Below, one piece after another: positions 1 to 64,000 of a stretch of DNA of 64,000 nt. The notes below the pieces were generated by a model. That model was not told where the DNA came from. It saw only the letters and a program-made list of their open reading frames with translations, and did not search any database. Made by a program: the position numbers and the translations under genes. The stretch is taken from the IMG/VR virus record IMGVR_UViG_3300042314_000343, positions 1 through 64,000 of that record; one strand, 5' to 3'. This DNA comes from a virus. Position 1 is the stretch's first letter. Every line of letters starts with the position of its first letter.

Positions 1-1
1 A

Positions 2-211
2 ATTGTAGCGGTATTCGCAGCATCAGGACTAACAGTCTTGGGTGCAGGAGCCGTTGTAGGAGTTGACCTATTGTCAGCTGTATTCATGGCTGGTATACTA
101 GGTGTAGCAACTGTTGTAGAAAGACTAGCTAGATCGTTCCTAGACGACGGAAAGTTGACTATGGATGAGATTAACCAGGCTTTTGCTAAAGTAGACAAAA
201 ACGCTAAATAA
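2..211 (+). CDS. Membrane protein, 5'-truncated (holin-like)
   Basis: Open frame from window edge, IVAVFAASGLTVLGAGAVVG...KVDKNAK*; two hydrophobic segments and a charged tail. Confidence 0.55.
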   Translation: MVAVFAASGLTVLGAGAVVGVDLLSAVFMAGILGVATVVERLARSFLDDGKLTMDEINQAFAKVDKNAK

Positions 212-216
212 ATAGT

Positions 217-245
217 TGACAACCCCTTTCTCATTGTGTATACTT
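217..245 (+). promoter_or_regulatory. Canonical sigmaA promoter
   Basis: TTGACA-N17-TATACT upstream of ORF 273. Confidence 0.75.
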
Positions 246-272
246 TATACATAACAAGAAAGGGGTTTTCAC

Positions 273-479
273 ATGGAAAGCACAACAGACAACGACAAAA
301 GCATTTTTGAAGAGTATGAGTTTGCTGCTTGGATTAGATCTGGTATTCAGAAGGGTTGGATATCAGAGCCTTTTTGCAACACCCATGATGGCGACCCATA
401 TATGACTGAAGAAGAAGAAAAAGAGTGGGAAGATGGCGGAGACCCATGTTGTCACGTTATCAAGCTACTAAATTACTAA
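273..479 (+). CDS. Hypothetical protein (Cys/His motifs)
   Basis: 68 aa ORF after promoter and SD. Confidence 0.75.
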   Translation: MESTTDNDKSIFEEYEFAAWIRSGIQKGWISEPFCNTHDGDPYMTEEEEKEWEDGGDPCCHVIKLLNY

Positions 480-492
480 TAGAAAGATTATA

Positions 493-1278
493 ATGAGCAT
501 TAAAAAGCTAATCGCAGCAGCAGGAATTGTATCACTAGCATTCTTGGCAACACCAGCAGTTGCCCAACCAACTCAAAAATCAATTGCAATTATTGATGCA
601 AACTTTGAAAGTTCACTTATTTCTGGTGACGTAGTAGATGTTTGTGTTATGGGTGATGTGCTATGTAGCGTAGTAACTAAGCCAAAGAATGCTTCTCAGT
701 ATGAGGCATACAACCACGGCACAATTATGGCAGACATTGTTCGTGCCAACAACCCAACTGCAAAGATCATTCTTATTAGAGCATCAACGAACACTGTTGG
801 CTTTGTCAATGGTCACGGTCTAGATGCTGCCTTGAACTGGATTGTAGCCAATAGAGCTGCACACAACATTGTAAGCGTATCATTCTCCTACAACTCTGGT
901 GACGGAAAGACGTGTCTGCCATCAACTCCAGGCAAGGATGCCAAGGCAGCTCACGCAGACATCGTTTCTGACATCAGTGGTCTATTGCAAAATGGTACCA
1001 AGTTCTTTGCAGCTGCAGGAAACAACGGGGCATCAAAGAATTACCTAGACTATCCAGCATGCATTAGCGAGACAGTCTCCGTAGGGTCTACTCTGTATCC
1101 AACAACAAGAAAGCTTGCTGACGTGTTTGTATCTGGCAACACCTATACAAGCGAACGCCTAACTTCGGCTAGCAAGACTTCATCTAATGCTGGAGTTATT
1201 GGGCTTGGATTGCCAGAAAGGGTTCGTGTTGGCAACACAACTTCTGTCGCAACTGCTATAATTGCAGCTAAGAATTAA
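493..1278 (+). CDS. Secreted subtilase (peptidase S8)-like protein
   Basis: Signal peptide; IAIID, NHGT, AAAGNNG, YPA and GNTTSVA motifs in subtilase order. Confidence 0.7.
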   Translation: MSIKKLIAAAGIVSLAFLATPAVAQPTQKSIAIIDANFESSLISGDVVDVCVMGDVLCSVVTKPKNASQYEAYNHGTIMADIVRANNPTAKIILIRASTNTVGFVNGHGLDAALNWIVANRAAHNIVSVSFSYNSGDGKTCLPSTPGKDAKAAHADIVSDISGLLQNGTKFFAAAGNNGASKNYLDYPACISETVSVGSTLYPTTRKLADVFVSGNTYTSERLTSASKTSSNAGVIGLGLPERVRVGNTTSVATAIIAAKN

Positions 1279-1389
1279 ATAGAGATTGGCGGAGACCAGG
1301 TCCCTGTAACACGAAAGTGTAGATCAGACCCCTCTCAGGTAAACTATAGATAGCCTGACACTTAGTCCCAGTGCGTCAAGGGACACCAT

Positions 1390-1461
1390 TGACCATTAGC
1401 TCAACGGCAGAGCAGAGAGCTGTTAACTCTAAGGTTCCTGGTTCGAATCCAGGATGGTCAG
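1390..1461 (+). tRNA. tRNA-Asn(GTT)
   Basis: TGACCAT/ATGGTCA acceptor stem, CT-GTT-AA loop, GGTTCGAATCC T arm. Confidence 0.92.
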
Positions 1462-1515
1462 CTAATGGTGTGGTCCATACCACTCCCACGGGTATTGGGA
1501 TAAAAATGGACACCA

Positions 1516-1586
1516 GCGGATATTGCATAAAGGTAGTGCTTCAGTCTTCCAAACTGATGGTGAGAGTTCGATTCTCTCTATCCGCT
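1516..1586 (+). tRNA. tRNA-Gly(TCC)
   Basis: GCGGATA/TATCCGC acceptor, TCAGT-CTTCCAA-ACTGA anticodon arm, TTCGATT loop. Confidence 0.9.
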
Positions 1587-1760
1587 CTATAGGCTAATCA
1601 CCTATACGTGTACAAGTGCACGTAAAAATTCAACACTTGTTGCTGTCCAGGCAGTAGTTACTCTGGCGTGTAGGTAATCTCACGATATAGGTTCGGGGTT
1701 GGTCACCCGTCTTAGGAAACGACTCAGGGATATGGATCTGATTAATCTGATATCCCACTT

Positions 1761-1828
1761 GAACAGATGGTGTAATAGGCAACACGGCGTTGATCAGCCA
1801 GTTAGAGGTTCGACTCCTCTTCTGTTCA
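1761..1828 (+). ncRNA. tRNA-like RNA with truncated anticodon arm
   Basis: GAACAGA/TCTGTTC acceptor, GTGT/ACAC D stem, AGAGG-TTCGACT-CCTCT T arm; only 17 nt between D and T arms. Confidence 0.6.
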
Positions 1829-2067
1829 CAAACAGCAGCTTCCTTCTGGAATGGGAGTTCTCGCTTCACTACGAAGTTGCTGGGGGATAGCCTTGCTGCG
1901 GAAGGGTTATCTCTAATAAGGGTTGTATGGTAACTGGAAGCACTCCAGGTGAAGCCATGTCAAACGGTGCAAATCCGACAACCCTACGATTCTCGCTAGA
2001 GACGGGTATGTATGTGCCCACTCATGTGCCTCTACTGCCAGTCACAAAGTCTGGCCGAGAATCCCAT

Positions 2068-2140
2068 GTCTTGGTGGCCTAGCGGTTAAGGCACCTGGTT
2101 GTCAGCCAGGGGATCGTGGGTTCGAATCCCATCCAGGACG
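2068..2140 (+). tRNA. tRNA-Asp(GTC)
   Basis: CCTGG-TTGTCAG-CCAGG anticodon arm, canonical D and T arms. Confidence 0.9.
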
Positions 2141-2172
2141 CAAACACACGTGAAAGTGTGCTATAATTAAAT

Positions 2173-2517
2173 ATGGCTTATAAAAACATAGAAGATAAAA
2201 AAGCATATGATAATGCTTATCGTGAGAAAAATAAAGAAGCTCTTAGAGAAAAGTCTAGGCTTTATCGTAGAGAACTAAAAAGAATTGTTCTTGAAAGATA
2301 TGGAAATGCTTGTAATTTTTGTGGGTATGGAGACATTCGTGCACTACAAATAGATCATATAAACAATAATGGTGCAGAAGAAAGAAAGTCTCTTGGTGGC
2401 CAAAATGTTTCTGGGTGGAGATTTTATCAATATCTAGTGGCAAATAATTTACCAGATGGCTATCAGACTCTTTGTGCCAACTGTAACATGATTAAGCAAT
2501 TGGGAGAAGATTTCTAG
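2173..2517 (+). CDS. HNH-type endonuclease within tRNA cluster
   Basis: CNFC...LQIDHINN...LCANCN; leaderless after TATAAT at 2162. Confidence 0.8.
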   Translation: MAYKNIEDKKAYDNAYREKNKEALREKSRLYRRELKRIVLERYGNACNFCGYGDIRALQIDHINNNGAEERKSLGGQNVSGWRFYQYLVANNLPDGYQTLCANCNMIKQLGEDF

Positions 2518-2589
2518 GTCCGTTGGAGTAGTGGTTATCTCGTCTGCCTTTCACGCAGAAGACCACGGGTTCGAATCCCGTACGGACTG
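2517..2589 (+). tRNA. tRNA-Glu(TTC)
   Basis: TCTGC-CTTTCAC-GCAGA anticodon arm, ACGGG-TTCGAAT-CCCGT T arm. Confidence 0.9.
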
Positions 2590-2604
2590 CTATAATTAAA
2601 CATA

Positions 2605-2683
2605 GCCCATGGCTGCTGGGACAGAGACGGGACTGTAAATCCTGTGCCGTTGGCTAGCGAAGTTCGATTCTTCGACATGGGAC
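2605..2683 (+). tRNA. tRNA-Tyr(GTA), atypical D arm
   Basis: CCCATG/CATGGG acceptor, CT-GTA-AA loop, long variable arm GCC-GTT-GGC, CGAAG-TTCGATT-CTTCG. Confidence 0.75.
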
Positions 2684-2700
2684 AAAACATAAGGAGTGTT

Positions 2701-3282
2701 ATGACTAACAAGATAAAGGTAGTAGAAAATCTCATCAGCGATGAGGATAGAAAATTAGCAATTGATTTGATTGACATGCTTGTTGACAACGGTGGGCAGA
2801 ATTCTATCGTAGGCCAAAGCCAGGATCCAGCTGCTCAGATACAGCATGCCAGGCACGTCTTTACTGACCCAGAATATCCAGAGGTGCCATACCTTGTAAA
2901 AAAGTATCACGCCAAGATCCAGGAAGCCGATGAGGCATACAAAGATACATTTCCTCACAGCGTCATTCTAGTCAGGTATGACATTGGTGGAGAGCTAGAG
3001 CTTCACAACGATTTTGAGAACTATGATCCATGCAGAGAATGCACCCACGCAAATGCAATGTATTTGAATGATGGCTACGAGGGTGGAGACATTTATTTCC
3101 CAGAAGTTGATGTGCAGATTCACCCATCTGCTGGCACACTAGTATACTTTCCTCAGACCAGCGTAAAGGAGGACCACTCTGATATGACACATGGGGTTAC
3201 TCCAATTACTTCTGGTACAAAGTATCTAATTAACTTTTGCATCACTACCAATAAAGATCTTGTAGTCCCAGCACTACGATAG
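2701..3282 (+). CDS. 2OG-Fe(II) oxygenase (prolyl-4-hydroxylase-like)
   Basis: HxD (LHND), YLNDGYEGG, HGV...K motifs; start moved to ATG 2701 after AAGGAG because 2644 lies inside tRNA-Tyr. Confidence 0.85.
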   Translation: MTNKIKVVENLISDEDRKLAIDLIDMLVDNGGQNSIVGQSQDPAAQIQHARHVFTDPEYPEVPYLVKKYHAKIQEADEAYKDTFPHSVILVRYDIGGELELHNDFENYDPCRECTHANAMYLNDGYEGGDIYFPEVDVQIHPSAGTLVYFPQTSVKEDHSDMTHGVTPITSGTKYLINFCITTNKDLVVPALR

Positions 3283-3337
3283 TTTAAACTATTAACAAAC
3301 AATTCCAGTCAATGATATAATGTAAGGATATGTCTTT

Positions 3338-3937
3338 ATGACAGAAGAAGAAAGAAAAGATATGATTACTTATATTGGCCTAGACGGAGAAATGTCTGGG
3401 ACAGAAATCAACGACGGCCACAAGCTTATTCAAATAGGCATGGCTAAGTTTGACGAAGATGGAATGACCTCAATTGGTACACTTCTAAATCCTGGAGCAA
3501 TGGCCTGGTCTGAGCAGGCAGAAGAGGTGCACCAGTTTTCAAGAGATTACATTGAGAAGAATGGTGAGGACCCTGCCATGGTAGATCAAGCACTAGCTAA
3601 CTGGGCAAATCCAACACCACACCGCAGAGACTTTGTTATGGTTGGATTCAACGTAGGCTCATTTGATAGAGCCTTCGTAGCACAATCTTTGCCAATTCTA
3701 TTTAGCAAGTTCTCAAGAAGAAGCGTTGACCTCAACTCACTAATCTTTATGATGTCAGAAACTAACTCACAGTTTGAAAGAATAAAGAAAGATGCTAAGG
3801 ACTATGCCTTTAAGATGATGGAAGGTATGTTTGAGGGTTTTCAGAACAGGCAACACGATGCAGAGTATGATGCGGTAATGTCGCTATACTGCTTTGAGTA
3901 TCTACGTGGGTTGCTTGACTCAAAAACAACAGTTTGA
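3338..3937 (+). CDS. DEDDh 3'-5' exonuclease (DnaQ-like)
   Basis: LDGEM, GFNVGSFD, HDAEYDA motifs. Confidence 0.85.
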   Translation: MTEEERKDMITYIGLDGEMSGTEINDGHKLIQIGMAKFDEDGMTSIGTLLNPGAMAWSEQAEEVHQFSRDYIEKNGEDPAMVDQALANWANPTPHRRDFVMVGFNVGSFDRAFVAQSLPILFSKFSRRSVDLNSLIFMMSETNSQFERIKKDAKDYAFKMMEGMFEGFQNRQHDAEYDAVMSLYCFEYLRGLLDSKTTV

Positions 3938-3951
3938 TATAATAGATACAC

Positions 3952-4025
3952 GCTCTCTTAGCTCAGTTGGCCAGAGCATCGCACTTGTAATGCGAGGGTC
4001 GTCAGTTCGAATCTGACAGGGAGCT
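3952..4025 (+). tRNA. tRNA-Thr(TGT)
   Basis: TCGCA-CTTGTAA-TGCGA anticodon arm; own TTGACT-N17-TATAAT promoter immediately upstream. Confidence 0.93.
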
Positions 4026-4060
4026 CTATGATATAATTTAATAAAGATTAGGAGTCATTA

Positions 4061-4864
4061 ATGAAAGCACAGTTTCCAATTGACGGAGTTCCAGGAAAAG
4101 CTTGGAAAGTCAAGAGCAAGATGGGTTGGAGAATCCACCCAGTAAAGAATGAAAAGAAGCACCACAACGGTACCGATATTATCCCTGGTAGCATTAAGGG
4201 CAAGGTATACATTGAGGCTGCATTTGATGGCAAGGTTATGTATGCTGGTCCATCTAAGGCAAAGAAAGCTAATGGAGAGCCAGACGGCTTTGGCTACTAT
4301 GTAAAGATTGCATCTCAGATTAATGGTGAGTGGTACAGCCACCTATATGCTCACCTAGACAAGGGAAGCCTACAAGTAAAGACTGGACAGAAGGTAACTG
4401 CTGGAACCGTTCTTGGCGTAATGGGAACAACTGGTATGTCTACTGGAGTTCACCTACACTGGGAGATCTGGAAGGGCAAGGACCACGGCTGGTCTGCAGA
4501 TGGCAAGGGATTCGTAGAGCCAATTGAGTTTACGAAGTCTGTAATCGCCGCACAGAAGGCCGCAGGGTATGCTAAAGAGGCTACTCCAGAAGATGCACCA
4601 GTTGCAGATGATGGAATTAAGCCAGCAGCTAAGCCTGCAGTAAAGGCAGCCACAAAGCCTGTAGCCAAGCCAGCTGTAGCCAAGTCTACACCTAAGCCAG
4701 CCGCTAAGGCTGTAGCTAAGGCTAAGACTCACAAGGTTGTTTCTGGAGATACCCTAAGCAAGATTGCAGCCAAGCACGGAACAACCGTAGCTGCCCTGAC
4801 AAAGCTAAACGGTATCAAGAACGCCAACTCCATCTCTGTAGGTCAAGTAATTAAGTTATCATAA
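4061..4864 (+). CDS. Endolysin, peptidase M23 + LysM
   Basis: HNGTD, YAHL, HLHWE M23 motifs; Ala/Lys/Pro linker; C-terminal LysM ([15 protein letters not shown]). Confidence 0.9.
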
Positions 4865-5040
4865 TGGCACTCTACGAATATAAATGTAAAGAATGCGAAC
4901 GTACTGTAACCGTAGCTAGATCAATCTCTGAACCAGAGAGCGTAATGTTTTGCGTAGGTTGCAAACTTCCACTTTCTAGGGTATACTCTTCTGTAGGAGT
5001 TACCTTTAATGGCAGTGGATTCTATTCCACAGATAAGTAG
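4864..5040 (+). CDS. FmdB-like zinc-ribbon protein (58 aa, not in ORF track)
   Basis: [11 protein letters not shown]...CVGC...VTFNGSGFYSTDK; ATG overlaps upstream stop. Confidence 0.8.
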   Translation: MALYEYKCKECERTVTVARSISEPESVMFCVGCKLPLSRVYSSVGVTFNGSGFYSTDK

Positions 5041-5046
5041 GATATT

Positions 5047-5289
5047 GTGAAACTAATAACCGATCAAGAGCAGTGGACCCTTACCAACATGGATAGGTGC
5101 GATGCAGAGTGTTCTGCACAGGCATTTGTGAAAGCTGTTGGGGTATCTGGAGAGCTGCTATTCTGTTCCCACCACTACAACAAGATTGTTGATAATGCAG
5201 TTGGCTGGGATAAGCTTGCTAAGTTTGCTTATCAAATTATTGATGAGCGTGAGCGTCTCATTGAAAACAGACTAATAGGAGAAAACTAA
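5047..5289 (+). CDS. Hypothetical Cys/His protein
   Basis: DRCDAEC...LLFCSHH; coupled to next gene. Confidence 0.7.
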   Translation: MKLITDQEQWTLTNMDRCDAECSAQAFVKAVGVSGELLFCSHHYNKIVDNAVGWDKLAKFAYQIIDERERLIENRLIGEN

Positions 5290-5696
5290 TGTATGAATAC
5301 TTTGTTAGAGAAGTGAAGAAAATCGTTGATGGAGACACCATTGACGTTGTGATTGACCTAGGATTCAGCATTCTGTTTGAGTCCAGGGTACGACTAGCTG
5401 GTATTGATACTCCAGAGTCTCGTACTGCAGACAAGATGGAGAAGGCATTGGGACTAGAGTCTAAGAAGTACCTTGAGTCTAGGATTAAGGCTGCAAAGAA
5501 TGTTGTCATTAAGACTGAGAAGCTTGATAGTTCTGAGAAGTATGGTCGCATCCTTGGCTGGATCTATCTTGATGGAGAAGGTAACTCTCTCAATACTGAG
5601 ATGATTGAAAAAGGTTATGCCTGGGGATACCTTGGAGATACCAAGGTCAAGAACTTTGAAGAGCTTGCTGCTAAGCGAGCACAAAGCTCAAATTAG
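5289..5696 (+). CDS. Thermonuclease (SNase-like)
   Basis: VDGDTI, RVRLAGIDTPE, EKYGRILG motifs. Confidence 0.9.
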   Translation: MYEYFVREVKKIVDGDTIDVVIDLGFSILFESRVRLAGIDTPESRTADKMEKALGLESKKYLESRIKAAKNVVIKTEKLDSSEKYGRILGWIYLDGEGNSLNTEMIEKGYAWGYLGDTKVKNFEELAAKRAQSSN

Positions 5697-5720
5697 TATA
5701 TAATTGTATTAGGGGTAAAT

Positions 5721-6152
5721 ATGGAATATGCTATTGGTTCTGCTGTAACCATCTTAACCCTATTTATATTTTCTAAGTTAGTCAATCTTGGCTCACAGGA
5801 AATTAGACAGGTTAAGATCAGCCACACCCAGTCTACAGTGTTTGAGCTAATTAAGCCAGCATTGCCATACATTGAGGATCTTCCAGAACCTCTGGTCTCT
5901 CAGGCAGCCAACTACGAAAGAAGCACACACCTACGGGTAGTAATTTCTGATGGCGTCGCCTACTGGATTCATAAGAATGGACTTTATTACGGCACCTTTG
6001 TTGATGGAGAACTAGATAAAGAATCTGGAAAACTAGTTGACATGATGGCACTCAGTAAGGTAGAATTAAAGAAGATGTCTTTTATAGTTGACAGACTAAA
6101 CCATGGAGGAGGAAACTTTGATTATCGCAGTACAGGGAACGAAGAGTTTTGA
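5721..6152 (+). CDS. Hypothetical membrane-anchored protein
   Basis: N-terminal hydrophobic helix. Confidence 0.65.
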   Translation: MEYAIGSAVTILTLFIFSKLVNLGSQEIRQVKISHTQSTVFELIKPALPYIEDLPEPLVSQAANYERSTHLRVVISDGVAYWIHKNGLYYGTFVDGELDKESGKLVDMMALSKVELKKMSFIVDRLNHGGGNFDYRSTGNEEF

Positions 6153-6468
6153 AGACTATTCAGTTTTTATGAATGCAATGGGCAGAGCCTTGTTTCAAAT
6201 TAGTCCAGAAGACAAAGAGGTAAAGGTATTTTCTGCTGGCCCAGTGCGTGTAAACGCAATGGCTAAAGAGTTTGTCAATGTTTCTGAGCAGGGGTTTAGA
6301 GCCAGAGGTCGCAAGATCAAGCTGGTACTCGTTCCCCCAAGTTGGATCGATGACAACCTTCAGAGCATAGACTACTTTGCCTTCTTGTCTTTGCCAAAGG
6401 AGCCATTGTCTCCACAGGCTACGAGGGCTGACGCAAAGTCTGCCAACCTTGGAATTCATCGGTACTAA
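6103..6468 (+). CDS. SLOG/YspA-like hypothetical protein
   Basis: IIAVQGTKSFEDY N-terminus resembles YspA-type SLOG proteins. Confidence 0.45.
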   Translation: MEEETLIIAVQGTKSFEDYSVFMNAMGRALFQISPEDKEVKVFSAGPVRVNAMAKEFVNVSEQGFRARGRKIKLVLVPPSWIDDNLQSIDYFAFLSLPKEPLSPQATRADAKSANLGIHRY

Positions 6469-6508
6469 AACATAATATCCAGTTATAAAAATAAGCTAGG
6501 AGAGTGAA

Positions 6509-6718
6509 ATGAAAATAACTTCACTTGAAAAGATGGAAGAGATTGTAGAAAACAATAGAGCTCTTTCTTGGGACGGCTGGACCGTTCTACAAAACATGAC
6601 CAACATTGACGGATACGCCTCCAGGGAGGGTATCTATTTCAAGGGTAGGTGGATTGTGCAGAAACGCTACAATCTAACTGCTACTGGCTGGGAGATTCCA
6701 AACAAGTTCGTGAGGTAG
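6509..6718 (+). CDS. Hypothetical protein
   Basis: ORF with AGGAG SD. Confidence 0.7.
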   Translation: MKITSLEKMEEIVENNRALSWDGWTVLQNMTNIDGYASREGIYFKGRWIVQKRYNLTATGWEIPNKFVR

Positions 6719-6721
6719 CTC

Positions 6722-7009
6722 ATGGACAAGAATGCTTGGAAAAAGGGAGCAGACTGCCTTGGCATGGATGTTAACTCATTCTTTGATGACTATGAAGAAA
6801 ATCTAGACGTTAGAGAAGAAGTTGACGCTATCTGTGCTGCATGTCCTATAGCAAGGCATTGCTTTGCAGTTGGCGTGTCCCAAAAGGGATGGGGGGTCTG
6901 GGGAGGTGTTTACCTTGAAAACGGTAAGATCTCTCGTGAATTCAGTAAACATAGAACAAAGGCCCAGTGGGCAAGCAAGTGGCAACAGCTTACAATGGAC
7001 AAGGGGTAA
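6722..7009 (+). CDS. whiB: WhiB-family Fe-S transcription factor
   Basis: Four Cys (C...CAACP...C) and GVWGG turn. Confidence 0.92.
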   Translation: MDKNAWKKGADCLGMDVNSFFDDYEENLDVREEVDAICAACPIARHCFAVGVSQKGWGVWGGVYLENGKISREFSKHRTKAQWASKWQQLTMDKG

Positions 7010-7011
7010 TC

Positions 7012-7251
7012 TTGTATACGGACGCAATGAAGAGAGCTTTTCATTCATTAACACCGCCAAAGAATTTCGGGGTATCCCTGGAAGACGCAGAACACTTTAT
7101 CGTGGTTAGAGCCAAGGAAGACGTGTTCATGAGGCTGCTAGATGAAGATAAGAGAAGTGCTATAGAATATATGGCTCGTGTAAAGAAAGCCCTAGAGGAC
7201 AACGGAGCGATAGTTTTGTTGGTTAGAGAAGGCGGAAAGGAATCAGTATGA
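7012..7251 (+). CDS. Hypothetical protein
   Basis: Same frame as track ORF 6967; TTG start (MYTDAMKRAF) after whiB stop. Confidence 0.6.
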   Translation: MYTDAMKRAFHSLTPPKNFGVSLEDAEHFIVVRAKEDVFMRLLDEDKRSAIEYMARVKKALEDNGAIVLLVREGGKESV

Positions 7252-7655
7252 TTGAGTTTGCAATATTTGTTGCAAGCCTGGTAGCTATTCTTGGCCTAGT
7301 TTTCTATTCTGCAAAGCTAAGGTTAGAAAAGCGAAGAGCTTTCAATAGCATACTTCAGCTAGTTATGGACAAGGAAGCCTTGACCAACAAGCTGTCAGAG
7401 GCAAAGATAGAGATCCAAAGACTGTCGTCTCCAGATGATGGATTCGTAAAGTTCCTGTCTGAGTCTCGTGTGTGGGCATATGAGTACATAGAGTCCACCC
7501 AAAAAGAAATACAGGAAGTGGTCTCGGCTATTGATGCAGAAAAGGTTCTGCTAGATGAGGCAAAGACTCTCCGAAAGGCAGAGCTTGAAGATGTTCTAAA
7601 TAGAATTATCAAACATTCTGATAGACTAAAGAACATCCTTCCAGATAACAACTAA
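7248..7655 (+). CDS. Membrane-anchored coiled-coil protein
   Basis: N-terminal TM helix then helical charged region. Confidence 0.65.
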   Translation: MIEFAIFVASLVAILGLVFYSAKLRLEKRRAFNSILQLVMDKEALTNKLSEAKIEIQRLSSPDDGFVKFLSESRVWAYEYIESTQKEIQEVVSAIDAEKVLLDEAKTLRKAELEDVLNRIIKHSDRLKNILPDNN

Positions 7656-7674
7656 TAAATAATAGGAGAAACAA

Positions 7675-8004
7675 ATGAATGAACAGAACAAGGCAATTCT
7701 AGACTCATACCTAAGAAACCTCTTGGGTGTAGTCCTGGCACTTGTAACAACCACCATGGCATCTGCAGGGGTATCGTCACCACTAGACTTCGGTGCTGGA
7801 GAGTGGCTAACTGTAGCTAATGGTCTATGGGCAGCAGCTGTACCAACCCTACTGAGATACGTCAACAAGAAGGATCCAGCATTTGGTCTTGTTGCAGCAG
7901 CAGTAGCTACTGGTGTTTCAGCTAAGCTGGACACTGCTACAAAGGCAGCAGCTAAGCCTGCTCCAAAGACAGCAGCAAAGAAGCCAGCTGCTCCAAAGAA
8001 GTAA
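7675..8004 (+). CDS. Holin-like membrane protein
   Basis: Two hydrophobic segments, NKKDPAFG motif, basic Ala/Lys tail. Confidence 0.55.
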   Translation: MNEQNKAILDSYLRNLLGVVLALVTTTMASAGVSSPLDFGAGEWLTVANGLWAAAVPTLLRYVNKKDPAFGLVAAAVATGVSAKLDTATKAAAKPAPKTAAKKPAAPKK

Positions 8005-8021
8005 TTCGGGTATAAAAAGAT

Positions 8022-8050
8022 AGCCAGGCATTTTGCCTGGCTTTTCTTTT
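8022..8050. terminator. Intrinsic terminator between convergent genes
   Basis: AGCCAGGCA-TTT-TGCCTGGCT with T-run on the right and A-run on the left. Confidence 0.8.
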
Positions 8051-8052
8051 AC

Positions 8053-9966
8053 CTAGTGATGAGATAACGCATCATATTTTATAAATATCTTGTCGTATCC
8101 AGCATCCCTTAGATTCTGGCAGACAACAACCATCTCGCAATCAAACTCATTTGTCACATTGTTTATCCAACCATGCCTAACACCTTCTTGAAATGGTTTT
8201 GCCTTGTATAGGCATATTCCGTTAGATGTAGAATAGTACTCTCCATAAGATAGGTTTTCCCATCCAGGCTCAAGATCACTTCCGTTTGGATTGTATTCTG
8301 CTGTTACCCTTGTAGCCCAGCAGTCGTAGTGCTTCTTATTCTTTCTAACAGATACGGATGATACCACGTCAAAGTCTGGCTCTAGCATATGAAAGTCAAG
8401 AAGCTTTCTAACGTCAGAAGCATCGTAACGATTATCTCCCTCTACCATCAGAATTAGGTCAACGTTTTCTAAGAAGCCACCAGCAGTGATAGCTTTGTTT
8501 CTAGCATTAGACAGAATCTCAACACGCAGTGCGTCCTTTACGGATCCAAAATACGGGGTATTTATGTTCTCGCTAACAATAGATACGCCACTAAAGAACG
8601 ACCAGTCCTTTTGGAATATCTTTCTTTTGGTTCCGTCTGTAGAGTCATTCTCGTATAGAGAAAAATAAAACTCGTAGTCTGGACAAGCCTTGACAATTGA
8701 CTTTACCTGATCGTAATATCTGTCAATGCTGTTTTCGTTGTTGCGAATGATTGAGTATAGCAACACCTTTTTTCGTACCTTTGGGATTACTATGGCTGAT
8801 TCCTTTACAGGACTTAGCTTAATAATGTCGCCAACAAAGTTTTGGTAGTCTTTTTTTATAGCTTCCCAGTCATACTTCTCAAATACTTTCTTTGATCCAG
8901 AGACAAGCTTAGACACTACGGTCTCGTTAGACAGGGACCTGATGGCCTCTACGTTGCTCTTGGTGTCATTTGCTATAATCATTGAAAGACTTATCTCGTC
9001 TTCCTCAAAACCTCTTGCACCAACAGTAGATGTAATAATTGGGATAGAGTACCCCAACGCCTTCATCATCTTCAAGTGAGTTCCAGAGCCAGTCTCCATA
9101 GGGTTTATAAAGGCCAAAGACTCCTTAAAATACTCGTCAAGCTCTTCGTCTGGAATTCTACCCAGAATCTTAACGTTAGATGGTGCACCGTCCTTGGCTA
9201 CCCAGGCAGAGTCTCCACAAAGCAAGAACTCATAATCTGGAAGCTCCTTAGCAATTGGAATAATATTTTTTGCAGCTACTCCGTTTGGTGGATGTCCGCT
9301 ACCAACAAACATAATCTTATTAGACTTCATTCTGTTTGCAACTGGAACATCTTCGGATCTTGGTCCACCGTTTGGAACAAAGTGTGAGACAACCTTTGTG
9401 ATGTCATAGAATCCTGCCATCTTTGTCATGTCATCTGGGGAGCAGTAGGTCATTGCCACAGAGCCAGAGATTGCATTGCCTTCCATGCGAACTGTCTTGG
9501 CAATATCCTCAGACCCTTTAGGGTAAAGCTGGTGTGCCATATATGCCTCACAGTTGTGTGAGTTATAGATTACTGGGGTATCCCCCACATCAGCTATAAA
9601 TGGGGAGGATGATGCATGGTCAACAATTACTAGGTCAGAGGTCTCGGCAAGCTCCTTGACCTTGGCACGGTATTTCTTTAAATAGTTAAAGAATCTTTGT
9701 ATTGCCAGGTCTCTGTTTCTACTGCTAGACTGATTCACATAAACTCTTTGATTCTTTAGAACAGAGTACTCTACGCCAACATGAACGTGACGAACATTTC
9801 CCAGCTCTGTTCTGTCAAACTCTTCGCTGTCCCAGCCAAAAGACAGGACGGTTACGTTGTGATCGGTCAGTGCCTCAATTAGTGTAACAGTCCTTTCGGC
9901 ACCACCACTTTCTTTGTGCAGTGTAGCTTTGCCAAGGTTGGCGGTTAGTACAAGTATGTTTGCCAT
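8053..9966 (-). CDS. Two-domain glycosyltransferase (GT4/GT-B N-terminal + CAP59-like GT-A C-terminal)
   Basis: SGGAER, HNCE, GSGTHLKMMKAL/PIITSTVG GT4 motifs; YENDSTDGT, ARNKA, YDCWATR, DCE second domain. Confidence 0.85.
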   Translation of the reverse strand: MANILVLTANLGKATLHKESGGAERTVTLIEALTDHNVTVLSFGWDSEEFDRTELGNVRHVHVGVEYSVLKNQRVYVNQSSSRNRDLAIQRFFNYLKKYRAKVKELAETSDLVIVDHASSSPFIADVGDTPVIYNSHNCEAYMAHQLYPKGSEDIAKTVRMEGNAISGSVAMTYCSPDDMTKMAGFYDITKVVSHFVPNGGPRSEDVPVANRMKSNKIMFVGSGHPPNGVAAKNIIPIAKELPDYEFLLCGDSAWVAKDGAPSNVKILGRIPDEELDEYFKESLAFINPMETGSGTHLKMMKALGYSIPIITSTVGARGFEEDEISLSMIIANDTKSNVEAIRSLSNETVVSKLVSGSKKVFEKYDWEAIKKDYQNFVGDIIKLSPVKESAIVIPKVRKKVLLYSIIRNNENSIDRYYDQVKSIVKACPDYEFYFSLYENDSTDGTKRKIFQKDWSFFSGVSIVSENINTPYFGSVKDALRVEILSNARNKAITAGGFLENVDLILMVEGDNRYDASDVRKLLDFHMLEPDFDVVSSVSVRKNKKHYDCWATRVTAEYNPNGSDLEPGWENLSYGEYYSTSNGICLYKAKPFQEGVRHGWINNVTNEFDCEMVVVCQNLRDAGYDKIFIKYDALSHH

Positions 9967-10015
9967 ATATAAACTTTCAGTAGACTTATATTATATCATT
10001 AGTGTATAATGAAAT

Positions 10016-10110
10016 AGTCCTCACACAGGGCAAGGCAACTTTTGTTATCTTAGGATGAGTAGTTACCATTTTATGCTGGGCAACGCCAAGGTTTCTGTGT
10101 GGGGATTTTT
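10016..10110 (+). ncRNA. Candidate stand-alone small RNA
   Basis: Starts 6 nt after TATAAT (10005); 13-bp closing stem with two G-U pairs; ends in T-run; no ORF. Confidence 0.6.
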
Positions 10111-10133
10111 AATTACCGTGGTATAATATCAGC

Positions 10134-10415
10134 ATGACTACACACGCACTTACTACCCTGTCAAGTACGACAGCTACCAGGCTTACTCCAAACGGACTAC
10201 ACTCTGGAATGGACATTACAATTCAAAATGTTCACGAATCTGCTACCGTCTATGTTGGTGGAGAAGGAGTGACGTCCTCTAACTACGGATACCGCCTTCT
10301 CGCTGGTAACGCTATCTCATTTGAACTTCCAGGAAGGGATGCCCTTTATGCAATTACATCTACCAACAACTCTCAAGTTGCCATCATTAAGACAAATCTG
10401 GAAGCTGGTAACTAG
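10134..10415 (+). CDS. Hypothetical (virion-associated) protein
   Basis: Leaderless ORF after TGGTATAAT. Confidence 0.7.
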   Translation: MTTHALTTLSSTTATRLTPNGLHSGMDITIQNVHESATVYVGGEGVTSSNYGYRLLAGNAISFELPGRDALYAITSTNNSQVAIIKTNLEAGN

Positions 10416-10990
10416 TGGCTAGGTTTAGTGGCAGCTCTGGTGGTGGAGAAGGTACCGTAGGACCACAAGGCCCAGCAGGTGCAGACGGAGCAGATGGTGC
10501 CCCAGGAGCTGACGGTGCTGATGGTGCAAGCGGAACTTCTGGTCTAGAAACTTCGACAAGATACACACCAACCTTCACGGCAACTGGTCTAACATTTACT
10601 GGAACAGGTGCAACTCACCCTACCTATAATTCATACTACGTTAAGGCAGGCAAACTAGTTAGTTTTGTTATTGAGGTTGACCTATCTACCGTGACAAATT
10701 TTGGAACTGGTCAATACAAACTTCAACTACCGTTTACTCCGCAGTTTGGCTTCAACCACTTCTCTGGTTGGATTTGGGCTGATCCAAACGTTTCCCCAGA
10801 TGTTGGAACTGGTCACACAATTCTTAATGCCGATACAGCAGGAGTCACTGATGTTCTAGATTTGCACTACCTAAAGCAAAGTGGTGGGGCAAACTCCCCA
10901 ATTAGAGAAGGTCTGTTTGTCCAGGGTACTCCAGTAACACTATCAACCATTAGCAAAATTTATGTTAATGGTACCTATATCGCAGAGTAA
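10415..10990 (+). CDS. Short collagen-repeat fibre protein
   Basis: GPQGPAGADGADG repeats followed by beta-rich tip domain. Confidence 0.7.
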   Translation: MARFSGSSGGGEGTVGPQGPAGADGADGAPGADGADGASGTSGLETSTRYTPTFTATGLTFTGTGATHPTYNSYYVKAGKLVSFVIEVDLSTVTNFGTGQYKLQLPFTPQFGFNHFSGWIWADPNVSPDVGTGHTILNADTAGVTDVLDLHYLKQSGGANSPIREGLFVQGTPVTLSTISKIYVNGTYIAE

Positions 10991-11005
10991 TGGTATAATA
11001 TACTC

Positions 11006-11932
11006 ATGCCATATCACGTTGGAGAAAAGGGATCGTACGGTTGCTCAGGCTACCCTGCCCTAAAAGATGACGGTACCGTAATGGGTTGCCACACCACAGC
11101 TGAAGAAGCTGCTAATCAAATCTATGCCATTAACCAGTCTGAAGGTAACGTGGATAAGGTTGCCCCATGCTGGGATGGATATACTCAGCGAGGCATGAAG
11201 CCAGGAGAAGGTGGGAAGATGGTTCCAAATTGTATTCCAGTAAGTAAAGCGAACCGTGCAATTGTTGAAGGCGACTACGTAATGGGCGGTACCTCAGAAG
11301 GTATCGTAGTTGGACAGGTAGAGCACATTATGACTGAAGGTGGGACATATGGCACACCAGGAACAGAATACGCTATTGAGTCAACCCCAGAGAACCCAGC
11401 TATGGCTGTAAGAATGTTTGAGCAGGAAGAAGATGGTAAGTATTGCCCAACTGCATACTCAATCGGTATGCTATACAATAGTGCTACTCTGGTAGACATT
11501 GAAATTGAAGAAGAGGAAGATGATGAATATGAAGATGACATGGAAAAGGCTGAAGGCTATTCTCCTCCTGCTGGTGCCAGGTCTGCTGCTCGTCGTGCTA
11601 TTAAGTTCAAGGAAGACGGGAAAGCAAACGGTGCAGGGACTGCTGTTGGATGGACTAGAGCTAGACAGTTGGCTAATGGAGAGACACTCTCGCTCAGCAC
11701 GGTAAAGCGTATGTACTCTTACTTCTCTCGTCACGAGGTTGACAAGAAGGGTAAGGATTGGGCAAACCAGGCTAACCCATCTAACGGATATATCATGTGG
11801 CTTGCTTGGGGTGGAGATGCTGGCTTCAGCTGGTCTCGTGGAATTGTAAATAGAATGAAGGACAAGTCACTCTTTGCAGACTTTGGCAAGGACTACACTC
11901 GCTCTGAGAAGCTAGATCAGCCGTTTCTATAA
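11006..11932 (+). CDS. Multi-domain phage protein (head-associated-like)
   Basis: CWDGY...VPNCIP module; GTAVGWTRARQLANG...TVKRMYSYFSRH domain. Confidence 0.7.
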   Translation: MPYHVGEKGSYGCSGYPALKDDGTVMGCHTTAEEAANQIYAINQSEGNVDKVAPCWDGYTQRGMKPGEGGKMVPNCIPVSKANRAIVEGDYVMGGTSEGIVVGQVEHIMTEGGTYGTPGTEYAIESTPENPAMAVRMFEQEEDGKYCPTAYSIGMLYNSATLVDIEIEEEEDDEYEDDMEKAEGYSPPAGARSAARRAIKFKEDGKANGAGTAVGWTRARQLANGETLSLSTVKRMYSYFSRHEVDKKGKDWANQANPSNGYIMWLAWGGDAGFSWSRGIVNRMKDKSLFADFGKDYTRSEKLDQPFL

Positions 11933-12091
11933 TTCGGGGGTAGTGATATACCCCTCTAATATTGATTTAAGCTCAGCTATGTATTTATCATAGTCAATTG
12001 ACAGAATCATGTTGTCATTATCAATATGAAGAACCTTTATTTCTTTGCCAAGATTAAACAAAACTTGCTCAATCTGTTCTTCAAGACTCAT
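11927..12091 (-). CDS. Hypothetical protein
   Basis: Downstream ATG (MSLEEQIEQ) coupled to the upstream HNH gene. Confidence 0.5.
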   Translation of the reverse strand: MSLEEQIEQVLFNLGKEIKVLHIDNDNMILSIDYDKYIAELKSILEGYITTPEL

Positions 12092-12362
12092 TTTCCTGTT
12101 CCCTCTGATAGCTTCTGATCTTGTGACAGTTTGCACACACTACTTCGCACTTTGCAACCTCTTTCCAGGCCATCTCTTCTCCATAGTTTCTTAGAACACG
12201 ATAAACAACATCAATCTTTTGGAATCCAGGCATATGGTCAAACTCAAGAACATAGTGTGGGTAATGACTTCTACAGTCAGCACAGCCTTTTTTCTCTTTA
12301 TAGAGGTGTAATTCCTCTAACACCGAAGCTACAGCTTTACGGTGCTTAGCCGTTTTTACCAT
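12081..12362 (-). CDS. HNH-like endonuclease
   Basis: CADC...LEFDH...CEVVCANCH. Confidence 0.8.
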   Translation of the reverse strand: MVKTAKHRKAVASVLEELHLYKEKKGCADCRSHYPHYVLEFDHMPGFQKIDVVYRVLRNYGEEMAWKEVAKCEVVCANCHKIRSYQREQENES

Positions 12363-12462
12363 ATATTACAATTATATCACCCAATTAAAGGTTGACTTTG
12401 AGGCAGGTAGCTGGTATCATTGTCTTATTCTAAAGTAACAACTACATGAGTTAGGAACCCAA

Positions 12463-12750
12463 GTGATTAAACCGCTTGAAGACAAGGTAGTGGTACGTCC
12501 TATCAAAGAGGCAGAGACCACCACATCATCTGGATTTATCATTCAGAGAAGCACTGACGAGAAGCCGTCAGAAGGTATCGTAGAGGCAGTTGGCCCAGGT
12601 ATCATATTCCCAAATGGCACAAAGCTAGAGATTGACCTAAAGCCAGGTCAGAAGGTAGCCTACTCTAAGTATTCGGGTACGGAGTATGAAGACCTACTAA
12701 TTCTGCCATATAAGGACATCTTTGCAGTAATTGAGGAGAGCAATGACTGA
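12463..12750 (+). CDS. groES: Co-chaperonin GroES
   Basis: IKPLEDKVVV, TSSG, VEAVGPG, YSKYSGTE motifs. Confidence 0.93.
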   Translation: MIKPLEDKVVVRPIKEAETTTSSGFIIQRSTDEKPSEGIVEAVGPGIIFPNGTKLEIDLKPGQKVAYSKYSGTEYEDLLILPYKDIFAVIEESND

Positions 12751-13036
12751 TCGTCTTAGTGCATTTAAGCAGCTTGCTTCGCCACACTACGAAGGAGCAC
12801 TAGAGGTTCTTGTTAAGAAGCAGAGCGACTATGGTCCAAAGAACATCTCTTTGGCTCCAGGCGGACCACTCAATGGACTTCGTGTTCGCATGCATGACAA
12901 GATGTCCCGTATCAATCACCTGATTGATAGCGGTGCTACACCAGAGAACGAAAGTCTGAGAGACAGCTTCTTAGATATGCTCAACTATAGCGTAATTGCA
13001 ATGATGGTACTAGATGGGGATTGGCCAACAGAATGA
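12743..13036 (+). CDS. DUF1599/nucleotide-modification-associated domain protein
   Basis: KQSDYG...RMHDKMSR...ESLRDSFLDMLNYS (MazG-like helical fold). Confidence 0.7.
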   Translation: MTDRLSAFKQLASPHYEGALEVLVKKQSDYGPKNISLAPGGPLNGLRVRMHDKMSRINHLIDSGATPENESLRDSFLDMLNYSVIAMMVLDGDWPTE

Positions 13037-13746
13037 CAGTATATATTAGAACAACACCAGAGCCAGTAAACGTTCTTGATGAAGGATACGTTAGACTTGT
13101 AGACGTCTTGGGAGACGACCTTTCAGTAGTGAATGCTGCAAGAGTATCCTACGATAAGGAGTCTACAGATTTTTCTGAGAAGGATGCTAAGCTAATTAAC
13201 TTCCTATTGCGTGAGAAGCACACCAGTCCTTTTAGACATGCTGCACTCACCTTTGAAGTCTATGCTCCGCTTTTTGTGGCACGGCAATGGTGGAAGTATG
13301 CAGTGGCATCAAGCCATGTTGATGACCAGAATGGTTGGAACGAGTCTTCACGTAGATACATTACGGAAGAAGAGAAGTTCTATGTCCCATTGCCAAATGA
13401 ATGGCGTTCAAAGCCAGAGAATAGCAAGCAGGGATCTGGGGAGCCAGTAGACGAGAAGATCGGTGAGAAGCACTTCAGCAGGCTTTGTGAGGCTGTTGTG
13501 CTAGGTGTAGACAACTATCACCAGGCACTTGAAGATGGTATTGCTCCAGAGATTGCTAGACTATTCCTGCCTGCATATGGCATGTATGTACGCTGGCGTT
13601 GGACGGTATCTCTACAGGGAGTGCTAACCTTCCTGGACCAGAGACTAGAGCATGATGCCCAATACGAGATTCAGAAGTATGCGGAGGCAGTTCTTGAGCT
13701 AACCAAGGACGCATTCCCACAAACGATTGCTGCTCTTTACGAGTAG
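13033..13746 (+). CDS. thyX: Flavin-dependent thymidylate synthase
   Basis: VNAARVSY, HTSPF, FVARQW, NESSRRY, ARLFLP, HDAQYEI. Confidence 0.93.
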   Translation: MTVYIRTTPEPVNVLDEGYVRLVDVLGDDLSVVNAARVSYDKESTDFSEKDAKLINFLLREKHTSPFRHAALTFEVYAPLFVARQWWKYAVASSHVDDQNGWNESSRRYITEEEKFYVPLPNEWRSKPENSKQGSGEPVDEKIGEKHFSRLCEAVVLGVDNYHQALEDGIAPEIARLFLPAYGMYVRWRWTVSLQGVLTFLDQRLEHDAQYEIQKYAEAVLELTKDAFPQTIAALYE

Positions 13747-13752
13747 CAGTTG

Positions 13753-13826
13753 GGGGTGTTAGCTCAGCTGGTTAGAGCAAACGACTCATAATCGTTCGGT
13801 CGTGGGTTCAAGTCCCACACACCCCA
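13753..13826 (+). tRNA. tRNA-CAT (elongator Met or Ile2)
   Basis: AACGA-CTCATAA-TCGTT; paired 1:72 so not initiator. Confidence 0.9.
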
Positions 13827-13871
13827 CGTCGCCATAGGGTATAATTAGTATTATAGATAGGAGTAAGTTAG

Positions 13872-14261
13872 GTGAGTTATAAAGAAGATATTTTAAGACT
13901 GAGGCTAGAAGGAAAAACCTATAGCCAGATCAGTGAAGAGCTTGGTTGCTCAAAGGGAACAATCGCATACTATATGAAACAGCAAAATGAGGAAGAGGTT
14001 ACTGTGTCAGACATCAACAATGAGTTCTACAGCAAGGTTATTGCATACGTTGATAACTTTAAGGAGAAGCGACCATGTAATGATTGTGGACAATACCTCC
14101 ACAAGAGTCAGCTAGATGCACTATCGCCATCAGCTCTTCATGAGATTGCCAGTGCTGTTTTTGATAAGAAAACTTTTGAAGAGTCAAAGCGTAGGATTTC
14201 GCAGCTAAAGTTTGTTTGTGCTAACTGCAACAGGCTAAGAGAGTTTAAGGCTAACAATTAG
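13872..14261 (+). CDS. HTH + degenerate HNH protein
   Basis: GKTYSQISEELGCSKGTIAY HTH; CNDC...VCANCN. Confidence 0.7.
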   Translation: MSYKEDILRLRLEGKTYSQISEELGCSKGTIAYYMKQQNEEEVTVSDINNEFYSKVIAYVDNFKEKRPCNDCGQYLHKSQLDALSPSALHEIASAVFDKKTFEESKRRISQLKFVCANCNRLREFKANN

Positions 14262-14267
14262 TCAAAA

Positions 14268-14340
14268 GCCCTCGTAGCTCAGTGGATAGAGCAAGAGCCT
14301 TCTAATCTCTTGGTCGCAGGTTCGATTCCTGCCGAGGGCA
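14268..14340 (+). tRNA. tRNA-Arg(TCT)
   Basis: GCCCTCG/CGAGGGC acceptor, CT-TCT-AA loop. Confidence 0.9.
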
Positions 14341-15027
14341 CTCGTATTTAGACGGCTCAGGAAACATCTCTAACAAGACACCATTCTTTATGGTCTCAAA
14401 TGACTGATCATCTGATGATATAAACACCAGGCTTTGGTCTTCCATTGACGGCGATCTTTTGCTTAGCTTGCTTCTTGGGTTGTATTTCTTTACATCTGCC
14501 ATTGCTTTGCCACCAACACTAAATAGATTGCCATACATTGATCTGGGTAGGTATCCGTTTATCATTACGGAAAGCAGTTTCTTTTTGTTGAATTGCATGG
14601 GCACGTGAATGTCGTAATCTATTGGCCTATCTATGCCCTTGGATATAATCTTCATGTTTGTTTTAGATAACAGGGATATGTAGGCATTTGATGAGCCAAC
14701 CAGGCTCCTGTATTCGTCTATCTTATCTGACAGATAGCCACCATGCATCTTTGGAATTCTTTTGAGTGGCTTTAATAGAAAGAAGTCATCGTTCATAAAC
14801 ACAAAGTTTGACGATATGGCTGGGGTATTGCAGGCATAAGCAAGACAATTAGATATGTTTAAGAACTTGTTGCCAATATCCTCTACTGGAATAAAGTCAC
14901 CACAATACCAGGATGGCCTGTATCCAACCACAACAACATTGTGCCCTGGCAAATTCTTTTCTATTGATCTAAGGGAATACTTTAACTCTTCGTTTTCACC
15001 CTTACGACATACGTATACTAAGTCCAA
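14302..15027 (-). CDS. Stealth-family (hexose-phosphotransferase)-like protein
   Basis: DLVY, EELKYSLRS, FVFMNDDFF and HVP motifs. Confidence 0.7.
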   Translation of the reverse strand: MDLVYVCRKGENEELKYSLRSIEKNLPGHNVVVVGYRPSWYCGDFIPVEDIGNKFLNISNCLAYACNTPAISSNFVFMNDDFFLLKPLKRIPKMHGGYLSDKIDEYRSLVGSSNAYISLLSKTNMKIISKGIDRPIDYDIHVPMQFNKKKLLSVMINGYLPRSMYGNLFSVGGKAMADVKKYNPRSKLSKRSPSMEDQSLVFISSDDQSFETIKNGVLLEMFPEPSKYECPRQESNLRPRD

Positions 15028-15028
15028 A

Positions 15029-15241
15029 TTAATAACTTTCTGCTATGGTTTGCCAAAGCCAAGATATTGTTTCTTCAGCAACGTAGTCGTTTTCCTTCTG
15101 CTTCTGCATCATGATTTCTCTCATTGCTTCAAAGATCCTAAATCTTTCTAGCTGGCTGGACAAGTAGAATATCTGCTCTCCATCAGTACCAATCCTATTA
15201 ATGAGATTGTGAAGTTCTAGCAAGATTTCTTCCTTATCCAT
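15029..15241 (-). CDS. Hypothetical protein
   Basis: Leaderless after - strand TATAAT. Confidence 0.6.
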   Translation of the reverse strand: MDKEEILLELHNLINRIGTDGEQIFYLSSQLERFRIFEAMREIMMQKQKENDYVAEETISWLWQTIAESY

Positions 15242-15276
15242 AAAGCAATTATACCAGGGTATGGTATAATTTATAT

Positions 15277-15462
15277 ATGAATAACTGTCCAGCTTGTGGG
15301 GATGCCCTAGTAAACATTATCTATGGAGTACCTGGTCAGCGTCTGATTGACATAGCTAAGACTGGTGACATAGTTCTGGGAGGAACCCCTTCTGGACCAA
15401 GAGCAGAGTATTTTTGCACATCATGCAATGAAGAATACAGCAAAACAGAAAGCCCATCTTAA
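15277..15462 (+). CDS. Small zinc-ribbon protein
   Basis: CPAC...IIYG...CTSC. Confidence 0.7.
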   Translation: MNNCPACGDALVNIIYGVPGQRLIDIAKTGDIVLGGTPSGPRAEYFCTSCNEEYSKTESPS

Positions 15463-15686
15463 TGGATATTAACAATCTCGCAAACATGCGACTAACAGAT
15501 TTTGAACAGCTTGGAAAAGCACAATATAACAGTGGCTTTGTGGCTGCTATGGATGCTATGATTAAGCTACTAGAGGGCCAGACAGAAGAGAACTGCATAG
15601 CAGGAGAGAGCTGTTCGGACCCAGGATACGACAAGATGCTAGAGATCATAGAGGGATTGAAGATAGCCAGACTAAATCTGGTATAA
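15462..15686 (+). CDS. Hypothetical protein
   Basis: Coupled ORF. Confidence 0.6.
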   Translation: MDINNLANMRLTDFEQLGKAQYNSGFVAAMDAMIKLLEGQTEENCIAGESCSDPGYDKMLEIIEGLKIARLNLV

Positions 15687-15906
15687 GTTCAACAAATAAA
15701 TGATGGCTGTTCAATTGACACCATCAGCCTTTAGTGGTAAAATATAGTAATGCAATCAAAGTTCAAATTTCCAATATACGAAGATAGAGTTTATACTCTA
15801 AGGTATGACGGATTTGAGCTGGAGGTTACTGGTGAAGCCATCCTAGCACAGTTTCGTAGGCAAGCTTTTATGTTAGATTTTATTGAACAGTTAGACAAGG
15901 AAAAAG

Positions 15907-16320
15907 ATGAGTAGCTTTCAGTCAGAGTCTACCAAATCTGGCAACAGTTTTGAGGACTTGGTGCTATCAGATCTTTCAAAGTACGGTGCAAAAGACATAA
16001 CAAAGAACTTCGTACTTGATGACGTTGGTGTAGAGGCAGACTTTTACTTCCTAGACGGTGTTGGAAGAAAGTTTTATGTAGAGGCCAAGGGTGGCGAAGC
16101 TGGTCCAAACAAGCGTCCAGGAGCCAAGAGAACTGACAATGTAAAGAAGGCTGTGGCTAACGGGGCATTGATCAAGGCAGCACACCCAGAGTCACAGTTT
16201 CTGATATACTTTTCTGAGTTACCAAAGTTTGGCAGCTCATCACACAAAATGATAAAGAACGCTGTTATGGCAGGGTACGTTGACGGAGTAAGGTATTTGA
16301 TTAAGTATGAACAAAATTAA
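15907..16320 (+). CDS. PD-(D/E)xK nuclease-like protein
   Basis: GNSFE, EADF, VEAKGG motifs. Confidence 0.65.
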   Translation: MSSFQSESTKSGNSFEDLVLSDLSKYGAKDITKNFVLDDVGVEADFYFLDGVGRKFYVEAKGGEAGPNKRPGAKRTDNVKKAVANGALIKAAHPESQFLIYFSELPKFGSSSHKMIKNAVMAGYVDGVRYLIKYEQN

Positions 16321-16525
16321 CACAGACATTCAGAATGCAAAGTGGCACACTCTTTGGAAGAAGCGTATGGCACAGGGCAAGCCACGTGAGGGCGACTACA
16401 ACTTTGTAGTATGGAAGAATGGTGGAGAGCTTGTGGTTGAGCCTTGGACTAGGTCTGAGCCACCGTCAGTATTCACAAATGGTGAATGGGTAGCCTTAGC
16501 AGGCGACTATAGAGAGGAAGACTAA
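16307..16525 (+). CDS. Hypothetical protein
   Basis: Coupled ORF. Confidence 0.6.
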   Translation: MNKINTDIQNAKWHTLWKKRMAQGKPREGDYNFVVWKNGGELVVEPWTRSEPPSVFTNGEWVALAGDYREED

Positions 16526-16762
16526 TGGCAGCAAAGACCAAGGGGAATAGAAACTCCGAACGACAGAATGGCAAGGCGGCCAAGAAAAGCCCAAAGGTGT
16601 TTGATCCACAGAAGAGACGCCTGGTAAAGAAATAATGAGCCAGTTTGAATACTCAGTTGGCTTGGCAAGACCGAGAACTGATGAAGAATTTTATGCCTTG
16701 GTTGTAGAGTATCTTAAGAATAAAGCCTTGACACAAGAGGCTTCTGACGATACAATTGATGT

Positions 16763-16975
16763 ATGATATTTGTACAAGCCAAGCGTGATACATACATTAA
16801 CCTAATGAAGAACATGGATGCAGAGACTGCAATCCCAAAAGGTACTCGCATGTTCCTAATTACATCCGATAAGCAAACTAAATACCTAGAGCCTAGGGAG
16901 ATCTGTGTCTATACACCAGAACTTGGGCTAAACTACACATACGAAGGAGACTGGGAAGATGCCAAAAGTTTTTAA
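16763..16975 (+). CDS. Hypothetical protein
   Basis: Leaderless after TTGACA-N17-TACAAT. Confidence 0.65.
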   Translation: MIFVQAKRDTYINLMKNMDAETAIPKGTRMFLITSDKQTKYLEPREICVYTPELGLNYTYEGDWEDAKSF

Positions 16976-17177
16976 AAGAAAGAAGCTAAACAACGCATAC
17001 AATGACGGCTGGTTTGACGGCTATGCCGAGGGCGTTGGTACTGGAATGATTGAGGCTATCGGTATTCTAGAAACACAGCAGGAGAAGTTTGGCGGTATCG
17101 CTGCCATTGACGACCTAATCAAACTAATTAATAATAAGACAGCTATCACGGTCCAGAGCTACAGGGATGACACGTGA
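16959..17177 (+). CDS. Hypothetical protein (paralog of 17618-17839)
   Basis: Shares GMxEAIGIL...IDDLIKLI with the downstream ORF. Confidence 0.65.
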   Translation: MPKVFKRKKLNNAYNDGWFDGYAEGVGTGMIEAIGILETQQEKFGGIAAIDDLIKLINNKTAITVQSYRDDT

Positions 17178-17392
17178 GAACACCAATCATGAGCAAGGTT
17201 CTTCGGTATGAAAAGAGTTCCTGGAATTTTGGAGGAGCTTTAGTATTCTTTGACAAGGCTTCGCTTTACCTAGGAAGAACAGATCACTGGGGCATTGGTG
17301 CAAACATTAACTTCTATGACAGATCATTCACATTTGAGATACTAAACCTTTATATGGGCATAGAGTTCTGGCATTCAGAGGGAGAAAACTAA
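17174..17392 (+). CDS. Hypothetical protein
   Basis: Coupled ORF. Confidence 0.6.
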   Translation: MRTPIMSKVLRYEKSSWNFGGALVFFDKASLYLGRTDHWGIGANINFYDRSFTFEILNLYMGIEFWHSEGEN

Positions 17393-17617
17393 TGGCTAAG
17401 ATGGCAAGCCTACACGCAGAAGGCTATACGGACAAAGAGCTAGAAGAGATGAGCGAAGCTGAGCTCGTTGAAATTTTAGAAGACATTTTAATAGATTAAG
17501 TTCGGGCGTAAAATTCGGCGGTAAATAAGAGATGGTTACAAGCACAAGTGCTTGACATTCTCTAGTATTCCCTGTATACTTTCATTAAACAAACAATATC
17601 TTTCATTTAAGGAAAGC

Positions 17618-17839
17618 ATGAAGAAAAAGAAACTAAAGCAGTTAGAAATTGACCTAAAAGAAAGACACCATGAAGTCTGGAATTCTGGGTTTAATGCAGG
17701 TATCCAAATTGGCATGTACGAAGCCATTGGCATTCTAATGTTCCAAGCAGATAACCATGGTAACGTAGCAGGTATTGATGATCTAATTAAACTAATTAGA
17801 GAAGACATTGAGAAGGTAGCAGGGAGTTACGGTATCTAA
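17618..17839 (+). CDS. Hypothetical protein (paralog of 16959-17177)
   Basis: ATG after AAGGAAAG; the track start at 17552 is the -35 box of its promoter. Confidence 0.65.
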   Translation: MKKKKLKQLEIDLKERHHEVWNSGFNAGIQIGMYEAIGILMFQADNHGNVAGIDDLIKLIREDIEKVAGSYGI

Positions 17840-17936
17840 TGGATTTTATGAGAGAAGCACTAGGACCTGGCTGGGCATATTATGTAGCCTTTGGCATTCT
17901 ATTTGTATGGTGGGTGTTAGTAAAGGTAAGTAAGTA

Positions 17937-18143
17937 ATGGTATCTAAGCAGCACTGTCCCGTATGTGGCTTTTTGATGATGTATAGTGTTGAAGATGAAG
18001 GCACTACATATACCTGTATTAATAGCCATGGAACAATTGGTAAGGCAGACCAAGGAGTTCACATGTCACAGGGTTTAGCAGAGGCATATAGGTCTTTGGG
18101 ATCTAATGTAGATATTTTGCTGGAGTATTTGAAGAGACCCTAA
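17937..18143 (+). CDS. Small zinc-ribbon protein
   Basis: CPVC...CINSH. Confidence 0.6.
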   Translation: MVSKQHCPVCGFLMMYSVEDEGTTYTCINSHGTIGKADQGVHMSQGLAEAYRSLGSNVDILLEYLKRP

Positions 18144-18910
18144 TGGCAGGCAAACCCCACCCAAGAGAGCACGGTAGCATAAAGGGATATAAGCAGCACG
18201 AGTATTACAAAGAACCCAAGTGCCAGGATTGCTTAGACGCTAGAGCTGCGATGATGCGAGAACATCGCAAGACTGATAAATACCAAGAGTATCGTAAAGA
18301 TTGGTACGCTAGAAACAGGGATCGTGAGCTAGAAAATGCTCGTCAGTGGAAGAAAGCCAACAAAGAGCGTGTTGCTGAGTATGTAAGAAAGCGGTACTCA
18401 GAAAAGAAGGATGAGATTAATGCTCAGAGACGTGAGACATATCACAACAATGAGGAGTCTCGAAAGAAAGTATTAAAGAAGAATGCTCAGTGGGAGAGAT
18501 CAAACAGGGATAAGATAAATCAGTCTAATAGAGAAAGACGTAGAAGACATCCTGAGAAGCATAGAGAATCAAGCAGAAGATGGTATGCTGCAAACAGAGA
18601 AAAGATTAGAACTGTTTATCGTAGAAGAAGAAACGATAGGTATGGCTATGGCTTTTTGAGAGAAGCATACAGCACTCAAGAAGTGATTGATACCTATGGC
18701 AGTGACTGTCATATCTGTAGCAATCCTATCGATCTTAATCAGAGTAGGAAACCAGGAGTAGAAGGATGGGAGAATGCTTTGCACATTGACCATGTCATTC
18801 CACTTGTAGCTGGAGGACCAGACAGACTAGACAATGTGCGTCCAGCACATGCCTTTTGTAATCTATCCAAAGGTGCTAAAATTTCGGGGAATAAAAAGAA
18901 CCCTTCGTAA
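18143..18910 (+). CDS. HNH endonuclease
   Basis: Arg/Glu helical repeats; CHIC...HIDHVIP...NVRPAHAFCN. Confidence 0.88.
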   Translation: MAGKPHPREHGSIKGYKQHEYYKEPKCQDCLDARAAMMREHRKTDKYQEYRKDWYARNRDRELENARQWKKANKERVAEYVRKRYSEKKDEINAQRRETYHNNEESRKKVLKKNAQWERSNRDKINQSNRERRRRHPEKHRESSRRWYAANREKIRTVYRRRRNDRYGYGFLREAYSTQEVIDTYGSDCHICSNPIDLNQSRKPGVEGWENALHIDHVIPLVAGGPDRLDNVRPAHAFCNLSKGAKISGNKKNPS

Positions 18911-19758
18911 TACCTATATAAACATCTATAGAAAGAATAACCCTATATGCAAGACATAATCCTCATGTTCCTGATATCCCTGATAGGAGCAGCTATTGCT
19001 TTATGGATCAGAGAGCATTAGAAGGCTTTGGAGATATCCCCCTATCCGACTTTCAAGATTGAACTTATACCCTCGCAGAATGGCATACAGAGCTTCTGAG
19101 AGGTGTTTCTGATAGCTTATTTGATGAAATACATCTTACTGGATATGTTTGTTTAGATAGTGAAGCAAGATGGAGAAGTAAGTATTGGGTAATTATGCCC
19201 ATATATATAAGGCTTCGTAATCCATTCTACACCAAATACCCATATCTGTCAATCCTTTTTACCAAATTGTTATATCCCCAATGCCCAAATATCCCTGTTT
19301 ATTTTGTTTAAAAACATAGCAATTTTGGGGAAAAATATATGTCCTTCGTAATCTTTTTTGTCATTATATATACATAATTTGGGAGATTTTATATGTGTAT
19401 CGTAATGTATATTATATAGGGGGAAATCAGGTATGATCTACTGGATACCCTGGCCTTTGGCCACCCGCTTTGCGGGGGTATTGAATAAAGTATAAGCAAT
19501 ATCCCCTATATAAACATAAACAAATAGATCTATATATCACTATACATCTTGATAACCATATAGTCCATATTCTGGGAAAAATATATTTGGGATCGTAATG
19601 TCTTTTTAATCAAACAAACATGTACATAAGTTTCAGGGATTTTTTAAAGTCCTTCGTAATGTCTTTTATGTATATATAGGGAGAAATATGTCATGATCGT
19701 AATACCCTGGCAAACCCTGGAAATGTAGATTTCGGGGAAAAATTATACACCATCGTAA
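18886..19758 (+). repeat. Array of GGG(G)-N15/16(AT-rich)-TCGTAA motifs
   Basis: TCGTAA at 18905, 19215 (no G-run), 19346, 19400, 19593, 19654, 19697, 19753 in a gene-poor convergence zone. Confidence 0.8.
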
Positions 19759-19821
19759 TGTCTTTTGTCAATACCCTGCATGTAACGGTTTGATAACATT
19801 TGGAGCCCCCAGGGGCCCCTC

Positions 19822-19893
19822 AAACAAAAAACTGGTAGAAGATTACGAATACCCCAGTTGCAATAACCGAAAGACGCATATCTCCTACCAGTA
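19822..19893 (-). ncRNA. Candidate small RNA
   Basis: - strand TTGACT-N17-TACAAT promoter, 13-bp stem with a G-U pair on the - strand, U-rich tail. Confidence 0.6.
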
Positions 19894-19907
19894 GTTCTAT
19901 TGTAGCA

Positions 19908-20174
19908 CTACTCCACTACGAAGTCAAGCAAATCATCCAAAGTTTCAAAGCCTGTGTCTTCTTTAATATTTAAACCAGCAAGCAAGACATCGAATGCCTC
20001 CAGGACAAAACCCTCTGCGGTTTCGTTTGCCTTAACCAGACCATTAGAGATTAGGTAAGCCAGTGGCAGTCCAAGATCGTTATACTCCATGAAGTCTTTG
20101 AATTGCTCTTCCCCACGATAGTCCATCCATAAGTCTGCTAGGATACTTATCTTTGCTTCTTTAGTAGTCTCCAT
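19908..20174 (-). CDS. Hypothetical protein (paralog of next gene)
   Basis: Shares N(D/I)x(G/S)LPLA motif with 20177-20464. Confidence 0.75.
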   Translation of the reverse strand: METTKEAKISILADLWMDYRGEEQFKDFMEYNDLGLPLAYLISNGLVKANETAEGFVLEAFDVLLAGLNIKEDTGFETLDDLLDFVVE

Positions 20175-20176
20175 TA

Positions 20177-20464
20177 CTATACCGCCTCTGGAATCGTTAG
20201 TGTCATTATTCGTGTTGGAACCTTTGTAGTTTCATACACAAGGTCAGTTACATCTTCAAGACCACGCTCATCTGCAATCTGCTTGGCGTGTTCGTATGTC
20301 AATCTTAGGTTCTCAGCACCCTTGTCTGTCAAGGTAGCAAATCCGAAATCAACTGCGAATGCCAGCGGTAGAGAAATGTTCTCTTGGTTTACCCACTCAA
20401 TAACATTTGGGTTCTCATCGTGCTCTGTGCCAATGAATGATAGTGCCTTGATAATTTCTTCCAT
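20177..20464 (-). CDS. Hypothetical protein
   Basis: Start moved to MEEIIK (leaderless); the track ATG overlaps the TATAAT box. Confidence 0.7.
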   Translation of the reverse strand: MEEIIKALSFIGTEHDENPNVIEWVNQENISLPLAFAVDFGFATLTDKGAENLRLTYEHAKQIADERGLEDVTDLVYETTKVPTRIMTLTIPEAV

Positions 20465-20494
20465 AGTATCCATTATACCCTTACCCTCCGACTT

Positions 20495-20704
20495 TTAGAA
20501 CAGACTTGTCTGCTCGTATGCGTTTTCTTTTTCCCACTCTGCTGACTCAGTTACTACTAGCAATCTGTTGTAATGGACATTCTGCATTCTTGCTATGTTT
20601 CTTCCTACTTCGTCAAGGTTGATAGTAATTGGTTCTAGCAACTGAACAATCTGCTCTGCTACTTTTTCTTCTCTGCTCTTTGGTAATCGTCTGCTTCTTG
20701 CCAT
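20495..20704 (-). CDS. Hypothetical protein
   Basis: AAGGAGAG SD; TTGACA-N17-GATAAT promoter. Confidence 0.75.
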   Translation of the reverse strand: MARSRRLPKSREEKVAEQIVQLLEPITINLDEVGRNIARMQNVHYNRLLVVTESAEWEKENAYEQTSLF

Positions 20705-20864
20705 TTGGTTGCTCTCCTTGTGTCCATTATCTCATAAGTTGTAGAGGGTGTCAAGGAAGAAAGTAGGAAATCCTTGACACCCCCTGTGTGATACGATGAG
20801 CGACCCCTCACTCATTTGCCGTATCACGTCCCACTGGAGTAGTCTCGACAGTGGGAATCTTTGT

Positions 20865-21251
20865 TTAGTTAGTTAGTCTATCGCCATAGTTACCAGACTC
20901 CAGGTCCTCCCAGTACTTTGGCAATCGATCGAAATACTCTTTGAGTCTGTCTGAAAGCTTGCTCCAGTAGTTCTTTCGGAATTCCTCCAAGCCGTACCAT
21001 AGGTCAGCCTCATCTTTAAAGTAATCATCTCTATTAAATCCAATAGACTGAATCTCTTCAGCTGTTAGGTCAATAGGGTCATCCCACTCATCTTGGTTAC
21101 CGTCCTTATATGCATAGACGTGAATCTTCCAGGACGCTGGGTCAAAGTAGCTATCGCCCTTGTCCTCGTCGTACTCTTCAGGCATGAAGATATTGAGGTC
21201 CCACTCAATGTGCTCCTTGCCTGCATTCTTATTACGCTTATCCAACATAGT
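20865..21251 (-). CDS. Acidic hypothetical protein
   Basis: Track ORF 20865-21308; start uncertain, likely near the upstream stop. Confidence 0.6.
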   Translation of the reverse strand, partial: TMLDKRNKNAGKEHIEWDLNIFMPEEYDEDKGDSYFDPASWKIHVYAYKDGNQDEWDDPIDLTAEEIQSIGFNRDDYFKDEADLWYGLEEFRKNYWSKLSDRLKEYFDRLPKYWEDLESGNYGDRLTN

Positions 21252-21630
21252 TTGTGACATATCCACTACCCTCACATTTCTCACAGTCTGGGTCTCCCCA
21301 GTTATCATTACGCTTTACTAGAACATCTTCTTCTTCGCTGTAGCACTCGCACTCTTCTTCCACGGAAAGAAGAACATAGTCGTCCTCGTCTTCCCAAGGA
21401 ACCTCACAGACATAATAGCTAAGTCTGTTTACAAATGAGTAGCCTGCAACAATAAGTGTTGACAAGTCTGCGTCAACAAGTGTCCAGACATACCTCTGGT
21501 CTAGAGACCTGACATAGTCAACCTCTTCACCATAGGTTTCGAACTGTTGCTCATCATGCTTCCTAAAATGATTAGTCTTAGGCTTGAACTTTGCTTCCCA
21601 CTCTGCCCAACCCTGATACTCTGTTGCCAT
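21238..21630 (-). CDS. Hypothetical protein with C-terminal Cys motif
   Basis: AGAAAGTAGGAAAT leader; CEC...CEKCEGSG. Confidence 0.75.
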   Translation of the reverse strand: MATEYQGWAEWEAKFKPKTNHFRKHDEQQFETYGEEVDYVRSLDQRYVWTLVDADLSTLIVAGYSFVNRLSYYVCEVPWEDEDDYVLLSVEEECECYSEEEDVLVKRNDNWGDPDCEKCEGSGYVTNYVG

Positions 21631-21643
21631 TATTTCCTACTTT

Positions 21644-22168
21644 CTAAAAATGGAAGTCTACAAATACAAGATACCAGTTTTTGTTGCCTGTGTCAATACT
21701 TTCCAACATATATTTTGTATTGGTTGTCTCGTGATACATGTCGTAGAAGTAAGAGTTGAAATCCCACTTGCCCTGTGTCATGTCAATCATCTTGTGTAGG
21801 TCATACAGCTGGAACCCAAAGTCCATTTGTCCGTTATAGCTATCAAGAACACTGTTTATATCAACATTCTTATTGTTGAAAGTTTGGCGGTAGCGATTGA
21901 ATTCCACCATACGTTCTGCAATAGCTTCATCGACAGTATCAAGAAACTTCTTAGGCTCTTCATCATATGAGATAGTCATAGACTGGTCTTCTTCATCATA
22001 GACGTCGCTACCGTTGTCATTCCAACGTCCGCCTCCAGTTATAAACCAGTCATACCAAGAGGATAGGTTATACTCGTCACCCATTTCATTCTCAAGATAA
22101 TCTTTGACTAAACGGAATGCGTGGTCTTTGTCTTCTGCTTGAACTGCTATACGTTGCAATACGTGCAT
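21644..22168 (-). CDS. Hypothetical protein
   Basis: WYDWFITGGGRW...VDFHF; AGAAAG leader. Confidence 0.8.
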   Translation of the reverse strand: MHVLQRIAVQAEDKDHAFRLVKDYLENEMGDEYNLSSWYDWFITGGGRWNDNGSDVYDEEDQSMTISYDEEPKKFLDTVDEAIAERMVEFNRYRQTFNNKNVDINSVLDSYNGQMDFGFQLYDLHKMIDMTQGKWDFNSYFYDMYHETTNTKYMLESIDTGNKNWYLVFVDFHF

Positions 22169-22189
22169 GGGGTTACTTTCTACTAGGGT

Positions 22190-22414
22190 CTAGAATATAT
22201 TATACGCTGAAAAGTCTGAATTGTCAACAGCGAATCTCTGTGCATTCATCCACGCTGCTTCGCCAAAGAAATACTTAGGCTTGCCAGAAACTGGGGAAAC
22301 TTTATAGAAGTCGTAATACTTGTCTGCCTCATATACTGAGACACCACTGTTGTGGAAGATCCTGGTCCACGTTGTGGATCCAACGGATGGTTTCTTAGAT
22401 ACGTGTACTTGCAT
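22190..22414 (-). CDS. Hypothetical protein
   Basis: MQVHVSKK start coupled to the upstream 32-aa ORF. Confidence 0.65.
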   Translation of the reverse strand: MQVHVSKKPSVGSTTWTRIFHNSGVSVYEADKYYDFYKVSPVSGKPKYFFGEAAWMNAQRFAVDNSDFSAYNIF

Positions 22415-22512
22415 TATTCTCCATAACACTTAGGGCAAATTTCATTGGTGTCTTCAAATGAATAGTAAAAGTTACCGTCTACTATTGGTGCTTCGCATTC
22501 ATAGCACTTCAT
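22414..22512 (-). CDS. 32-aa CxxC...CxxC microprotein (not in ORF track)
   Basis: MKCYECEAP...ICPKCYGE*; AGAAAGTAGGA leader, TTGACT-N17-GATAAT promoter. Confidence 0.65.
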   Translation of the reverse strand: MKCYECEAPIVDGNFYYSFEDTNEICPKCYGE

Positions 22513-23453
22513 GAAATCCTACTTTCTTGATACTCAATTATCTCAGAAACTGGGGAAAAAGTCAAGAGGTTCTTAATAGGTATTTTATGACAGTCAGTAC
22601 TGCTTGTCATGATTGCCTGGATCTGGGCCCCCCCGAAGGGGTACCTTAGTTAGATAAAATCGATGATGTCACCATCAAAACCACCCATATCCAAGTCGAA
22701 CATAAGGTCACGATAAGAAATTTCTCCATTAGCTGCCATCTCAAATAGTTCTACTACTTGCTCGTTGTCCATTAGTCATCCTTTTCTTGTAGGGAAGCAA
22801 TTAGTATACCAAGAACCTGTCTTGGTGTCAAGATGTCTAGTGCTGGATTGTCCATAGCACTTTCAATTATTTTGATGGCATAGGCAAGTCCATCTTCCAT
22901 ACCTGCCTCGTAGCCAATCTGCTCCATCTCTGATACAGCCATTAGCAACTCCCATCGTTAGGAATCTCATTCTCTGGCACACCCATCATACGCAATACTG
23001 ATTGGCTTCTGTCAATGACCCCAATAATGTAATCAGAAAAACTATCGTTTATGTCAAGTTCATTCTGCTGAATCATTAGGTCAAGAATGTCTGTCTTCAG
23101 ATAGTCAATGATTTCTTCATTAGTCTTCAACAACTGTTGCCTCCCATACTCCGTCAGGTAGATTAGCGTGATACTCTAGTGCTAGGTCAATAGCCTCGTC
23201 TTCGTCTAATGCTTCCACATCATACTCACAAACATAAGTAACTAGATACTTCTTCATTACACATTCTCCAACATCTCTGCTAGTCGCTGCAATTGTTCTG
23301 GGGTAAGGCTGTTTAGAACATCCTCGTTGATTAGATTACTGTTAGTCCAGTCACTCACTTATTCCTACTTTCTCTCTCAGTTCCTCGTCTGACAAGGATA
23401 CTATTTTATCAAGACCCTCTGACATTATTACATCCAGCAGTTTGCGAAAGTTC

Positions 23454-23702
23454 TCAATCATTCCAGCCAGCCTCTTCTTCTAATGTATAAGGGTTTAGTT
23501 TGTGATTGAAATACATTTCTTGGCACGGCATACAGAAACCAAGTTCCTCGTGCCATACATCTTCTTCTACCTGTGTTCCGCAATAAGCAAATCTATTACA
23601 GGGTAGATAACCATTAGACTCATACTCTTGGTTACCCTCACAGATACGACAGAACGGGTTGCAGTCAAAACTACCATTGTGGTTGGGGCATACTTTTATC
23701 AT
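23454..23702 (-). CDS. Cys-rich hypothetical protein
   Basis: Leaderless MIKVCPNH after TGTCAT-N10-TATAGT; the track start lies inside the promoter. Confidence 0.7.
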   Translation of the reverse strand: MIKVCPNHNGSFDCNPFCRICEGNQEYESNGYLPCNRFAYCGTQVEEDVWHEELGFCMPCQEMYFNHKLNPYTLEEEAGWND

Positions 23703-24377
23703 AGTATCCACTATAGCAGGGGGGTATGACATTATAGAATCTCCACTTCAACGGCCTGGTTCAACTCACCATACTTTACAAAGCTATAGATATCGTCAAT
23801 GTACGATGCCCTGACATATTCCAGCAGGTCTTCTTTGGTCAGATTCTCCATTATCGGATCCTCGTCTGGGTAGTAATCAAAAGTAATACTAGCTCTGATA
23901 ACCCTACTCATACATACCATCCTGAATCTATCTTTACAAAGTGTGTAAGCTTAGCTACCTTATTAGCAATGTAGGTTCCATTGCGTCTTGCCTTAGCTCT
24001 TGATACTGTCATCGGTGTCTCCTACAGGTAGCTTCTTTGTGTCCCATTTTCTTGGCGGTAGATAGCCAAGACTTATAACAACCCATACATACATAAGAAT
24101 CATACGGGTCACCCTTCTTCTTCATAAGATAGATAGTACCGTCACCGTAAGTTGGTAGGTCATCCCTCCAAGACTTAGTCTTCATCTTCCCACTCTTCCC
24201 ACTCTTCTACATAACGCTCAACAGCTTCACATAGAGCTTCCCAAGCTGAATCCGAAAGGTATTCAGGTCTTTCAATGGTAAAGGTATCACTCATCGTCTT
24301 CCTCACTATCTCCATTATCAAAGCCTATCTCACGAAAGAAAGAATCCCATACTCCTCCTGGAGTTGGTTCCCAAGTG

Positions 24378-24569
24378 TTACTCACCATCTTCGTCTTCCT
24401 CTTCCTCGTCTAGTTCCTCAACATCAATAGAGTAAACGCCGTCATAAGTGATTGCGTTGTCATAAGTGTCACCCCAAGATGTCCAAGCCAATTCCTCAGC
24501 GTGTTCCTTTGAATCTGCCTCAATCTCTCCAGCAAAATCAACTTTCATTTGAACATAAAATCTAGCCAT
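24378..24569 (-). CDS. Acidic hypothetical protein
   Basis: GGAAAGGA SD, own -26-type promoter. Confidence 0.75.
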   Translation of the reverse strand: MARFYVQMKVDFAGEIEADSKEHAEELAWTSWGDTYDNAITYDGVYSIDVEELDEEEEDEDGE

Positions 24570-24735
24570 TAGATTTCCTTTCCTACTTGCTTACAAGTAT
24601 AGGGGTAGGGTCTGACATTATCAAGAGATTCTGGGAAATATTTTGTAAGGTTCTTAAAGGTTTATTTGTGAGTAAAAGGTTTGATATACATTGATGGGTT
24701 CTGGGGCCCCCGATCGAACATGCCAAAAGTGGAAT

Positions 24736-24762
24736 GGGCAGTTTTACTACATACCCAGGTAG
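24736..24762 (-). ncRNA. 27-nt H-type pseudoknot, copy 1
   Basis: CTAC-CT-GGGTA-T-GTAG-TAAAAC-TGCCC just 3' of the DUF932 stop. Confidence 0.7.
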
Positions 24763-24768
24763 GAATAC

Positions 24769-25767
24769 TTAGTTAGCCAAAACCAACTGAAGCAAGCGGT
24801 TTTTCTCTGCTGTGGTCACAGGGTCGAAACCAGATGCAGCAGCGAGAATACTCTCGTTAGTTCCACCTCGTGCTGAGCGATACCAATCCAAGCGTTCGGT
24901 TAGAGCGTTGAAAGCACCCCACTTGGTTCCAGCAATGGTGTTGTTGAAGTCACCAACATAGATACCGTTGATTAGGTCAATCTTGTCGTTGTGCTTCTTG
25001 AATGAACCCTTAGCGTCTTTCTCTGGTGCAGGGTAAGCAAGAGCAACAATCTTGTCGAACTGTGCCTTGGTGATTTCGGTCTCAATCATAGCTTTTGCCA
25101 TTTCATCGAACTTGTCCATATAAGCATTTGCCAAGCCTAATGCCTCACGTGCCTGCTGAACCTTGCCAGAAGCGGTAGCGGTGTGGCGAATCTTGAAGGT
25201 CTGCTTGATACCCTTGTTGCCCTTGCCAAGTGCTAGGTTTAGAGTGTTTGCACAGACAACACGCACAGGTGTAATGCTTGCCTGAATTGCCACTGAACCA
25301 TCGTGAGAGGTGTTGATTAGAAGATAAGTGTTTACCTTATCAGACACGCCGTTAGGGTCAAGAACGGTTTCACGCTCAAGAGCAAGCGAACCAAAAACCT
25401 GTCGTCCTCCCTTGATAGAACCAGCGGTCTCCCAGCGACCTCCGCCGTCTAGCATTAGGTCTCCAAAGTCAAATAGGTCTTCGTTCTGCAATGGAACATA
25501 ACGCTCACCAACTACGCCAAGAACATCGTTCTTAGTGTTGTCGAATGGGTTAGTGCGAGTGACAAAAGAGTAAGCCTTGTCAGAGGTGAAGGTGTCTGGA
25601 ATTGCTACGTCCTCTAGGCGAACATTCCACTTGTCAAGGTGTGCCAGCTTTAGCATTTCTGCGGTGGTAACTTCCTCAGTGAAGACAGTGCCAAGTCCGT
25701 GCCAAGCAGGTTCACGCAAAGAAGCAAAAGAGGTCTGTCCGTTTACGGTTTCTAGTTCGTGTGCCAT
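24769..25767 (-). CDS. DUF932 (TIGR03299-like) phage/plasmid protein
   Basis: MAHELE, PAWHGLG, ETAGSIKGGRQVF, NTSHDGS, TPVRVVCANTL, IRHT. Confidence 0.88.
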   Translation of the reverse strand: MAHELETVNGQTSFASLREPAWHGLGTVFTEEVTTAEMLKLAHLDKWNVRLEDVAIPDTFTSDKAYSFVTRTNPFDNTKNDVLGVVGERYVPLQNEDLFDFGDLMLDGGGRWETAGSIKGGRQVFGSLALERETVLDPNGVSDKVNTYLLINTSHDGSVAIQASITPVRVVCANTLNLALGKGNKGIKQTFKIRHTATASGKVQQAREALGLANAYMDKFDEMAKAMIETEITKAQFDKIVALAYPAPEKDAKGSFKKHNDKIDLINGIYVGDFNNTIAGTKWGAFNALTERLDWYRSARGGTNESILAAASGFDPVTTAEKNRLLQLVLAN

Positions 25768-25949
25768 ATGATTTCTTTCTGTTGGGGATTACTGATAAGA
25801 CAATTATACAGTGTAGGTCTGACATTGTAAAGAATCTGGGGAAAAATAATTAGACATCTTAAATAACGTTTTGGTTACGATCATTGATCTGGTGGCTGGG
25901 GGGCCCCACAACTACCCCCAGACTGTCAAGTCCAGGGGTAGCGTGTTGG

Positions 25950-26498
25950 TTACCTAACTAATTGAGAATCCTTACAGCTCACAAGGTAGTCATCTACGCT
26001 CATCTCACGAATGCTCTCAAAAGCCAAGACTAGAGAGATGTCCCAAGAACCCTTATACTTACTAAACTGGGTGTGGAAAAGTTCTCTGTCCAAGTCTACG
26101 GTGTAGATACCCTCGCAGAACAACTCGTCATTCTCAAACTCTAAGTCTCTGACAATAGGGATAGGGGAATCGTCCCAGTCAGCGATTACCCTGAAAATCT
26201 CTCCACCAGTATCTCTGGTTAGAGTTGGAAACTGCTCCGCAAACTTCTTGCCAGAATCCATAGACATAGACCCGTCCATAACTCCGTCCTGAAATGGCTT
26301 TAGAAGTGCTTCCACATCAGAGTCGCTGGGGTAGTAAATCTGTGGAATCTTATCAATAAAAGCCTTCACCACATCAGGGTTAGTCAGGGTATGGAATAGG
26401 GTAACACCCTGTCCCTCTGGATAGTGGTCCCATTGTCCATACTGGGCAACGATAACCTGATTCTTGTAGATAACCTTAGTTAGTCCTCTAGTTCCCAT
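25950..26498 (-). CDS. Hypothetical protein
   Basis: MGTR...YGQWDHYPEGQG; own promoter and SD. Confidence 0.8.
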   Translation of the reverse strand: MGTRGLTKVIYKNQVIVAQYGQWDHYPEGQGVTLFHTLTNPDVVKAFIDKIPQIYYPSDSDVEALLKPFQDGVMDGSMSMDSGKKFAEQFPTLTRDTGGEIFRVIADWDDSPIPIVRDLEFENDELFCEGIYTVDLDRELFHTQFSKYKGSWDISLVLAFESIREMSVDDYLVSCKDSQLVR

Positions 26499-26545
26499 TA
26501 TTCCTACTTTCTATTTAGATTATTATAAACTGGGGGTATGACATT

Positions 26546-26749
26546 TTAGAAGTCAACTAGAATGTCTTGGTCTACTCGTCTACCATACTCAAAAGCCAAG
26601 TTCTCGTCAATGATTTCTATTTCACCAGAACCATTGTCCCACTCCTCAGCAACGCTGGCTGGTAGGTCATCGGTGTCAAGAACATAGATAACACGGTTAG
26701 GCTGGTATTCCCACCAGTCACCATTCTCGTTTGCGATAAAAATTGCCAT
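26546..26749 (-). CDS. Hypothetical protein
   Basis: Start moved to MAIFIANE after AGAAAGGA. Confidence 0.75.
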   Translation of the reverse strand: MAIFIANENGDWWEYQPNRVIYVLDTDDLPASVAEEWDNGSGEIEIIDENLAFEYGRRVDQDILVDF

Positions 26750-27013
26750 TTGTATCCTTTCTTTAGTTATCTTATTATGACACAACCCTCTGACATTATC
26801 AATATCCAGCTTTTGGGGGGCCCCCGATCCAGGCAAAGAAAAACCACCCAAGCGAGGGTATCAGGTAGTATCATTTCTGACCTATGCTTCAACCGATAGC
26901 AGGGTGGTGTTCTTCGCCTCACAGCCTTGCGGTATTGCTAATGCTTGTTTCTTGTATCGTGGAAACCACCACGCTTGTAAGCCGTTGCCTAGGACACTTA
27001 CAAGAGGTCTAGT

Positions 27014-27040
27014 GAGCAGTTTAGACACTTGCTCAGGTGT
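27014..27040 (-). ncRNA. 27-nt H-type pseudoknot, copy 2
   Basis: ACAC-CT-GAGCA-A-GTGT-CTAAAC-TGCTC just 3' of stop at 27047. Confidence 0.7.
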
Positions 27041-27046
27041 GTCCCC

Positions 27047-27502
27047 TTAGATAAGGTCAATCACAGAGGAGTAGGAACTTGCGTTCACTTCCTCTTGAGA
27101 GGTCATCTTTAGGATACGAAGGTTCTTCTCAAGAATTGCCTTACGGGTGGTGTATTCCCTGCCAAAGTGCTGGTTGGTGTTTGGCTGTTCTGGCTTTACA
27201 GGCTTCTTTGGGAAGTTGGCAATAACTGAGATGTCCAACTCAATCTCAAACTTGTTCTGAGAGTAGTGGTTCTGAACTAGACGAATGGTGCTGTCATACT
27301 CAAAGCCAATCTTGTCAGCGTTGTTAGTGATGTAGTTGGTGGCAAACTTAGTTACCTCAGACTTGTATGCCTCTAGGTCTGCCTCATACTGCTTTACCTT
27401 CTCAGGGTAAGACTCAACATCAGCGTCAATCTGGGCAATAGTTGCCTCAATGTCAGCGATTAGAGCAGAGGTTGGGATTTTTACGGAAAGGGTTCTAGCC
27501 AT
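27047..27502 (-). CDS. Hypothetical coiled-coil protein
   Basis: Own promoter and AGAAAG leader. Confidence 0.8.
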   Translation of the reverse strand: MARTLSVKIPTSALIADIEATIAQIDADVESYPEKVKQYEADLEAYKSEVTKFATNYITNNADKIGFEYDSTIRLVQNHYSQNKFEIELDISVIANFPKKPVKPEQPNTNQHFGREYTTRKAILEKNLRILKMTSQEEVNASSYSSVIDLI

Positions 27503-27589
27503 TTCTTTCTACTTTCTTTTGGGTTAGTTACATTATAGGGGAAGGGTGTGACATTTTGGGTAGTTTATTGTGATACCCAGCACATCTGC

Positions 27590-27811
27590 CTAGAAAATAC
27601 CGAATACCTTCTTGCGAGGTTCAGTAATAGTCTTGACAATGACCTTTGGTTCTGGCATAGCCAAGAAACGGGTCTGGTTGGTAGCACCATCAAAAGTGCC
27701 GTTTGGGTTGCGAACAACTGCCTTGATACCTTCGCCAGACTTGGTGTTCCAAATCTCGGTGCGAACTTCTAGGCGTTGGTTTTTCTTCTGTGAAATAATC
27801 TTTCCAGACAT
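27590..27811 (-). CDS. Hypothetical basic protein
   Basis: Own promoter and GAGGA SD. Confidence 0.7.
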   Translation of the reverse strand: MSGKIISQKKNQRLEVRTEIWNTKSGEGIKAVVRNPNGTFDGATNQTRFLAMPEPKVIVKTITEPRKKVFGIF

Positions 27812-27920
27812 TTTATTCCTCTTTCTTTTCAGGGTAGTTCTATTGTAAAGGTGGGGTATGACATTTTAGTAAGAGGGGGGATAGAGAAAGGATAAGAAAC
27901 GCTATCCCCCCAAGACTAAA

Positions 27921-28067
27921 TTACTTTACAGTAGTCCAGCGGTCTTGACCATTTACATCAAGACGAACACGGAACGAACCCGTCTTGTTCTGGATTACTT
28001 CCTGAATTACACCTGACACGCCAGACTTAGCGGTGGTGAACTGTGAGCCAACAGTTAGAGTGTTCAT
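27921..28067 (-). CDS. 48-aa SH3/KOW-like microprotein (not in ORF track)
   Basis: MNTLTVGSQFTTAKSGVSGVIQEV...RWTTVK* with AGGAAG SD. Confidence 0.65.
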   Translation of the reverse strand: MNTLTVGSQFTTAKSGVSGVIQEVIQNKTGSFRVRLDVNGQDRWTTVK

Positions 28068-28273
28068 TTTGCTTCCTATTCCGCCCCAGAGGGACTGTTT
28101 TGATTATTTACCAACTTTTGTTGATAGGTCTATTATGCCAGAAAAATGAATAAACCACAAGAGGGAAACACTATTTTCTTTACAAAGTTTTGGGGGATTT
28201 TTTGTAGGTTTCGTAAATTGACAAGCAGTAGGCTGGGGGGGGCTCCGTTAGATCTTTGGGGGCCCCGAAAGGT

Positions 28274-28300
28274 GGCCAGTTTTACGTCATGGCCAGGACG
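28274..28300 (-). ncRNA. 27-nt H-type pseudoknot, copy 3
   Basis: CGTC-CT-GGCCA-T-GACG-TAAAAC-TGGCC. Confidence 0.7.
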
Positions 28301-28363
28301 TGGTCCGCAATGCATGTTAGTTAGAAAGGATATGCGGACCGTCCCATATTCCCCTATGAGAAT

Positions 28364-29080
28364 TTACTTTTTAGACCTAGAGAATAGGATGTCATTACGC
28401 TCATAGACACACTGGCCACAGGTAACGCAGGCAGAACCCTTATCACTAATTAGTTTTAGTTTCTTGTTGTTTTCAGGGCAGGGCACAGCAGACTTTACAG
28501 TTATCTCTAGCATACGCTCTTTGCCAGCTGCAAAGTTTTCTGCAAGGTATGCAAGCTTGACGCCAGTAGTTGCTTTTAGCTTACTTGCCAATTCAAAGTT
28601 AGCGTCATCAGCTGAAAAGTAAAGTGCTAGGTTTGGAATGTTCTGCAATACAGGAACCGCAAAGTCGCTGCGAGTGTATACCCAGAATTGAGTATCAGAA
28701 TGCTTTTTGATTACGGTTGCCCAAGCAATGGCATACTGAACACTAAAGAAGTCGCCGTCCCAGTGAATGCGAAACAGCTTGTCTGCATTACGCTTGTCAC
28801 AGTCTTTCTTGAAGTCAATAATCATCTCATCAAGCAACATAACCATTTGAGGATACTTAGCGTCCTTGAGTTGGTTCCAATTGTCAACTAGAATGTCTTT
28901 AACACCCTTGTAAATTCTTTCAAGGTTGCCAGCATAACAAATTTTTTCGCAAACGGATGTTGCTCCAGGGCATGAGTAAGCCTTGCCAGAAGGCAGACCA
29001 AAGGTGTTGGCAATGGTTGGCGTCTTACCGTTAGGGGAGACGGCGTTGGTTACTTTTCTATCTTTTGAACGTCTTAGCAT
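28364..29080 (-). CDS. GP88-like (radical-SAM-related) phage protein
   Basis: SCPGATSVCEKICYA, FRIHWDGDFF, WVYTRS, ACVTCGQC; start MLRRSK after GAAAGGA. Confidence 0.75.
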   Translation of the reverse strand: MLRRSKDRKVTNAVSPNGKTPTIANTFGLPSGKAYSCPGATSVCEKICYAGNLERIYKGVKDILVDNWNQLKDAKYPQMVMLLDEMIIDFKKDCDKRNADKLFRIHWDGDFFSVQYAIAWATVIKKHSDTQFWVYTRSDFAVPVLQNIPNLALYFSADDANFELASKLKATTGVKLAYLAENFAAGKERMLEITVKSAVPCPENNKKLKLISDKGSACVTCGQCVYERNDILFSRSKK

Positions 29081-29176
29081 TTGGGGGAATCCTTTCAACT
29101 AACTACAGTATAGGATATGGGTCTGACATTTTTAGCAGCATGTCTATGATCTGGGGGGCCCCCGAAGGGGTAGAGG

Positions 29177-29458
29177 TTAGTCCTCTAACCCTTCCTCATC
29201 AAGTTCCAGCCAAGGGTCAAGGTGATGTTGCTCAATGATAGCCGAGGTTGGAGCGTGAGTTCCACCCTTCCACTTGACAGGCTTAGGCAACTCAACAGGC
29301 TTATACCATCTACCCTCAAGAGCGTTCTGGATAGCCTCAATACAGGCTGGAACCATAGAAACTGGAACAGGTGGATAGTGGTTGCTCTGCAAGTGCCAAG
29401 CGATAGCGTCTTCCATAGATAGCATTTCTGCCATTTCTACTGCCTGAAGTGAACCCAT
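29177..29458 (-). CDS. Hypothetical protein
   Basis: MGSLQA...WHLQSNHYPPVP; coupled to upstream stop. Confidence 0.7.
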   Translation of the reverse strand: MGSLQAVEMAEMLSMEDAIAWHLQSNHYPPVPVSMVPACIEAIQNALEGRWYKPVELPKPVKWKGGTHAPTSAIIEQHHLDPWLELDEEGLED

Positions 29459-29640
29459 TAGTTGCTCTCCTTTTCTGCCTTGATTTCGGCTAGTTTTCTT
29501 TCTGCGTATTCGATTAGTTCTTCTTGCTTTGCCTTGGTTAGAGAAGTCCACACCATACCAAAGGCGAAGGCATAGGGACTAGAGTAAGGACCACTGCCTA
29601 CTCGCTCTTTCGCATACTCAATCATCTTGTCGCTGTTCAT
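29458..29640 (-). CDS. Hypothetical protein
   Basis: AGAAAGGA SD, own promoter. Confidence 0.75.
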   Translation of the reverse strand: MNSDKMIEYAKERVGSGPYSSPYAFAFGMVWTSLTKAKQEELIEYAERKLAEIKAEKESN

Positions 29641-29687
29641 CTGTATCCTTTCTAAGTTAGTTAGAGATTACCATAGGGGACTGACAT

Positions 29688-29825
29688 TTATTTCCAGAAC
29701 TCATACTTCATTTGAATTACAGCGTATTCAATTAGTTCTGCTTCAATGCCCTTCAACTCTCTACCAATGATTTTGACAGCGTGTTCCTTGATGTAGTCCA
29801 TTACTTCTGGGGTAGTGAGTTCCAT
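29688..29825 (-). CDS. Hypothetical microprotein
   Basis: Start moved to MELTTPE, downstream of the promoter at 29867-29888. Confidence 0.6.
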   Translation of the reverse strand: MELTTPEVMDYIKEHAVKIIGRELKGIEAELIEYAVIQMKYEFWK

Positions 29826-31077
29826 TACTTTACCAACTTTCTTGCTGAGGGGTGTCCAACTCTTATAGCATAGCATTGGGGGCAGACATTTATTGTTTTG
29901 ATAGTGAATAGGTTTCTAGTTAGTTTGTTACAGTCAAAGCAGTTGTAGTTAGTCATTTCGCAACTCCCAACCATTTATCCAGCCAGCCTCATACCAACCC
30001 TTTACCAAGTCAATAGTTTCCTGCTTGCTTGCCTCATCAACCCAGATAGGGGATTCGCTAAAGTCCTTGTGAATTGCTACTACCTTCATTAGTTGCCACT
30101 TTCTCTAATAGCCTTGTTTTTGTTACTCTGGCGTGTGCCTTTGTATTTGTCTGGGGTGACAATTTGCTTCTTGCCAGCCTTTAGCATTTGTCCAAATAGT
30201 GCTTGGCTCTCAGCCTTGCGTCTTGCTTCATTTCTTTTACCTAACATACCTGAAGTATAACAGGATGGTCTGACATTTTGGGGATATTTTTTAATGTTTC
30301 GTAAGAAAATTTTTGGGAAAATTTCGGGGGCTCTCTTAAAGAGTTCTTAAAGATATTTATAGATCATGCCCAGGGTGATCTGGTGGATCGGGGGTAGGCG
30401 GTTGGGGTACCCTCCTAGTCGAAGGCGTACCTAGAGGCATACAGTTCACCGATAGCCTGCTCCTCCCGAAGGCGAGCCTGAGCCAAGTCAGACTTAGCCT
30501 GCTCCTCTGGGGAGAGAGTCTCCTCCTCCCAGAAGTCGTCGTCCAGCGACCAGCCAAAATCCTGTGCCATATCTTCCATAGTTTATCCTCTCTAACCTAC
30601 CTATAACCTATCACACCCCACGGACATTTAGCAACATTGGTTTATAACAGTTTGATAACGGGGGGCCCCATTCGGGCGTGTCGTTTAGAACTCAGGTCGC
30701 TCGCAGTCGCCGTATTCGTGTCCACAGCAAGGGTAGTCTTCACATCTCATAGTTTATCCTTTCAATTACTTATAGATTACATCAGGGGTCAGACTTTTAT
30801 CGATCCTTGGCCTGGGCCCCCGAAACTCAAGATTTGTCAAATCCTGGTTCGGCGTGTCGCCTAGAATGGTGGCTTGTTTCTTTCCACACCCTTGCGGTAG
30901 CCAACTCCGTGAGCAACTACAAACACTAGGGCAACTAGGACTAGGTCTACTAGTAGGTTGAATCCGTTGTAAAAAATCATCTCTATCTACTTTCTTCTGT
31001 TAGGAATAGCTTATCAGGGGTATCAGACAACATCAAGTCTATTTTCCAAATTAGTTCTTCTAGTTCTGCAATAGTCA

Positions 31078-31227
31078 TTATACCAACTCCAAGTATTCTT
31101 CTGGGAATGTTTCACCAAGATAAGACTTGGCATCTCTCAAGGGCATTAGTCCCTTGTAGTCGTTGCACTCGTGGCAAACATAGTCGTTCACCAAGTTCAT
31201 ACAAAACACGCAAATCTGTTCTGACAT
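31078..31227 (-). CDS. Small CxxC/CxxC protein
   Basis: MSEQICVFC...CHEC; the track start lies in the ATGTCAG promoter element. Confidence 0.7.
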   Translation of the reverse strand: MSEQICVFCMNLVNDYVCHECNDYKGLMPLRDAKSYLGETFPEEYLELV

Positions 31228-31276
31228 TTTTACCTTCTTTCTATTTGTTATAAACTTATCGGCAGGGTCTGACATT

Positions 31277-31486
31277 TTAGTTCAGACTATTTAGCAATTC
31301 TAGGTTTCTTAGGCTAGCTCCAGGCTTGGAGAAGTCTAGCTCTCTGGTAAGTAGCACCTTACGCTGACGGCACACGCCAAGAGTGTGAGTAGTCTCCCAC
31401 AACTTCTTGTCTAGGCGGTAAGAGACATTGGTGGTCTGAGACATACCGCACCCGTTGCAGGTGGTCTTGCGATACATTGTGGTCAT
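31277..31486 (-). CDS. Small Cys-containing protein
   Basis: MTTMYRKTTCNGC; the track start lies in the ATGTCAG promoter element. Confidence 0.7.
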   Translation of the reverse strand: MTTMYRKTTCNGCGMSQTTNVSYRLDKKLWETTHTLGVCRQRKVLLTRELDFSKPGASLRNLELLNSLN

Positions 31487-32325
31487 TGGGATACCTTTCT
31501 TTCTAACTACTACAAACCTAGCACATAGGTCTGACATTTATGAGTAGCGTTTGGTAACAGTTTGGTAACATTGCTAAATCCTATATCTAGTGGGTGCAAG
31601 ATCTTTCGGCACTACATATTGTGGGGGGGCCCGAAACCAGGGGATCTGTCAAATCGACACGCCGTGTTTTACCAACTTTTCTTGGTGCCGAGTGACTTAG
31701 CCAATTTGATTAGGTCAGATACCTGCTTGATTTCTGAATCATCTGGAATTCTATCCCCAATGATTTCAATCATTATGTCAATCTCACGCTCAACCTCTGA
31801 TAGGGAGAGAATGTCTAGCTTGCGAAAGTTCTCCATTAGTTTACCTCCTCTGGCTTTAGGTCTACCAAGCCAAGTCTAATCTGGGTGAGAGTATACTCAA
31901 CCATAGCCTCTTCCATAGCGGTTAGGTCACGCTCTAGGACACCCTGCAACTTTGCTACTAGGATACCCTTGGTCTCATCTGTGATTTTTGCTTGTAGCAT
32001 TTATTCCTTCTTTCTAACTTATCTAAAATCTAGCATAGGGGTCTGACTTTTTACTTACTTACTGACTCGCAGTAGAAGCAGTCATCTGAAATTGTCTGAG
32101 GAACAATTCCGTGAAACTCGCAGTTGTAGGCTACATCCCTACCATTTACTTTCTTAGTTTCTACATTTTTCATTTATTTATCCTTTCTTTATCTACCTAT
32201 AGTCAATCAGATAATTAGTCATTTGTCAAGCTTATTTAGGTAAACATTAGGTAAACAATTTGTAACAGATAGGTAACGACGGGGGCCCACAAAAAACCTG
32301 GTATGTCAAGTGACACGCCCTACAT

Positions 32326-32532
32326 CTAGTACAGGCTTGTACTAAACATAGGCTTGACCAACTCAACAGGGTCTTTAGCCTCAACTAAAGTGTAGTCAGA
32401 CACCTTGTTAGGCTTGTCTGAACACTCGTGAAAGTCAAAGGCTGACTTAGCCATACGGAGATTGGAAGCGATCTCCTCATTACCGCAAGAGTCGCACTCT
32501 ACTAGGTATCCACTCGTTGTAACTCTGAACAT
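32326..32532 (-). CDS. Small zinc-binding protein
   Basis: CDSC...HEC; AGAAAGGATAA SD; own promoter. Confidence 0.75.
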   Translation of the reverse strand: MFRVTTSGYLVECDSCGNEEIASNLRMAKSAFDFHECSDKPNKVSDYTLVEAKDPVELVKPMFSTSLY

Positions 32533-33089
32533 TATTTATCCTTTCTAACTACCTATACACTAACAGGTAGGTCTGACATTTTTAGTTAGCACCTAGGTTG
32601 ACGATAGAACCGTCTTCCAACTCAATGCGATATCCCTGAATCTCTAGGTTCCAGTAAGCCTTAGTGTAGAAGCCAATAACCTCAGCCTTGTGCTGTGGGT
32701 CAAAGCCATAGGTGGTCTCAGTGTTGTCGTTGTTTCTGGTAGTTACTAGCATTTCTTTTATCCTTTTTCTTTCTTTCTTTATACTTATACTATAGTGCCT
32801 ATGGGCGACATTATTAGACTGAATTGCTTGTTATTTAGGTTAACATTAGGTTAACAATGGGGCCCCCATTTCGGGGTACTTGTCAAGCTACCTAAGACTA
32901 GTAACGAAGTAGAGTAAGACTAAAGGTATCGATCTCACCAGTACGAACCATCTGAGTGTAAGCATCGAATGCAGTGTAGTAGTGCTCAGGGTCGAAGAAG
33001 TATTCGGTTCTGATTCCGTCTTTTAGAACTGTTGCTTTCATTTCTATCCTTTGTTTGATAAGTCTATTATGGGGTAGGTGTCTGACTTT

Positions 33090-33299
33090 TTAGTTGGTGA
33101 ATCCTGGTAGCTTGATGAATGACTCACCGTCTGCCATTGCACAAGCAAAAGTCTCATCGCAGTAGCCGTAGTCTGGAATTCCTGTATACTCAGCAGAACA
33201 AGTGTCGCACACTACGAACACGCCCTCACACTGAACGGTATACATAGTGCCGTCTAGCAACTTTACCTGAGTTCCCTTGTTCTCTACTACTACTGACAT
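33090..33299 (-). CDS. Small Cys-rich protein
   Basis: C...CDTC...C...C; AAGGAAAG SD; own promoter. Confidence 0.75.
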   Translation of the reverse strand: MSVVVENKGTQVKLLDGTMYTVQCEGVFVVCDTCSAEYTGIPDYGYCDETFACAMADGESFIKLPGFTN

Positions 33300-34194
33300 T
33301 TGCTTTCCTTCTTTCTTGATACTTATAATTTAGTAGATGGCACTGACATTGTCAAATTAAACACACATTATTGTGTAACATTTTTATAACAGCAGGGGCC
33401 CACAAAAAAATCGGTATGTCAAGCGACACACCTCATTCCTTTAGAGTATTAGTGGATTTCTCCATACTCTTCCCAGCAACCTGGGCAAGCATACTCGCCC
33501 TCCTCTGCTACGAAGATTTTTTCTACTACTACATCACATAGTTCACAAGTTGAAAACATTTTTTATCCTTTCTATGTTTTTCTTTATTTATCTTTATATA
33601 CATATTCAATCACAGAAATGGCTGTTTGTCAAGTCTATTTGCGTGTTTCTAAATGAACGTTAGGTTAACAAATCATTGGGGTGGCACGGGTGCTCTTGGA
33701 TCTTGAACCTGGATGTGTGCTCACTAAAAAAGAGTTGTTTTCTTTTAAAAATCATGCATCATACATCTCTGCAAAATATTCAGATTTTGGTCATTTTGCT
33801 TTTTAAAATTTTTTTCAGAATGCTCCAGGAGGCAAAAATATATTTTTTCAGATTTTGCAAGTATCTATTATAACAATTCGATAACGAAATAGTAACATAG
33901 CACAAATTTGGGTATATATTATAACGTTTTGGTAACATTTATATAAACATTCTGTTATTTTTGGGGGTATAATAGATCTATGAGTGAAACTCCAGTAAAG
34001 AACAATCCAGAATGCAAGTGTGAAAGCTGCAAGTGTGGAAAGAACTAGTCTTCTTTAGAATATAAACAAGACAATTGCTCTGATAGATGCTATCCAGGCA
34101 TAAACTATTGCTGCGTATCCAGCTAACCTAAGAAATTTCTTTATTTTCATACTATTAGTGTATCAAAATTCGACGGTACACAATGGCGAAGCCA

Positions 34195-34413
34195 TCACCA
34201 TTTACCAATAGGACACTTAGCTTGAAGCAATGTAGTCTTTAACTGCATAAAGCAACCACACTTGCCACATCTCTGAGTATGAGGCTTAAACGATGCACAT
34301 CCCTTACATGTTTCCAGGCGTTGCTCAATTAACTCCTGATCGGACCTAGGCTTGCTTTTATCGAATAGGTCGAAAAAGGTGACATCCCTCTGTCCTGATG
34401 TATTGTCTTCCAT
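34195..34413 (-). CDS. Small Cys-rich protein (DUF6171-like), copy 1
   Basis: RLETCKGC...RCGKCGCFM..KT.L..AKCPIGKW. Confidence 0.75.
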   Translation of the reverse strand: MEDNTSGQRDVTFFDLFDKSKPRSDQELIEQRLETCKGCASFKPHTQRCGKCGCFMQLKTTLLQAKCPIGKW

Positions 34414-34753
34414 TGTGATATTTTAGCATATCCTTCATACTAGTGTCTATTTGGGCTATTTGGTAATTGGTTATATTTTATACCCCCGAAACTTAGAAAG
34501 CTCCACAGGCTTTCCCATAGAATGCATTTTGCATATTTGTTGGGGATGGTGTGGTGGGCATCTCTCGCCACGAACTAAAAGCGAACTTATATTGCGGTGA
34601 GCTTTATATCCAAACATATCTCAAACGCCGTAGAATCGATTTTGAGAGCTTTTAAATGTATTTGAGCTTACCGACCCGCCGAGCTTTTTTGGACCCGTCA
34701 GGAAGCCGTACAGCAACACTATTTAATTTTAAAAAACTAATATAATTATTCAT

Positions 34754-35038
34754 ATGACCCCAATCGAAATAGCTAATATGACTTTGGGTATTTTTATATC
34801 AATAGGAACAGTTATTTCTCTAGCAGCTTTAGGAATCAGATGGCTGGTAAAACATTATTTTGATGAGATCAAAAAAGAACTAAAGCCTAATCACGGATCA
34901 AGTATAAAAGATCAGGTAACGAGATTAGAACAAAAAGTTGAAGAATCAGAAGCAAAGAGAAAGGCGATGTCACAAAAGATAGATCACATGTATGATTTGC
35001 TAATAGACTTTTTCTCAGATCAGGCATCAAAGAAATAA
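34754..35038 (+). CDS. Membrane protein with coiled coil
   Basis: TM helix, ELKPNHGSSIKDQVTRLE; leaderless. Confidence 0.75.
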   Translation: MTPIEIANMTLGIFISIGTVISLAALGIRWLVKHYFDEIKKELKPNHGSSIKDQVTRLEQKVEESEAKRKAMSQKIDHMYDLLIDFFSDQASKK

Positions 35039-35237
35039 CGACTTGCGATTATTATTATTTATATATATTATATAAGGTATAAAGGTATATAGGTTTTATT
35101 TATATATATTATTTATATATAGATTATACACACAGAAAACACTTTGTCAATCACTTTTTATATTAAATTCACATAACGACTTTATAACAATTAATAACAA
35201 CCCTTTAAAATAGCGAAATCTGATATAATTTTAAACG

Positions 35238-35293
35238 AACTGGTGTCCAGGAGAAATCTCTCATACCCACACTCCTGGGCATCAGTTTTTTTA
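35238..35293 (+). ncRNA. Candidate hairpin small RNA
   Basis: TATAAT at 35224; 16-bp stem with two G-U pairs, 18-nt C/U-rich loop, T-run. Confidence 0.6.
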
Positions 35294-35313
35294 TTTAATG
35301 TTATAATAGCGTC

Positions 35314-35685
35314 ATGACTATTCAGGATCAATTTGGGCAAAAGCCTATTAACTTAAAGTGGAACATCGTTCGTGGTGATACCGCCAAACTTAAAGTAGAG
35401 TTTCTTGAGAATAATGAGACTACACCTTTTGACACAGAAGGATGGGAATACTCTTCATCTGCCTATGATACTCGTGGAGATTTTCTTGACGAACTTGAAG
35501 TTGTTGTTGAGGATGGCTATATTCAAATTGTAGCCAATTCAGACATTACTGAGAACTGGGGAGTAGGCTCAGGTGCAGTAGTTGCAGAGCTAGTCTTTGA
35601 CCTAGAGGTTACAATTGATGATGAAGTATGGACACCAGTCCTAGGAACCATTGTTGTTGCTGGTGATGTTACTGGAGGACTCTAG
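35314..35685 (+). CDS. Baseplate/BppU-like Ig-fold virion protein
   Basis: IVRGDT...FDLEV...G pattern shared with 35805 and 40901. Confidence 0.6.
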   Translation: MTIQDQFGQKPINLKWNIVRGDTAKLKVEFLENNETTPFDTEGWEYSSSAYDTRGDFLDELEVVVEDGYIQIVANSDITENWGVGSGAVVAELVFDLEVTIDDEVWTPVLGTIVVAGDVTGGL

Positions 35686-35804
35686 TGCCAGTTATTAGAA
35701 TCTCAAGCCCTAGACCAGAACTACCTCCGTTGATCAAGATTGGTCAAAAGATTTACAAGACAAATAAATAGTCTTTGTAGTGTATAATAATTTTTGGAGG
35801 AATT

Positions 35805-36161
35805 ATGGCATTTCCAGGCACATATAACATTTCGTATTACAAGGGTGATACGTATGAATTTAGAATTTACCCGAAAACTAACGCAGGCACAATCTTTGAT
35901 CTAACTGGTTACTCTGTTAAGTTTATGATTTCTGCTCTTCGTGGTCCAGATGGCGTAGCTGGAAGAATTACCGCATACGCATCCATTTCATCTGACAAGA
36001 CGCACATTGATTGTGCAATTTTGCCAGGTAACGGTGCATCACTAGACCCACTAGTAACATATGTTTATGACGTAGAGATATCTAAGACTGCAACTCCGTA
36101 TTCTTTGGTCAACACAGTACTTACTGGAGAGATCTCTGTAACAGATCAGGTGAGCACGTAA
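35805..36161 (+). CDS. Baseplate/BppU-like virion protein
   Basis: YKGDT...FDLTGY...YVYDVEI...LTGEI. Confidence 0.6.
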   Translation: MAFPGTYNISYYKGDTYEFRIYPKTNAGTIFDLTGYSVKFMISALRGPDGVAGRITAYASISSDKTHIDCAILPGNGASLDPLVTYVYDVEISKTATPYSLVNTVLTGEISVTDQVST

Positions 36162-36757
36162 TGGCAGACGCTATTGATGTAACACTTGGTGGTGCAACAG
36201 ATGTTGTTATTTCTGGAGGTCCAGCAACCGTAAACGTTGAGCTAGACTTTGGCCCAGCTGGAGAAAGAGGAAGCAAGACATTCGTTGGATATGGTAATCC
36301 AAATTCACCTTCGATGACTTTTCCAGACGACCCAATTGCACTAGACCTTTTTATCAATATTGCTCAATTCGATGAGACTTCAGAATACCTTTCTATGTAT
36401 CAGTACGTAATGGAAAGCGGAAGCATGACCTGGAAGTACGTTGTGTCTCTAGTTCCAACAATATTCTCCGACAACTACACAGCAACTTTTACAGATGGAG
36501 AAACATCAATTGACATTCCTTTGAACTCATTTGTTCCATCAACAATTTTGTCAACAGTAGAGTCAGATAATTTTAATACACAGGTTACAGTGAATAACCT
36601 TCACCCAGTTTCATTTGGTGTATCATCTGGTTCAATTTCTACCAGCGGAAACCTGAGAACCTTAACCCTAGACATTTCTGCTGTAGAGTTTGTCGGTGGA
36701 GAGTGGATTCCGCTTGATGGTCAAAAGGTAGTTCAGACATTTATTACTATGGTATAA
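36161..36757 (+). CDS. Virion structural protein
   Basis: GPAGERGS motif; in structural operon. Confidence 0.6.
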   Translation: MADAIDVTLGGATDVVISGGPATVNVELDFGPAGERGSKTFVGYGNPNSPSMTFPDDPIALDLFINIAQFDETSEYLSMYQYVMESGSMTWKYVVSLVPTIFSDNYTATFTDGETSIDIPLNSFVPSTILSTVESDNFNTQVTVNNLHPVSFGVSSGSISTSGNLRTLTLDISAVEFVGGEWIPLDGQKVVQTFITMV

Positions 36758-36775
36758 TCAATTTAGGTGATATGA

Positions 36776-37216
36776 ATGGCTTCTGAAGATATTGGATCAT
36801 TATTTCCAACAAAAATTCCTGGTTATGACGACGCTGCTGACATCCAAGCAGCACTAAGGTTATACCACTACGGATCGTCTACCTATGACGAGACCAACGA
36901 AGACCTTGGCGAACTCGTAAGAGACTCAGTCGCAGGGCAATTTAACAACATTGATGAAAGAATTGGTGCCATTGAAGATTCTGGATTTGGAAGCGAGGCT
37001 TCAACAGTAGAACCAGTAGACCCTATTGATGGTTACATTTGGATGAACCTAAACAGCACGGCTACCGTTTCATCAAGCTCAGTAGCAGCTTATCAGAATT
37101 CTGCACCAACGACAAATCTTGTAAATGGTGCATTGTGGGTAGACAAAGACTCTTCTCCACTAAAGATGTATGTTTATGACTCAGGCACTTCTGCCTGGAG
37201 GGAGATCGGTGCATAA
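36776..37216 (+). CDS. Tail-fibre-associated protein
   Basis: DGYIW / NGALWVD...YVYD...W fibre repeats. Confidence 0.65.
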   Translation: MASEDIGSLFPTKIPGYDDAADIQAALRLYHYGSSTYDETNEDLGELVRDSVAGQFNNIDERIGAIEDSGFGSEASTVEPVDPIDGYIWMNLNSTATVSSSSVAAYQNSAPTTNLVNGALWVDKDSSPLKMYVYDSGTSAWREIGA

Positions 37217-37875
37217 TGTCAACAATTAGCACGGTAGGTAAGATTGCATATGTGTACCAGGAGTCAACTGATACCTGGCATCCAGTAGCTGGATCAACTA
37301 ATACCGCAGCACCATATGTATGGACAGGAAATCACACCTTTGACGATGGTTCAAACGTTTCATTTGAAGAGGTTGTTTCTGCAAAGGCTGGAATTAACAA
37401 CTTCTTGAACCCATCAGCTAGAAACACAGCACTAGGTTCAAGTCCATCGGTAGACGGTATCGTTGTTTTTGTACGACAGGACGCTGACGGAAACTCAATC
37501 AATCAAGTTCAATATTCACAGAACGGTTCTTGGAAGAATGCATTTGGTCAAACTGAACTAAAGCAGGTGTCAAGCAACACATCGTACAACCTAATCCTTT
37601 CAGATGCAGGAAAGACTGTAGAACTATCTCCAAACTCTGGTATAACCATGACTGTTCAAATCCCAACAGAGGCTTCTGCTGGTTGGTCAAAGGGACAGAG
37701 AATAGAGTTCGTAAGAGTTGGGCAGGGCGTAGTAAGCTTTGCACCAGCATCTGGGGTAACTCTTAACAGCAAGAACGGTAACCGTCAGATTGCGGCTCAG
37801 TGGTCAGCAGCATTGCTCTACTACAGAGGTTCAAACTCTTGGGTTTTGATTGGTGACCTGACGGCATCTGCGTAG
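37216..37875 (+). CDS. Tail fibre protein ending WVLIGDL
   Basis: C-terminal domain similar to that of 44683-46647. Confidence 0.7.
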   Translation: MSTISTVGKIAYVYQESTDTWHPVAGSTNTAAPYVWTGNHTFDDGSNVSFEEVVSAKAGINNFLNPSARNTALGSSPSVDGIVVFVRQDADGNSINQVQYSQNGSWKNAFGQTELKQVSSNTSYNLILSDAGKTVELSPNSGITMTVQIPTEASAGWSKGQRIEFVRVGQGVVSFAPASGVTLNSKNGNRQIAAQWSAALLYYRGSNSWVLIGDLTASA

Positions 37876-37884
37876 GAGATCTTT

Positions 37885-38499
37885 ATGCTAGGTTCAGCTG
37901 CGATATTTGGTTCAAAGGGTATGGTAAGAGTTCCTACCATTACTGGACTTAGCACATCTGCAGCAGCAACCACAGCACAAGCATCTGGTTTAACCGTTTC
38001 ATCAACTGGAACCGTTACCACATACGAAACTGGACTTAACGGTATAGTTGCTTCTCAGTCACCATCTGCAAACTCTTTGCTAGATTATGGATCTGCAATA
38101 TCTTACACCTATTATGTTTACGAAACGCCACCATGTACTGGAACCAGAACTATTTGGTGGGGTTATTGTGATGGATCAACCCCAATGACTGGAAGCTTTG
38201 AGTATGACCACTGTAATGTAAGTTTTGAGGCTGCTCTAGAGGCTGAGTGGCCTTCGGCATATCGCCCAGCTGGATTCCAGGCATCTAACGGCGGCCCAGT
38301 TTCTGTAAGCTGTGGCGGCGGCGGCGGCTCTGGCGGCGGCGGAGATAGCGGTGGTGGAGATAGCGGCGGTGGAGGACCATCTTGCACAGTAGGAGATATT
38401 TGTGATACCAATACAGACGACTTCGCCTGTACCACTGTATATTATGTATACGATTCTAGCTGCAACTGTGTATACAGCTATTCTTTGCCAATATGCTAA
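37885..38499 (+). CDS. PASTA-like + Cys/Gly-rich fibre-tip protein
   Basis: VPTITGLSTSAA...VASQSPSA PASTA-like N-terminus; Gly linker; Cys-rich C-terminus. Confidence 0.6.
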   Translation: MLGSAAIFGSKGMVRVPTITGLSTSAAATTAQASGLTVSSTGTVTTYETGLNGIVASQSPSANSLLDYGSAISYTYYVYETPPCTGTRTIWWGYCDGSTPMTGSFEYDHCNVSFEAALEAEWPSAYRPAGFQASNGGPVSVSCGGGGGSGGGGDSGGGDSGGGGPSCTVGDICDTNTDDFACTTVYYVYDSSCNCVYSYSLPIC

Positions 38500-38529
38500 T
38501 GTGGTATAATCTTTGTTATAGGAGAAAAC

Positions 38530-38895
38530 ATGAGTAGCTATGATTTGCAAGGATACGCTCTTTTTGTAGATAATACATTTAAGACTATCTTGTATTATCC
38601 ATCAGGCGGTAGCTGGCAGGCAGTAAGGGTTACTGCAGCACTGAAAAGCAATCCAACAATCTCGTTAGATCTCTCTAATCAGGTTGAGAGTGTAAACAAG
38701 TATTCAATCCTCGTAGACGGAGAGTACGCTGACTACCTATTTATTCCAAAAGAGAACGATTCTTTTGATTTAAGCAAGCTACACAACGCTCTTCAAGACA
38801 ATCCAACCGTAGTGTGGATAGATTCAGAAACTAGGCCCCATCCAGACAGCAAGTGGTCATACGAAAATAATATATTGACTCAGGTAGAGGACTAG
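38530..38895 (+). CDS. Hypothetical protein with internal duplication
   Basis: Two (L/F)VD...AL.(S/D)NPT repeats; resembles 48467-48880. Confidence 0.65.
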   Translation: MSSYDLQGYALFVDNTFKTILYYPSGGSWQAVRVTAALKSNPTISLDLSNQVESVNKYSILVDGEYADYLFIPKENDSFDLSKLHNALQDNPTVVWIDSETRPHPDSKWSYENNILTQVED

Positions 38896-38900
38896 CCAAC

Positions 38901-39137
38901 TTGGAAGAGCTGACGCCATGGCAGCAGTATAAGAAAAATCTTGGAGAGACTAGGCCCTGGGATCTTGTAAATCCAAAAACTGAGTATGCAGAAGATTCAG
39001 TTGCATCTTCTAGATTTTTGATATGTGAAGAATGCCCATTTTTTATTTCTCTTACGTCTCAATGTAAGAAGTGCGGATGTTTTATGAAGGCAAAGACAAA
39101 GCTAGCAAAGGCTAAATGCCCAGAGCATAAGTGGTAA
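38901..39137 (+). CDS. Small Cys-rich protein (DUF6171-like), copy 2
   Basis: RPWDLVNP...RFLICEEC...QCKKCGCFMKAKTKL..AKCPEHKW. Confidence 0.75.
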   Translation: MEELTPWQQYKKNLGETRPWDLVNPKTEYAEDSVASSRFLICEECPFFISLTSQCKKCGCFMKAKTKLAKAKCPEHKW

Positions 39138-39141
39138 TTAA

Positions 39142-39645
39142 TTAGCCGACTAGCTTCTTTGCAGCATTTTCGGTAGACCAGGCAGACCAGTTCTTTCCAC
39201 CATTTGACATTTGATATGCAATTTGTGCACTGATCAGTGGGTTGTACAAGTCTTCGTTAGACTTTAAGTTGTACTTGTCTCTACGATTAGGACCCATAGA
39301 TCCAGACATATTGATTTGAAATAATCCGTAACAGTTGCTAGATCTGTTCAAAGACATTGGTCTATTTGTAGATTCATAGAATGCAATGGCTTTAGCCATC
39401 TTTAATCCATTACCAGAAAACCCAGCTTGCCTGAGAATACCGTCAAGTTCTTCATCAGACAGCTGGGTAGTTCTGTCGTAACTAGCTTTTACTATTTCAT
39501 ATGAGCCACGAACAAATTCAATCTCGTAGCTAGGCACAGACAGAGTCTGTAATCCAGAGATGTCAGTCTGACCTAAACCAGACATATTTGTGGTACCAAG
39601 ACTAGCAAGTAGACTTATGGTGCTAATAACTGCATATGTTTTCAT
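39142..39645 (-). CDS. Secreted lysozyme-like transglycosylase
   Basis: Signal peptide; AIAFYES, YGLFQIN, NWSAW. Confidence 0.85.
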   Translation of the reverse strand: MKTYAVISTISLLASLGTTNMSGLGQTDISGLQTLSVPSYEIEFVRGSYEIVKASYDRTTQLSDEELDGILRQAGFSGNGLKMAKAIAFYESTNRPMSLNRSSNCYGLFQINMSGSMGPNRRDKYNLKSNEDLYNPLISAQIAYQMSNGGKNWSAWSTENAAKKLVG

Positions 39646-39647
39646 AA

Positions 39648-40265
39648 TTAATTTTCTATTACTCTAATAAAGGAAATCTCGCTTTGAGAAAACCATCCAT
39701 CTGTTAATTCAATTTTTTCTGTTTTTGTTCCTGGTTTCTTGGAGTGGATTACCTGGTTGTTACCAGCGTAAATTCCAACATGGTAATATTTTTTAGAATT
39801 CAAATGCTTGAATCCAACAATATCTCCAACCTGTGGGGTCTGTACATAGTAGCCAGCGTTCTTTGCTTGCTTGCTAGCTGAATGATCTAGCTCAATATCA
39901 ATTCCTTCATAGAACCATCTGGTCAACCCAGAGCAGTCCCACCCAGAAGGAGAGGATCCGCTAAATACGTACCAGGTCTTTCCAACATATTTTTCTAGCT
40001 CAACAAGCCTATCTTTAAGAGCTTGCCTATTGGCAACTCTTTCCTTTTCAGCCTTTTGTTGTTCAGCTATATTTTTCAAAGCTTCGGCAGCTTGCTGCTC
40101 CAGCATTGTTTGTTCCTTGTGAGTCTCAATGATCTGAGACATGGCGTTTACTTCGTAAACTGGCTTATATTTATTTGTACTTAATGATTTATGGTCATCA
40201 GCCACGGTAGCTGCAGAACAGCCAAGTAAAACTACTACCGCTCCTAGTATTACAATCTTTTTCAA
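39648..40265 (-). CDS. NlpC/P60 cell-wall peptidase
   Basis: Signal/lipobox-like N-terminus; YVFSG...WDCSG, HVGIY, IHS. Confidence 0.88.
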   Translation of the reverse strand: MKKIVILGAVVVLLGCSAATVADDHKSLSTNKYKPVYEVNAMSQIIETHKEQTMLEQQAAEALKNIAEQQKAEKERVANRQALKDRLVELEKYVGKTWYVFSGSSPSGWDCSGLTRWFYEGIDIELDHSASKQAKNAGYYVQTPQVGDIVGFKHLNSKKYYHVGIYAGNNQVIHSKKPGTKTEKIELTDGWFSQSEISFIRVIEN

Positions 40266-40366
40266 GTTGCACCTCCTAAAGCAAAAAGCACCTTTTTTAA
40301 GGGTGCCTAGATTTGGTCTTAATATTATAGCATCGTTTGCCTAGATTGTCATGCTATAATTAAAAC

Positions 40367-40882
40367 ATGGCACAAGGAAGATCAGACGGGCTGGACCTGC
40401 CCTACCCACTAGCAGAAGATTACGTCAACGTTCACGGAGACATTCGTCAGCTAGTAGAAAAGCTTGAGGTTGTACTACCTCCGCTTGGACTTTCGTATTT
40501 TCAGCTTCAGGTTACCAATAACAGTGGTGCAGCCATAGCAGCAGGAGATCCTCTGGTTGCATCAGGTTTTACCACAAAGACAAACGTTAGAGAGGCTATT
40601 GCTGCTGACGTGCTACCAATTTTGGGTCTAGCTAAAGAAGCAATTCCAAACGGAACTGATGGCGTAGCTGTTGTTGCTGGAGTTCTAAATGGGGTAAACA
40701 CTTCTGGATTTGCAGCTGGAGATATTCTATATGTTGGAGTATCTGGAGGACTTACCAATGTCAGACCTTCCGCAGGTGGAGGTGCCGTAGGGCTTGTTGC
40801 ACACGCAGCAACAGATGGTGTAGTTATCGTTGAGCCAAAGGGCAATGGAACTTGGGGAGCACTCAAGGCTGGACTAGCCTAA
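40367..40882 (+). CDS. Virion protein (capsid-cement/DUF2190-like fold)
   Basis: NNSGAAIAAGD...GLA...GDILYV. Confidence 0.55.
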   Translation: MAQGRSDGLDLPYPLAEDYVNVHGDIRQLVEKLEVVLPPLGLSYFQLQVTNNSGAAIAAGDPLVASGFTTKTNVREAIAADVLPILGLAKEAIPNGTDGVAVVAGVLNGVNTSGFAAGDILYVGVSGGLTNVRPSAGGGAVGLVAHAATDGVVIVEPKGNGTWGALKAGLA

Positions 40883-40900
40883 AGGTGGTATAATAATAAA

Positions 40901-41290
40901 ATGGCCAGATCAAAATCTTATGAAGTCGGAAGTATTCCACCGCAGGTGGCGTGGACAGTAGTCCGTGGAGACACTGCCTCATTCAAGGTTTACGTTACAA
41001 ATGATGCAAAGCAAGCACTAGAGCTAGAAGACTGGACAATCGCAATGAAGATAAAGCGTCCAAACCTAGCTAAGAATTCTGGAATTATTACTGACGACGC
41101 CACTCTAATTTCTACCCTCACACCTGCCGCAGATGAGGACGACCTTCCTGGAGAGTTTACCGTATCTCTAACAGCTAACGAGTCTTTAAATCTGCAAACT
41201 GGAGACATATTTGATATTCAGCTATCTCAGCCAGGAACTGTTTGGACAGTTGCCCAGGGAAGAATGGTTATCATTGAAGATGTGACATAA
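40901..41290 (+). CDS. Baseplate/BppU-like virion protein
   Basis: VVRGDT...FDIQL...TVAQG. Confidence 0.6.
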   Translation: MARSKSYEVGSIPPQVAWTVVRGDTASFKVYVTNDAKQALELEDWTIAMKIKRPNLAKNSGIITDDATLISTLTPAADEDDLPGEFTVSLTANESLNLQTGDIFDIQLSQPGTVWTVAQGRMVIIEDVT

Positions 41291-41514
41291 TGGCAAAAGC
41301 AGTCATAGTAGCTGATACAAAGCGACACACAAGAAAGATCACACCATCAAACTTTTTTAACTCAAAAATAAAGTTTAAGTCTGGAAATGCAAAGATAGAC
41401 GAAGTTCTTCCATTCAGGGTTAAGTTTATAAACGTTGATATCGCTCAATACACAAGCACTACCCCAGCAGGTATTGGAATTGCAATCATTGGAGTTAGTA
41501 ACTACATCTTGTAA
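41290..41514 (+). CDS. Hypothetical structural protein
   Basis: Coupled ORF ending GIGIAIIGVSNYIL. Confidence 0.6.
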   Translation: MAKAVIVADTKRHTRKITPSNFFNSKIKFKSGNAKIDEVLPFRVKFINVDIAQYTSTTPAGIGIAIIGVSNYIL

Positions 41515-41537
41515 AGATAAATGTTATAATGTAATTT

Positions 41538-41861
41538 ATGGCTATTTTAACTATTCAGCAGTTGCTAAACAAATTTGGCCCTGGAGAGATTCCAAGATCT
41601 GACGACTACCAGGACCTAATTCAAACGCTCTCGGATGATAGAAATGCCGTCCACTTTTCTGACACACAGCCAGCAGACCCTTTGGCTACCCCAATATGGT
41701 TTAATACTTCTTCGCTCACACTTTCCGTATATGACTCAGAGTGGAAGTCTGTTGGTGTACTTCTAGATATTTCCTCAGCTGCAAATGGAGATGTTCTGGT
41801 ATATTCATCTAGTAATGATGCCTGGGAAAACCAGTCCGTACTAGATGGAGGCACCCCATAA
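41538..41861 (+). CDS. Fibre-associated protein
   Basis: KFGPGEIPRSDDYQDLI N-terminus paralogous to next gene; ends LDGGTP. Confidence 0.65.
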   Translation: MAILTIQQLLNKFGPGEIPRSDDYQDLIQTLSDDRNAVHFSDTQPADPLATPIWFNTSSLTLSVYDSEWKSVGVLLDISSAANGDVLVYSSSNDAWENQSVLDGGTP

Positions 41862-41889
41862 TCATAAAAAAAACCAGTATACTTGTTAC

Positions 41890-42336
41890 ATGTCCAGATC
41901 CCAAATCACATATGTTAAGTCTCGCTTTGAAAGCGGAGACAGGCCATCACAATCAGACTACGAAGACCTGATTGATACCTCTACCGCTCAGGCTACAGAC
42001 CTGGGCACCTTTGGAAATAACGAAAACACCATCACAGGCATTGAGAACGTCACACACATTGATGAGTTTGATGCGACGGTATGGAGAATGGTAAAGTATG
42101 TAATCTCACTGTCAAAGACGACCCAGGGAGACAACTACTTTTATGCAACAGAGTTGACCGTACTAATTGATGGAGAAGATGTCTCTGTTAGCGAGTACGG
42201 CACAATTGACAACGATGGGAATATGGGAACCATTAGCGTCTCTAGGACTGGAGATACGGTTAAACTTACCGTTACCCCAGATTCAGTCATTAAGCCAGTT
42301 ACCGTACGTTTTGCACGTATGGGACTTAAGGCATAA
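41890..42336 (+). CDS. Virion structural protein
   Basis: Leaderless MSRSQI after TATACT; RFESGDRPSQSDYEDLI; SEYG motif. Confidence 0.7.
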   Translation: MSRSQITYVKSRFESGDRPSQSDYEDLIDTSTAQATDLGTFGNNENTITGIENVTHIDEFDATVWRMVKYVISLSKTTQGDNYFYATELTVLIDGEDVSVSEYGTIDNDGNMGTISVSRTGDTVKLTVTPDSVIKPVTVRFARMGLKA

Positions 42337-42356
42337 CTAAAACAGGAGATAATAAA

Positions 42357-44180
42357 ATGGCAACAGTCGTAAAAGACTTTAAGATTAAGAGCGGACTGGT
42401 TGTTGAGGGTACCACAGGAACCATCAACACCTACGACATTCTTACAAAGAAGCAAGCAGACCAGGATTACATCATTGGTCTTATCGGTGGCACAGCCACT
42501 TCAGAAAACACAGCAGACACCGTTGTAAAGCGTGATGAGGATGGCAGCTTTGCTGCTGAAGTCATTACAGCAGAAGGCGGATTTGTTGGTAACCTAACAG
42601 GTGACGTAACAGGTGATGTATCTGGTAATGCAGGTACCGCAACTGCACTAGAAACAGCTCGCACCATTGAGCTAACTGGTGACGTAACTGGCTCTGTATC
42701 ATTTGATGGTACATCAAACGTTCAGATCTCTGCAACCATTGATGGTGACTTTGCAACTGACTCAGAGGTAGCAACTGCTAAGCAGGAAGCTATTGATGCA
42801 GCTGCTCTAGATGCAACTTCAAAGGCAGACGCCGCTGAAGAAGCCGCTAACGACTACACAGATGGTCGTGAAACAGCTATCACTACAGCTTACCAGTCTT
42901 ACGCAGACCAGGCAGAGCTAGACGCTGTTGCAACTGCAGAGTCTTACACAGACGCTCGTGAGACTGCTATCACAACCGCTTACGAAGCATACGCTGACCA
43001 GGCAGAGGTAGACGCTAAGGCCTACACAGACGCTCGTGAAACAGCAATCACAACTGCCTACCAGTCTTACGCAGACCAGGCAGAAGTAGATGCTAAGGCA
43101 TACGCAGACCAGAAGGTTGCAGACCTAGTAGATGGTGCACCAGCACTTCTAGACACTCTAAACGAGTTGGCAGCAGCACTTGAGGACAACCCAGATGTTA
43201 TTGCTGACCTAAGAGACATTGCTGATGGAAAGCAGGACACCCTAACCGCAGGTGCAAACATTGACATTACAGGAGACACAATTTCTGTAACTGGTCTAGA
43301 CACCAACGACGTTGCTGAAGGAACTAACCTTTACTTCACAGACGCTCGTGCAGTTACTGCAAACACTGGTCTATGGGACACCATTGGTGCCGCATCAGAC
43401 GCACAGGAAGCAGCAGAGGACTTCGCTACCGCAGCAGACACAACCCTTTACGGAACTGTTACTGGCGACATCGCAACTGCAAAGTCGGAAGCTGGAACAA
43501 TTGCTCAGGGCTATGCTAACACTGCAGAGCAGAACGCAAAGGACTACGCTGACGGAATCGTTGAAGAGCTTGACGGCATCGTTAACGACCTAACCACAGA
43601 CGACATTGCAGAGGGTACAAACCTTTACTTCACTGACGGCCGTGCCAAGACATCTGCAGCAGAGCTTCTAACTGGTGCAACCCTAACCAACATTACCATC
43701 ACTGGTAACGGTTCTGGTCTAACAATTACCGCAGAAAACGGTGTAGCTGACTCTACCACTGACGACCTTGAAGAAGGAGAGGACAACCTTTACTTCCTAG
43801 ACTCACGTGCAGTAACAGCTCTTGAAGCAGTAGTTCCAAACTTTACAGCTGTAGAGTTTAACTCTGTTGCAAAGCAGGTAGCTGCAGAGGCATCAGTCGC
43901 AACAGCAAGCACAAGCAATGCACTAACATGGGCAAAGGCTGAGTACCGCTCTGCTGAGTTCCTAGTCAAGATCAAGCAGGGTAACCACACAGAGGTTTCC
44001 AAGCTAGTTCTAACAATGGACGTATCTGACAACATTGCTATCACCGAATACGCAATGGTTGGAACTAACGGAGACCTAGGATCCTACTCTGCTACCGTAT
44101 CTGGTGACAACGTAGCCCTAACCGTAACCACCCTAAACAATAACTCTGATGTTATGGTTGTAGGAACACTGCTTAAGTAA
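42357..44180 (+). CDS. Long tail fibre protein
   Basis: GNAGTATALETARTI, APALLDTLNELAAAL, repeated EGTNLYFTD. Confidence 0.85.
   Translation: MATVVKDFKIKSGLVVEGTTGTINTYDILTKKQADQDYIIGLIGGTATSENTADTVVKRDEDGSFAAEVITAEGGFVGNLTGDVTGDVSGNAGTATALETARTIELTGDVTGSVSFDGTSNVQISATIDGDFATDSEVATAKQEAIDAAALDATSKADAAEEAANDYTDGRETAITTAYQSYADQAELDAVATAESYTDARETAITTAYEAYADQAEVDAKAYTDARETAITTAYQSYADQAEVDAKAYADQKVADLVDGAPALLDTLNELAAALEDNPDVIADLRDIADGKQDTLTAGANIDITGDTISVTGLDTNDVAEGTNLYFTDARAVTANTGLWDTIGAASDAQEAAEDFATAADTTLYGTVTGDIATAKSEAGTIAQGYANTAEQNAKDYADGIVEELDGIVNDLTTDDIAEGTNLYFTDGRAKTSAAELLTGATLTNITITGNGSGLTITAENGVADSTTDDLEEGEDNLYFLDSRAVTALEAVVPNFTAVEFNSVAKQVAAEASVATASTSNALTWAKAEYRSAEFLVKIKQGNHTEVSKLVLTMDVSDNIAITEYAMVGTNGDLGSYSATVSGDNVALTVTTLNNNSDVMVVGTLLK
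42853..43110 (+). repeat. Intragenic tandem repeats in tail fibre
   Basis: Three YTD(A/G)RETAITTAY(Q/E)(S/A)YADQAE units, conserved at nucleotide level. Confidence 0.85.
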
Positions 44181-44220
44181 GCAAAACAAAACAAGTTAAT
44201 CTGAAAGGAGGAGTATTTAA

Positions 44221-44607
44221 ATGAGCACAATGGACAAGGACTTCAAAGTCAAAAACGGAATCCAGGTAACTGGAGGTGGAACCTTTGGAGCACCAGTCGT
44301 AGTTGCTACACCAACGGAAGACAATCACGCAGTAACAAGGGCATACCTTGACGATGCGATTGCTACCCCAGTTGGAGATACTCCTCCTTCAGATCCAACA
44401 AATGGAGACTTTTGGTTTGACACTGAAACCGAAAGACTGAAGGTATATTTCAACACAGAGTGGATCAGCCTTGCAACAAGAGGAGATCAGATTCCTGATC
44501 ACATCCACGACACAACCATTGACGGCGATGGAAGAATTACAGAGATTTTCTGGGACGGCCAGTTCCCAGAATTGGCAATGCAGATTCTGGATGGCGGAAC
44601 CCCGTAA
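44221..44607 (+). CDS. Fibre-associated protein
   Basis: KDFKVKNG N-terminus like 42357; GDFWFD; ends LDGGTP. Confidence 0.7.
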   Translation: MSTMDKDFKVKNGIQVTGGGTFGAPVVVATPTEDNHAVTRAYLDDAIATPVGDTPPSDPTNGDFWFDTETERLKVYFNTEWISLATRGDQIPDHIHDTTIDGDGRITEIFWDGQFPELAMQILDGGTP

Positions 44608-44682
44608 TCTTTAACCCTGTTTGCAAAAAAATAACTGGTATAATTAAGTAATTGGTAGCACCCCAATAGGAGAATTTTAAAT

Positions 44683-46647
44683 ATGGCAACTAGAATGCAG
44701 CAACGCAGAGGAACTGCGTCACAGTGGACAACAGCTAACACAATTTTGGCAGCTGGAGAAATCGGTTTTGAGACCGACACCAACCAGTTTAAGATTGGTG
44801 ATGGAACCACTGCTTGGTCATCTTTGCCATACTTCAAGAACCTTGAAGACCTAGGTGCTAACCTAGATGACTACGTTCTAGTAGAGCTATTGGGAGAGCC
44901 AGAAGGTGTTGCTACTCTAGATGCAACAGGAAAGCTTACAGACTCTCAGATTCCAGATACAATTCATGGACCTACTGGCCCTACAGGTCCTACAGGACCA
45001 ATCGGACCTACTGGTGCAGATGGAGAAATGGGTCCAGAGGGACCACAGGGTGAGACTGGAGACGACGGTGCTGTCGGACCAACAGGCCCAACTGGACCGC
45101 AGGGTACAGATATTCACTTCGCAGGATCAGTTGCTGACGTAGCAAGCCTGCCATCAAGCGGTAACGAAGTAAACGATGCGTACATTGTTGACGCTGACGG
45201 AAACCTATACGTATGGAACGGAACTTCCTGGACTGACGCTGGTCAGATTGTTGGACCGCAGGGAGATACTGGTCCTACTGGACCAACGGGGCCAGAGGGT
45301 CCACTAGGTGGAGTATTTTATGTAAGTGCAACACAGCCTACAACTACGGTTGACGGTTCTGTTTGGTTCCAGGAAGGAACTGGACTATCTTATGTTTATG
45401 TTGCAGATGAAACTTCTTGGGAATTGCTAAACATGTTTGGACCTACTGGTCCACAGGGACAGGTTGGGCCAACTGGACCTCAAGGTGCTACTGGAGATAC
45501 TGGACCAACAGGGCCAGTCGGAAATGTGGGTCCTACAGGGCCAATCGGTGCTACAGGACCACAAGGTGACCAGGGACTTCAGGGTGCTCAGGGTGACCAG
45601 GGTGACCTAGGACCAACAGGTCCACAGGGAGAAATGGGGCCAACAGGACCTCAAGGATCTCTAGGACCAACAGGTCCACAGGGTCCTACAGGACCAATCG
45701 GACCAACTGGACCAACTGGTGCTGACTCTACCGTAGCAGGACCAACAGGTCCTACAGGTGCAACTGGTCCACAGGGTGTTGCTGGTGAAGACTCTACTGT
45801 TCCAGGTCCTACAGGACCAACTGGACCTACAGGACCACAGGGATCGTTCGGTGGTGCAACATTTGACTACACCTATGACTCTGAAACAAGCCACCCAGAA
45901 ACGCTGCCTGATGGAGTTCTAAGGCTGAACAACGCAGACTTGACACTTGCCACGGCACTCTACATTGACTTCCTAGATGATGCATCAGTAAACGTCTACA
46001 ACTTCTTGCAGACAATTGATGACTCAACATCTGCAGTTAAGGGGTCATTTAAGCTTTACAAGAAATCCGCCCCAGATGACTTTGTGTTCTTTAACATAGT
46101 CGGAGAGCACACTCATGTCACAGACCACTTTGACGTACCAGTTGCGTATGTTACTGGATCTGTTTCAAGCTTCTCAGACAACGAAGATGTGTTGATCACA
46201 TTTGCAAGAACTGGTGACATTGGTGACACTGGACCTACAGGTCCAACAGGACCAGCAGGAGCTACGGGACCAACAGGTCCACAGGGAAATGCAGGACCAA
46301 CAGGTCCAACTGGACCAGCAGGTGCTGACTCCCCAACAGTAGTCTCAATTGTTTCTGCAACTGACAACTATAGCGTAACAGCAGCAGACAAGAACAAGAT
46401 GGTTAAGATCACCTCTTCTTCTGCTAAGACAGTTACCTTCCCAACTATATCTACCGAACCAACTCTTGAGGTAGGCATGACCTTTACAATTGCTCAGATG
46501 GGAACTGGAAGACTAACAATGACTCCAGCATCATCAGCAGTTGTATACACCACACCAGGAAACAAGACTAGAGCTCAGTACTCAACTGTATCTGCACTCT
46601 ACCTTGGTTCTAACGAATGGCTAGTCTCAGGAGATTTGGCGGTATAA
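44683..46647 (+). CDS. Collagen-like tail fibre (Mtd-N-like head, GPT repeats)
   Basis: [10 protein letters not shown]...[17 protein letters not shown]; long Gly-Pro-Thr/Gln runs; ends WLVSGDL. Confidence 0.9.
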
Positions 46648-46650
46648 CAT

Positions 46651-47730
46651 ATGTTTAGAGATATATTTAGAGGTTCACTATCATCAGCTTTCCGAAAGGT
46701 AATCGGAACAGCAGGATCTAACCCATTTAACGATGACTTTAATCGTACAGATGGTTCTATTAATCCAGCTGAAGACGGTGGAGTTTGGCAGGCTATAAGA
46801 GGAACCTTTCAGGTTTCTGGAAACAAGGCATCATCTCTAAATGACTCTAACTATCCAATCGCAGCTGTAGACTCGTTCACATCAAACGTTGACGTTGACA
46901 TCAAGGGAACCACTGGTGCAGGTGCTGCACTTTGGGTAACGGATTCTGGAAACTGGTGGTCAGTGGGAGCGGTACAGACATCTGAATCATGTAACTGTAC
47001 AGAATACTACAACAGCTATACATACACATATTACTACACTTACATCTCTGGATACAACCAGGGAAACTGTGTAAGAAATAATAATGACTGCTGTGCCTCA
47101 AACTACTGCCTATACTATAGCGGTGGAAACTGTGCAGCCTACGAATGTGTGGCATACAATACCTCAAACTGCTGTGGATTTAGCTGCTATGGCTACAATG
47201 CCTACAACTCTAGAAACAAGACTGGTGGAAACTGTATGGGTAACTTCTGCTCTTGCTATAATGGATCTAACTGTGCTGCAACTGGATGCTCGGCCTATAA
47301 CCCAATCGTATGTGGACAGTACGCCTGCTCTGACTACACGTCTTGCAACAACTGTGCAGAGTACAACGCTGGAAACCCTAACTATGCAGAGGCATCTGCA
47401 AATGCAACTGGATACAATGGACCATACTACAGCTGCCAGACATGCTACCCTAGCTACATCAGGGTATTCCAGTCCGCATCAAACGTGGTAACAACCATGC
47501 TAACTCAAGCAGTTAGTGCAGTGGTTCAGTCACTAAAGGTAAAGACCAACGGAAACCAGATAACTGTAAAGGCCTACTCTGATGCAAACCAGGTCACACA
47601 GATTGGTAGCGACATTGTGTACACTGCTACTGGTGCAGCGATTGCTCCTAGATTTGGAATCACAGTTGTGCCTAGCTCTTACGGACAAACCTACAACGTT
47701 GACGAAGTCACAATAACACCAAACTCGTAG
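46651..47730 (+). CDS. Fibre-tip protein with Cys/Tyr/Asn-rich insertion
   Basis: DDFNR beta-sandwich ends flanking about 150 aa of C..YN..C repeats. Confidence 0.75.
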   Translation: MFRDIFRGSLSSAFRKVIGTAGSNPFNDDFNRTDGSINPAEDGGVWQAIRGTFQVSGNKASSLNDSNYPIAAVDSFTSNVDVDIKGTTGAGAALWVTDSGNWWSVGAVQTSESCNCTEYYNSYTYTYYYTYISGYNQGNCVRNNNDCCASNYCLYYSGGNCAAYECVAYNTSNCCGFSCYGYNAYNSRNKTGGNCMGNFCSCYNGSNCAATGCSAYNPIVCGQYACSDYTSCNNCAEYNAGNPNYAEASANATGYNGPYYSCQTCYPSYIRVFQSASNVVTTMLTQAVSAVVQSLKVKTNGNQITVKAYSDANQVTQIGSDIVYTATGAAIAPRFGITVVPSSYGQTYNVDEVTITPNS

Positions 47731-47768
47731 TTCGTGATATACTTGGTATATCAAAAAAGAGAGAGACT

Positions 47769-48467
47769 ATGAAAATTTTTAAGGTGTTTTCCAGGCCAGG
47801 CCTGAGAGATTGGGGCAAGCCTCAGCCAGCAAAAGGCTTTGTGCCAGAGTGGTATCGCCAAAGCGAAAACACTTATGTTAGCGATAAAGATCCAAGTAAG
47901 AAGGAAAATGCAGGATTAAAAAAGTGCGTACCGCTTCTGGATGCACTTGTTTCTGGATACATGCTGACCATCCCAGTAGACATCTATGTAACTAAAGACG
48001 AAGATGGAAATCCAAGATTTAGCTGGAATGGGCCACAACAACTTTCTGGGTTTGTAGATGAAAGATCTCCACAGCTAGGAAAGCTTATGCCAAGGCCAGC
48101 AGGCCATCACCCAAACCACCTAGTATTCAGTGGTTTTTGGGGGTACAAAACTCCAAGAGGTTGGTCATCACTTATTGTGCATCCACTAAACAGGTTTGAC
48201 CTACCATTCACTATCTCATCTGCAATAGTAGATAGTGACGACTTCAATTCACCAGGAAATATTCCATTCTTTATAAAAGAAGGTTTTGAGGGGGTTATCC
48301 CAGCAGGAACACCATTTGCACAAATCATACCAATAAAGAGATCGTCGTGGACCCTGGTAGATGACACAACTGGCATGTCAGATGTAGAGCCTGTTCAGGC
48401 AGTGTTGGTTAGGCAACCAGAGACACTTTATAAAAAGATATACTGGAGAAAGAAGGACTACCGCTGA
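47769..48467 (+). CDS. Hypothetical protein (paralog of 48877)
   Basis: PEWY, KKCVP.LD, TPRGWS..HPLNR.DLPF, GTPFAQIIP. Confidence 0.8.
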   Translation: MKIFKVFSRPGLRDWGKPQPAKGFVPEWYRQSENTYVSDKDPSKKENAGLKKCVPLLDALVSGYMLTIPVDIYVTKDEDGNPRFSWNGPQQLSGFVDERSPQLGKLMPRPAGHHPNHLVFSGFWGYKTPRGWSSLIVHPLNRFDLPFTISSAIVDSDDFNSPGNIPFFIKEGFEGVIPAGTPFAQIIPIKRSSWTLVDDTTGMSDVEPVQAVLVRQPETLYKKIYWRKKDYR

Positions 48468-48880
48468 TGGCAAATCCAAAAAGAAGAAAATCAGAGAGAA
48501 AGCTTGTAGTCAACGTACCAGGAGATGTCAAGAGAATAACCACTCTTGACCTTATAAAGATGGCAGTCCTTAAGTCACTTGATAGCAAAAAGGCCAAAAA
48601 GTCTGTAGTCTCTGAAAATGGAATTATGCCAGACATGAGCAGAATGAACGACATCTCTACGCTAGCAATAGTTGTAGATAATGAAGTCGTAGATGTAATG
48701 AGGGCACAGCCTAGATTATCATCAATACTTTTGGCAGAGCCAAAGTTTGTAAAGATTAACAAGGAAGATGGCGGAGTTAGAATTGGAGATAAGTATCTGG
48801 ATGGAAAGTTTGTCCCTCAAGATGACAAAGTTGACATTAACCTAAATCCACAAGAGTTTAAGCTAGGAGAGACGCAGTGA
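48467..48880 (+). CDS. Hypothetical protein
   Basis: LAIVVDNEVVDV...LLAEPKFV resembles 38530. Confidence 0.7.
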   Translation: MANPKRRKSERKLVVNVPGDVKRITTLDLIKMAVLKSLDSKKAKKSVVSENGIMPDMSRMNDISTLAIVVDNEVVDVMRAQPRLSSILLAEPKFVKINKEDGGVRIGDKYLDGKFVPQDDKVDINLNPQEFKLGETQ

Positions 48881-49545
48881 AAATAAGAGGAAAAAACATA
48901 ACCTTTCATTCAGATAAAACTGAGTTTGATTTGCCAAGACCTGCTGCAGCAAGTCGTTTTATTCCAGACTGGTTTAGAACCATGCCAGGCGTGATTGACA
49001 GAGTTGAAACAGTAAAGAAGTGCATTCCAGTTTTAGACTCGCTAACTTTGGGGTACATGATTCCTCTGCCAGCAGATGTTATGTATGAGCCAGAGTCAAA
49101 GCAGATAATCTCAAATGCGAAGTTTAAACTTAACAGCGATCACGTGCCAGTGCAAACACAAAATGTAGCTTTGCCAGACCACTTTGACCCACAGCCACAC
49201 AAGTGGGTTAACTCCTGGTATATCAAAACACCAAAGGGGTATAGCACTCTATTCGTTCACCCACTAAACAGGCTTGATCTGCCATTTCAGTCATTCAGTG
49301 GAGTGGTTGATACCGACAAGCACCCCATTGTTATTAACTTTCCGTTTGTAATTCGTAAAGACTTTTCTGGTATAATACCAGCAGGGACTCCAATGATTCA
49401 GGCAATTCCATTTAAAAGAGACACTTGGGATAGCAAGGTAATTGACGAGAACGAGTCGTATTCATACGAGTTTGCAAATGCAAATCAAGATGCACCACTA
49501 GCATGGTATAAGAGGAATATATGGAACAAGAAGACCTATCGTTAA
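48877..49545 (+). CDS. Hypothetical protein (paralog of 47769)
   Basis: PDWF, KKCIP.LD, TPKGYS..HPLNR.DLPF, GTPMIQAIP. Confidence 0.8.
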   Translation: MKIRGKNITFHSDKTEFDLPRPAAASRFIPDWFRTMPGVIDRVETVKKCIPVLDSLTLGYMIPLPADVMYEPESKQIISNAKFKLNSDHVPVQTQNVALPDHFDPQPHKWVNSWYIKTPKGYSTLFVHPLNRLDLPFQSFSGVVDTDKHPIVINFPFVIRKDFSGIIPAGTPMIQAIPFKRDTWDSKVIDENESYSYEFANANQDAPLAWYKRNIWNKKTYR

Positions 49546-50963
49546 AAACGATCTACGTAGCAATCCCGTCACTATATGACGCAGAGCTGGCAAGAACAAT
49601 TGCCGACGCATTTGCCAAAGCTGATCACCCAGAAAGGGTATTTGTTGGAGTAGCAATCCAGGACGACAATCAAAAGATTTTTAAGCAGCTAAAGAAGCTG
49701 TACAAGAACAACAAGAATGTAAAGCTGTCCTTTACAAAGCTAACATCAAAGAACGTACTTGACGAGCTTGGGGTTGGTACAGGAAGAGCAAAATCACATT
49801 CCATGTACAATGACGAAGACTATGTTCTTCAGATTGACTCACACACTATGTTTGAGCAAGGATGGGATGCCATACTTGTTGATCTTCACCTAGAGGCAGT
49901 AGGAGAGATACAGAACGATAAGATTGTTCTTACCGCATATGCTGGTCACTACTTTTTAGACAAAGACGGAGAGCGAACTGTAGAGCTTCCAGAAGGATTC
50001 TCGGCAACCCAAAAATTCTTTTATTCTCTTTACGCACAGTTTCAAAGACGGTACGGAGTAATTCCAGCAGCGTCTATGGTTGACTTCGCAACTATAACAG
50101 ACGCCGACAGAAGACTTTTCCCAGCATCAAAATTTAGTGCCAACTTCGCATTTGGCAATAAAGAGTTTGCAAAAAACTTAGGACTAGACCTAAAAGCGGT
50201 GTTTTTTGAAGAAGAGGTTATCCAGTCTGTCAATCTTTTGTCATCAGGATTTAGCCTAGTATTTCCAAACATTGAAAGTGCACTTGTTCGCCACCTATAC
50301 ACTAAGGCAGGGTCAAAGCCAGAGCTTAGAAAGTCGTCAGCTGATTATCTAACTCAAGAGCAAGAGCGTCAGCTAAATCTAAGACAGCAGGAGAACTATC
50401 TGTCATTTTTGGCAGACGAGTCTCTAAAGGAATACCGTGAGTCTTATGAGAGATACTCCAACATAAGCCTAGAGCTTGGAAGGCAGTCAGCATCTACTCT
50501 GCACCCATCAACCTGGACTATTGACGCAGTAAGATACGACTTAATAGTGCAGGAATATCAGGATAGACTAAGAAGTCGTAACGTTGATGCAGCAGCTACT
50601 GAAGCTTCGGCACCAACTTCTGGTAACGAAGATGGTTGTAACTGTAAGACTAAGCACAACGCTACTGAAAATCATGAGGGACACAGTCACGATGAGGTAG
50701 TTGTAGAAGAGCAGTCTGGTGAGCAAGGAGAGCAGGCAAAGCCTAAAGTTGCAAGGCCTTGGGACCTTCTAAATCCAAATATTGGTAGGGTAAGCGATGA
50801 AGTAAAGAAGCTTAGAATGGACTACTGCAACGGCTGTGAGTTTTTCATCTCCCTTACACAGCAATGCACAAAGTGTGGATGCCACATGCCTTGGAAGACA
50901 GGTTTGCCACACGCATCTTGCCCAGTTGGAAAGTGGGACGCAGTTCCAGATGAAGGTAACTAA
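49521..50963 (+). CDS. Skp1-type GlcNAc-transferase-like glycosyltransferase fused to DUF6171-like Cys domain
   Basis: IYVAIPSLYD, ERVFVGV, LQIDSHTMFEQGWD, FEEE; C-terminal CNGC...CTKCGCHM...CPVGKW. Confidence 0.8.
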   Translation: MEQEDLSLKTIYVAIPSLYDAELARTIADAFAKADHPERVFVGVAIQDDNQKIFKQLKKLYKNNKNVKLSFTKLTSKNVLDELGVGTGRAKSHSMYNDEDYVLQIDSHTMFEQGWDAILVDLHLEAVGEIQNDKIVLTAYAGHYFLDKDGERTVELPEGFSATQKFFYSLYAQFQRRYGVIPAASMVDFATITDADRRLFPASKFSANFAFGNKEFAKNLGLDLKAVFFEEEVIQSVNLLSSGFSLVFPNIESALVRHLYTKAGSKPELRKSSADYLTQEQERQLNLRQQENYLSFLADESLKEYRESYERYSNISLELGRQSASTLHPSTWTIDAVRYDLIVQEYQDRLRSRNVDAAATEASAPTSGNEDGCNCKTKHNATENHEGHSHDEVVVEEQSGEQGEQAKPKVARPWDLLNPNIGRVSDEVKKLRMDYCNGCEFFISLTQQCTKCGCHMPWKTGLPHASCPVGKWDAVPDEGN

Positions 50964-51645
50964 TTTACTTGGAGATGCTACAAAGCTAAAGGTTGACTCA
51001 AATAGTGTTGACCTTGTAATAACTCACCCACCATATATTGGCATAGATGTAGAGCGTTATGGAGGAGATCCAGCTAGTCAGATTAACTTTTCACAAAACG
51101 AAAAGAACGTCTTAAAGCTTTTCAAGAAAGCCTTTTTAGAAGTTGAACGGGTATTACGTCCAGGGGGAAACTTAATCTTGGCTAACAACCCAAAAGGTGG
51201 TTTTGACGCAAAGCTTATGGTCCAAATTATTAAGACAACCAACCTACAGTTTTCATCCTACTACGCACAACACTCAGACGAGCCACATAAGAATATAACC
51301 GTTTGGCAGCACTACACTAAGGGAATTCAAAAAGGATTCTCTAGCTTTATTGGAACCAAGCGTTACGGATCAACAAAGATAGAGTGCGATATCAATAACG
51401 AAAAAGACCCAGTAGACATGCAGCTGGCAAAAGAAGGTTTTCACATATTTGATGCCATGCACAAAGATGTACCAACAAAGTTTATAAATATGTTTTCTGA
51501 GGATGGTCACGTAGTCTTGGATCCGTTTGGTGGTTCTGGGATTGTTGCCGTAACAGCTGCCCAACTAGGCAGGGTAGGGATTACTAATGATATATCAACC
51601 AAGCAGTTTGAAGCTGCACAAAGAAGAATGGAGCTAAGTCTATGA
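50950..51645 (+). CDS. DNA N4/N6 methyltransferase (beta class)-like
   Basis: SVDLVITHPPY and VLDPFGGSG; start moved to MKVTNLLGD. Confidence 0.75.
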   Translation: MKVTNLLGDATKLKVDSNSVDLVITHPPYIGIDVERYGGDPASQINFSQNEKNVLKLFKKAFLEVERVLRPGGNLILANNPKGGFDAKLMVQIIKTTNLQFSSYYAQHSDEPHKNITVWQHYTKGIQKGFSSFIGTKRYGSTKIECDINNEKDPVDMQLAKEGFHIFDAMHKDVPTKFINMFSEDGHVVLDPFGGSGIVAVTAAQLGRVGITNDISTKQFEAAQRRMELSL

Positions 51646-52703
51646 AAGTAGCCGTATATACAATAGCACTAAATGAGCGTCAATTTGTACAAAAGTGGTA
51701 CGACAGTGCCAAGGACGCAGACTACCTTCTCATAGCCGACACAGGCTCCTCTGACGGCACAAAAGAGCTTGCAGAGTCTTTAGGTATACACGTTATTGAT
51801 GTATCCGTAAAACCGTGGAGATTTGATGATGCAAGGAATGCATCGCTAGCAGCATTGCCATCAGACATTGATTACTGCATAGCTTTAGATATGGACGAAG
51901 AGCTACAGCCAGGATGGAAAGAGTCTCTAGAAAAGGCATACGAGTCTGGTTGGAGTAGGCCAAGATACAACTACACCTGGTCTTGGAACCAGGACGGTAC
52001 TCCAGGACTACAGTATGGTGGAGACAAGATTCACACTAGAAAGAATTACCGCTGGAAGTTTCCTGTGCACGAAGTCCTGACGGTTTATGGACAGGAAGAG
52101 ACTCAGGGTTGGATAGATCTAGAGATTCACCATCACCCAGACAGCTCTAAGCCTAGAAGCCAATACTTGCCATTGCTAAAAATGTCGGTACAAGAAGATC
52201 CTTACAACGATAGAAACGCTCACTACTATGCCAGAGAGCTATACTTTTATTCAATGTTCTCCCAAGCAGCAGATGAGTTTAGAAGACACCTTGCTCTACC
52301 TGGTGCAACCTGGAAGCCAGAGAGGGCAGCCTCAATGAGATACCTTGCTAAGTGCGAGCCATTAAATGCTGAGCACTGGCTAAAGCTTGCGATAAATGAA
52401 GCACCAGATAGAAGAGAAGCATACGTAGAGTTGGCAACCCTCTACTACAAAGACAAGAAGTGGGAGCTTTGCAAACAGGCTGCAGAGTCCGCTATTCTCA
52501 TAACAGAGAAGCCTTTAGAGTATCTAGTAGAAGGATTTGCTTGGGGTTCAACGCCATATGAGCTTGCTGCCTATGCTGCCTATAACCTGGGGGAATTCCA
52601 GAGGGCGTACGACTTATCAGAGATGGCATATAAAACTAATCCAAATGACGAAAGGCTCAAGAAAGAGCTAGACGCATACGCACTAAAACTAACAGCAATC
52701 TAA
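51642..52703 (+). CDS. GT2 glycosyltransferase with TPR repeats
   Basis: DTGSSDGT, RFDDARN, LDMDE, VHE; C-terminal TPR helices. Confidence 0.88.
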   Translation: MKVAVYTIALNERQFVQKWYDSAKDADYLLIADTGSSDGTKELAESLGIHVIDVSVKPWRFDDARNASLAALPSDIDYCIALDMDEELQPGWKESLEKAYESGWSRPRYNYTWSWNQDGTPGLQYGGDKIHTRKNYRWKFPVHEVLTVYGQEETQGWIDLEIHHHPDSSKPRSQYLPLLKMSVQEDPYNDRNAHYYARELYFYSMFSQAADEFRRHLALPGATWKPERAASMRYLAKCEPLNAEHWLKLAINEAPDRREAYVELATLYYKDKKWELCKQAAESAILITEKPLEYLVEGFAWGSTPYELAAYAAYNLGEFQRAYDLSEMAYKTNPNDERLKKELDAYALKLTAI

Positions 52704-52736
52704 ACACTCTGTGTGGTAAACTATAGGAGGTGAACA

Positions 52737-55700
52737 ATGTCTAGACCTTCTAATTTATACGCCGAGAAAATATTCTCCGAGCACCCAGTCGCTATGTGGG
52801 CTTTAGACGAGCAGGCTGATTATGTATCAATTATAGATGAAGACTTCAGGCTACTATCTGACTCGTCTAATTGGACGATAACTAATGGCACAATGGAAGA
52901 TACCGTTTCTGGGCCACTACAATCACCTTTCCCAGATAGCCATACATGTTTGTCTACAACAGATCACGAAGATGACAGTATCACAATCCTTAGCGACTTT
53001 GTCCCCAACATCTTTTCTGTTTCTGGAGGAATATTAAGCTTTGACGACCTAAACAAAGATCTTGGCACATTGTGCATCGGAATGTACGTATACTCACAGT
53101 CTGAAAATACTACGGGGTATGAGATAGGCTACTCCTATTTTGACTCAGTTTCTGCAGAAAGCGTAGAGGTAACCAAAAGCTTTGATATTGAAACTTATGG
53201 CAAATGGCTGCACATATCTGCAACATTTCCAATCTTAGATCAAGATGTTTCATTCAAGCTATTGTTTAGGTCAAAGTTCAAGCAGTCTATAGTGACACCA
53301 ACCCCACATACCGTTCTTTACAATGGCCTTACTTTGGGGCAGTGGTCAGAAGAATTTTGTTCAACATCCTTGGGCTCAGATGTAATTGACATCCCAGAAG
53401 AAATAGGTTTTTTGCCAGAAGGGTACAAGGCAATAGAGGCAAGGTCCTATTCTAGAGAAGACATCCCAGGATATTACCTAGTTAGCGGATCCTCTATCTA
53501 TGCCAAGAATTCTGGTATTCCGTTAGTGTATGGTGCTGAAAACTCAACTGTTATTTACGAAAATCTGAATGAGACAGAGGCTCCATCACTTATAGTCCCA
53601 GGACTTGGGTTCCTTAATGGTAATGGCAGATACCAGACAATGACTGCAGAGATGTGGCTCAACATAAACTCCTCAACATTTGAGCTAAAAAGAATTTTCG
53701 GACCAGTGTTTTCAACAGATGGCCTTTATGTAGACGGTGCATTCTTAGGGCTAAAGATTGGAAACAGCTATAGTTCTCACTACGTTGGTGAGTGGGCAAG
53801 ACCAATGCTAGTGCATATCAGATATTCAGAATCCGCAGCCAGCCTGCTGATAAATGGAGAGGAAGTTATAAACCTAGTTTTTGACCAGTCAACCATAAAC
53901 TTTCCAGACCCAGAGGTAGAAGGCGTAAGCACCGACTGGCTTGGCTTTTATGCTCATGAGCACATCTCACCAATCCTTGTAGACTGCGTTGCAATATATG
54001 GATACAAAGTTCCACCAGTTGTCGCAAAAAGAAGATTTGTTTACGGTCAGGGCGTAGAGTTTCCAGAGAATATCAACAACGCCTATAGCGGAACAACTAC
54101 ATTCTTTGACTATTCATTCTCTAAGTATTCAAATAACTACTCTTATCCAGGAGCTGGCTCTTGGACACAGGGGGTATACAACAACCTTGATCTACAGAAG
54201 AATTACCTTGCAACAAAGAGCTACGAAAAGCCACAGCTAATTTTTGACACTTTCGGAAGAGATATTTATCAAGAATGGAAGCAGGATAGTCTAGAGGTAA
54301 CGCAGGAAACCTCGCCATTCTTTTCCCTAAAACCAAACAGCAATTGGAATGGACTGAACGGATACATATACTTTGACAAGTATCAGATGATTGATGAGCC
54401 AGTAGCAGCTTTTTATGGTATTTTTAAAGTTTCGCAACTTACTAGCTCAGAGCAAGTCCTATTTAGAATAGACGACAAGCTCCAGGATAGGTACTTTGAG
54501 ATAGTTCTTGTTAATAATATAATTAAGTATAACTTTAAGGATAGCAACGCCAGCATCGAAACCCTGTACCAAACTGAAAGTGTTATTCCTGGAGAGCAGT
54601 TCACTATAGGAATTTCTGTAAAAGATTTTGTTAGCTATTTCGAAGGTAACATGAGGCCATTCTTTGGAAATCCTAGCCAGCTTTCGATGAGCGTGGGGGG
54701 CAGATCAGAGCTATCCTCAACATTTTCTGGAAAGATATACTCCATATCTATCCTTAATGCCCAGAGCCTTCTGACCGTTCCATATATGTTTTCTGCTCGT
54801 GGAATACCAGTCGACTACGAGTACGGCTTTGACGAATACGACTCCTTTGTACTCTATGATGCTGGAGACGAATACTTTGGAAATGATGGTTCATATTGGC
54901 AGCACATTCTTGACGGTGGTACCCCAACATCATTTATCACCGCCAGAGCACTTGGACATACTGGAACTTATACGCTAAGAGCCAAAGAGGTTTTTGACAA
55001 CTTTGATCTGTGCGTATCTACAAGCTCTACCTGGGAAGACTATCTTCCCCTTAGCTATTTTGCAAGGTACGTCACTAACGAAAAAGGCAAGAGCTACTAC
55101 GACCTTGACTTTATTCAGTTCAACATAGACTATCCTGCACCAAATAAATTTTCTAAGATAGACACTCAGGGCGGTCAGTGGACTTACGGCGACCTATATG
55201 AAGAATACTCGTTGCCAACAAAGAAGACATACGAAGTTTTGTCAAACCAGCTATTCACTGGGTACGACAACTATGCCGATCTAGCACAGAGGTCATCATT
55301 TGAGTATGTATACGATACCGCAGAAGCAATGGTAAAAACATACGTAATGTTTTCCTACACCTCATCACTTAAAGGAACCCTGTCTGGAAAATACTCAAAC
55401 ACTGTTAGTCTGCCAAAGAGTGGTATTGTCGTGCCAGGCGATGACTGGCTGACCACCAGGTACGAGGTTGTAGACAACTCTATCATCTATCCACCAGCTG
55501 GGGTAAACGTTAATCAGATAGTTATGACAACTCAGGTAGAGATTGTTAATCCAGACACAGAGACATACCCAATAGCAATTAGATCTATTCAGTATTCTCC
55601 ACAGTCTTTAGAGAAATCTTCCCCAACTGCAATTGGTACAAGATTTGGAATTGATGTTGCTCCATACACACAGAATGGCTTTTACGTAGATTATGCTGCA

Positions 55701-56510
55701 AACAATCCGTTTAGCGTTTACAAGGGCAGCACCCCATATCTCTATAACACTAGATACAGCGGAGTGCAGCCAAGAGGTGTGTTCAGCCCTCTGACTAATC
55801 GTGGAGTTTCTATCCCAGTTAATCCAGAAAAGACGAGAAACTACGAAATCATTGCGATGCAAATATCGCTAAGATTTGACGAAGACTTCTTCCCAATTTC
55901 ACCAATTCAAATCTTTGAGGTACAGGGCAGAAGAGACCACATAAAGTTCTTCCTTGTATCAACCAGTCCAAATGGAAAACGTGCAAAGATATACGCTGTA
56001 AACGCAAAGACTGGTCAGCTAGATGCTAATGTTGGACTTTACATAAATGGCAAAATATCTAAGGACGCCACTCTAACAGTAAAGGAGTGGGCAACTCTAG
56101 GAGTTAGCTTCTCTAAGATCCTAGACGTTTCTCTGACGGCAGGCTCCATTAGGATCAACGGTCCAATTCTTGCAAACAACATTTCATACTATCAGTCAAC
56201 AAGTCTTGAAGAGCGTCAGGACACCCAAGAAAGAGACTGGGAAGATGTTTTGCAAAATGGTACGATAGAGCTAGAGTGGGATTTCTGGGACTCGTTCATT
56301 TGGAATGACGTCCTAGTTCTGACATCAACATCACTTTTTGGTGTATCTCCAGTAGAAATATACAAGGCATTTACAGGAACAAACAGGATTGTGGTAGACG
56401 ATTATTCTGCAACAGCTCAGGGGCAGCCAGATAAATTGGTGTTTAAGGATTACCAGTACTCCGTGTATTCCGACATATCATGGTTTAGCACTACTAGGTC
56501 AGCCCTATAA
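52737..56510 (+). CDS. Large virion structural protein (LamG/ConA-like domains)
   Basis: 1257 aa, beta-rich; EHPVAMWALDE N-terminus; just upstream of head genes. Confidence 0.7.
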   Translation: MSRPSNLYAEKIFSEHPVAMWALDEQADYVSIIDEDFRLLSDSSNWTITNGTMEDTVSGPLQSPFPDSHTCLSTTDHEDDSITILSDFVPNIFSVSGGILSFDDLNKDLGTLCIGMYVYSQSENTTGYEIGYSYFDSVSAESVEVTKSFDIETYGKWLHISATFPILDQDVSFKLLFRSKFKQSIVTPTPHTVLYNGLTLGQWSEEFCSTSLGSDVIDIPEEIGFLPEGYKAIEARSYSREDIPGYYLVSGSSIYAKNSGIPLVYGAENSTVIYENLNETEAPSLIVPGLGFLNGNGRYQTMTAEMWLNINSSTFELKRIFGPVFSTDGLYVDGAFLGLKIGNSYSSHYVGEWARPMLVHIRYSESAASLLINGEEVINLVFDQSTINFPDPEVEGVSTDWLGFYAHEHISPILVDCVAIYGYKVPPVVAKRRFVYGQGVEFPENINNAYSGTTTFFDYSFSKYSNNYSYPGAGSWTQGVYNNLDLQKNYLATKSYEKPQLIFDTFGRDIYQEWKQDSLEVTQETSPFFSLKPNSNWNGLNGYIYFDKYQMIDEPVAAFYGIFKVSQLTSSEQVLFRIDDKLQDRYFEIVLVNNIIKYNFKDSNASIETLYQTESVIPGEQFTIGISVKDFVSYFEGNMRPFFGNPSQLSMSVGGRSELSSTFSGKIYSISILNAQSLLTVPYMFSARGIPVDYEYGFDEYDSFVLYDAGDEYFGNDGSYWQHILDGGTPTSFITARALGHTGTYTLRAKEVFDNFDLCVSTSSTWEDYLPLSYFARYVTNEKGKSYYDLDFIQFNIDYPAPNKFSKIDTQGGQWTYGDLYEEYSLPTKKTYEVLSNQLFTGYDNYADLAQRSSFEYVYDTAEAMVKTYVMFSYTSSLKGTLSGKYSNTVSLPKSGIVVPGDDWLTTRYEVVDNSIIYPPAGVNVNQIVMTTQVEIVNPDTETYPIAIRSIQYSPQSLEKSSPTAIGTRFGIDVAPYTQNGFYVDYAANNPFSVYKGSTPYLYNTRYSGVQPRGVFSPLTNRGVSIPVNPEKTRNYEIIAMQISLRFDEDFFPISPIQIFEVQGRRDHIKFFLVSTSPNGKRAKIYAVNAKTGQLDANVGLYINGKISKDATLTVKEWATLGVSFSKILDVSLTAGSIRINGPILANNISYYQSTSLEERQDTQERDWEDVLQNGTIELEWDFWDSFIWNDVLVLTSTSLFGVSPVEIYKAFTGTNRIVVDDYSATAQGQPDKLVFKDYQYSVYSDISWFSTTRSAL

Positions 56511-56528
56511 TATGGTATACTGTTGGTT

Positions 56529-56906
56529 ATGAAACCACAAAAACCACGCATGCCTGGTCAAATAGGCGACACAAAGATAAGAGTTATCGAAGAAAACTTT
56601 TCAAATTTTGGAACTTACGTTTGGGTTAAGCCAAATGGAAAGCCATTCATGGATTCCGACAAGAATGTTTTGTCCATTGAAGGCATGAGGGATGACAAGT
56701 CAAAGATTAGAGAGCTTGCAGACGCTGCAAAGTACTGGGGACAGCCAGATGGTCGTGCCGTATTCTACCCAAACATGAAGAAGATCTCCGATGAAGAGCA
56801 CTCCGAGCAGGTAGACAGAATGAGCCAGGGATTAATTCCAAGCCTGAATGACCTTGGTGCTGTCATGGCAGCAAAGAAAACACTAGAACTTTATGGAGAT
56901 GAGTAG
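56529..56906 (+). CDS. Hypothetical protein upstream of portal
   Basis: Leaderless MKPQK after TGGTATACT. Confidence 0.75.
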   Translation: MKPQKPRMPGQIGDTKIRVIEENFSNFGTYVWVKPNGKPFMDSDKNVLSIEGMRDDKSKIRELADAAKYWGQPDGRAVFYPNMKKISDEEHSEQVDRMSQGLIPSLNDLGAVMAAKKTLELYGDE

Positions 56907-56907
56907 T

Positions 56908-58551
56908 ATGTCAGAAGAATACATTAGAGAAATTAGCCTAGACAGCGTACAAGAAAACCAGGACCAATTTAAGGATCACGACCCGTTTACAAAATCCTGG
57001 AATAGCCTAAAAGATTTCTCTGGAATTGAAAAGAACTTTAAGCGTCGCACAGACAGAATTGAGAAGGCAAATAACGACTCTCTAGTAGACTCAACTCTAC
57101 AGTACAACAATGTAAACGTAATGTCGCTTGAGTACCAGGACAGTGCCCTAGCAATTAATTCTGGAAAAGACGGGGCATACTCAAAAGAGATTAACCCTGG
57201 CAAGGTATATCGCAACGGATATGGACTATTTGACGTAATCACTCCACCATGGAACCTATATGAGCTAGCTAACTACTACGACACATCGTTCGCTAATCAC
57301 GCTGCTATTGATGCTAAGGTAGAGAACATCGTTGGCCTAGGGTATGATCTCCAGGCAACAGAGAGAGTTCTCATGGCACTTGAGGCATCTGATAATGATA
57401 GTGCAGTAGATAAGGCAAGAAAAAGAGTTGAAAGAGCCAAGGTAGAGGTTAAGGAATGGTTTGAGTCTTTAAATATGGACGAGTCTATGACATCTACTTT
57501 CATGAAGGTGTGGACCGACTACGAGTCTACTGGGAATGGATACTTGGAAATCGGAAGAACAGTTGCTGGCGAGATTGGCTACGTCGGTCACATTCCAGCA
57601 ACCACCATGAGGGCACGTCGACTACGTGACGGCTACGTTCAGATTATTGGAAACAAGGTTGTGTACTTCCGCAACTTTGGTGCAAGAAATGTAAATCCAA
57701 TTACAGACGACCCTAGACCAAACGAGATTATTCACATTAAGCAGTACTCTCCGCTAAACTCCTTCTACGGAGTTCCAGACATTCTTTCCGCAGTTGGTGC
57801 CTTGCAGGGCGACGCCCTGGCTTCACAGTATAATATTGATTACTTTACCAATAAGGGTGTTCCAAGATATATTGTTACCCTAAAGGGTGCAAAGCTATCT
57901 GAGGATGCAGAAGATAAGATGTTTAGATTCCTGCAGACAAGCCTAAAGGGGCAAAATCACAGGACACTATACATTCCTCTACCAGGAGACTCTGACACAA
58001 ACAAGGTAGAGTTCAAGATGGAAGCGGTGGAGACTGGAACTCAGGAGGCATCGTTTAACGAGTACCGCATTCGTAATCGTGATGACATCTTGGTGGCACA
58101 CCAGGTACCACTTTCAAAGATTGGTGGTGGAGATTCTGCTGCAATCGCTGCAGCACTTGCACAGGACCGTACCTTCAAGGAGCAGGTGGCTAGACCAGCA
58201 CAAAGAAACTTTGAAAAGGTTATTAACAAGATCATTAAGGAAAAGACTGATATTGTAGAGCTAAAGTTTAAAGAACTTACCCTAACAGATGAAATTGCTC
58301 AGTCTCAGATCATTGAACGCTATGTTCGAAACCAGGTAATGACTAGGAACGAAGCAAGAGAAGCACTAAACCTACCACAGCTAGAAGAGGCAGACAGCTT
58401 TCTTGAGATGACTGCAAGGTCAGCTGCAGACGCAAGTGCTAATACTAGACAGACTCGTGAGCGAGATTCAGAGAGAAGTTCAAACTCCTCAGATAGCTCG
58501 GCTACAGTTGCTGGAAGAAACCCACAAGGTGAAGGTCGCTCAGTTCAATAA
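56908..58551 (+). CDS. Portal protein
   Basis: GNGYLEI, EIIHIK...FYGVP, YFTNKGVP, HQVP, MTRNEAR; synteny with protease and capsid. Confidence 0.92.
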   Translation: MSEEYIREISLDSVQENQDQFKDHDPFTKSWNSLKDFSGIEKNFKRRTDRIEKANNDSLVDSTLQYNNVNVMSLEYQDSALAINSGKDGAYSKEINPGKVYRNGYGLFDVITPPWNLYELANYYDTSFANHAAIDAKVENIVGLGYDLQATERVLMALEASDNDSAVDKARKRVERAKVEVKEWFESLNMDESMTSTFMKVWTDYESTGNGYLEIGRTVAGEIGYVGHIPATTMRARRLRDGYVQIIGNKVVYFRNFGARNVNPITDDPRPNEIIHIKQYSPLNSFYGVPDILSAVGALQGDALASQYNIDYFTNKGVPRYIVTLKGAKLSEDAEDKMFRFLQTSLKGQNHRTLYIPLPGDSDTNKVEFKMEAVETGTQEASFNEYRIRNRDDILVAHQVPLSKIGGGDSAAIAAALAQDRTFKEQVARPAQRNFEKVINKIIKEKTDIVELKFKELTLTDEIAQSQIIERYVRNQVMTRNEAREALNLPQLEEADSFLEMTARSAADASANTRQTRERDSERSSNSSDSSATVAGRNPQGEGRSVQ

Positions 58552-58601
58552 TATGTTATAATTATGTAATAATATTGTAAAAGGGAACTATAATTAAAGT
58601 T

Positions 58602-59942
58602 ATGACTATTTCAAAAGTTCAGTGGGACACCGAGGGTGAGAATGTTCGCCTCTCTATGCCGTTTAGCAAGGTAGACAAGGAGCGAAGAATCGTCTCTGGT
58701 TTTGCTACCCTAGATAACGTTGATCGTCAAAAAGATATTGTAACTGCAGAAGCCTCTGTAAAGGCATTCTCAAAGTTCCGTGGCAACATCCGTGAGATGC
58801 ACCAGCCACTAGCCGTTGGGAAAATGGTATCGTTCAGAGAGGACAAATACTTTGACCCAGAGACAAAGAAGTTCTATTCTGGTGTCTATGTTTCTGCATA
58901 TGTTTCAAAGGGTGCACAGGATACTTGGGAAAAGGTCCTGGATGGCACCCTTTCTGGCTTCTCTATCGGTGGCCGTATGAACAAGTACGACGACGCTTAT
59001 GACGACACCACCAACTCACCAATTAGAATTATTAAGGAGTACGACCTGATGGAGCTATCCTTGGTTGACACTCCAGCAAACCAGTTTGCAAACATCCTGT
59101 CTGTTCAAAAGGTGGACGGTATTGACGTAGTAAAGGGTGACTCCCTAAACGTTGAGATTGAGAATGTATTCTGGGATCCAGAGTCTGGCGTAGTAAAGAT
59201 TTCTGAGAATGACACAGAGGTTAGCCCAACAACTGGCAACCCAATGCAAAATATAGGTTTCGTTGAAAAGAATGATAACGAAAAAACAAACATGATAAAG
59301 TTCTTAGTTGATAGTGCTAAAGGCATTAATACATCTAAGATTAACAAGGAGGTAAGTCCTATGACTGACACAACAAATGAGGTAGTTGAGACTCCTGCTC
59401 AAGAAGCAGTCGTTGAAGAAACTACAGTTGAAGAATCACAGGTCGCTCCAGAGGCAGATGCCCCAGTAGAAGAAGCAGCAGATGCAGCAGTTGAGGTAAC
59501 AGAAGTTACTGATGCTGACGCCGAAGAAGTTCTTGTAACCGAAGTAGCAGAAGAGTCAGAAGGCTCAGAAGAAAACCAGGTGACAGAAGAGTCGGATGCT
59601 GTGACTGAGGATGTATCTAAGTCAGACGAGGCTCTTGAGACTGCTGTTGCAGACATCAAGGACACCGTTACAAAAGCCTTTAGCGACCTAACTGCAGTTG
59701 TTCAGGCACAAGCCGAACAAATTGCAGAGCTACACAAGTCACTTGCCGCAGTAAAGAATGAGGTAACTGCAAGCAAGGACGTGTTTAATGAGTTTGGAAA
59801 GAGAGTGGATGCCGTAGAGGCCGACACAGCTTTCCGCAAGTCTGGCGATCTTGGCGAGATCGTACAGGAAACTGAACCAGAACAGGTTCAGAAATCCCTA
59901 TGGGGCGGACGTTTCCTCAAAACTGCCGATCTATTTAGATAA
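58602..59942 (+). CDS. HK97-type prohead protease with acidic scaffold extension
   Basis: GFATLDNVD, REMH, GFSIGG, ELSLVDTPAN; Glu-rich C-terminus. Confidence 0.9.
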   Translation: MTISKVQWDTEGENVRLSMPFSKVDKERRIVSGFATLDNVDRQKDIVTAEASVKAFSKFRGNIREMHQPLAVGKMVSFREDKYFDPETKKFYSGVYVSAYVSKGAQDTWEKVLDGTLSGFSIGGRMNKYDDAYDDTTNSPIRIIKEYDLMELSLVDTPANQFANILSVQKVDGIDVVKGDSLNVEIENVFWDPESGVVKISENDTEVSPTTGNPMQNIGFVEKNDNEKTNMIKFLVDSAKGINTSKINKEVSPMTDTTNEVVETPAQEAVVEETTVEESQVAPEADAPVEEAADAAVEVTEVTDADAEEVLVTEVAEESEGSEENQVTEESDAVTEDVSKSDEALETAVADIKDTVTKAFSDLTAVVQAQAEQIAELHKSLAAVKNEVTASKDVFNEFGKRVDAVEADTAFRKSGDLGEIVQETEPEQVQKSLWGGRFLKTADLFR

Positions 59943-59967
59943 AAAAATCACTTAGGAGGTGAACAAT

Positions 59968-61104
59968 ATGTCGGAAGATATTAAGAAGAATAACCCTGAT
60001 TCAGCAGGCAACGACTCTGGTCTATACAACGGAGAAGGAGCTTTCGCTTCAGGTTCAGATGCTGGTAACAATGTTCCAGGCAACTACGCAACTGGTGGTG
60101 CCATCGGCAACATTCCAACAGCACTAAACGGACTAACAACTGGTCCAAACGCAATCAACCCTTCTGGTGAGGCAGGTAGCGGTATCCTACGCCCAGAGCA
60201 AGCACGTCGTTTTATTGACTACGTGTGGGATGCCACAGTTCTCGCCAAGGATGGTCGTCGTGTGACCATGCGAGCAAACACCATGGAACTTGAAAAAGTT
60301 AACGTGGGAGAGCGTGTAATCCGTGCAGCTGCACAGGCAAATGGTGACTACACCAATGCTGGTGCATCCTTCACAAAGGTAGAGCTTACAACCAAGAAGA
60401 TTCGTCTAGACTGGGAAGTTTCTGCTGAAGCACTTGAAGACGGTATTGAGGGTGGTGCTCTAGAGGACCACCTAGTACGTCTAATGACAAATGCATTCGC
60501 AAATGACATTGAGGATCTAGCAATCAACGGTACTGGTGACAGTGGCGATGGTGCATTCCTCGGTATTATGGAAGGCTTTGTTAACAAGGTAACCACAAAT
60601 GGAGATGCCCACGAGTCAGTAGTAACAGTTGCTGACAACGCATGGACTCCAGACGTTATGCAGGACATCATCTTGGCTATGCCACGCAAGTACCGTGCAC
60701 TTAAGAACAACCTTAAGTTCTACGCTGGTACTGACGCATTCCAGGGAATCATCAAGCACAACGGTACCCTTGCTGACGCTATTGCAGAGGCATTCACTGG
60801 TGCAGCAGGTACACCTGCTAACCGCCAGGCTTACCTAGACGGTAACGGCCAGACATTCGGTGGTGCTCGCACTACCCGTGTTCTAGGTGTTGACGTGCAG
60901 GAAGTTCCTTACTACCCTGAAGGATATGTCGACTTGACATTCCCTCAGAACCGTATCTGGGGATTCCAGCGTGACATCACTGTAAACCGTGAGTACAAGC
61001 CAAAGAAGGACACCATTGAGTACACCGTATTCGTACGTTTCGGTATTCAGTGGGAGGAAGAGGACGCAGTCGCATTTGCTGATGCAGCAGGTTCGGACAG
61101 CTAA
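59968..61104 (+). CDS. Major capsid protein (HK97 fold)
   Basis: GILRPEQARRFID, EDLAINGTG; AGGAGG SD; position after protease. Confidence 0.92.
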   Translation: MSEDIKKNNPDSAGNDSGLYNGEGAFASGSDAGNNVPGNYATGGAIGNIPTALNGLTTGPNAINPSGEAGSGILRPEQARRFIDYVWDATVLAKDGRRVTMRANTMELEKVNVGERVIRAAAQANGDYTNAGASFTKVELTTKKIRLDWEVSAEALEDGIEGGALEDHLVRLMTNAFANDIEDLAINGTGDSGDGAFLGIMEGFVNKVTTNGDAHESVVTVADNAWTPDVMQDIILAMPRKYRALKNNLKFYAGTDAFQGIIKHNGTLADAIAEAFTGAAGTPANRQAYLDGNGQTFGGARTTRVLGVDVQEVPYYPEGYVDLTFPQNRIWGFQRDITVNREYKPKKDTIEYTVFVRFGIQWEEEDAVAFADAAGSDS

Positions 61105-61124
61105 TCTAGTTATCCTTTAAGCTG

Positions 61125-61163
61125 GAGGGGCTGGGCATTTTGCCTGGCCCCTCTTTCTTTTTT
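61125..61163 (+). terminator. Intrinsic terminator after capsid gene
   Basis: GAGGGGCTGGGCA-TTT-TGCCTGGCCCCTC followed by T-run. Confidence 0.85.
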
Positions 61164-61194
61164 ATATCTGATATAATTAACTTAGGAGGTCATT

Positions 61195-61641
61195 ATGTCA
61201 AATGAACTAAATAATGAGGAAAAGGTTACGCCACTAACTGCACGGTTGCAGGATGGAGAGCCAGTAATTCCAGAGCTTAGCGAAGAGTCGCAAGCGGTAG
61301 TAGAAGAGCTTGTTAGCAAATATTCTCAGATGGTAGATCAGTTAGAAGACGATGCCGAAGAGGTAGAGTCTATTGTTGAAGAAATCACAGAAGAGCCAGT
61401 AGTTGAGGAAGTCAAGGCTGCAAAGCCAGAGCCAAAGGCTGCGAAGCCAAAGGCAGCTAAGAAGAAGGATGACGAAAAGATTGTTGCAGTATTCTCCACA
61501 AAGAATGTAACATGGAATGGCGTAGGAAAAGTTTACAGAGGTTACAACATTGTGACCCAGGAAGAGGCAGACCTATGGGCAACAAGAAGCCACATCCGTA
61601 TTGCAACCCCAGAAGAGGTAGCAAAGGAATTCGGTCTATAA
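61195..61641 (+). CDS. Hypothetical head-associated protein
   Basis: Acidic/Lys linker, RIATPEEVAKEFG C-terminus. Confidence 0.75.
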   Translation: MSNELNNEEKVTPLTARLQDGEPVIPELSEESQAVVEELVSKYSQMVDQLEDDAEEVESIVEEITEEPVVEEVKAAKPEPKAAKPKAAKKKDDEKIVAVFSTKNVTWNGVGKVYRGYNIVTQEEADLWATRSHIRIATPEEVAKEFGL

Positions 61642-61642
61642 A

Positions 61643-62554
61643 ATGGAAATTTTGAGAGTCGCTGAGAACATCACATCAGATGGGGTAGAAGTAACAATCC
61701 AGGTCCCAGGTGACCACACAGAATCTGATCATGTTTTGTCTATTACAGACCTCAGCGACTTTTCTATTTTAGAGCAGGAAATTGTCACAGCTGGAGGAGA
61801 GTCGTTAACCTTCTACCTTGATAAAAACTTCGACAACTCATACGACGTAGAACTACTTCTTGACGGAGATGTAATATTCTCCGAAAGCTACGAGGTAGTA
61901 AGGCCATATCTTGATCCATATGCTGTTGCAGAAACGGCAACAGAGATAGCAGAAATAAGAAAACTAGAAAGACTTTCTAGGGCAATCATAGATTCATTTC
62001 TAGACAACATAGATTTTTATAACAAGAAGGCTATTTATGAGGTCACAGGAAACGGGCTTGACTTAATACCAGTGTGGAAGGACGTAAACAAGATCCTTAA
62101 GGTTTACGAAAACAATGAGCTTGTGTACGATGCAAATGCAGAAGAAAATGATTTTGTTTTTGCTATTACAAAAGATAAATCAGCCATCTACAGAGTCGTA
62201 TCTGGTGCCAACAACGTCATTGATGCCAGGGTACCTAGCCTGCCAGTATCTCCAACAGACTATGTAGACTTGTCGCTAACAAGATCAACATTTAGAAAAG
62301 GCAATGACTTTGCATTTGTTCTAGACATCGGATACAAAACTTTGCCATCTTCGGTTGTAGATGCCACAGAGATGCTGGTTGACGATCTAAAATGCGGAAG
62401 ACTAGACTATTTTCAAAGATATGTTACTTCATACAATACAGATCAGTACAGAATTCAGTTTGACAAGAGAGTCTTGGAAGGAACGGGAAACATCCTGGTA
62501 GACAAAATACTAGAAAAGTATAGAAAGTCTATTACAAGAGTTGGAGTTCTGTAA
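61643..62554 (+). CDS. Head-tail adaptor-like protein
   Basis: Position; GTGNILVDKILEKY C-terminus. Confidence 0.65.
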   Translation: MEILRVAENITSDGVEVTIQVPGDHTESDHVLSITDLSDFSILEQEIVTAGGESLTFYLDKNFDNSYDVELLLDGDVIFSESYEVVRPYLDPYAVAETATEIAEIRKLERLSRAIIDSFLDNIDFYNKKAIYEVTGNGLDLIPVWKDVNKILKVYENNELVYDANAEENDFVFAITKDKSAIYRVVSGANNVIDARVPSLPVSPTDYVDLSLTRSTFRKGNDFAFVLDIGYKTLPSSVVDATEMLVDDLKCGRLDYFQRYVTSYNTDQYRIQFDKRVLEGTGNILVDKILEKYRKSITRVGVL

Positions 62555-63003
62555 TGTCAAAATGCGAAACTACTGACTTTATATACCCACTACTTGCAGA
62601 TGTTTACTATCCGCTAGTAAAGCAAGACGCACTGGGTTCAATAAAAAAGCAGTGGGTTCTTGACAGAAGTGTTGCATGTAGCCTGGCACCTGCAGGGTCT
62701 GCAATGGCAGAAGACGTTAAGCCAAATGTAAACATTACAAGAGAGGTAATTCTAGTAGGAAGAGTACGCTCAGATATCAGGGTGGCAGCTACAGATTCAA
62801 ATAACGCAATAACCAATGTTCTGATAACCAACATTAGAGATAAGTCTGGTAACAGCATTTACAACGAAACTTCTGGTGTTAGAAACAATAAGACAACCCT
62901 TTTCGAGGTTGCTACAAATGAGCCAATTGTTGGCCCATTTGGTAAAACAGAATACTTTAAGCTTGTCCTAAAAAGATCGGAGAACCAGGCGGTAGATCTG
63001 TGA
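62554..63003 (+). CDS. Head-closure-like protein
   Basis: Synteny in neck module. Confidence 0.55.
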   Translation: MSKCETTDFIYPLLADVYYPLVKQDALGSIKKQWVLDRSVACSLAPAGSAMAEDVKPNVNITREVILVGRVRSDIRVAATDSNNAITNVLITNIRDKSGNSIYNETSGVRNNKTTLFEVATNEPIVGPFGKTEYFKLVLKRSENQAVDL

Positions 63004-63677
63004 GAGTTTTAATGAACTCTAAAAAGCTAAAAAAAGATTTAGATAATTTAATGAATTATTCTATAGGCTTTCTAGAGGGTGCTCACCGTGGTAAGCAGGT
63101 ATTCTTAAACTCAGTTGGAGCCCAGACCATAGAGGTATTAAAAGAATACATAGACTCAAGTGCAAGGGTAAACCCATCAGCCATGCACCATATCTATGAG
63201 TGGATGCAGACTGGAAGCCCAGACGCAAGACTATTTGATATATCTTATACGGTAAGCAATCTTGGCCTTTCTGTAAAATCAACCTTTAGGCAGTCGACAT
63301 CTCTCCAGGCAGGGTCAACTGTACCATTTTATGACAAGGCAAGAATTATGGAAGAGGGAATTCCAGTAAGAATTGAGCCGAGAAGGTCTAACGTCCTCGC
63401 CTTTACTGATGATGCTGGAGAGCAGGTCTTTACTAGTGCAGCAGTAAACGTTTCAAACCCTGGAGGCGATCAGGTACAGGGGTCGTTTGAAAGAACATTT
63501 GACTCATTTTTTAATCTATACTTTAAGCAATCATTCCTTAAGTCGTCTGGTATAATGGACTATCTGCAAAATCCAGTATTGTTTAAAAAGAACTTCGCTG
63601 CTGGAAGAGCTGGTGGAAAGCAAAAGGGCATATCTACTGGTTACAGGTGGATCGCTAACGCAGGACTAGGAGGATAA
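63000..63677 (+). CDS. Neck/tail-completion-like protein
   Basis: Synteny; HHIYEW, KARIMEEG. Confidence 0.55.
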   Translation: MRVLMNSKKLKKDLDNLMNYSIGFLEGAHRGKQVFLNSVGAQTIEVLKEYIDSSARVNPSAMHHIYEWMQTGSPDARLFDISYTVSNLGLSVKSTFRQSTSLQAGSTVPFYDKARIMEEGIPVRIEPRRSNVLAFTDDAGEQVFTSAAVNVSNPGGDQVQGSFERTFDSFFNLYFKQSFLKSSGIMDYLQNPVLFKKNFAAGRAGGKQKGISTGYRWIANAGLGG

Positions 63678-63678
63678 C

Positions 63679-64000
63679 GTGGCAAAGACATTTCCGCCCA
63701 TCTTTATCAATAAGTATCTTGCTGCAAAGATATCTCCAGCACTGCCAGAATACTTCTCTAACCCACTAAAATTCTTTCCTACTATGCCAACAGACATAGA
63801 GTCTCTTACAGAAACATTTCCTGAAGCAGCCAACGACGTATTTGCTGTATACGACAGAATGCTTAAGATGAGGAGAAAGGCTTTTCCGCACATCAAGAGT
63901 GAGCAGGTGCTGTACTACTTCTACAAGGTAGCTGGAGACATTTCAGGACTGTTGTACACCACACAGGCAGTTCAAGACTTACTAGACCGTGGCGACGAGT
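63679..64000 (+). CDS. Tail-terminator-like protein, 3'-truncated
   Basis: GTG start after GGAGG; open to window end. Confidence 0.5.
   Translation, partial: MAKTFPPIFINKYLAAKISPALPEYFSNPLKFFPTMPTDIESLTETFPEAANDVFAVYDRMLKMRRKAFPHIKSEQVLYYFYKVAGDISGLLYTTQAVQDLLDRGDE

Follow-up and report, generated by a model that had tools for sequence, protein, structure and literature searches.

The window analysed here is a stretch of 64,000 nt (positions 1 to 64,000 of IMG/VR record IMGVR_UViG_3300042314_000343) from the 103,317-bp genome of an uncultured freshwater (lake) actinophage with a GC content of 43%. A 13-kb block within it carries about 45 small genes, and scanning the 103-kb phage genome placed 23 matches to AA-[T/A]GTC-ag-N10-TAnnnT in this block, from 20472 to 33348 and without exception on the minus strand. 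The set was defined by the looser form [A/T]GTC-N12-[T/C]ANNNT together with an A-rich 5' context, and its size is exactly that given in a preliminary description of the sequence, which had placed the sites before small genes. The predicted promoters and their genes are listed below, together with promoters of a second class that share the leftward block and a marker of an actinobacterial host that lies outside the promoter set.

Promoter 1, 33327..33348, minus: TGTCAG-N10-TAAATT; hybrid, with a TTGACA -35 at 33350-33355; gene 33090-33299 (69 aa)
Promoter 2, 33066..33087, minus: AGTCAG-N10-CATAAT; gene 32898-33041 (47 aa)
Promoter 3, 32789..32810, minus: TGTCGC-N10-TATAGT; gene 32582-32752 (56 aa)
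Promoter 4, 32557..32578, minus: TGTCAG-N10-TAGTGT; gene 32326-32532 (68 aa)
Promoter 5, 32027..32048, minus: AGTCAG-N10-TAGATT; genes 31836-32000 and 31669-31836
Promoter 6, 31515..31536, minus: TGTCAG-N10-TAGGTT; gene 31277-31486 (69 aa)
Promoter 7, 31253..31274, minus: TGTCAG-N10-TAAGTT; gene 31078-31227 (49 aa)
Promoter 8, 31008..31029, minus: TGTCTG-N10-TAAGCT; gene 30861-30980 (39 aa)
Promoter 9, 30774..30795, minus: AGTCTG-N10-TAATCT; 21-aa Cys-rich ORF 30685-30750
Promoter 10, 30605..30626, minus: TGTCCG-N10-TAGGTT; gene 30415-30579 (54 aa)
Promoter 11, 30254..30275, minus: TGTCAG-N10-TATACT; gene 30089-30247, ATG 6 nt past the -10, may be leaderless; then three more small genes to 29825
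Promoter 12, 29867..29888, minus: TGTCTG-N10-TATGCT; within the 3' end of the preceding ORF; gene 29688-29825 (45 aa)
Promoter 13, 29665..29686, minus: TGTCAG-N10-TAATCT; gene 29458-29640, then 29177-29456
Promoter 14, 29107..29128, minus: TGTCAG-N10-TATACT; GP88-family gene (PF17338), end 28364, start ATG 29080 or TTG 29098
Promoter 15, 27842..27863, minus: TGTCAT-N10-TACAAT; gene 27590-27811 (73 aa)
Promoter 16, 27532..27553, minus: TGTCAC-N10-TATAAT; gene 27047-27502 (151 aa)
Promoter 17, 26774..26795, minus: TGTCAG-N10-CATAAT; hybrid, TTGATA -35; gene 26546-26749 (67 aa)
Promoter 18, 26522..26543, minus: TGTCAT-N10-TATAAT; gene 25950-26498 (182 aa)
Promoter 19, 25803..25824, minus: TGTCAG-N10-TATAAT; hybrid, TTTACA -35; DUF932 gene 24769-25767 (332 aa)
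Promoter 20, 24596..24617, minus: TGTCAG-N10-TATACT; hybrid, TTGATA -35; gene 24378-24569 and a run of small genes to about 23732
Promoter 21, 23710..23731, minus: TGTCAT-N10-TATAGT; gene 23454-23702, ATG 23702 7 nt past the -10, leaderless type
Promoter 22, 23403..23424, minus: TGTCAG-N10-TAAAAT; small ORFs from about 23356 to 22650
Promoter 23, 20472..20493, minus: AGTCGG-N10-TATAAT; gene 20177-20464, ATG 20464 7 nt past the -10, leaderless type
Second class, 22803-22831, 22537-22565, 22199-22227 (12/12 match) and 20726-20754, minus: near-consensus SigA -35/-10 promoters without GTC
WhiB-family gene, 6722..7009, plus: 95 aa

A ribosome site, terminator hairpins and GGGCCC boxes likewise recur between the genes of the block.

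GTC is present in 23/23 sites and is directly preceded by AA in 22/23. The first hexamer position is T in 19/23 sites, the fifth is A or G in 19/23 and the sixth is G in 18/23; in the -10 box, the T is kept in 21/23 and the A and final T in all 23. Around these fixed positions, the wider flanks and the 7-10 nt that separate the conserved blocks vary freely; ACCC predominates at +6 to +9. Exact matches to TGTCAG-N10-TANNNT number ten where 1.03 would be expected; all ten lie at 23403-33348 on the minus strand, and ten or more were reached in 0/100 shuffles. Counting the CATAAT site at 26774-26795, the TGTCAG sites come to 11, as originally reported. When the spacing was varied on the early minus strand as GTC-N(k)-TANNNT, k=12 returned 22 matches and the remaining values of k between 6 and 19 returned 1-6 each, which bears out the fixed 10-nt distance and variable spacer first described. 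No comparable site occurs outside the block in the whole 103,317-bp genome, in keeping with the earlier remark that the motif does not precede genes of the other blocks. A Shine-Dalgarno sequence and start codon follow most sites by ~23-41 nt, and at three sites the ATG lies about 6-8 nt past the -10, a leaderless arrangement typical of actinobacteria.

The -35 position falls 1 nt 5' of TGTC in the phage sites. A -35 hexamer at 17-nt spacing (TTGACA, TTTACA or TTGATA) accompanies only 4/23 of them (33348, 25824, 24617, 26795), and the initial assertion that the motif is incompatible with a 17-nt -35/-10 promoter has to be withdrawn for these hybrids. The other 19/23 sites have an A-rich stretch in place of a -35, and a sigma-70 scan calls only four.

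The ChIP-derived consensus for PafBC at RecA-NDp promoters is tGTCgg(N10)tA(N3)T, with its 5' part at -23 to -28 and without a -35 (PMC8635444). The GTC of this motif is strictly conserved across actinobacteria and is read by PafB R46/R50; in mycobacteria, the PafB winged helix binds -28 to -23 and PafC contacts sigma domain 4, termed 'sigma adaptation', and SigA holoenzyme without PafBC fails to recognise RecA-NDp promoters (PMC8635444). The phage motif equals the published consensus in register, with the hexamer at -28 to -23, GTC at -27 to -25 and 10 nt to the -10. RecA-NDp promoters (Mueller et al. 2021, PMC8635444) and the phage sites share the consensus, the register, an invariant GTC at about -26 and a SigA-type -10; a -35, usually absent from the former, is lacking at 19/23 of the latter. 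They differ in that the phage packs 23 into 13 kb, where they precede small genes without known function and not repair genes, with phage-specific flanks (AA 5', ACCC 3') and with a -35 at the four hybrid sites.

The same element is found in candidate host lineages. The phage portal is 47% identical to those of Streptomyces BE-cluster phages; for NrdF, the identity to freshwater Aquiluna-like/Actinomycetota genomes is 79-84%. We infer the host from such likenesses; that of NrdF is a clue only, and the 43% GC of the phage is far from the 50-60% of the closest-NrdF genomes. Each of five closest-NrdF genomes, from candidate host lineages, has two adjacent WYL ORFs. The Aquiluna order (WYL, HTH_PafC-WYL-WCX, an unidentified 111-aa ORF in the place of tatA, tatC and a helY-like helicase) is canonical, and in a sample of 121 genomes from the class (3 unpublished), WYL was found in all 121. 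Exactly one GTC-N12-TAnnnT lies 5' of recA in 5/5 of the closest genomes and in 29/30 further family members, or 34/35 candidate-family genomes. The candidate lineages have both a syntenic pafBC locus and the element before recA. The host recA form, (a/g)A-TGTC-(A/G)G-(A/T)GG, has A at -1 and RG at +4/+5 in common with the phage sites. At +6 to +9, host recA promoters read (A/T)GG(C/T) vs mostly ACCC in the phage, and when scored with a weight matrix built from the host recA promoters, only four phage sites equal or exceed the lowest-scoring host promoter. Since this 43%-GC lake phage is not a mycobacteriophage, the tests in M. smegmatis proposed earlier would be heterologous.

The preliminary description also allowed for a phage WYL mimic encoded beyond the window. 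The six-frame translation of the whole phage genome contains no WYL, HTH_PafC or sigma r2 domain, and no WYL gene was found in five complete relatives; this branch is therefore dropped. Lacking a PafBC, the phage would rely on that of the host at its promoters, if they are of this type.

We place at roughly 0.65 the probability that host SigA polymerase and host PafBC read the 23 promoters, an estimate drawn from sequence comparison. In short, the phage probably borrows the single-stranded DNA alarm switch of its host. TAnnnT would serve as the -10 element for the housekeeping sigma SigA, and the GTC in AA-TGTC-AG would be bound by PafB, replacing recognition of a -35. Host PafBC, constitutively present, would be activated by single-stranded DNA arising from DNA entry, phage replication or recombination, or host DNA breakdown, and the roughly 45 small genes in the 13-kb block would be switched on or boosted. 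The first assignment of these sites to the PafBC type is supported in part, by GTC, the N12 spacing, the 19/23 sites without a -35, and pafBC and the recA element in candidate hosts, and is qualified by the four hybrids. PafBC binding at the sites, the single-stranded DNA trigger and the timing class of the genes are all read from the sequence as predictions, and the labels 'early' and 'takeover' are taken only from gene size and layout. For a lytic phage, an inducible activator for the first genes would be awkward unless infection supplies single-stranded DNA. We found no paper reporting a PafBC-type promoter array in such a phage.

Related viruses retain the arrangement. Gene-strand matches in 80 related viral loci number 1219 at k=12 vs 224-326 at other spacings. 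The comparison with the PafBC ChIP motif and with relatives that had been suggested at the outset returned both the consensus and, in 80 related contigs, the shared element and spacing. The element in these contigs is frequently TGTC(A/G)GTGG at unchanged spacing, with variants including TGTCGGTGGT and TGTCAGTGGT, in agreement with the host recA form. Its flanks vary between related phages, being ACCC in some and TGGT in others. The orthologous DUF932 promoter is kept in most of the 80 relatives, there too with a consensus -35. About nine relatives have the DUF932 gene under a plain TTGACA-17-GATAAT promoter with no GTC, and the GTC element is therefore dispensable at least at DUF932. In the Streptomyces BE-cluster phage NootNoot, the region homologous to the small-gene block lies at the left end of the genome, and eight early promoters of this phage read TTGnnn-nn-TGTCC(C/T)-N10-TAGACT, joining a -35-like TTG to TGTC with flanks unlike RecA-NDp.

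The flanks within this phage (AA, ACCC) are more uniform than the PafBC motif requires; concerted evolution or a different reader may be responsible. A non-WYL phage protein might recognise AA-TGTC-AG, either as a MotA-like middle-class activator or as a shut-off repressor silencing the whole set of promoters together, the likeness to PafBC being convergence or deliberate competition. Besides flank uniformity and the ACCC/TGGT difference among related phages, such a reader is favoured by TGTCAG being the reverse complement of the -35-like CTGACA, by about 45 small early proteins without known function and by the sole HTH candidate, a 129-aa sigma-r4/GerE-like HTH protein (13872-14261). However, this protein is missing in 3/5 complete relatives and matched only in its C-terminal part in the other two, although all keep the promoters, and it shows no homology to NootNoot gp029. 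The element also coincides with the host recA element in exact spacing and at about eight positions, a likeness for which chance or convergence is a poor explanation, and a repressor would need no invariant distance to a -10. We consider a phage-encoded reader unlikely.

Most actinobacterial promoters are driven mainly by the -10. The sites may thus be ordinary SigA promoters in which TGTC is a spacer element inherited in this phage lineage, adjusting promoter strength by way of DNA shape or some other host factor, independently of PafBC. The composite NootNoot promoters, the hybrid sites and the replacement of the element by a plain -35 in some relatives point this way, yet 19/23 sites lack a -35 while GTC stands at one exact distance in all, recA in 34/35 candidate-host-family genomes is preceded by the element in equal register, and mycobacterial SigA holoenzyme needs PafBC on such promoters (PMC8635444). 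This explanation appears about as improbable as a phage-encoded reader. That the sites are a duplicated intergenic cassette without a transcriptional role, as the other repeats between the genes might suggest, is very improbable: spacers and wider flanks vary freely around fixed key positions, orientation and start-codon distance are kept, three sites would give leaderless mRNAs starting at or next to the ATG, and the pattern holds across relatives whose DUF932 proteins are only 75-92% identical to that of the phage.

If host PafBC does read the sites, a wider role can be imagined, on which we are tentative and somewhat doubtful: a whole, abundant clade of lake actinophages would run a temporal gene class through host PafBC, with infection single-stranded DNA as timer and no factor of its own, and the 20-35 replicated sites per genome would soak up PafBC and blunt the host damage and anti-phage response. 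T4 middle promoters combine a MotA box at -30 with a sigma-70 -10 and involve sigma appropriation by AsiA/MotA. There, too, a box set at a constant distance from the housekeeping -10 takes the place of the -35 and defines a temporal gene class, and the factor sits between sigma domain 4 and DNA, as proposed for this phage. T4 uses its own factors and a remodelled sigma; in this phage, where the search for WYL, HTH_PafC and sigma r2 domains recognised no factor, the activator would be that of the host, left unmodified. The host-takeover clusters of SPO1 and T5, in or near the terminal repeats, consist of many small genes, each with a strong promoter; the dense one-direction array, in which each gene or pair has its own promoter and often its own terminator, is alike, but their promoters are plain housekeeping -35/-10 types, a minority here. 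SOS/LexA-controlled phage genes and WYL defence regulators (BrxR, CapW, DriD) likewise tie expression to a host DNA-damage or single-stranded DNA signal, mostly by derepression or in single operons, whereas in this lytic-type phage an activator would serve over 20 promoters. Cluster A mycobacteriophage stoperators are many asymmetric 13-bp repressor sites with TGTCAAG, oriented with transcription. They share with the phage sites a short multi-copy motif with TGTCA in a single orientation across a phage genome; they have no fixed -10 distance and are bound by a phage repressor, whereas the spacing here is invariant and no such repressor was identified. The linked DUF932 gene is encoded on at least 597 IMG/VR contigs.

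Searches with the exact pattern TGTCAG-N10-TANNNT returned 10 copies against 1.0 expected, and the minus-strand interval 23403-33348 contains every one. Relaxing the pattern so that the first base may also be A, positions 5-6 are free and the -10 may begin with C recovered 23 minus-strand sites between 20472 and 33348, the same set that the preliminary description had ascribed to early promoters of the PafBC type, in which a GTC box near -26 accompanies a SigA -10 and the ssDNA-activated WYL protein PafBC serves as activator. GTC, the -10 A and the final T are present at all 23 sites, and AA lies directly upstream at 22. The fixed spacing is the strongest statistic: when GTC-N(k)-TANNNT is searched on the minus strand of the block for k of 6 to 19, k = 12 gives 22 matches and every other value gives between one and six, bearing out the claim of an invariant 10-nt spacer. 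No site of similar form with an A-rich context occurs elsewhere in the 103,317-bp genome, in keeping with the reported absence of the motif from the other gene blocks.

Every site is directed at a gene: 23-41 nt past the -10 come a ribosome site of the GAAAGGA type and the start codon ATG. An ATG 6-7 nt past the -10 is found at two sites and possibly a third:

20472-20493, minus strand, promoter element with ATG at 20464
23710-23731, minus strand, promoter element with ATG at 23702
30254-30275, minus strand, promoter element with possible ATG at 30247

The leader ggatact-ATG is identical in two of these three minus-strand starts. Transcripts from 20464, 23702 and possibly 30247 would be candidate leaderless mRNAs, a hallmark of actinobacteria. 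The -35 position falls one base upstream of TGTC; at four of the 23 sites this position is occupied by TTGACA, TTTACA or TTGATA with 17-nt spacing, and the remaining 19 have merely an A-rich stretch. The motif had been called incompatible with a 17-nt -35/-10 promoter, which these four sites show to be wrong.

The ChIP-derived PafBC motif is tGTCgg(N10)tA(N3)T, with its 5' part at -23 to -28; the PafB helix-turn-helix reads both guanines of GTC, a triplet whose conservation across actinobacteria is strict; no -35 accompanies it, and SigA holoenzyme by itself fails to recognise such promoters (PMC8635444). Comparison with this motif, as proposed in the preliminary description, finds agreement of the phage sites at every upper-case position and in register. 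The phage flanks, however, are uniform beyond what the motif requires, and some phage sites are hybrids with a -35. As judged from sequence, the most economical explanation is that the sites are PafBC-type promoters that would be read by host SigA polymerase together with host PafBC.

A reader encoded by the phage itself fares less well. The HTH_11 search gave one weak match, to a 129-aa protein (13872-14261, plus strand) that combines an N-terminal sigma-r4/GerE-like helix-turn-helix with C-terminal Cys pairs. This protein is missing in three of five complete relatives, matches by its C-terminal part alone in two of the five, and is unrelated to the DNA-binding protein of Streptomyces phage NootNoot (BE cluster). 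It is therefore ruled out as a conserved promoter reader, and is probably the product of a mobile or accessory DNA-binding gene. A phage WYL mimic encoded outside the window, the other possibility raised earlier, finds no counterpart: six-frame searches gave no match to WYL, HTH_PafC or Sigma70_r2 in the phage genome and none to WYL in the five complete relatives.

Reading by host PafBC calls for a suitable host. The phage is a single IMG/VR viral contig (103,317 bp, the window being its first 64 kb; 43% GC; CheckV completeness estimate 95%) encoding a portal, tail fibres, Pol III alpha, DnaB, RecA, class Ib ribonucleotide reductase, ThyX, eight tRNAs and a WhiB-family protein, the last of which marks an actinobacterial host. 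Its portal is 47% identical to those of Streptomyces BE-cluster phages (Stanwilliamsviridae), the nearest cultured relatives. The strongest clue to the host, which may indicate the lineage and is not proof, comes from the reductase pair NrdE/NrdF (genome 97426-100484; L085:13426-16484 in the stretch beyond the window), as the NrdF proteins of small freshwater actinobacterial genomes (1.3-1.6 Mb), including Aquiluna, are 79-84% identical to that of the phage. Host assignment from GC content was dropped because the first 50 kb of NootNoot is itself ~50% GC, well under the ~70% typical of Streptomyces.

All five candidate-lineage genomes examined contain a pair of neighbouring WYL ORFs, each 310-370 aa long. 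In the complete Aquiluna genome their products have the architectures WYL-WCX and HTH_PafC-WYL-WCX, and after them come a 111-aa ORF in the tatA position, tatC and a helY-like helicase gene; by gene content and order, this locus is the classical pafBC neighbourhood. WYL domains occur in 121/121 genomes sampled across the class, a statement independent of the three unpublished genomes in the sample (G069, G074, G081). The same five candidate-lineage genomes each have one site upstream of recA (for example TGTCAG-aggcaaaggt-TAGGTT). In the same GTDB family, 29 of another 30 genomes likewise have exactly one there, with the form (g/a)A-TGTC-(A/G)G-(A/T)GG...TAnnnT. Phage sites and host recA promoters have in common A at -1 and R-G at +4/+5, whereas at +7 to +9 the phage sites are mostly CCC and the host promoters GG(C/T).

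Two attempts to extend this comparison were set aside. In a weight matrix of 34 host recA promoters with phage background, the GC-rich host spacer dominated the score; once this was corrected, no more than 4 phage sites scored as high as the lowest host promoter. Gene-specific positions common to recA orthologues are the reason, and they make the matrix an unfair regulon model. WATGTCNK-N10-TANNNT gave 6 and 3 matches in two candidate hosts versus 1 and 0 in the control; the host matches, which include recA and a DUF6504 gene, are too few for regulon definition.

The element extends well beyond this phage. Many lake-water metagenomes contain near-identical DNA, and its DUF932 gene (24769-25767, minus strand) has close relatives on at least 597 IMG/VR contigs. 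In related viruses, 80 loci totalling 1.3 Mb contain 1219 gene-strand matches to GTC-N12-TANNNT versus 224-326 at other spacings; the box is AATGTC(A/G/T)G and then ACCC, AGGG or TGGT. In several related phages the element takes the form TGTCGGTGGT or TGTCAGTGGT at 10-19 sites per phage, both forms matching the aATGTC(A/G)G(A/T)GG form that precedes recA in genomes of the candidate-host family. An IMG/VR search for AATGTCGGTGGT-N6-TANNNT matched at least 120 stretches of DNA; among the matches listed, contigs bearing multiple copies on one strand (up to 12) are consistent with the clade, and single-copy contigs are, by rough estimate, within chance. More distantly, NootNoot (1300-9300, minus strand) has eight left-end promoters of the form gGTTGnnnnn-TGTCC(C/T)-N10-TAGACT, which share the TGTC register with the lake clade but carry a -35-like TTG two bases upstream and no AA flank. 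In about nine relatives the DUF932 gene instead lies behind a plain TTGACA-17-GATAAT promoter without GTC. This last observation points against the PafBC reading, as do the over-uniform flanks, the hybrid -35 sites and the candidate status of the hosts.

To our knowledge, PafBC-type promoters are known solely as an actinobacterial DNA-damage regulon. Full-text literature searches found no report that connects phage promoters with PafBC or RecA-NDp motifs; the title of Rafique et al. 2025, a paper cited in PMC12848934, reportedly ties pafBC to mycobacteriophage resistance. If true, 20-35 PafBC-type promoters per genome in a widespread lake-phage clade would be the first virus gene-expression class based on a host WYL/ssDNA-sensing activator, a factor-free counterpart of the T4 MotA/AsiA switch. 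The natural trigger would be single-stranded DNA that arises as infection proceeds; we infer this step, along with the timing class and any PafBC titration. The finding is a concrete, testable link of PafBC to phage infection, and the variant -26 elements of the clade, >1000 in number, form a natural library from which to define what PafBC reads. Its ecological importance lies in the abundance of the freshwater actinobacteria that these phages would infect.

Near-consensus -35/-10 promoters without GTC lie in the same leftward block at 20.7-22.8 kb, and sigma-70-like promoters lie upstream of it at 33.9-34.4 kb. Two promoter classes therefore coexist in the block, which suggests conditional or temporal separation. 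Two lake metatranscriptome runs contain contigs over parts of 20-33 kb, with the greatest depth at 27011-28078 on genes 27047-27502, 27590-27811 and 27921-28067. These contigs may include DNA and show neither starts nor strands, so depth taken from them is no proof of transcription and gives no verdict. CRP sites before promoters (TGTGA-N6-TCACA, up to 2 mismatches) are not enriched, with 37 matches vs 40.9 expected in the window.

Several further elements accompany the block:

22286-22297, 22545-22556, 24626-24637 and 25831-25842, minus strand, four exact copies of T(C/T)CCCAGnnTCT
33413-33432, minus strand, 'GTGTC..TTGACA' box between cassettes
near 32290-32320, 31630-31660, 30830-30870 and 30660-30690, minus strand, similar boxes
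31-33.6 kb, minus strand, ORFs for small products
30685-30750, minus strand, 21-aa Cys-rich ORF with its own promoter

The T(C/T)CCCAGnnTCT copies lie just upstream of a promoter -35 region or overlap it, and the box also precedes the DUF932 promoter in relatives. Each 'GTGTC..TTGACA' box comprises two hairpin arms, then a T run and a GGGCCC(C) box, resembling an intrinsic terminator, so that what looks like a 'perfect -35' is probably one arm of the stem and not a decoy promoter. Many of the small products, among them that of the 21-aa ORF and many encoded at 31-33.6 kb, have paired CxxC motifs and are zinc-ribbon-like.

Follow-up and report, generated by a model that had tools for sequence, protein, structure and literature searches.

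Conserved early-gene 3'-UTR hairpins with loops complementary to early-gene leaders in an uncultured actinobacterial-type phage

Three hairpins, here termed H1, H2 and H3, represent an uncatalogued RNA hairpin family that occupies 3' untranslated early-gene segments in uncultured low-GC actinobacterial-type phages. They lie in a window of 64,000 nucleotides (IMGVR_UViG_3300042314_000343:1-64000), the whole stretch of DNA that was analysed, from an uncultured actinobacterial-type phage with a genome of 103,317 bp and a host that is likewise uncultured. An Rfam search (E ≤ 1) with positions 19000-36000 of the window and six related loci returned no hits, including to the c4 family (RF01695). The structure of the hairpins, their conservation, the strand on which they fold and the class-specific complementarity of their loops are established by the analyses below. 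From these sequences we infer that the hairpin RNA, acting in cis or in trans, would bind leaders and repress them, and may also affect timing.

The hairpins and their genomic setting

A preliminary description of the window had placed three minus-strand hairpins in 3' non-coding segments of early transcripts and quoted matches between their loops and phage leaders. All three hairpins are present, every quoted loop/leader match is exact, and each hairpin lies downstream of a stop codon. The elements discussed in this section are as follows.

20743..20785, minus strand: hairpin H1, a 15-bp stem with 12 perfect base pairs at 20746-20782 and the 13-nt loop UUUCCUACUUUCU at 20758-20770
20726..20754, minus strand: sigma-70-type promoter of gene 20704..20495, TTGACA-17-(TG)GATAAT, an 11/12 match with TG extension
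27875..27911, minus strand: hairpin H2, a 10-bp stem and a 17-nt loop (27885-27901) that includes UUAUCCUUUCU
28273..28301, minus strand: H-type pseudoknot immediately 3' of H3, with stems S1 (ACGUC/GACGU) and S2 (UGGCCA/UGGCCA) and an A-rich third loop
28297..28345, minus strand: hairpin H3, 8 bp (28302-28340) plus 5 outer bp and a 23-nt loop (28310-28332) with UAUCCUUUCUAACUAAC at its 5' end
28364..29080, minus strand: gp88-like gene (Pfam PF17338, E 3e-53)

H1 lies 83 nt past the stop codon at 20865 and folds with a dG of -26.7 (z -6.4), which none of 200 shuffled sequences equalled. H2 begins 9 nt past the stop of a 48-aa gene (28067..27921, minus strand) and H3 lies 23 nt past the stop (28364) of the gp88-like gene; their folds have dG values of -19.4 (z -4.6) and -19.8 (z -3.8), respectively, compared to shuffles. 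All three loops stay unpaired in minimum-free-energy and centroid folds, also within 145-nt contexts. Perfect hairpins of at least 9 bp number just 13 genome-wide, and the stems of H1, H2 and H3 are mutually unrelated in sequence.

The -35 hexamer (TTGACA) of the promoter at 20726..20754 lies within the H1 3' arm, and this layout is kept in two related loci (L082 and L084). The promoter linkage is weaker for H2 and H3. Because the H1 3' arm carries a -35 box, the hairpins double as gene-end punctuation of the terminator/promoter type. A serious rival explanation, though in our judgment a somewhat less likely one than repression by the loops, is that they are purely structural, namely 3'-end, terminator or exonuclease-barrier elements fused to the next promoter, comparable to the PeSL cassettes of T4-type phages. 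The loop would then be kept by protein or RNase recognition or by descent, and its complementarity to Shine-Dalgarno (SD) leaders would have no regulatory effect. In keeping with such a role, family members other than H1 lie 0-30 nt past a stop codon, ahead of a promoter or a GC-rich block, and in some relatives (L017 and L044) a U-rich tail follows the stem. However, H1-H3 are poorly suited to intrinsic termination. Their stems would serve for Rho-independent termination, but the loops of 13, 17 and 23 nt exceed the short loop (3-8 nt) of such terminators and no U-tract follows: H1 is succeeded by CUCUACAACUU, H2 by CUCUUACUAAAA and H3 by the pseudoknot. None of the three hairpins was listed in a terminator scan.

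Complementarity of the loops to early-gene leaders

The loops of all three hairpins are complementary to extended leaders of early genes, which are listed here.

21633..21645, minus strand: leader AGAAAGUAGGAAA (gene 21630..21238), with 13/13 complementarity to the H1 loop
26501-26512 and 23362-23373 (12 nt each) and 22517-22527 (11 nt), minus strand: sister leaders of 21633, exact complements of the H1 loop
32536..32551, minus strand: leader UAGUUAGAAAGGAUAA of gene 32532..32326, complementary to the H3 loop at 15/15 positions (32537-32551) and to the H2 loop over 11 nt
33563-33574, 32178-32188, 30754-30763, 29644-29655 and 26753-26762, minus strand: sister leaders of 32536
29089..29103, minus strand: GUUAGUUGAAAGGAU, the leader ahead of the gp88-like start at 29080; it pairs with the H3 loop with one bulged base

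Every exact-complement site of the H1-H3 loops is located 2-9 nt ahead of a minus-strand gene start, and when targets are ranked across the genome, early leaders come first for each loop. The best sense-strand targets of the H1 loop are the leaders at 21633, 22517, 23362 and 26501 (dG -15.7 to -17.2), and the H3 loop reaches a dG of -25.5 on the leader at 32536..32551, energies that disregard loop topology and competition from 30S subunits. In a closed 13-nt loop, all 13 pairs are impossible unless the stem opens. The H2 loop has exact 11-nt complements at 33563, 32536 and 32178. The H1 loop and its four leaders share the same departure from the consensus on both sides (G-to-U / C-to-A), and this specific common variant argues against a purely structural role.

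Some loops also match a leader in their own gene string. The H3 loop pairs with 15 of 16 bases of the gp88-like leader, with one bulge (dG -18 to -21.1, rank 2 of 233, under the same simplifications), such that a 3'-UTR pyrimidine motif faces the SD of the same mRNA as in icaR. In locus L004, the leader of the gene that the hairpin follows ranks first of 135 for the loop, and the gp88-like leader of L003 forms 16 contiguous pairs with its loop, one of which is G.U. The 13/13 match of H1 is to a leader some 850 nt farther upstream within its own string of genes.

The placement of the antisense leader sequences in loops is not due to chance. The leader 8-mer AGAAAG[G/T]A occurs 18 times in the genome. 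The early block contains 13 sense-strand copies, nearly all at the SD position, and only three antisense copies, which are the loops of H1, H2 and H3. Since 1.8% of block positions could place the 8-mer inside the loop of a hairpin of at least 8 bp, the probability that three of three would do so is about 5.6e-6. The complementarity also distinguishes gene classes: 25 of the 32 early leaders bind a loop more strongly than they bind the 16S tail, by a margin above 2 kcal/mol, whereas 1 of the 22 late SD leaders does so. When the loops were shuffled with their composition retained, pairing to early leaders was much poorer and only 7.6 ± 3.3 of them were won (maximum 18 in 200 shuffles), which again speaks against structural elements with incidental loops. 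The preliminary description had predicted that SD-led early genes are the targets and that leaderless genes are the later ones. The first part agrees with these counts. The second does not, because leaderless starts (here TATAAT 6-8 nt ahead of ATG) also occur within the early block, at its upstream end (for example, 34413 and 33938).

Conservation and strand of the hairpins in related phages

Related loci (n = 80) were located via the gp88-like gene (Pfam PF17338). Across 84 related loci, 19 distinct sense-strand hairpins of at least 8 bp have CCUUUCU in their loops, whereas permuted heptamers give a mean of 1.2. This 16-fold enrichment is not expected of purely structural punctuation. On the opposite strand the count is 2 of 301, and the motif favors the sense orientation by 20 to 2. 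Wobble in the stems of relatives comprises 21 G.U pairs versus 5 A.C, indicating that it is the sense-strand RNA that folds.

Loops are more conserved than stems, also contrary to the structural explanation. The H1 orthologs in L082, L083 and L084 have altered stems (5 of the inner 6 pairs) around an invariant loop. The H2 orthologs in L002 and L003 show two-sided changes in 4 of 11 pairs, with 97% of cells paired and 0-1 such changes in slid controls, yet there is one change in the 17-nt loop. The H3 stem is identical in L003 and L004, and at the H3 position L005 has an unlike 11-bp stem enclosing the same loop core. Compensatory changes together with strand-specific G.U pairs are the marks of a conserved structured RNA. 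The preliminary description had offered loop conservation as a point on which its proposal could fail; the loops are near-invariant across related uncultured phages. The pseudoknot module likewise follows 12 of about 20 anti-leader hairpins of relatives, and both of its stems co-vary between copies.

Two further explanations are difficult to reconcile with this pattern. It is highly improbable that the hairpins are functionless fossils or by-products, in which inverted "stop-stop-SD" leader cassettes became trapped between inverted repeats during shuffling. The H3 loop read on the plus strand does resemble a leader followed by ATG, and early leaders have a long portable consensus in common, UAGUUAGAAAGGAUAA. 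However, in several lineages the loop persists even though its stem has been replaced or has co-varied, all 19 distinct hairpins are sense-oriented, and the G.U bias reflects selection on the RNA fold. We regard function on the plus strand as barely conceivable, with the loops acting as ribosome-binding sites of plus-strand ORFs or as SD-displaying loops of an antisense RNA. The plus-strand readings AGAAAGUAGGAAA and AGAAAGGAUA are good SDs, but no start codon at a workable distance follows H1 (the first ATG is 26 nt off) or H2. After H3, an ATG 1 nt past GGA opens only 24 codons and is missing in L005. The motif orientation also opposes this explanation, and each sense-strand G.U would be an A.C mismatch on the plus strand. 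Such ORFs had been named in advance as a finding that would overturn the proposal, and the search yielded just the 24-codon frame.

The preliminary description also proposed that two of the loops mimic the 16S rRNA 3' tail. Decoys of this kind could bind a factor that recognizes or cuts the anti-SD, for example a host-defence MazF-type UCCUU-specific endoribonuclease, comparable to phage pseudo-ToxI mimicry. The last 8 nt of actinobacterial 16S rRNA, UCCUUUCU, are present in H2, H3 and most loops of relatives, and the late SDs of the phage (AGGAGGUGA and GAAAGGAGG) fit the 16S tail. Nevertheless, we consider decoys improbable. The CCUCC core is found in 0 of 23 catalogued loops, which have (A/U)UCC, ACC or CCC ahead of UUUCU, and only one later-found distant hairpin (L028/L030) carries it. 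Loops also run 2-4 U past the 16S end, and it is early leaders, not rRNA, that their flanks fit. In the H1 loop, which is conserved equally, CCUAC is present and UCCUU is not. The loops are therefore not plain mimics of the 16S tail.

Covariation of loops with leaders, which the preliminary description had suggested as a check, is only weakly apparent. The base adjoining GGA agrees with the modal leader in about 9 of 16 phages, a count that is confounded by relatedness. Exact loop-leader matches span 8-16 nt at the own locus versus a mean of 9-10 nt at the loci of other phages, and their average length is not greater at the own locus. Most loops thus fit a leader consensus common to the group, not leaders that evolve with them. 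This lack of phage-specific excess suits the structural explanation, as does the distant relative L046, in which a hairpin persists at the H2 position although its loop fits the L046 leaders poorly (dG -8). The L046 example indicates that the hairpin can exist without an anti-leader function.

Possible mode of action and comparison with known systems

We propose that the 3'-UTR hairpins act through their anti-leader loops to repress early-class translation, a tentative model to which we give somewhat less than an even chance. Any stem sequence serves provided that pairing is kept, and the 12-23-nt apical loop retains the pyrimidine tract U(U/A)UCCUUUCU(U), or CCUACUUUCU in the H1 version. This tract is the Watson-Crick complement of the extended early-gene leader, (U)AGAAAGGAUAA or AGAAAGUAGGAA. 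The exposed loop could then pair with early leaders and occlude the SD, thereby reducing or ending early-class translation. Late genes would escape because they are leaderless or use a GGAGG core that the loops do not match. In the cis route, the 3' UTR would contact the 5' leader of one early transcript, as with icaR of Staphylococcus aureus. In the trans route, the effector would be a stable 3'-end fragment comparable to the CU-rich loops of LhrC or RNAIII, and the pseudoknot 3' of H3 could stabilize such a fragment. Judged from sequence, pairing in cis within one transcript would fit equally well as action in trans.

The icaR mRNA of S. aureus carries an anti-SD motif, UCCCCUG, in its 3' UTR (PMC3868564); in this type of element, pairing hinders 30S binding and gives rise to an RNase III site. 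The likeness is to the H3 loop, predicted to pair with the leader of the preceding gene (dG about -21). In contrast to the cellular icaR, the phage motif occupies the apical loop of a hairpin whose stem co-varies, and each loop matches the many leaders of a gene class rather than one. Among Firmicutes sRNAs, hairpins H7, H13 and H14 of RNAIII have CU-rich loops. LhrC presents UCCC in loop A and in the terminator loop (PMC4132741). The phage hairpins share with these sRNAs an anti-SD seed in hairpin loops, the 3'-terminal hairpin included, and multiple SD targets, which for the phage are predicted; here the loops are unpaired and keep the seed across 19 hairpins. LhrC and RNAIII are separate sRNA genes, each transcribed from a promoter of its own, whereas the phage hairpins lie within mRNA 3' UTRs and have seeds of 8-16 nt that match the extended leader, including bases beyond the reach of 16S rRNA.

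The c4 antisense RNA of P1/P7 (RF01695) and the CI RNA of P4 have loops whose target sites take in a ribosome-binding site. These phage RNAs derive from the same transcript as their targets, which resembles the arrangement here. However, c4 is a regulator of immunity situated upstream of its targets, while H1-H3 are downstream of most predicted targets, and there is no match in sequence or structure to either RNA (Rfam, E ≤ 1). Abundant stable early ncRNAs are produced by mycobacteriophages (PMC5712189). PeSLs are composite terminator/promoter cassettes of T4-type phages (PMC2839356, PMC4122927). H1 has the same organization, in which a stem-loop between small early ORFs is fused to an early sigma-70 promoter, here with the -35 box in the 3' arm. 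PeSLs repeat their stem and promoter sequence at many junctions, mediate shuffling and lack a conserved anti-SD loop; here the loop is conserved and the three stems are unrelated.

Cluster K mycobacteriophages have start-associated sequences, SAS and ESAS (PMC3203893). As in those actinophages, tags longer than an SD precede some starts in this phage, AGAAAGUAGGAA in 4 copies and UAGAAAGGAUAA in at least 6. For SAS, no RNA with complementary loops has been reported, and the tags here overlap a recognizable SD. The genome also contains an anti-SD:SD pairing of its own, an 11-bp stem at 221-267 in which CCCCUUUCU pairs with the SD that precedes the gene start at 274.

Hairpins in the early gene block

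The record comprises 103,317 bp (about 95% complete, 43% GC), and the window covers its initial 64 kb. Megablast found no close relatives among cultured phages, and distant blastn searches returned weak DNA similarity, in short stretches, to Streptomyces and Mycobacterium phages only. Besides this similarity, several features are evidence for an actinobacterial-type phage. It carries tRNA genes, encodes a Pfam GP88 protein (a mycobacteriophage family) together with a DUF932 protein, has TATAAT 6–8 nt ahead of ATG in many genes (a leaderless architecture), and uses late-gene Shine-Dalgarno (SD) sequences, such as AGGAGGUGA and GAAAGGAGG, that are complementary to the canonical 16S tail ...CACCUCCUUUCU. 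On the – strand, some 60 small genes with sigma-70-like promoters form one block at 19.0–35.3 kb, which we call "early" by analogy. Two SD dialects can be distinguished: early – strand leaders at 21–34 kb carry AGAAAGGA(U/A)A or AGAAAGUAGG, which pair with the extreme 3' end of 16S rRNA and avoid GGAGG, whereas late + strand genes at 35–103 kb are led by AGGAGG(UGA) or are leaderless. The order stop-stop-SD-stop-start is frequent in early leaders (UAGUUAGAAAGGAUAAAUAAUG) and resembles a portable, insulated RBS cassette.

The following features are discussed here.

20743..20785, – strand: hairpin H1
27875..27911, – strand: hairpin H2
28297..28345, – strand: hairpin H3, after the stop codon of the gp88-like gene
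28364..29080, – strand: gp88-like gene (Pfam PF17338)
28273-28301, 27013-27041 and 24735-24763, – strand: three copies of a 27–29-nt H-type pseudoknot, each just past a stop codon

When the sequence was re-examined, the three hairpins of the preliminary description and every complementarity it quoted between their loops and early leaders proved exact. Fold z-scores are –6.4 (H1), –4.6 (H2) and –3.8 (H3), and all three loops are still unpaired in folds of 145-nt contexts. There are just 13 perfect hairpins of 9 or more bp genome-wide, H1 and H2 among them. The 103 kb contain 18 copies of the leader 8-mer AGAAAG[G/T]A. Of these, 13 are sense-strand copies within the early block, almost all placed 2–9 nt upstream of a start codon; the block has just three antisense copies, and they are the loops of H1, H2 and H3. 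Because the 8-mer fits inside a hairpin loop at just 1.8% of early-block positions, the probability that all three antisense copies fall in loops is about 6e-6.

H2 has an alternative fold (27886-27911, – strand): instead of the 3' arm, its purine-rich 5' arm GGGGGGAUA can engage UAUCCUUUC within the loop, forming 9 bp of which three are G.U. The anti-leader tract might in this way switch between masked and exposed forms. Two more strong hairpins lie between the stop codon at 20865 and H1 (20788-20856, – strand), where a 145-nt segment has a folding energy of –62 kcal/mol (z –6.6); upstream of H1, the related loci L082–L084 differ in sequence from the window. A 60-aa – strand ORF (28133..28315) that starts within the H3 loop was rejected as a gene because its ATG is missing in the related loci L003 and L004.

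Conservation of the loops in related phages

We collected 80 related loci through the gp88-like protein that precedes H3, and three more through the gene preceding H1. Loop conservation in relatives, on which the preliminary description had made its proposal depend, is borne out: the H1, H2 and H3 loops are near-invariant in orthologs while the stems of H1 and H2 change. In the three H1 orthologs (L082, L083 and L084), five of the six inner pairs are altered, with three double changes and two changes to G.U; the 13-nt loop is invariant and TTGACA is retained in the 3' arm. The H2 orthologs of L002 and L003 have both sides changed in 4 of 11 pairs, with 97% of cells paired (slid controls, 0–1) and one change in the 17-nt loop. 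H3 has an identical stem in L003 and L004, and its loop is identical across the first 17 nt; at the H3 position of L005, an unrelated 11-bp stem presents the same AUAUCCUUUCU loop core. That the hairpins are fossils, persisting as relics, is unlikely given these loops.

Across 84 loci, CCUUUCU lies in the loops of 19 distinct sense-strand hairpins of 8 or more bp, versus a mean of 1.2 for permuted heptamers (n = 34); on the opposite strand the figure is 2 of 301. Stem pairs in these loci include 21 G.U versus 5 A.C, and therefore the sense-strand RNA is the strand kept foldable. A function on the + strand is accordingly unlikely, and a + strand ORF using a loop as its RBS was tried and rejected. 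Every member of the family starts 0–30 nt past a stop codon, several with the stop inside the 5' arm.

The hairpins match no Rfam family: run on the window and on six relatives, searches at gathering thresholds and at E ≤ 1 gave tRNAs and noise only. In Streptomyces phage Muntaha, 9 kb surrounding the gp88-like gene contained neither such a hairpin nor the pseudoknot. Scanning IMG/VR with a loop 16-mer yielded at least 116 matches, 79 of them opposite-strand SD leaders of the ordinary kind; three hairpins were among the matches listed, all from the same phage group. A 14-mer from H1 gave at least 110 matches, with one further H1 ortholog among those listed. A MAFFT alignment of 23 members was structurally inconsistent, and a covariance model built on three H2 orthologs was too specific, recovering nine known members weakly plus a few new candidates.

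Pairing with early leaders and with the 16S tail

The preliminary description held that two of the loops mimic the 16S 3' tail. The loops proved not to be simple mimics: the CCUCC core is present in none of the 23 catalogued loops, and the loops outrun the 16S 3' end. CCUUUCU is preceded by AU, UU, A or C and followed by one to four U past the rRNA end; in both respects the flanks are complementary to the consensus of early leaders, (A)AAGAAAGGA(U/A)A. By duplex prediction, at least one loop beats the 16S tail by more than 2 kcal/mol on 25 of 32 early leaders versus 1 of 22 SD-led late genes; composition-matched shuffled loops do so on 7.6 ± 3.3 leaders (maximum 18, 200 trials). For each loop, the best sense-strand targets genome-wide are early leaders. 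The H1 loop and four leaders deviate from consensus in the same way (CCUACUUUCU versus AGAAAGUAGG), a variant for which rRNA mimicry cannot account. The one later exception is a hairpin of the more distant L028/L030 loci (L028:5602-5640), found with the covariance model, whose loop has the canonical anti-SD core CCUCC (UUUUCCUCC). Overall, loops acting as 16S decoys are unlikely.

Co-variation of loops with leaders, which the preliminary description had proposed as a check, appears only as a weak trend at the base next to GGA, and there is no general own-locus excess. As a rule, loops match leaders exactly over no greater length in a phage's own 8.7-kb locus than in the loci of unrelated relatives. 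In only about 9 of 16 phages does the base adjoining GGA agree with the modal leader, and these phages are mutually related; the AGAAAGUAGG variant leader is present, too, in distant relatives in which H1 was not seen. Together, these results suggest that the loops read a group-wide leader consensus.

The H3 loop is predicted to pair with the leader of the preceding gp88-like gene (dG about –21, one bulge). The L004 H3 loop likewise pairs with the preceding gene's leader, and L003 offers 16 contiguous pairs, one of them G.U. A cis role on the gene directly downstream of each hairpin was rejected, because those leaders pair poorly with the adjoining loop.

Gene-end punctuation, pseudoknots and possible roles

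The 3' arm of H1 is the –35 box of the next gene's TTGACA-17-TG-GATAAT promoter, and therefore the hairpins are also punctuation of the terminator/promoter type, in which they resemble PeSLs (PMC4122927). In contrast to intrinsic terminators, which have a short loop and a U-tract, H1–H3 have neither. Moreover, the H2-equivalent hairpin of a distant relative (L046:6772-6804) carries a different pyrimidine loop (UUCCUUACCCUUG) that pairs poorly with its own leaders, so an anti-leader loop is not a prerequisite for the hairpin itself. The main rival explanation, that these are structural gene-end elements whose loops are conserved for another reader, is less likely than the reading favored below but is a serious one.

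H3 is followed directly by a 29-nt pseudoknot. In relatives, 12 of about 20 family members have this module behind them, usually directly 3' of the anti-leader hairpin. Its S1 comprises 4–5 bp and its S2 6 bp (UGRSCA/UGSYCA); the third loop reads (U)AAAAC, and both stems co-vary. Two further copies in the window follow stop codons without a hairpin. The module has no Rfam match; it was detected with a specific pattern, a permissive scanner having given only noise. A stable 3' fragment would be well served by a compact pseudoknot of this kind at its end.

Pairing of aSD with SD in cis is demonstrably in use in this genome. The case is at 217-276 (+ strand), where AACCCCUUUCU and the SD AGAAAGGGGUU form a stem of 11 bp (221-231/257-267) ahead of a gene whose start is at 274. 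The 5' arm of this stem (CCCCUUUCU) sits between the TTGACA and TATACT boxes of a promoter, as part of its spacer, and the SD would be masked only in read-through transcripts and free in promoter-initiated ones.

From sequence evidence, the most likely reading, which we favor tentatively, is that anti-leader loops occlude the SD of early-class mRNAs in cis or in trans. In cis they would act like the icaR 3' UTR (PMC3868564), and in trans like the loops of LhrC (PMC4132741) and RNAIII. The kind of element is known; its novelty lies in its occurrence in a phage and in a 3' UTR, in the extended leader code that spans a whole gene class, and in the pseudoknot as partner. A more elaborate proposal, which we regard as improbable, is that the hairpin, in many relatives with the pseudoknot, is excised from early mRNAs to give a stable sRNA of the phage. 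It would bind the extended AGAAAGGAUAA/AGAAAGUAGGAA tags as a private "leader code" and turn the whole early class off as it accumulates, with translation of leaderless and GGAGG-led genes persisting.

Early-to-late switching in phages is usually attributed to transcription factors, to sigma factors or to nucleases, of which T4 RegB is an example. If true, the sRNA proposal would amount to an RNA-only translational switch from early to late. A conserved RNA loop antisense to a class-specific leader would be a cheap, protein-free shut-off of one gene class, and would explain why early leader tags are longer than 16S pairing needs. To our knowledge, the reason for the start-associated sequences of actinophages has been open since 2011, and such loops could possibly give these leader tags a function. 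Leaders and loops would also make a compact orthogonal pair for translational control in Actinobacteria.

Other gene-end hairpins at 25911-25942 and 33413-33432 (– strand) have TTGACA in the loop or 3' arm, the latter hairpin with a U-tract, indicating that overlap of a terminator-like hairpin with a –35 box is recurrent in the early block. At L009:3107-3200, in another related locus, a hairpin-plus-pseudoknot is followed directly by the apparent 5' part of a tRNA gene.

Follow-up and report, generated by a model that had tools for sequence, protein, structure and literature searches.

Four copies of a pseudoknot behind early genes

Which RNA element recurs behind the early genes on the minus strand of this phage, and what could it do at the ends of their messages? 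The window analysed here is a stretch of 64,000 nt from a 103-kb phage genome. A preliminary description had reported three copies of a 27-nt H-type pseudoknot (hereafter the knot), and all three sequences were found on the minus strand where it had placed them. When its invariant bases were used as a search pattern, only these three sites matched; 0.20 matches were expected, and three or more were seen in 0 of 100 shuffles. The count, however, is four. The additional copy (copy 4, 27557-27584) had been overlooked because its stem 2 ends in UA, not UG, after AAAC. A covariance model (R1) found exactly four copies in the 103-kb genome, with scores of 35.5-42.7 bits against 14.8 bits for the next best match; the four copies belonged to the training set of R1, and only the gap to the next match is informative. 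The copies and the genes upstream of them are as follows:

24735-24762, minus strand: knot copy 1, 6 nt past the TAA of the 332-aa DUF932 gene; R1 score 41.1 bits
24769-25767, minus strand: gene upstream of copy 1 (DUF932, PF06067; phrog_1221)
27013-27040, minus strand: knot copy 2, 6 nt past the TAA of the 151-aa gene; R1 score 42.7 bits
27047-27502, minus strand: gene upstream of copy 2, 151 aa, no family
27557-27584, minus strand: knot copy 4, 5 nt past the TAG of the 73-aa ORF; R1 score 35.5 bits
27590-27811, minus strand: ORF upstream of copy 4, 73 aa
28273-28300, minus strand: knot copy 3, 63 nt past the TAA of the 244-aa GP88-family gene; R1 score 38.1 bits
28364-29098, minus strand: gene upstream of copy 3 (GP88, PF17338; phrog_1392)

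The two copies previously noted to start about 6 nt from a stop codon are copies 1 and 2, each with a spacing of exactly 6 nt, and the association with gene ends extends to copy 4 (5 nt) and copy 3 (63 nt). The four are dispersed single copies, 0.5-2.3 kb apart, with a different stem 1 at each site. Copy 3 lies directly 3′ of an 8-bp hairpin. Copies 1-3 are followed by 160-205 nt without a convincing gene, and the GC blocks that punctuate the gene cassettes come after copies 1 and 3. A promoter-like box stands immediately after copy 4, and the 151-aa gene starts 55 nt past the 3′ end of that knot. When the intergenic regions of the three original copies were aligned, nothing was common to them beyond the knot and the GC blocks. 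We conclude that the four repeats are genuine copies of a 28-nt H-type pseudoknot, carried in the minus-strand transcripts of early genes.

Anatomy and covariation of the fold

Stem 1 consists of 4 bp, variable in sequence and always paired, and carries an 8-nt loop. The loop begins with C, has G as its third base and ends in A followed by A or U; its middle bases pair with the bases after the invariant AAAC to form stem 2, which has fixed end pairs and measures 6 bp in all four window copies and 5-6 bp across the family. The H-type topology of the preliminary description thus stands, but its boundaries shift: the U of its 'CU' linker pairs, in all four copies, with the A following each element, and therefore the element is 28 nt long and loop 1 is a single C, which crosses to stem 2. 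Among 74 distinct sequences, the pair of stem 1 that closes the loop is C-G 59 times, G-C 11 times and U-A 4 times (C-G in window copies 1-3, G-C in copy 4). One junction base follows stem 2 (A 44%, U 51%, C 4%). Loop 3 is composed of two free, variable bases (columns 17-18) and AAAC. AAAC-U is invariant across the family, and is followed by G (91%) or A (9%) and then by C (84%). The invariance claimed earlier for CUG and AAACUG holds in the three original window copies only, since both G positions are G in 91% of the family. The 3′ flank of the knot is C-rich and has no U-run. Nested folding recovers stem 2 only.

Both stems covary, with double changes at 8 of 10 pairs and a covariation score of 0.70 against 0.22 for shuffled sequences, and slid controls were paired at 24-38%. 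A sequence-only pattern applied to 80 related loci matched 249 sites on the gene strand, compared with 23 on the other; at least 3 of 4 stem-1 pairs together with at least 5 of 6 stem-2 pairs were present in 204 of the former and in 0 of the latter. Furthermore, a structure-only descriptor led to a single recurrent class with C as loop 1 and a loop 3 ending in AAAC, and AAAC was not imposed in the scan that first recovered this class. These pattern and pairing controls confirm a conserved structured RNA with true covariation in both stems.

As previously supposed, no named family fits the knot, and a search of Rfam 15 returned no match to it. Membership in GP20-b (RF03003) was considered and rejected: copy 3 alone gave a hit, with 17.3 bits against a gathering threshold of 36.2 and E = 3.2, and five other loci (65 kb, with many copies) gave no GP20-b match at their knots. 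Literature searches yielded nothing relevant on a phage or bacterial exoribonuclease-resistant RNA (xrRNA) or on a gene-end pseudoknot, and megablast against named phages gave nothing. The nearest named relatives, Streptomyces phage Angela and its kin, have no knot at the equivalent positions, where GC tetraloop hairpins are found.

The preliminary description had also listed a ligand aptamer and an antitoxin mimic. The preQ1-I aptamer is similar to the knot in size and topology, and type III antitoxins fold as pseudoknots, so that a riboswitch of the preQ1-I kind could be envisaged, as could mimicry of a type III antitoxin or CRISPR repeat. We give next to no credence to either. No preQ1 or other riboswitch match was found in Rfam even at E up to 10, the junction base varies between A and U, and the knot stands behind genes and lacks an expression platform. 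Similarly, a ToxI-like element would form a tandem array of near-identical repeats beside a gene for a toxin endoribonuclease; the four copies are dispersed, and a stem 1 that differs at every site is not tolerable for a mimic.

Spread and placement across phages and bacteria

The knot is far more widespread than a feature of one phage. We found 388 copies in 200 related or pattern-matched IMG/VR stretches, and bacteria of many phyla have the fold as well, on at least 119 contigs; its carriers are dsDNA phage contigs and bacterial genomes, and Rhodococcus phage Trina is a cultured carrier. Of the 388 copies, 69 begin 5 nt past the stop codon, 56 begin 6 nt past it and 31 begin 7 nt past it; a shorter distance (0-4 nt) is seen in 4, and longer distances form a tail. 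The sharp onset at 5 nt recurs in the bacterial contigs. The copies stand behind 97 different, unrelated protein clusters. Many lie 10-60 nt from the stop, and about one fifth, copy 3 among them, are more than 30 nt from the stop of the nearest long ORF. In bacteria, 19-21 mini-ORF units have a knot that overlaps the stop codon, which falls inside stem 2, and that is followed by a canonical intrinsic terminator. We conclude that the knot is a module which phages and bacteria position at gene ends.

In 42 of the 388 copies a tRNA gene on the same strand begins 1-13 nt downstream, and transcription must therefore run through the knot. This bears on a transcription-level signal, either a terminator or a put- or nut-like RNA that renders RNA polymerase terminator-resistant. 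Several copies per early region, placed at cassette ends and often just upstream of GC-rich hairpins, would suit such a signal, which we nevertheless regard as very improbable. An intrinsic terminator was rejected on the absence of a U-run from the C-rich 3′ flank and on the tRNA genes directly downstream, which need read-through. The knot has no likeness to put or nut RNAs and no Rfam match. The genes that it follows number 97 unrelated ones, and it is also found outside phages, in some cases immediately before intrinsic terminators that work.

The sequence after the knot was also inspected. In this phage family CCA follows 13% of copies against a background of 1.4% (9-fold), but this bias is absent from the bacterial set. 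A tRNA-like acceptor end was accordingly discarded as a candidate, and the CCA enrichment is taken as a lineage quirk. The 36 nt after 326 distinct copies have a mean folding energy of -4.1 kcal/mol, compared with -3.5 for shuffles and -4.2 for a window 40 nt further on, so no downstream hairpin is enriched by these two comparisons. A crude sorting of what follows the knot (promoter, GC block or SD-start) does not tell the directional models apart.

A recognition site for a protein or RNP could also be proposed, bound by a phage or host regulator or by a processing enzyme (RNase P or RNase E, for example) that would act on a coaxial helix resembling tRNA. The invariant single-stranded bases (the loop-1 C and AAAC) and the fixed end pairs of stem 2 are what such a site would show, and the CCA in this phage family recalls a tRNA acceptor end. 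However, in coremin, a plant RNA virus knot, mutagenesis in protein-free assays links these same invariant bases to the fold itself; the CCA bias fails in bacteria; and that the element is found in many phyla and in phages unrelated to one another speaks against a partner specific to phages. We consider a recognition site improbable.

A proposed mechanical roadblock at message 3′ ends

We propose that the knot works as a mechanical roadblock, by which the 3′ end of the message before it is both set and shielded, and we put the probability of this reading at roughly 45%. The A-rich loop 3 would lie in the minor groove of stem 1, with the single C touching stem 2; luteovirus knots are known to make such contacts, and a model of coremin proposes them too. 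A fold of this kind would be unusually force-resistant. By analogy, the knot may be as strong as coremin-type knots, at which Xrn1 and scanning ribosomes stall and which induce -1 frameshifting, also in E. coli. With the stop codon in the A site, a knot that begins at least 5 nt past it would be just outside the mRNA entry and helicase site of the ribosome, and would thus stay folded during termination; almost no naked RNA would separate it from the last ribosome. New 3′ ends may arise by termination, by endonucleolytic cutting, or by RNase P at a tRNA 1-13 nt downstream, in which case cleavage would leave the knot at the new 3′ end. 3′-to-5′ exonucleases would then trim back to the knot and halt there. 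For coremin and other xrRNAs the block was shown for 5′-to-3′ enzymes, and 3′-to-5′ arrest at the knot is our proposal.

The roadblock is in line with the 5-nt onset, the 97 protein clusters, the 42 knot-then-tRNA cases, the promoter-like box after copy 4 and the GC blocks. Against it, a 3′ cap would be redundant in the 19-21 bacterial knot-terminator units, where the 5-nt rule is also broken; about one fifth of the copies, copy 3 included, lie more than 30 nt from a stop; and the crude classing of what follows the knot is not decisive. The preliminary description had named a nuclease block or a processing signal among several options, and the context (the spacing rule, the downstream tRNA genes and the coremin-like core) now favours that direction.

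The same fold could act from the other side, halting a 5′-to-3′ enzyme (RNase J, or RNase E scanning in its 5′-end-dependent mode) after the ORF has decayed, so that whatever RNA follows the knot would survive, be it the next cistron or a stable, non-coding piece of 3′ RNA. Position for position, the core resembles that of coremin at the bases essential against Xrn1: the AAAC-U run, the pyrimidine linker, the closing C-G, and the A and non-C bases that end the loop. Flaviviral xrRNA blocks bacterial RNase J1 too, and such blocks are therefore enzyme-independent. In addition, the 160-205 nt without a convincing gene behind copies 1-3 could be such a piece, and in the bacterial mini-ORF units the knot and the terminator would make a small stable RNA. 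On the other hand, Xrn1 resistance of coremin needs a second hairpin directly downstream, and knots without one are degraded; no such hairpin is enriched after the knot copies. Where a tRNA begins 1-13 nt downstream, a block has nothing to protect, as the leader is cut off by RNase P. It is the upstream stop codon, and not the start of the downstream gene, to which the position of the knot is bound, and copy 4 lies upstream of the next gene's own promoter-like box. We rate protection of the downstream RNA as unlikely.

A ribosome-directed role was also weighed, in which the knot would tune termination or recycling, or would stop non-terminating or scanning ribosomes and so uncouple neighbouring cistrons. 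Elements that stimulate frameshifting or readthrough have a spacer of the same length as the 5-7-nt spacing seen here, whose onset at 5 nt is sharp; knots of the coremin type stop scanning ribosomes and withstand the ribosome of E. coli; and in the bacterial mini-ORF units the stop codon is inside stem 2. We rate this role as decidedly unlikely, since no conserved slippery heptamer was found and no frame (0, -1 or +1) is open past the stop (medians of 8, 9 and 7 codons), and since numerous copies either are 10-60 nt away from the stop or directly precede a tRNA gene, where there is no CDS to insulate. In the window, the reading frames continue open for 54-77 codons beyond the stop codons of the 332-, 151- and 244-aa genes, which looked suggestive of stop-codon readthrough or recoding. 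This candidate was rejected, as the extensions in relatives are short and unconserved, with all-frame medians of 7-9 codons.

Under the roadblock reading, the knot probably caps or insulates message ends. If it does stop nucleases or ribosomes, phages and bacteria would have in it a portable device of general use for setting where messages end and how stable they are, a role so far ascribed to terminator hairpins, REP elements and bound proteins. A further step, which we hold to be doubtful, is that the knot represents the first prokaryotic class of exoribonuclease-resistant RNA, a 28-nt fold with the coremin tertiary core that halts RNase J-type or 3′ exonucleases at gene ends in phages and in bacteria of many phyla. 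If so, knots would set mRNA half-lives and could yield stable 3′-derived non-coding RNAs; the xrRNA concept would reach prokaryotes, programmed exonuclease resistance in bacteria and phages would become testable, and DNA phages, bacteria and the RNA viruses of plants and fungi would all have arrived at, or retained, one minimal roadblock fold. Natural copies number in the hundreds to thousands, with strict placement and full covariation, and are absent from Rfam 15 and from the literature searched. The small size of the knot suits NMR, crystallography and use as an insulator in synthetic biology, and the cultured carrier, Trina, makes experiments straightforward.

Comparison with known systems

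The preQ1-I riboswitch aptamer (RF00522) is likewise an H-type pseudoknot of very small size whose loop 3 is rich in A. Unlike it, the knot has no Rfam match and no conserved ligand-pairing junction C, and it stands behind genes, not in leaders. At the 3′ ends of MALAT1 and MEN-beta a triple helix is followed by a tRNA-like RNase P substrate. The 42 knot-then-tRNA cases match this arrangement, in which a compact triple-strand structure rich in A, immediately before an RNase P site, would end up as the protected 3′ end of the RNA upstream. The likeness is one of logic alone: theirs is a U-A-U triple helix with a genomic A-tract, eukaryotic and nuclear. The 5′ half of GP20-b can be read with the same layout as the knot (short stem, linker, 5-bp stem, UAAAA loop), but the linker and the last base of loop 3 differ, and the alignment of copy 3 was aided by a chance downstream hairpin.

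BWYV (tested in PMC10321173), PEMV-1 and ScYLV carry compact luteovirus-type frameshifting pseudoknots. In these, as in the knot, about 28 nt form an H-type fold with one junction base, a loop 1 of 1-2 nt starting with C and an A-rich loop 3 of 6-7 nt, located 5-8 nt downstream of the A-site codon; loop 3 lies in the minor groove of stem 1, as it would in the knot. The modal spacing of 5-7 nt falls within the 5-9 nt downstream of the recoding site at which frameshift stimulators act. In the knot, however, the A-site codon is a stop, slippery heptamer and alternative open frame are absent, stem 2 is longer and stem 1 is shorter.

The closest known system is the coremin or xrRNA-C knot of plant RNA viruses, which, including its Watson-Crick type xrRNA-WCC, is known from beny-, cucumo- and other eukaryotic RNA viruses (Dilweg et al., PMC6546385, PMC10520033, PMC10321173). 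The two differ in several respects. The knot is carried by dsDNA phages and bacteria, which lack Xrn1, whereas coremin belongs to eukaryotic RNA viruses. The loop is 8 nt long in the knot and 4-7 nt in coremin, with G as third and second base, respectively; of the coremin loop-1 consensus YGAD/YGNNAD, only the Y...AD ends fit. Stem 2 is a full Watson-Crick helix of 5-6 bp, compared with 2-3 pairs in coremin, and the obligatory second hairpin of coremin (at least 4 bp) is not conserved behind the knot. In BNYVV a G-C closing pair abolished Xrn1 stalling, and window copy 4 has G-C. The essential spacer bases of coremin are AAA, C, U and A, where the knot has G (91%) at the last position. What the two share is the core. 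Both have a first hairpin of 3-4 bp (4 bp in the knot), usually closed by C-G, a single pyrimidine linker, and A and non-C as the last loop bases. In both, two tolerant bases after the hairpin are followed by AAAC-U in the same register, at positions where mutations in coremin abolish Xrn1 stalling. In the coremin model, as in the knot, loop bases pair after AAAC and the As would lie in the minor groove of stem 1. Finally, both are located in 3′ UTRs or intergenic regions, often in several copies per genome.

Four copies of a 28-nt pseudoknot in the early region

A pseudoknot of the H type had been described at three minus-strand sites of the window, and all three were present at the positions given. 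A pattern composed of the bases taken to be invariant matched 3 sites in the 64 kb, all on the same strand; 0.20 matches were expected, and 3 were reached in 0 of 100 shuffles. The structural scan of the window, whose only requirements were two stems (the first of 4 bp, the second of 5 bp), a linker and an A-rich loop, returned these sites and a fourth copy at 27584-27557 (minus strand), so that the earlier count of three was too low. Copy 4 had escaped the earlier rule because its second stem begins, after AAAC, with UA and not UG. Hence, of the supposedly invariant AAACTG only AAACT is kept throughout. The 'CU' linker was also revised in part: the C is unpaired, but in 4 of 4 copies the U is paired to the A just past the element, and the unit is therefore 28 nt long rather than 27.

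Parts of the pseudoknot
Stem 1: 4 bp
Loop 1: one C
Stem 2: 6 bp
Junction: one base
Loop 3: two free bases and AAAC

The four copies are clustered in 3.6 kb of the minus-strand early region. With a covariance model built from relatives they scored 35.5-42.7 bits, and the rest of the 103,317-bp record scored at most 14.8 bits; the window copies were included in the training, so only the score gap is informative.

Knot copies and adjoining features in the window
24735-24762, minus strand: copy 1, 6 nt after the upstream stop codon
27013-27040, minus strand: copy 2, 6 nt after the stop codon
28273-28300, minus strand: copy 3, 63 nt after the stop codon
27557-27584, minus strand: copy 4, 5 nt after the stop codon
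28302-28340, minus strand: 8-bp hairpin directly 5′ of copy 3
27530-27556, minus strand: promoter-like box directly after copy 4
24690-24705 and 28252-28270, minus strand: GGGGCCCC-type GC blocks, 3-35 nt after copies 1 and 3

The genes upstream of copies 1, 2, 4 and 3 code, in this order, for a DUF932 protein (332 aa), a 151-aa protein without family, a 73-aa ORF product and a GP88-family protein (244 aa). The source record is an IMG/VR phage contig with an estimated completeness of 95%. Its host is likely actinobacterial, since the closest named relatives are Streptomyces cluster-BE-like phages (Angela and others; DUF932 identity 56%) and Rhodococcus phage Trina. The early region is a run of small cassettes, with GC blocks and promoter-like boxes between them. 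The boxes consist of TGTCA, then ∼11 nt, then a -10 hexamer TAnAnT, a spacing that appears to match that of actinobacterial -26 (PafBC-type) promoters; boxes of this kind recur at some ten more intergenic positions from 26.5 to 33.1 kb. In the loop of the hairpin beside copy 3 there is a run, CCUUUCU, that is complementary to Shine-Dalgarno sequences of the AGAAAGG type in the early genes; several relatives have comparable hairpins ahead of their knots. Past the knot, at 15-30 nt, a GC hairpin is often found in related phages.

The element could not be assigned to a named family, as the preliminary description had also stated: at gathering thresholds, Rfam 15 returned tRNAs alone. When E values up to 10 were admitted, the sole overlapping match was GP20-b (RF03003) at copy 3, with 17.3 bits against a gathering threshold of 36.2, and it was not repeated at ∼17 other copies or in 18 bacterial loci. 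From the consensus alone, the 5′ half of RF03003 can be drawn as a pseudoknot (short stem, linker, 5-bp stem, UAAAA loop) followed by a hairpin, a layout that the Rfam annotation does not carry and that resembles coremin, the xrRNA-C motif of eukaryotic RNA viruses. Full-text literature searches found no such element described for phages or bacteria.

Strand asymmetry and covariation support the fold

Eighty related viral loci, of at least 597, were collected via the DUF932 protein. A descriptor of structure alone, with every base left free, matched 219 times on the gene strand and 92 times on the other. One class, with C as loop 1 and a loop 3 ending in AAAC, accounted for 116 of the 219, and no second recurrent class of similar kind was observed among the matches in these loci. 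In the AAAC class the terminal pairs of stem 2, at both ends, were invariant or nearly so, although the descriptor demanded pairing alone. Conversely, a sequence-only pattern with no pairing imposed gave 249 gene-strand matches versus 23 on the opposite strand; at least 3 of 4 stem-1 and 5 of 6 stem-2 pairs could form in 204 of the former and in none of the latter. The unbiased support for the structure comes from the asymmetry between strands and from the sequence-only test.

Both stems had been said to vary while remaining paired, and this was borne out. Among 74 distinct sequences both sides were changed in 8 of 10 pairs, with up to six pair types at a stem-1 position. The covariation score was 0.70, against 0.22 in shuffled alignments, and was reached in 0 of 500 shuffles; sliding the partners by 1-3 columns lowered pairing to 24-38%. 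The alignment was chosen for pairing, so that its '100% paired' holds by construction. Nested folding predicts stem 2 alone, and stem 1 rests on covariation.

Knots stand at gene ends and before tRNA genes

The 80 loci were pooled with the genome itself and with 120 more viral stretches, which had matched one sub-type pattern. This pooled set yielded at least 388 copies from 201 sources. Distances were counted to the closest upstream stop of ORFs of at least 40 codons; the ORF calls were mechanical, and some distances, chiefly those <5 nt or >30 nt, may concern the wrong ORF.

Distance from stop codon to knot (388 collected copies)
0-4 nt: 4 copies
5 nt: 69 copies
6 nt: 56 copies
7 nt: 31 copies
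8 nt: 17 copies
9 nt: 25 copies
>9 nt: long tail

In the window, the spacing of about 6 nt reported earlier for two copies is exactly 6 nt, for copies 1 and 2. The proteins upstream of the 388 copies fell into 97 clusters, and the knot is therefore a general gene-end module and not the partner of a single gene. A same-strand tRNA gene follows 1-13 nt after the knot in 42 of the 388 copies (tRNA-Asp in 34 of the 42), and these make up one third of all tRNA genes (121) in the pooled loci. 'CCA' directly after the knot was found in 13% of distinct phage copies, versus a background of 1.4%; no such excess was seen in the bacterial set. In many relatives the order is DUF932 gene, knot and, 1-13 nt on, a tRNA gene, mostly for Asp. 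The tRNA genes of the window lie elsewhere, at positions 1.4-14.3 kb on the plus strand.

DUF932-knot-tRNA order in collected phage stretches
L035, L042, L043, L061, L064, L072, L074, L078 and L079: around 7030-7140 in most

These placements point to a role at the 3′ end. Such a role is favoured because of the stop-codon spacing rule, because tRNA genes stand directly downstream, because a promoter-like box directly follows copy 4, and because the position is tied to upstream stops and not to downstream starts. We suggest, with a probability of roughly 0.45, that the knot caps the 3′ end of the upstream message and halts 3′-to-5′ exonucleases. The ribosomal helicase site lies ∼11 nt from the first P-site base. 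With the stop codon in the A site, a knot at least 5 nt on would have its first stem-1 pair just past this site, and terminating ribosomes would not need to melt it, though it would stand as near as possible. RNase P cleavage at a downstream tRNA would then leave the knot 1-13 nt from the new 3′ end, as a force-resistant cap that could stop the exonucleases with no linker exposed.

The main alternative takes the opposite direction, that of coremin: the knot would block RNase J or 5′-end-dependent RNase E scanning and shield the downstream RNA. Its core does match coremin, and a flaviviral xrRNA has been shown to stop bacterial RNase J1, but the second hairpin is missing and knots stand directly before tRNA genes, and we regard this reading as unlikely. 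Ribosome-directed, protein-binding, transcriptional and ligand-binding readings are also less likely. No recoding product was evident, the frame past the stop being short in relatives (median open length of 8, 9 and 7 codons in frames 0, -1 and +1), and no slippery heptamer recurred.

The knot in bacteria and in a cultured phage

One sub-type pattern, for which ∼4 chance matches were expected in 596 Gb, matched bacterial genomes and MAGs in at least 119 contigs. Phyla among the matches listed include Saccharibacteria, Firmicutes, Actinomycetes, Chloroflexi, Aminicenantes, Desulfobacterota, Cyanobacteria, Bacteroidota, Proteobacteria and Spirochaetes. The unconstrained stem-1 bases pair in 115 of the 122 bacterial matches listed, in which the stop-codon spacing likewise begins at 5 nt.

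A conserved mini-ORF of 20-23 aa (roughly M-K-R-F-M-V-P-R-V-A/S-H-C-x-x-G-C-x-x-x-S) ends within the knot in 19-21 bacterial units; the UGA of stem 2 is the mini-ORF's own stop.

Mini-ORF with knot in collected bacterial stretches
L212:109-168, plus strand
L315:1678-1737, plus strand
L261:2745-2804, minus strand

About 18 further loci were seen among stretches L205-L323. The carriers are MAGs of Aminicenantes, Thermodesulfobacteriota, Anaerolineae, Actinomycetes, Eubacteriales and others. Every unit has its own promoter-like boxes and Shine-Dalgarno sequence, and an intrinsic terminator 5-30 nt past the knot. Searches of Pfam, NCBIfam and Rfam gave no match to the unit, which may encode a small protein or act as a leader-peptide device. 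With the knot over the stop and a normal terminator next to it, these units do not fit the cap model neatly.

Among cultured phages, Rhodococcus phage Trina carries one copy, with a 3-bp stem 1, and offers an experimentally tractable carrier. In the Angela-type Streptomyces phages the knot is absent, and GC tetraloop hairpins stand at matching positions.

Knot of phage Trina
MF668286.1 113902-113928 (L332:4054-4080), plus strand: 28.2 bits with the covariance model; between gene 210, the DUF932 homologue, whose stop codon lies 6 nt upstream, and gene 211, whose start codon lies 20 nt downstream

Comparison with coremin and frameshift knots

Coremin is 20 nt long. Its hairpin, of 3-4 bp, is closed by a C-G pair and has a YGAD loop (YGNNAD when longer). 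In the spacer, two bases that tolerate change precede AAA, C, U and A, and Xrn1 stalling depends on every one of these four elements; a second hairpin is obligatory. Its authors proposed that loop bases pair with the bases after AAA while the A's lie in the stem-1 groove, and in the Watson-Crick type these pairs were proven by compensatory mutation. The coremin knot stalls scanning ribosomes and drives -1 frameshifting, an E. coli screen included (PMC6546385, PMC10520033, PMC10321173).

The phage element shares with coremin the hairpin size, the closing pair, the single pyrimidine linker, a loop ending in A and a non-C base, and two free bases followed by AAAC-U in identical register. Unlike coremin, it has an 8-nt loop whose middle forms a full stem 2 of 5-6 bp, carries its G at the third and not the second loop position, and lacks a conserved second hairpin; these three differences place it outside the coremin family as defined. 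The simplest reading is that it has the core fold of coremin with a longer Watson-Crick stem 2. It is just as similar to the luteovirus frameshift knots in its size and in the design of its loops.

Follow-up and report, generated by a model that had tools for sequence, protein, structure and literature searches.

TTGACA-GC block elements at the ends of small early genes in an actinobacterial phage: possible punctuation of the early region

Short gaps between small early genes of this phage contain a perfect -35 hexamer, TTGACA, with GGGCCC a short distance behind it. Do such sites start transcription, end it, trap host regulators or separate neighbouring gene cassettes? In a pattern scan of the window (the whole stretch of DNA analysed, 64,000 nt) six composites of TTGACA followed by GGGCCC with a gap of 13-17 nt were found, all on the minus strand; 100 shuffles gave 0.00. 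The initial annotation had described five of them, with TTGACA 18 nt from the GGGCCC centre in four copies and 17 nt in the fifth, and these distances were reproduced. Counted as gaps on the minus strand, TTGACA is 15 nt ahead of the GGGCCC sites at 30814, 32283, 32860 and 33396, and 14 nt ahead of the one at 31627. The additional copy (25901-25929) has a 17-nt gap. The elements are listed below.

33396-33432, minus strand: Element 1 (pattern match), box GGTGTGTC at 33425-33432, TTGACA at 33417-33422, GGGCCC at 33396-33401
32283-32320, minus strand: Element 2, box GGCGTGTC at 32312-32319, TTGACA at 32304-32309, GGGCCC at 32283-32288
31627-31664, minus strand: Element 3, box GGCGTGTC at 31656-31663, TTGACA at 31647-31652, GGGCCC at 31627-31632
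32860-32886, minus strand: Element 4, TTGACA at 32881-32886, GGGCCC at 32860-32865, no box
30814-30861, minus strand: Element 5, stop codon, box CGACACGCC (plus-strand reading) at 30851-30858, TTGACA at 30835-30840, GGGCCC at 30814-30819
30663-30684, minus strand: minimal element, stop codon, box CGACACGCC, short loop and GGGGCCCC, without TTGACA
25901-25950, minus strand: sixth TTGACA element, TTGACA (25924-25929) at the apex of a 14-bp hairpin, then GTG and GGGGCCCC
19813-29161, minus strand: six other GGGCCC cores (starts 19813, 22625, 24704, 26818, 28260 and 29156), without a gene-strand TTGACA

Location of the elements and the missing -10 hexamer

The whole genome (103,317 nt) contains 13 GGGCCC sites, which all lie within 19813-33396, each in an intergenic gap of the minus-strand block of small genes, and a whole-genome scan found the TTGACA/GGGCCC composite confined to the same block. 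A second core adjoining 28260 has TTGACA on the plus strand (28218). The elements start at or just past the stop codons of small early genes, that is, at gene 3' ends; in the family as a whole, TTGACA most often stands 0-25 nt past the stop codon. The next real promoter is 40-110 nt beyond the element, and each gene downstream of an element has a promoter of its own, as in the following example.

33327-33355, minus strand: real promoter, TTGACA, 17-nt spacer with ATGTCAGTG, and TAAATT, followed by an RBS and the ATG at 33299

Sites of the form ATGTCAGAC-N8-TAnnnT were also found ahead of the genes starting at 32752, 31486 and 30750.

The elements themselves combine a perfect TTGACA (six copies) with a -10 position occupied by GC, as had been noted before: the hexamer 17 nt past TTGACA reads GCCCC(C) or similar. 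TAnnnT was absent 16-18 nt past the -35, both in the window and across 110 family copies, where GCCCC or GGNCGNCC stands instead, and nothing consistent with a -10 was seen farther out, past the GC block. None of the elements is in the predicted-promoter list for the window. A TGTCAG-type antisense promoter on the plus strand was rejected, because inspection by eye revealed no TAnnnT at the right place. The elements resemble the front half of a promoter fused to a GC block in place of the -10.

Spacing and box motif in related phages

The initial annotation had suggested that the spacing be compared in related phages. In 80 related IMG/VR loci it was conserved: a GC-only pseudo-palindrome (GGNCGNCC; GGGGCCCC in this phage) stands 13-16 nt past TTGACA, with a sharp peak at 15. 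Gaps of 13, 14, 15 and 16 nt between TTGACA and the GC core occurred in 14, 33, 77 and 11 cases, respectively, any other gap between 0 and 60 nt in at most four, and control hexamers gave no comparable peak. TTGACA is preceded by C and followed by A, the same flanks as in 173 real -35 hexamers of the family. This is a strongly conserved non-coding signal, represented by more than 100 distinct copies across the related loci covered; the loci belong to abundant uncultured low-GC actinobacterial phages, distant relatives of the Streptomyces BE-type phages. When the N15 spacing was scanned, the exact form CTTGACA-N15-GGTCGGCC was present in only 42 stretches collection-wide, clustered in 4-6 copies per contig. 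No near-identical DNA was found in GenBank phages, an Rfam scan of the 19-36 kb region matched no family, and literature searches turned up no earlier description of the element. In the homologous region of Streptomyces phage Angela the order is stop, GC hairpin, GTGT, GC box and then promoter.

A GACAC(GCC) box had been reported 2-3 nt from TTGACA in three copies, and inverted copies near 30675 and 30851. The inverted copies are present, and so is the box at 31656 and 32312 (GACACGCC); at 33425 it reads GACACACC. The 8-mer GGCGTGTC occurs seven times in the window against an expectation of 0.67, and about 20-fold enrichment was seen for both of its orientations (GGCGTGTC and GACACGCC, with 195 and 144 occurrences where about 8 were expected), whereas bare GACAC is not enriched (1159 observed, 1018 expected). 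The minimal form, box and core without TTGACA, is found in relatives too, and the module GGCGTGTC-N3-TTGACA also heads real promoters there.

The presence of GACAC in the box led to the suggestion that the elements are pseudo-promoters, decoys that titrate WhiA/WhiB-loaded polymerase and in this way block host septation. The background to this suggestion is correct: WhiA binds GACAC beside the -35 and acts with WhiB on cell-division promoters, and its sites occur on either strand and at variable distance from the -35 (PMC10243135), a tolerance that favours the idea, as does the WhiB that the phage was confirmed to encode. WhiA/WhiB-activated promoters such as sepX (PMC10243135) share with the elements a GACAC-containing motif adjoining the -35 and the actinobacterial setting. 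The elements differ from them in having no -10, in that the enriched motif is an 8-9-mer rather than GACAC, and in that no more than 2-3 nt separate the motif from the -35 in one of the arrangements; WhiA binding here would be a prediction from sequence. Furthermore, the exact box is missing in two of the six TTGACA copies (one has none, one only ACACGC), related Streptomyces phages retain the hairpin and the GC box without TTGACA or the 8-mer, and the box, which also stands at productive promoters, is accounted for as a hairpin arm (see below). None of the observations has a bearing on septation; the septation trap is unsupported, and titration of WhiA/WhiB appears highly improbable. The pseudo-promoter idea as such survived in part: the geometry, the GC block in place of the -10, the conservation and the -35-type flanks of TTGACA agree with it, whereas the gene-end position, the hairpin-arm role of the box, the separate promoters downstream and the mirror TTGACA of many family copies (see below) do not.

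RNA hairpins and a signal in duplex DNA

At two positions, 33425 and 32312, the box forms the 5' side of a hairpin by pairing with GACA(U)ACC, and a run of 6-7 U follows. Element 1 has an 8-bp hairpin (33413-33432) in which the box GGTGTGTC pairs with GACATACC and TTGACA is at the apex; a U7 run (33404-33410), GTG and GGGCCC follow. Judged by this layout, Element 1 (-17.1 kcal/mol, z -2.07), which is also in the predicted-terminator list, is a putative canonical intrinsic terminator. Element 2 is predicted to be terminator-like with a weak stem: 5 bp with one C.A mismatch farther out, followed by a U6 run and GGGCCC (z -0.95). In Element 5 TTGACA is again at the apex of a hairpin (-22.9 kcal/mol, z -2.53), and the sixth element folds with -31.4 kcal/mol (z -2.59). 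Element 4 contains a small CCCC-GAAAU-GGGG hairpin between TTGACA and GGGCCC, and Element 3, the 14-nt spacer of which includes GATC, lacks a stable hairpin (z +1.95). Overall, hairpins are significant in Elements 1 and 5 and in the copy at 25901 (z -2.1 to -2.6), and weak or absent in Elements 2, 3 and 4 and at the cores 24704, 26818 and 28260. A U run directly past the stem is found in Elements 1 (U7) and 2 (U6) only, and most family copies have ATCTGTG where it would be. Since only two of the five listed copies have a U run, and a significant hairpin is missing from Element 3 and from three further cores, termination is not the whole story.

RNAalifold yielded no consensus for 26 copies aligned on the motif, since their stems do not fall into register, and cognate and non-cognate arms were compared in its place. 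Among 71 gene-strand family copies, cognate arms reached -15 kcal/mol or lower in 38%, compared with 6.7% of non-cognate pairs. Co-varying hairpins favoured on the sense strand are present in about 40% of the family copies; of the two strands, the sense one gave the better fold in 43 copies and the poorer one in 27, a bias most evident among long stems. A REP- or MITE-type repeat was rejected, as the stems differ among copies in one genome and co-vary.

The elements share with intrinsic terminators the hairpin and U7 or U6 run straight after the gene (Elements 1 and 2) and, in many family copies, stable GC-rich hairpins at gene ends; they differ in that most copies have no U run and some no hairpin, and in that loop and downstream block are conserved in sequence. 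It could be argued that their role is confined to RNA, where they would terminate transcripts, stabilise 3' ends or serve as processing hairpins similar to those cut by RNase III in T7, with TTGACA as a favoured loop sequence. This would account for the co-variation and the sense-strand bias, for U runs in 2-4 window copies, and for the minimal copies, in which the box CGACACGC pairs with GTG and the core. We consider it quite unlikely, since the roughly 55% of family copies without an apex hairpin still hold the 15-nt gap, and the distance between two motifs is fold-dependent in RNA and constant only on duplex DNA. The gap is kept in copies with an apex hairpin, with a small GNRA hairpin or with none; its constancy across RNA folds means that the signal must be recognised on duplex DNA. 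The elements are a clean case of an RNA hairpin overlapping a duplex-DNA motif.

Starting from the observed position, conservation, spacing, hairpins and missing -10, we favour, with a probability of roughly 40 per cent, the reading that the elements are not transcription starts but punctuation at the cassette boundaries of the early region, in which an RNA hairpin or terminator overlaps a promoter-shaped DNA site that cannot be melted. Such an element consists of four parts, an 8-9-nt box (GGCGTGTC or its complement), a consensus -35-type CTTGACA, a spacer of 15 ± 1 nt and a GC-only near-palindromic block, and extends from the stop codon of one gene, or just past it, to a point before the regulatory region of the next. 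In the RNA of many copies, the spacer is predicted to pair either with the box or upstream flank or with the block's G-run, to give a sense-strand hairpin that may end or protect the upstream transcript and shield the next promoter from read-through. On the DNA, the most economical reader of the spacing would be the host sigma-A RNA polymerase, which might dock on the -35 and, unable to open the GC block, turn the site into an insulator or a local store of polymerase. Against this reading stand the unphased distance from element to next promoter and the weakness of closed polymerase complexes as roadblocks, in addition to the copies without U run or hairpin described above and the mirror copies and palindromic core described below. 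Boundary punctuation of this kind would show a way in which phages of this group keep apart dozens of tiny early genes that each have a promoter of their own. If polymerase is indeed held unopened, the elements would be natural closed-complex sites, useful as an insulator part and for studying how actinobacterial promoters melt.

Candidate readers and related cassette systems

The promoter-like geometry, the predominant gene orientation (72 family copies on the gene strand, 40 on the opposite strand) and the TG often found 1 nt ahead of the core would also suit a real promoter class, in which the GC block serves as the -10 with the help of an additional factor (a protein of the phage, or else a sigma factor of an alternative or ECF type) and provides each cassette group with another start, timed differently. 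The CGAC present in some cores resembles ECF -10 motifs. Nevertheless, the -35 is of the housekeeping consensus and not of the ECF type, sigma region 2 is absent from the genome, the downstream genes all have their own promoters already, and the mirror copies described below would fire antisense into the upstream genes. A factor-dependent promoter class is thus improbable.

The core is palindromic and of lineage-specific type, and its variants occur as reverse-complement pairs; a dimeric DNA-binding protein that evolves along with the core would suit these traits as well. In about a third of family copies a mirror TTGACA stands on the opposite strand, 15 nt past the core, and the dyad TTGACA-N15-core-N15-TGTCAA was counted in 40 of 110, a symmetry that a gene-directed function alone does not explain. 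Together with the fixed bipartite spacing, these features are consistent with an operator for a dedicated phage or host protein, a dimer or two-domain monomer that would read CTTGACA and the palindromic core for early shut-off or insulation, similarly to the stoperators of Cluster A. There is a precedent in the L5-type repressors, whose more than 20 binding sites are asymmetric 13-mers located in promoters and in short gaps between genes and aligned with the direction of transcription (PMC9283540). The Cluster A mycobacteriophage stoperators (PMC9283540, PMC6550527) likewise resemble a -35 with no -10 behind it, recur in the short gaps between actinophage genes, mostly point in the direction of transcription and are found at a real promoter too. 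They are, however, single 13-mers bound by a known temperate-phage repressor, whereas the present elements are bipartite (7 + 15 + 8 nt) and often dyad-symmetric. Of the 13-mer consensus only CTTGACA recurs here, and a conserved dedicated DNA-binding protein was not found; nor was a repressor or integrase-type gene in this phage, and the relatives appear to be lytic. The genome's sole sigma-4-like HTH protein (129 aa with an HNH-like end, 13872-14261) was rejected as the reader because it is missing from four of five complete relatives, and ParB_N and resolvase/serine recombinase domains, like sigma region 2, are absent from the genome. Given that no candidate reader was found and that the TTGACA flanks are those of ordinary -35 hexamers, an operator seems rather unlikely; if it is one, a new regulator awaits discovery. 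It is somewhat doubtful, too, that unopenable sites made of a -35, a 15-nt spacer and a GC palindrome, often mirrored, mark early cassettes in a large family of actinobacterial phages, hold sigma-A polymerase or another -35 reader closed, and as insulators, stores or sinks make up a regulatory class of their own.

The cassette-boundary reading has a parallel in the promoter-early stem-loops (PeSLs) of T4-type phages, which recur as composites in the gaps separating small early genes, most of them orphans, are made up of a consensus sigma-70-type promoter and a poly-G-then-poly-C stem-loop, often at or after the -35, and are tied to cassette gain and loss (PMC2839356, PMC4122927). Termination by the poly-G/poly-C stem-loop has been demonstrated (PMC2839356). 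In this phage, too, an early promoter plus stem-loop composite occupies the gap between small early ORFs. In contrast to PeSLs, the -35-like hexamer stands by a GC block without a -10 and the working promoter is separate, 40-110 nt downstream; moreover, the distance from hexamer to GC is fixed at 15 nt and an 8-mer box is added. The host is actinobacterial and the phage lineage another one, so that the likeness is one of design only.

With PeSLs as precedent, the elements could be seen as recombination linkers selected mainly for cassette shuffling, any effect on transcription being secondary. Cassette order and content vary among close relatives, and homology with the closest relatives, L081, L084 and L085, ends at most 15 nt from a core 11 times, compared with 3.2 expected (3.4-fold). 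Over all 80 loci, though, breakpoints were not enriched, homology commonly ends in intergenic DNA regardless, and the exact spacing is left without explanation, which makes linkage by recombination very unlikely as the main selected role. Three genes at 32173-31669 are enclosed by two cores, and in L081 the sequences that flank them here adjoin each other.

Composite elements in the early-gene block

The window covers 64 kb at the start of a phage record of 103,317 nt with 43% G+C. Among its products are a prohead protease, a WhiB and a portal protein that shares 47% identity with portals of Streptomyces BE-type phages; hundreds of closer relatives are found in IMG/VR. The region of interest is a block of very small minus-strand genes. 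Between 30684 and 33559 (minus strand) many cassette genes have products 36-69 aa long that contain two CxxC pairs and are zinc ribbon-like (e.g. the genes starting at 33559, 32173, 31486 and 31227).

The initial annotation had described TTGACA hexamers at a fixed distance from GGGCCC on the minus strand, a nearby GACAC-containing box and a missing -10 sequence. A pattern scan confirmed the five copies and the box positions, and detected a sixth copy:

GGGCCC at 33396, minus strand: element 1, 15 nt from TTGACA
GGGCCC at 32283, minus strand: element 2, gap 15 nt
GGGCCC at 31627, minus strand: element 3, gap 14 nt
GGGCCC at 32860, minus strand: element 4, gap 15 nt
GGGCCC at 30814, minus strand: element 5, gap 15 nt
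GGGCCC at 25901, minus strand: sixth copy, gap 17 nt

No TAnnnT was present 16-18 nt past these hexamers. The composite had 6 matches in the window versus 0.00 in shuffles, and a whole-genome scan found none outside 19813-33396, the block in which every GGGCCC of the genome lies (13 sites, 13/13 intergenic). The box sequence GGCGTGTC was seen 7 times in the window (0.67 expected). The described pattern is real, far from chance and, as shown below, conserved. Most GC cores have a GATC nearby (within 20 nt of those at 22625, 24704, 25901, 26818, 28260, 29156, 30814 and 31627), and in relatives the core is usually preceded by the linker GGATCTG(T)G.

Conservation and placement between genes

The DUF932 protein (24769-25767) was used to retrieve eighty related IMG/VR loci (L081-L160), which were oriented so that their plus strand corresponds to the minus strand of the window. 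GGGCCC was frequent only in the closest loci (12, 8 and 7 sites in L081, L084 and L085), and L082 had none despite 91% DUF932 identity. Other loci carried a different GC-only block at the equivalent position, such as GGTCGGCC, GGCCGACC, GGGCGGCC, GGTCGACC or GCCGCCC, and core variants occurred as reverse-complement pairs. The spacing, whose loss in related phages would have counted against the initial annotation by its own test, was retained across the family: among all unique TTGACA sites, the gap to a core matching GGN[CG][CG]NCC was 13, 14, 15 and 16 nt in 14, 33, 77 and 11 cases, respectively, with at most 4 cases for any other gap within 0-60 nt and at most 7 for six control hexamers. The consensus of 110 distinct elements is aCTTGACAa, 12 variable nt, TGt and GGTCGNCCC. 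Forty of these 110 carry another TTGACA on the opposite strand, 13-15 nt past the core, which makes a 50-bp dyad. In the same loci (1.31 Mb) GC-only hexamers containing CCGG, GCGC or CGCG hardly occur (four such palindromes, 0 seen versus 83 expected each), with no depletion of GGGCCC or G/C runs; this looks like restriction avoidance.

Intergenic gaps come in two kinds. In short gaps (about 50 nt) the stop codon is followed directly by a ATGTCAGAC-N8-TAnnnT promoter, RBS and ATG. Long gaps (140-240 nt) open with the element; a tandem pair of 11-nt repeats comes next, and only after it the ATGTCAGAC-N8-TAnnnT promoter. The elements therefore close units of one to three genes at their 3' end, and the real promoters come 40-110 nt past the elements:

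33355-33327, minus strand: example promoter past an element, TTGACA-17-TAAATT
32835-32858, 32236-32262, 31547-31569, 30637-30660 and 33366-33390, minus strand: a tandem pair of repeats, each about 11 nt long (TGTTAnCnnAn), directly past the GC core

The favoured reading of the elements is that of boundary modules combining a terminator/hairpin layer with a layer of promoter-shaped, non-opening DNA.

Many relatives have two DnaA box-like TGTGGATAAC units at the position of the tandem repeats. Between core and next promoter, TGTCAA(G)TTTACGAA, the source of the mirror-image TTGACA, and TTTTCCCCAGAAT recur (window 28180-28225 and relatives). Nearly every small gene in 19900-33400 (minus strand) is preceded by AATGTCAGAC(C), 8 nt, TAnnnT and an RBS, a geometry resembling the mycobacterial PafBC/RecA-NDp promoter; some copies have TTGACA immediately upstream.

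DNA and RNA layers

The predicted hairpin may be centred on TTGACA, lie between TTGACA and core, or be absent, and in all three cases the gap stays at 15 nt. As the distance is independent of the RNA fold, it is a property of duplex DNA. TTGACA of the elements has C at -1 in 85% of copies and A at +1 in 54%, in agreement with 173 promoter-like TTGACA sites followed by TAnnnT, RBS and ATG, where the figures are 64% and 71%. No sigma region 2, resolvase or ParB_N was found in the genome. One further candidate reader was rejected, being absent from 4 of the 5 complete relatives with elements:

13872-14261, plus strand: 129-aa ORF, Sigma70_r4_2-type HTH (27.1 bits) with an HNH-like C-terminal part

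This ORF, patchy among relatives, looks like a mobile endonuclease gene. Since no conserved phage reader was found, host sigma-A polymerase would be the simplest candidate reader of the DNA layer. A factor-dependent promoter is a less probable alternative.

Folds were predicted for several copies:

Element 1, minus strand: box GGUGUGUC pairs with GACAUACC, loop GCUU, then U7; on the predicted terminator list (z -2.07)
Element 2, minus strand: same layout with one C.A mismatch and U6; weak predicted stem (5 bp, z -0.95)
Element 4: small GNRA-type hairpin between TTGACA and core
Element 5: long hairpin, TTGACA at apex (z -2.5)
Copy at 25901: long hairpin, TTGACA at apex (z -2.6)

The fold test gave nothing significant for element 3 or the cores at 24704, 26818 and 28260. 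In elements 1 and 2, the box-adjacent copies that have a U run, the box (at 33425 and 32312) thus makes up one arm of a predicted stem and pairs with GACA of TTGACA. Over 71 gene-strand family copies the mean z was -1.5, with 22 below -2. Pairing of -15 kcal/mol or stronger was reached by 38% of cognate flanks versus 6.7% of non-cognate combinations (Mann-Whitney p = 8e-4). The stems vary in sequence from copy to copy, hence the arms co-vary. The sense strand was more stable in 43 copies versus 27, most clearly in long stems, as G.U pairs predict. These observations point to a role of the hairpins in the sense RNA, and a purely RNA role, against which the fold-independent 15-nt gap speaks, is a less probable alternative.

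On the gene strand of the family loci GGCGTGTC occurred 195 and GACACGCC 144 times (about 8 expected each). CGTGTC peaks 9 nt and GACACG 18-19 nt before TTGACA; in the GACACG arrangement, and in minimal elements lacking TTGACA, the pairing partner of the box is GTG plus the core. Among 59 distinct sites with CGTGT(C/T) 2-5 nt before TTGACA, real promoters account for 12 and most others have a GC block, so the front half is common to productive and non-productive sites. The initial annotation had proposed decoys trapping WhiA/WhiB-RNAP and thereby blocking host septation. Its account of WhiA is correct (PMC10243135), but the elements share with the WhiA site five letters only, and bare GACAC is not enriched in the family loci (1159 seen versus 1018 expected); this is the least supported explanation.

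Relation to known systems

Literature searches found no earlier description of the element. The nearest design is that of T4-type PeSLs, composite motifs that extend from stop to start between small orphan early genes and consist of a consensus promoter and a poly-G/poly-C stem-loop, the latter shown to terminate and to mark cassette-exchange sites (PMC2839356; PMC4122927). Cassette shuffling is also visible here between relatives. Homology ends fell at cores 11 times versus 3.2 expected in the closest relatives, with no such clustering across all 80 loci. For -35-like sites that lack a -10 and lie between genes, Cluster A stoperators set a precedent (PMC9283540); a dedicated operator is a less probable alternative to the boundary-module reading.

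In the homologous region of Streptomyces phage Angela, a cultured relative, the stop codon is followed by a GGGCCC-TTCG-GGGCCC hairpin, then GTGT and a GC box, then a promoter; TTGACA is absent. Hairpin and GC box are therefore the older part. Each early gap of Angela (L161, 1-11271) has a hairpin of this type, GTGT, a box near CGGGCCCGGACA and a promoter whose -10 is TAGACT.
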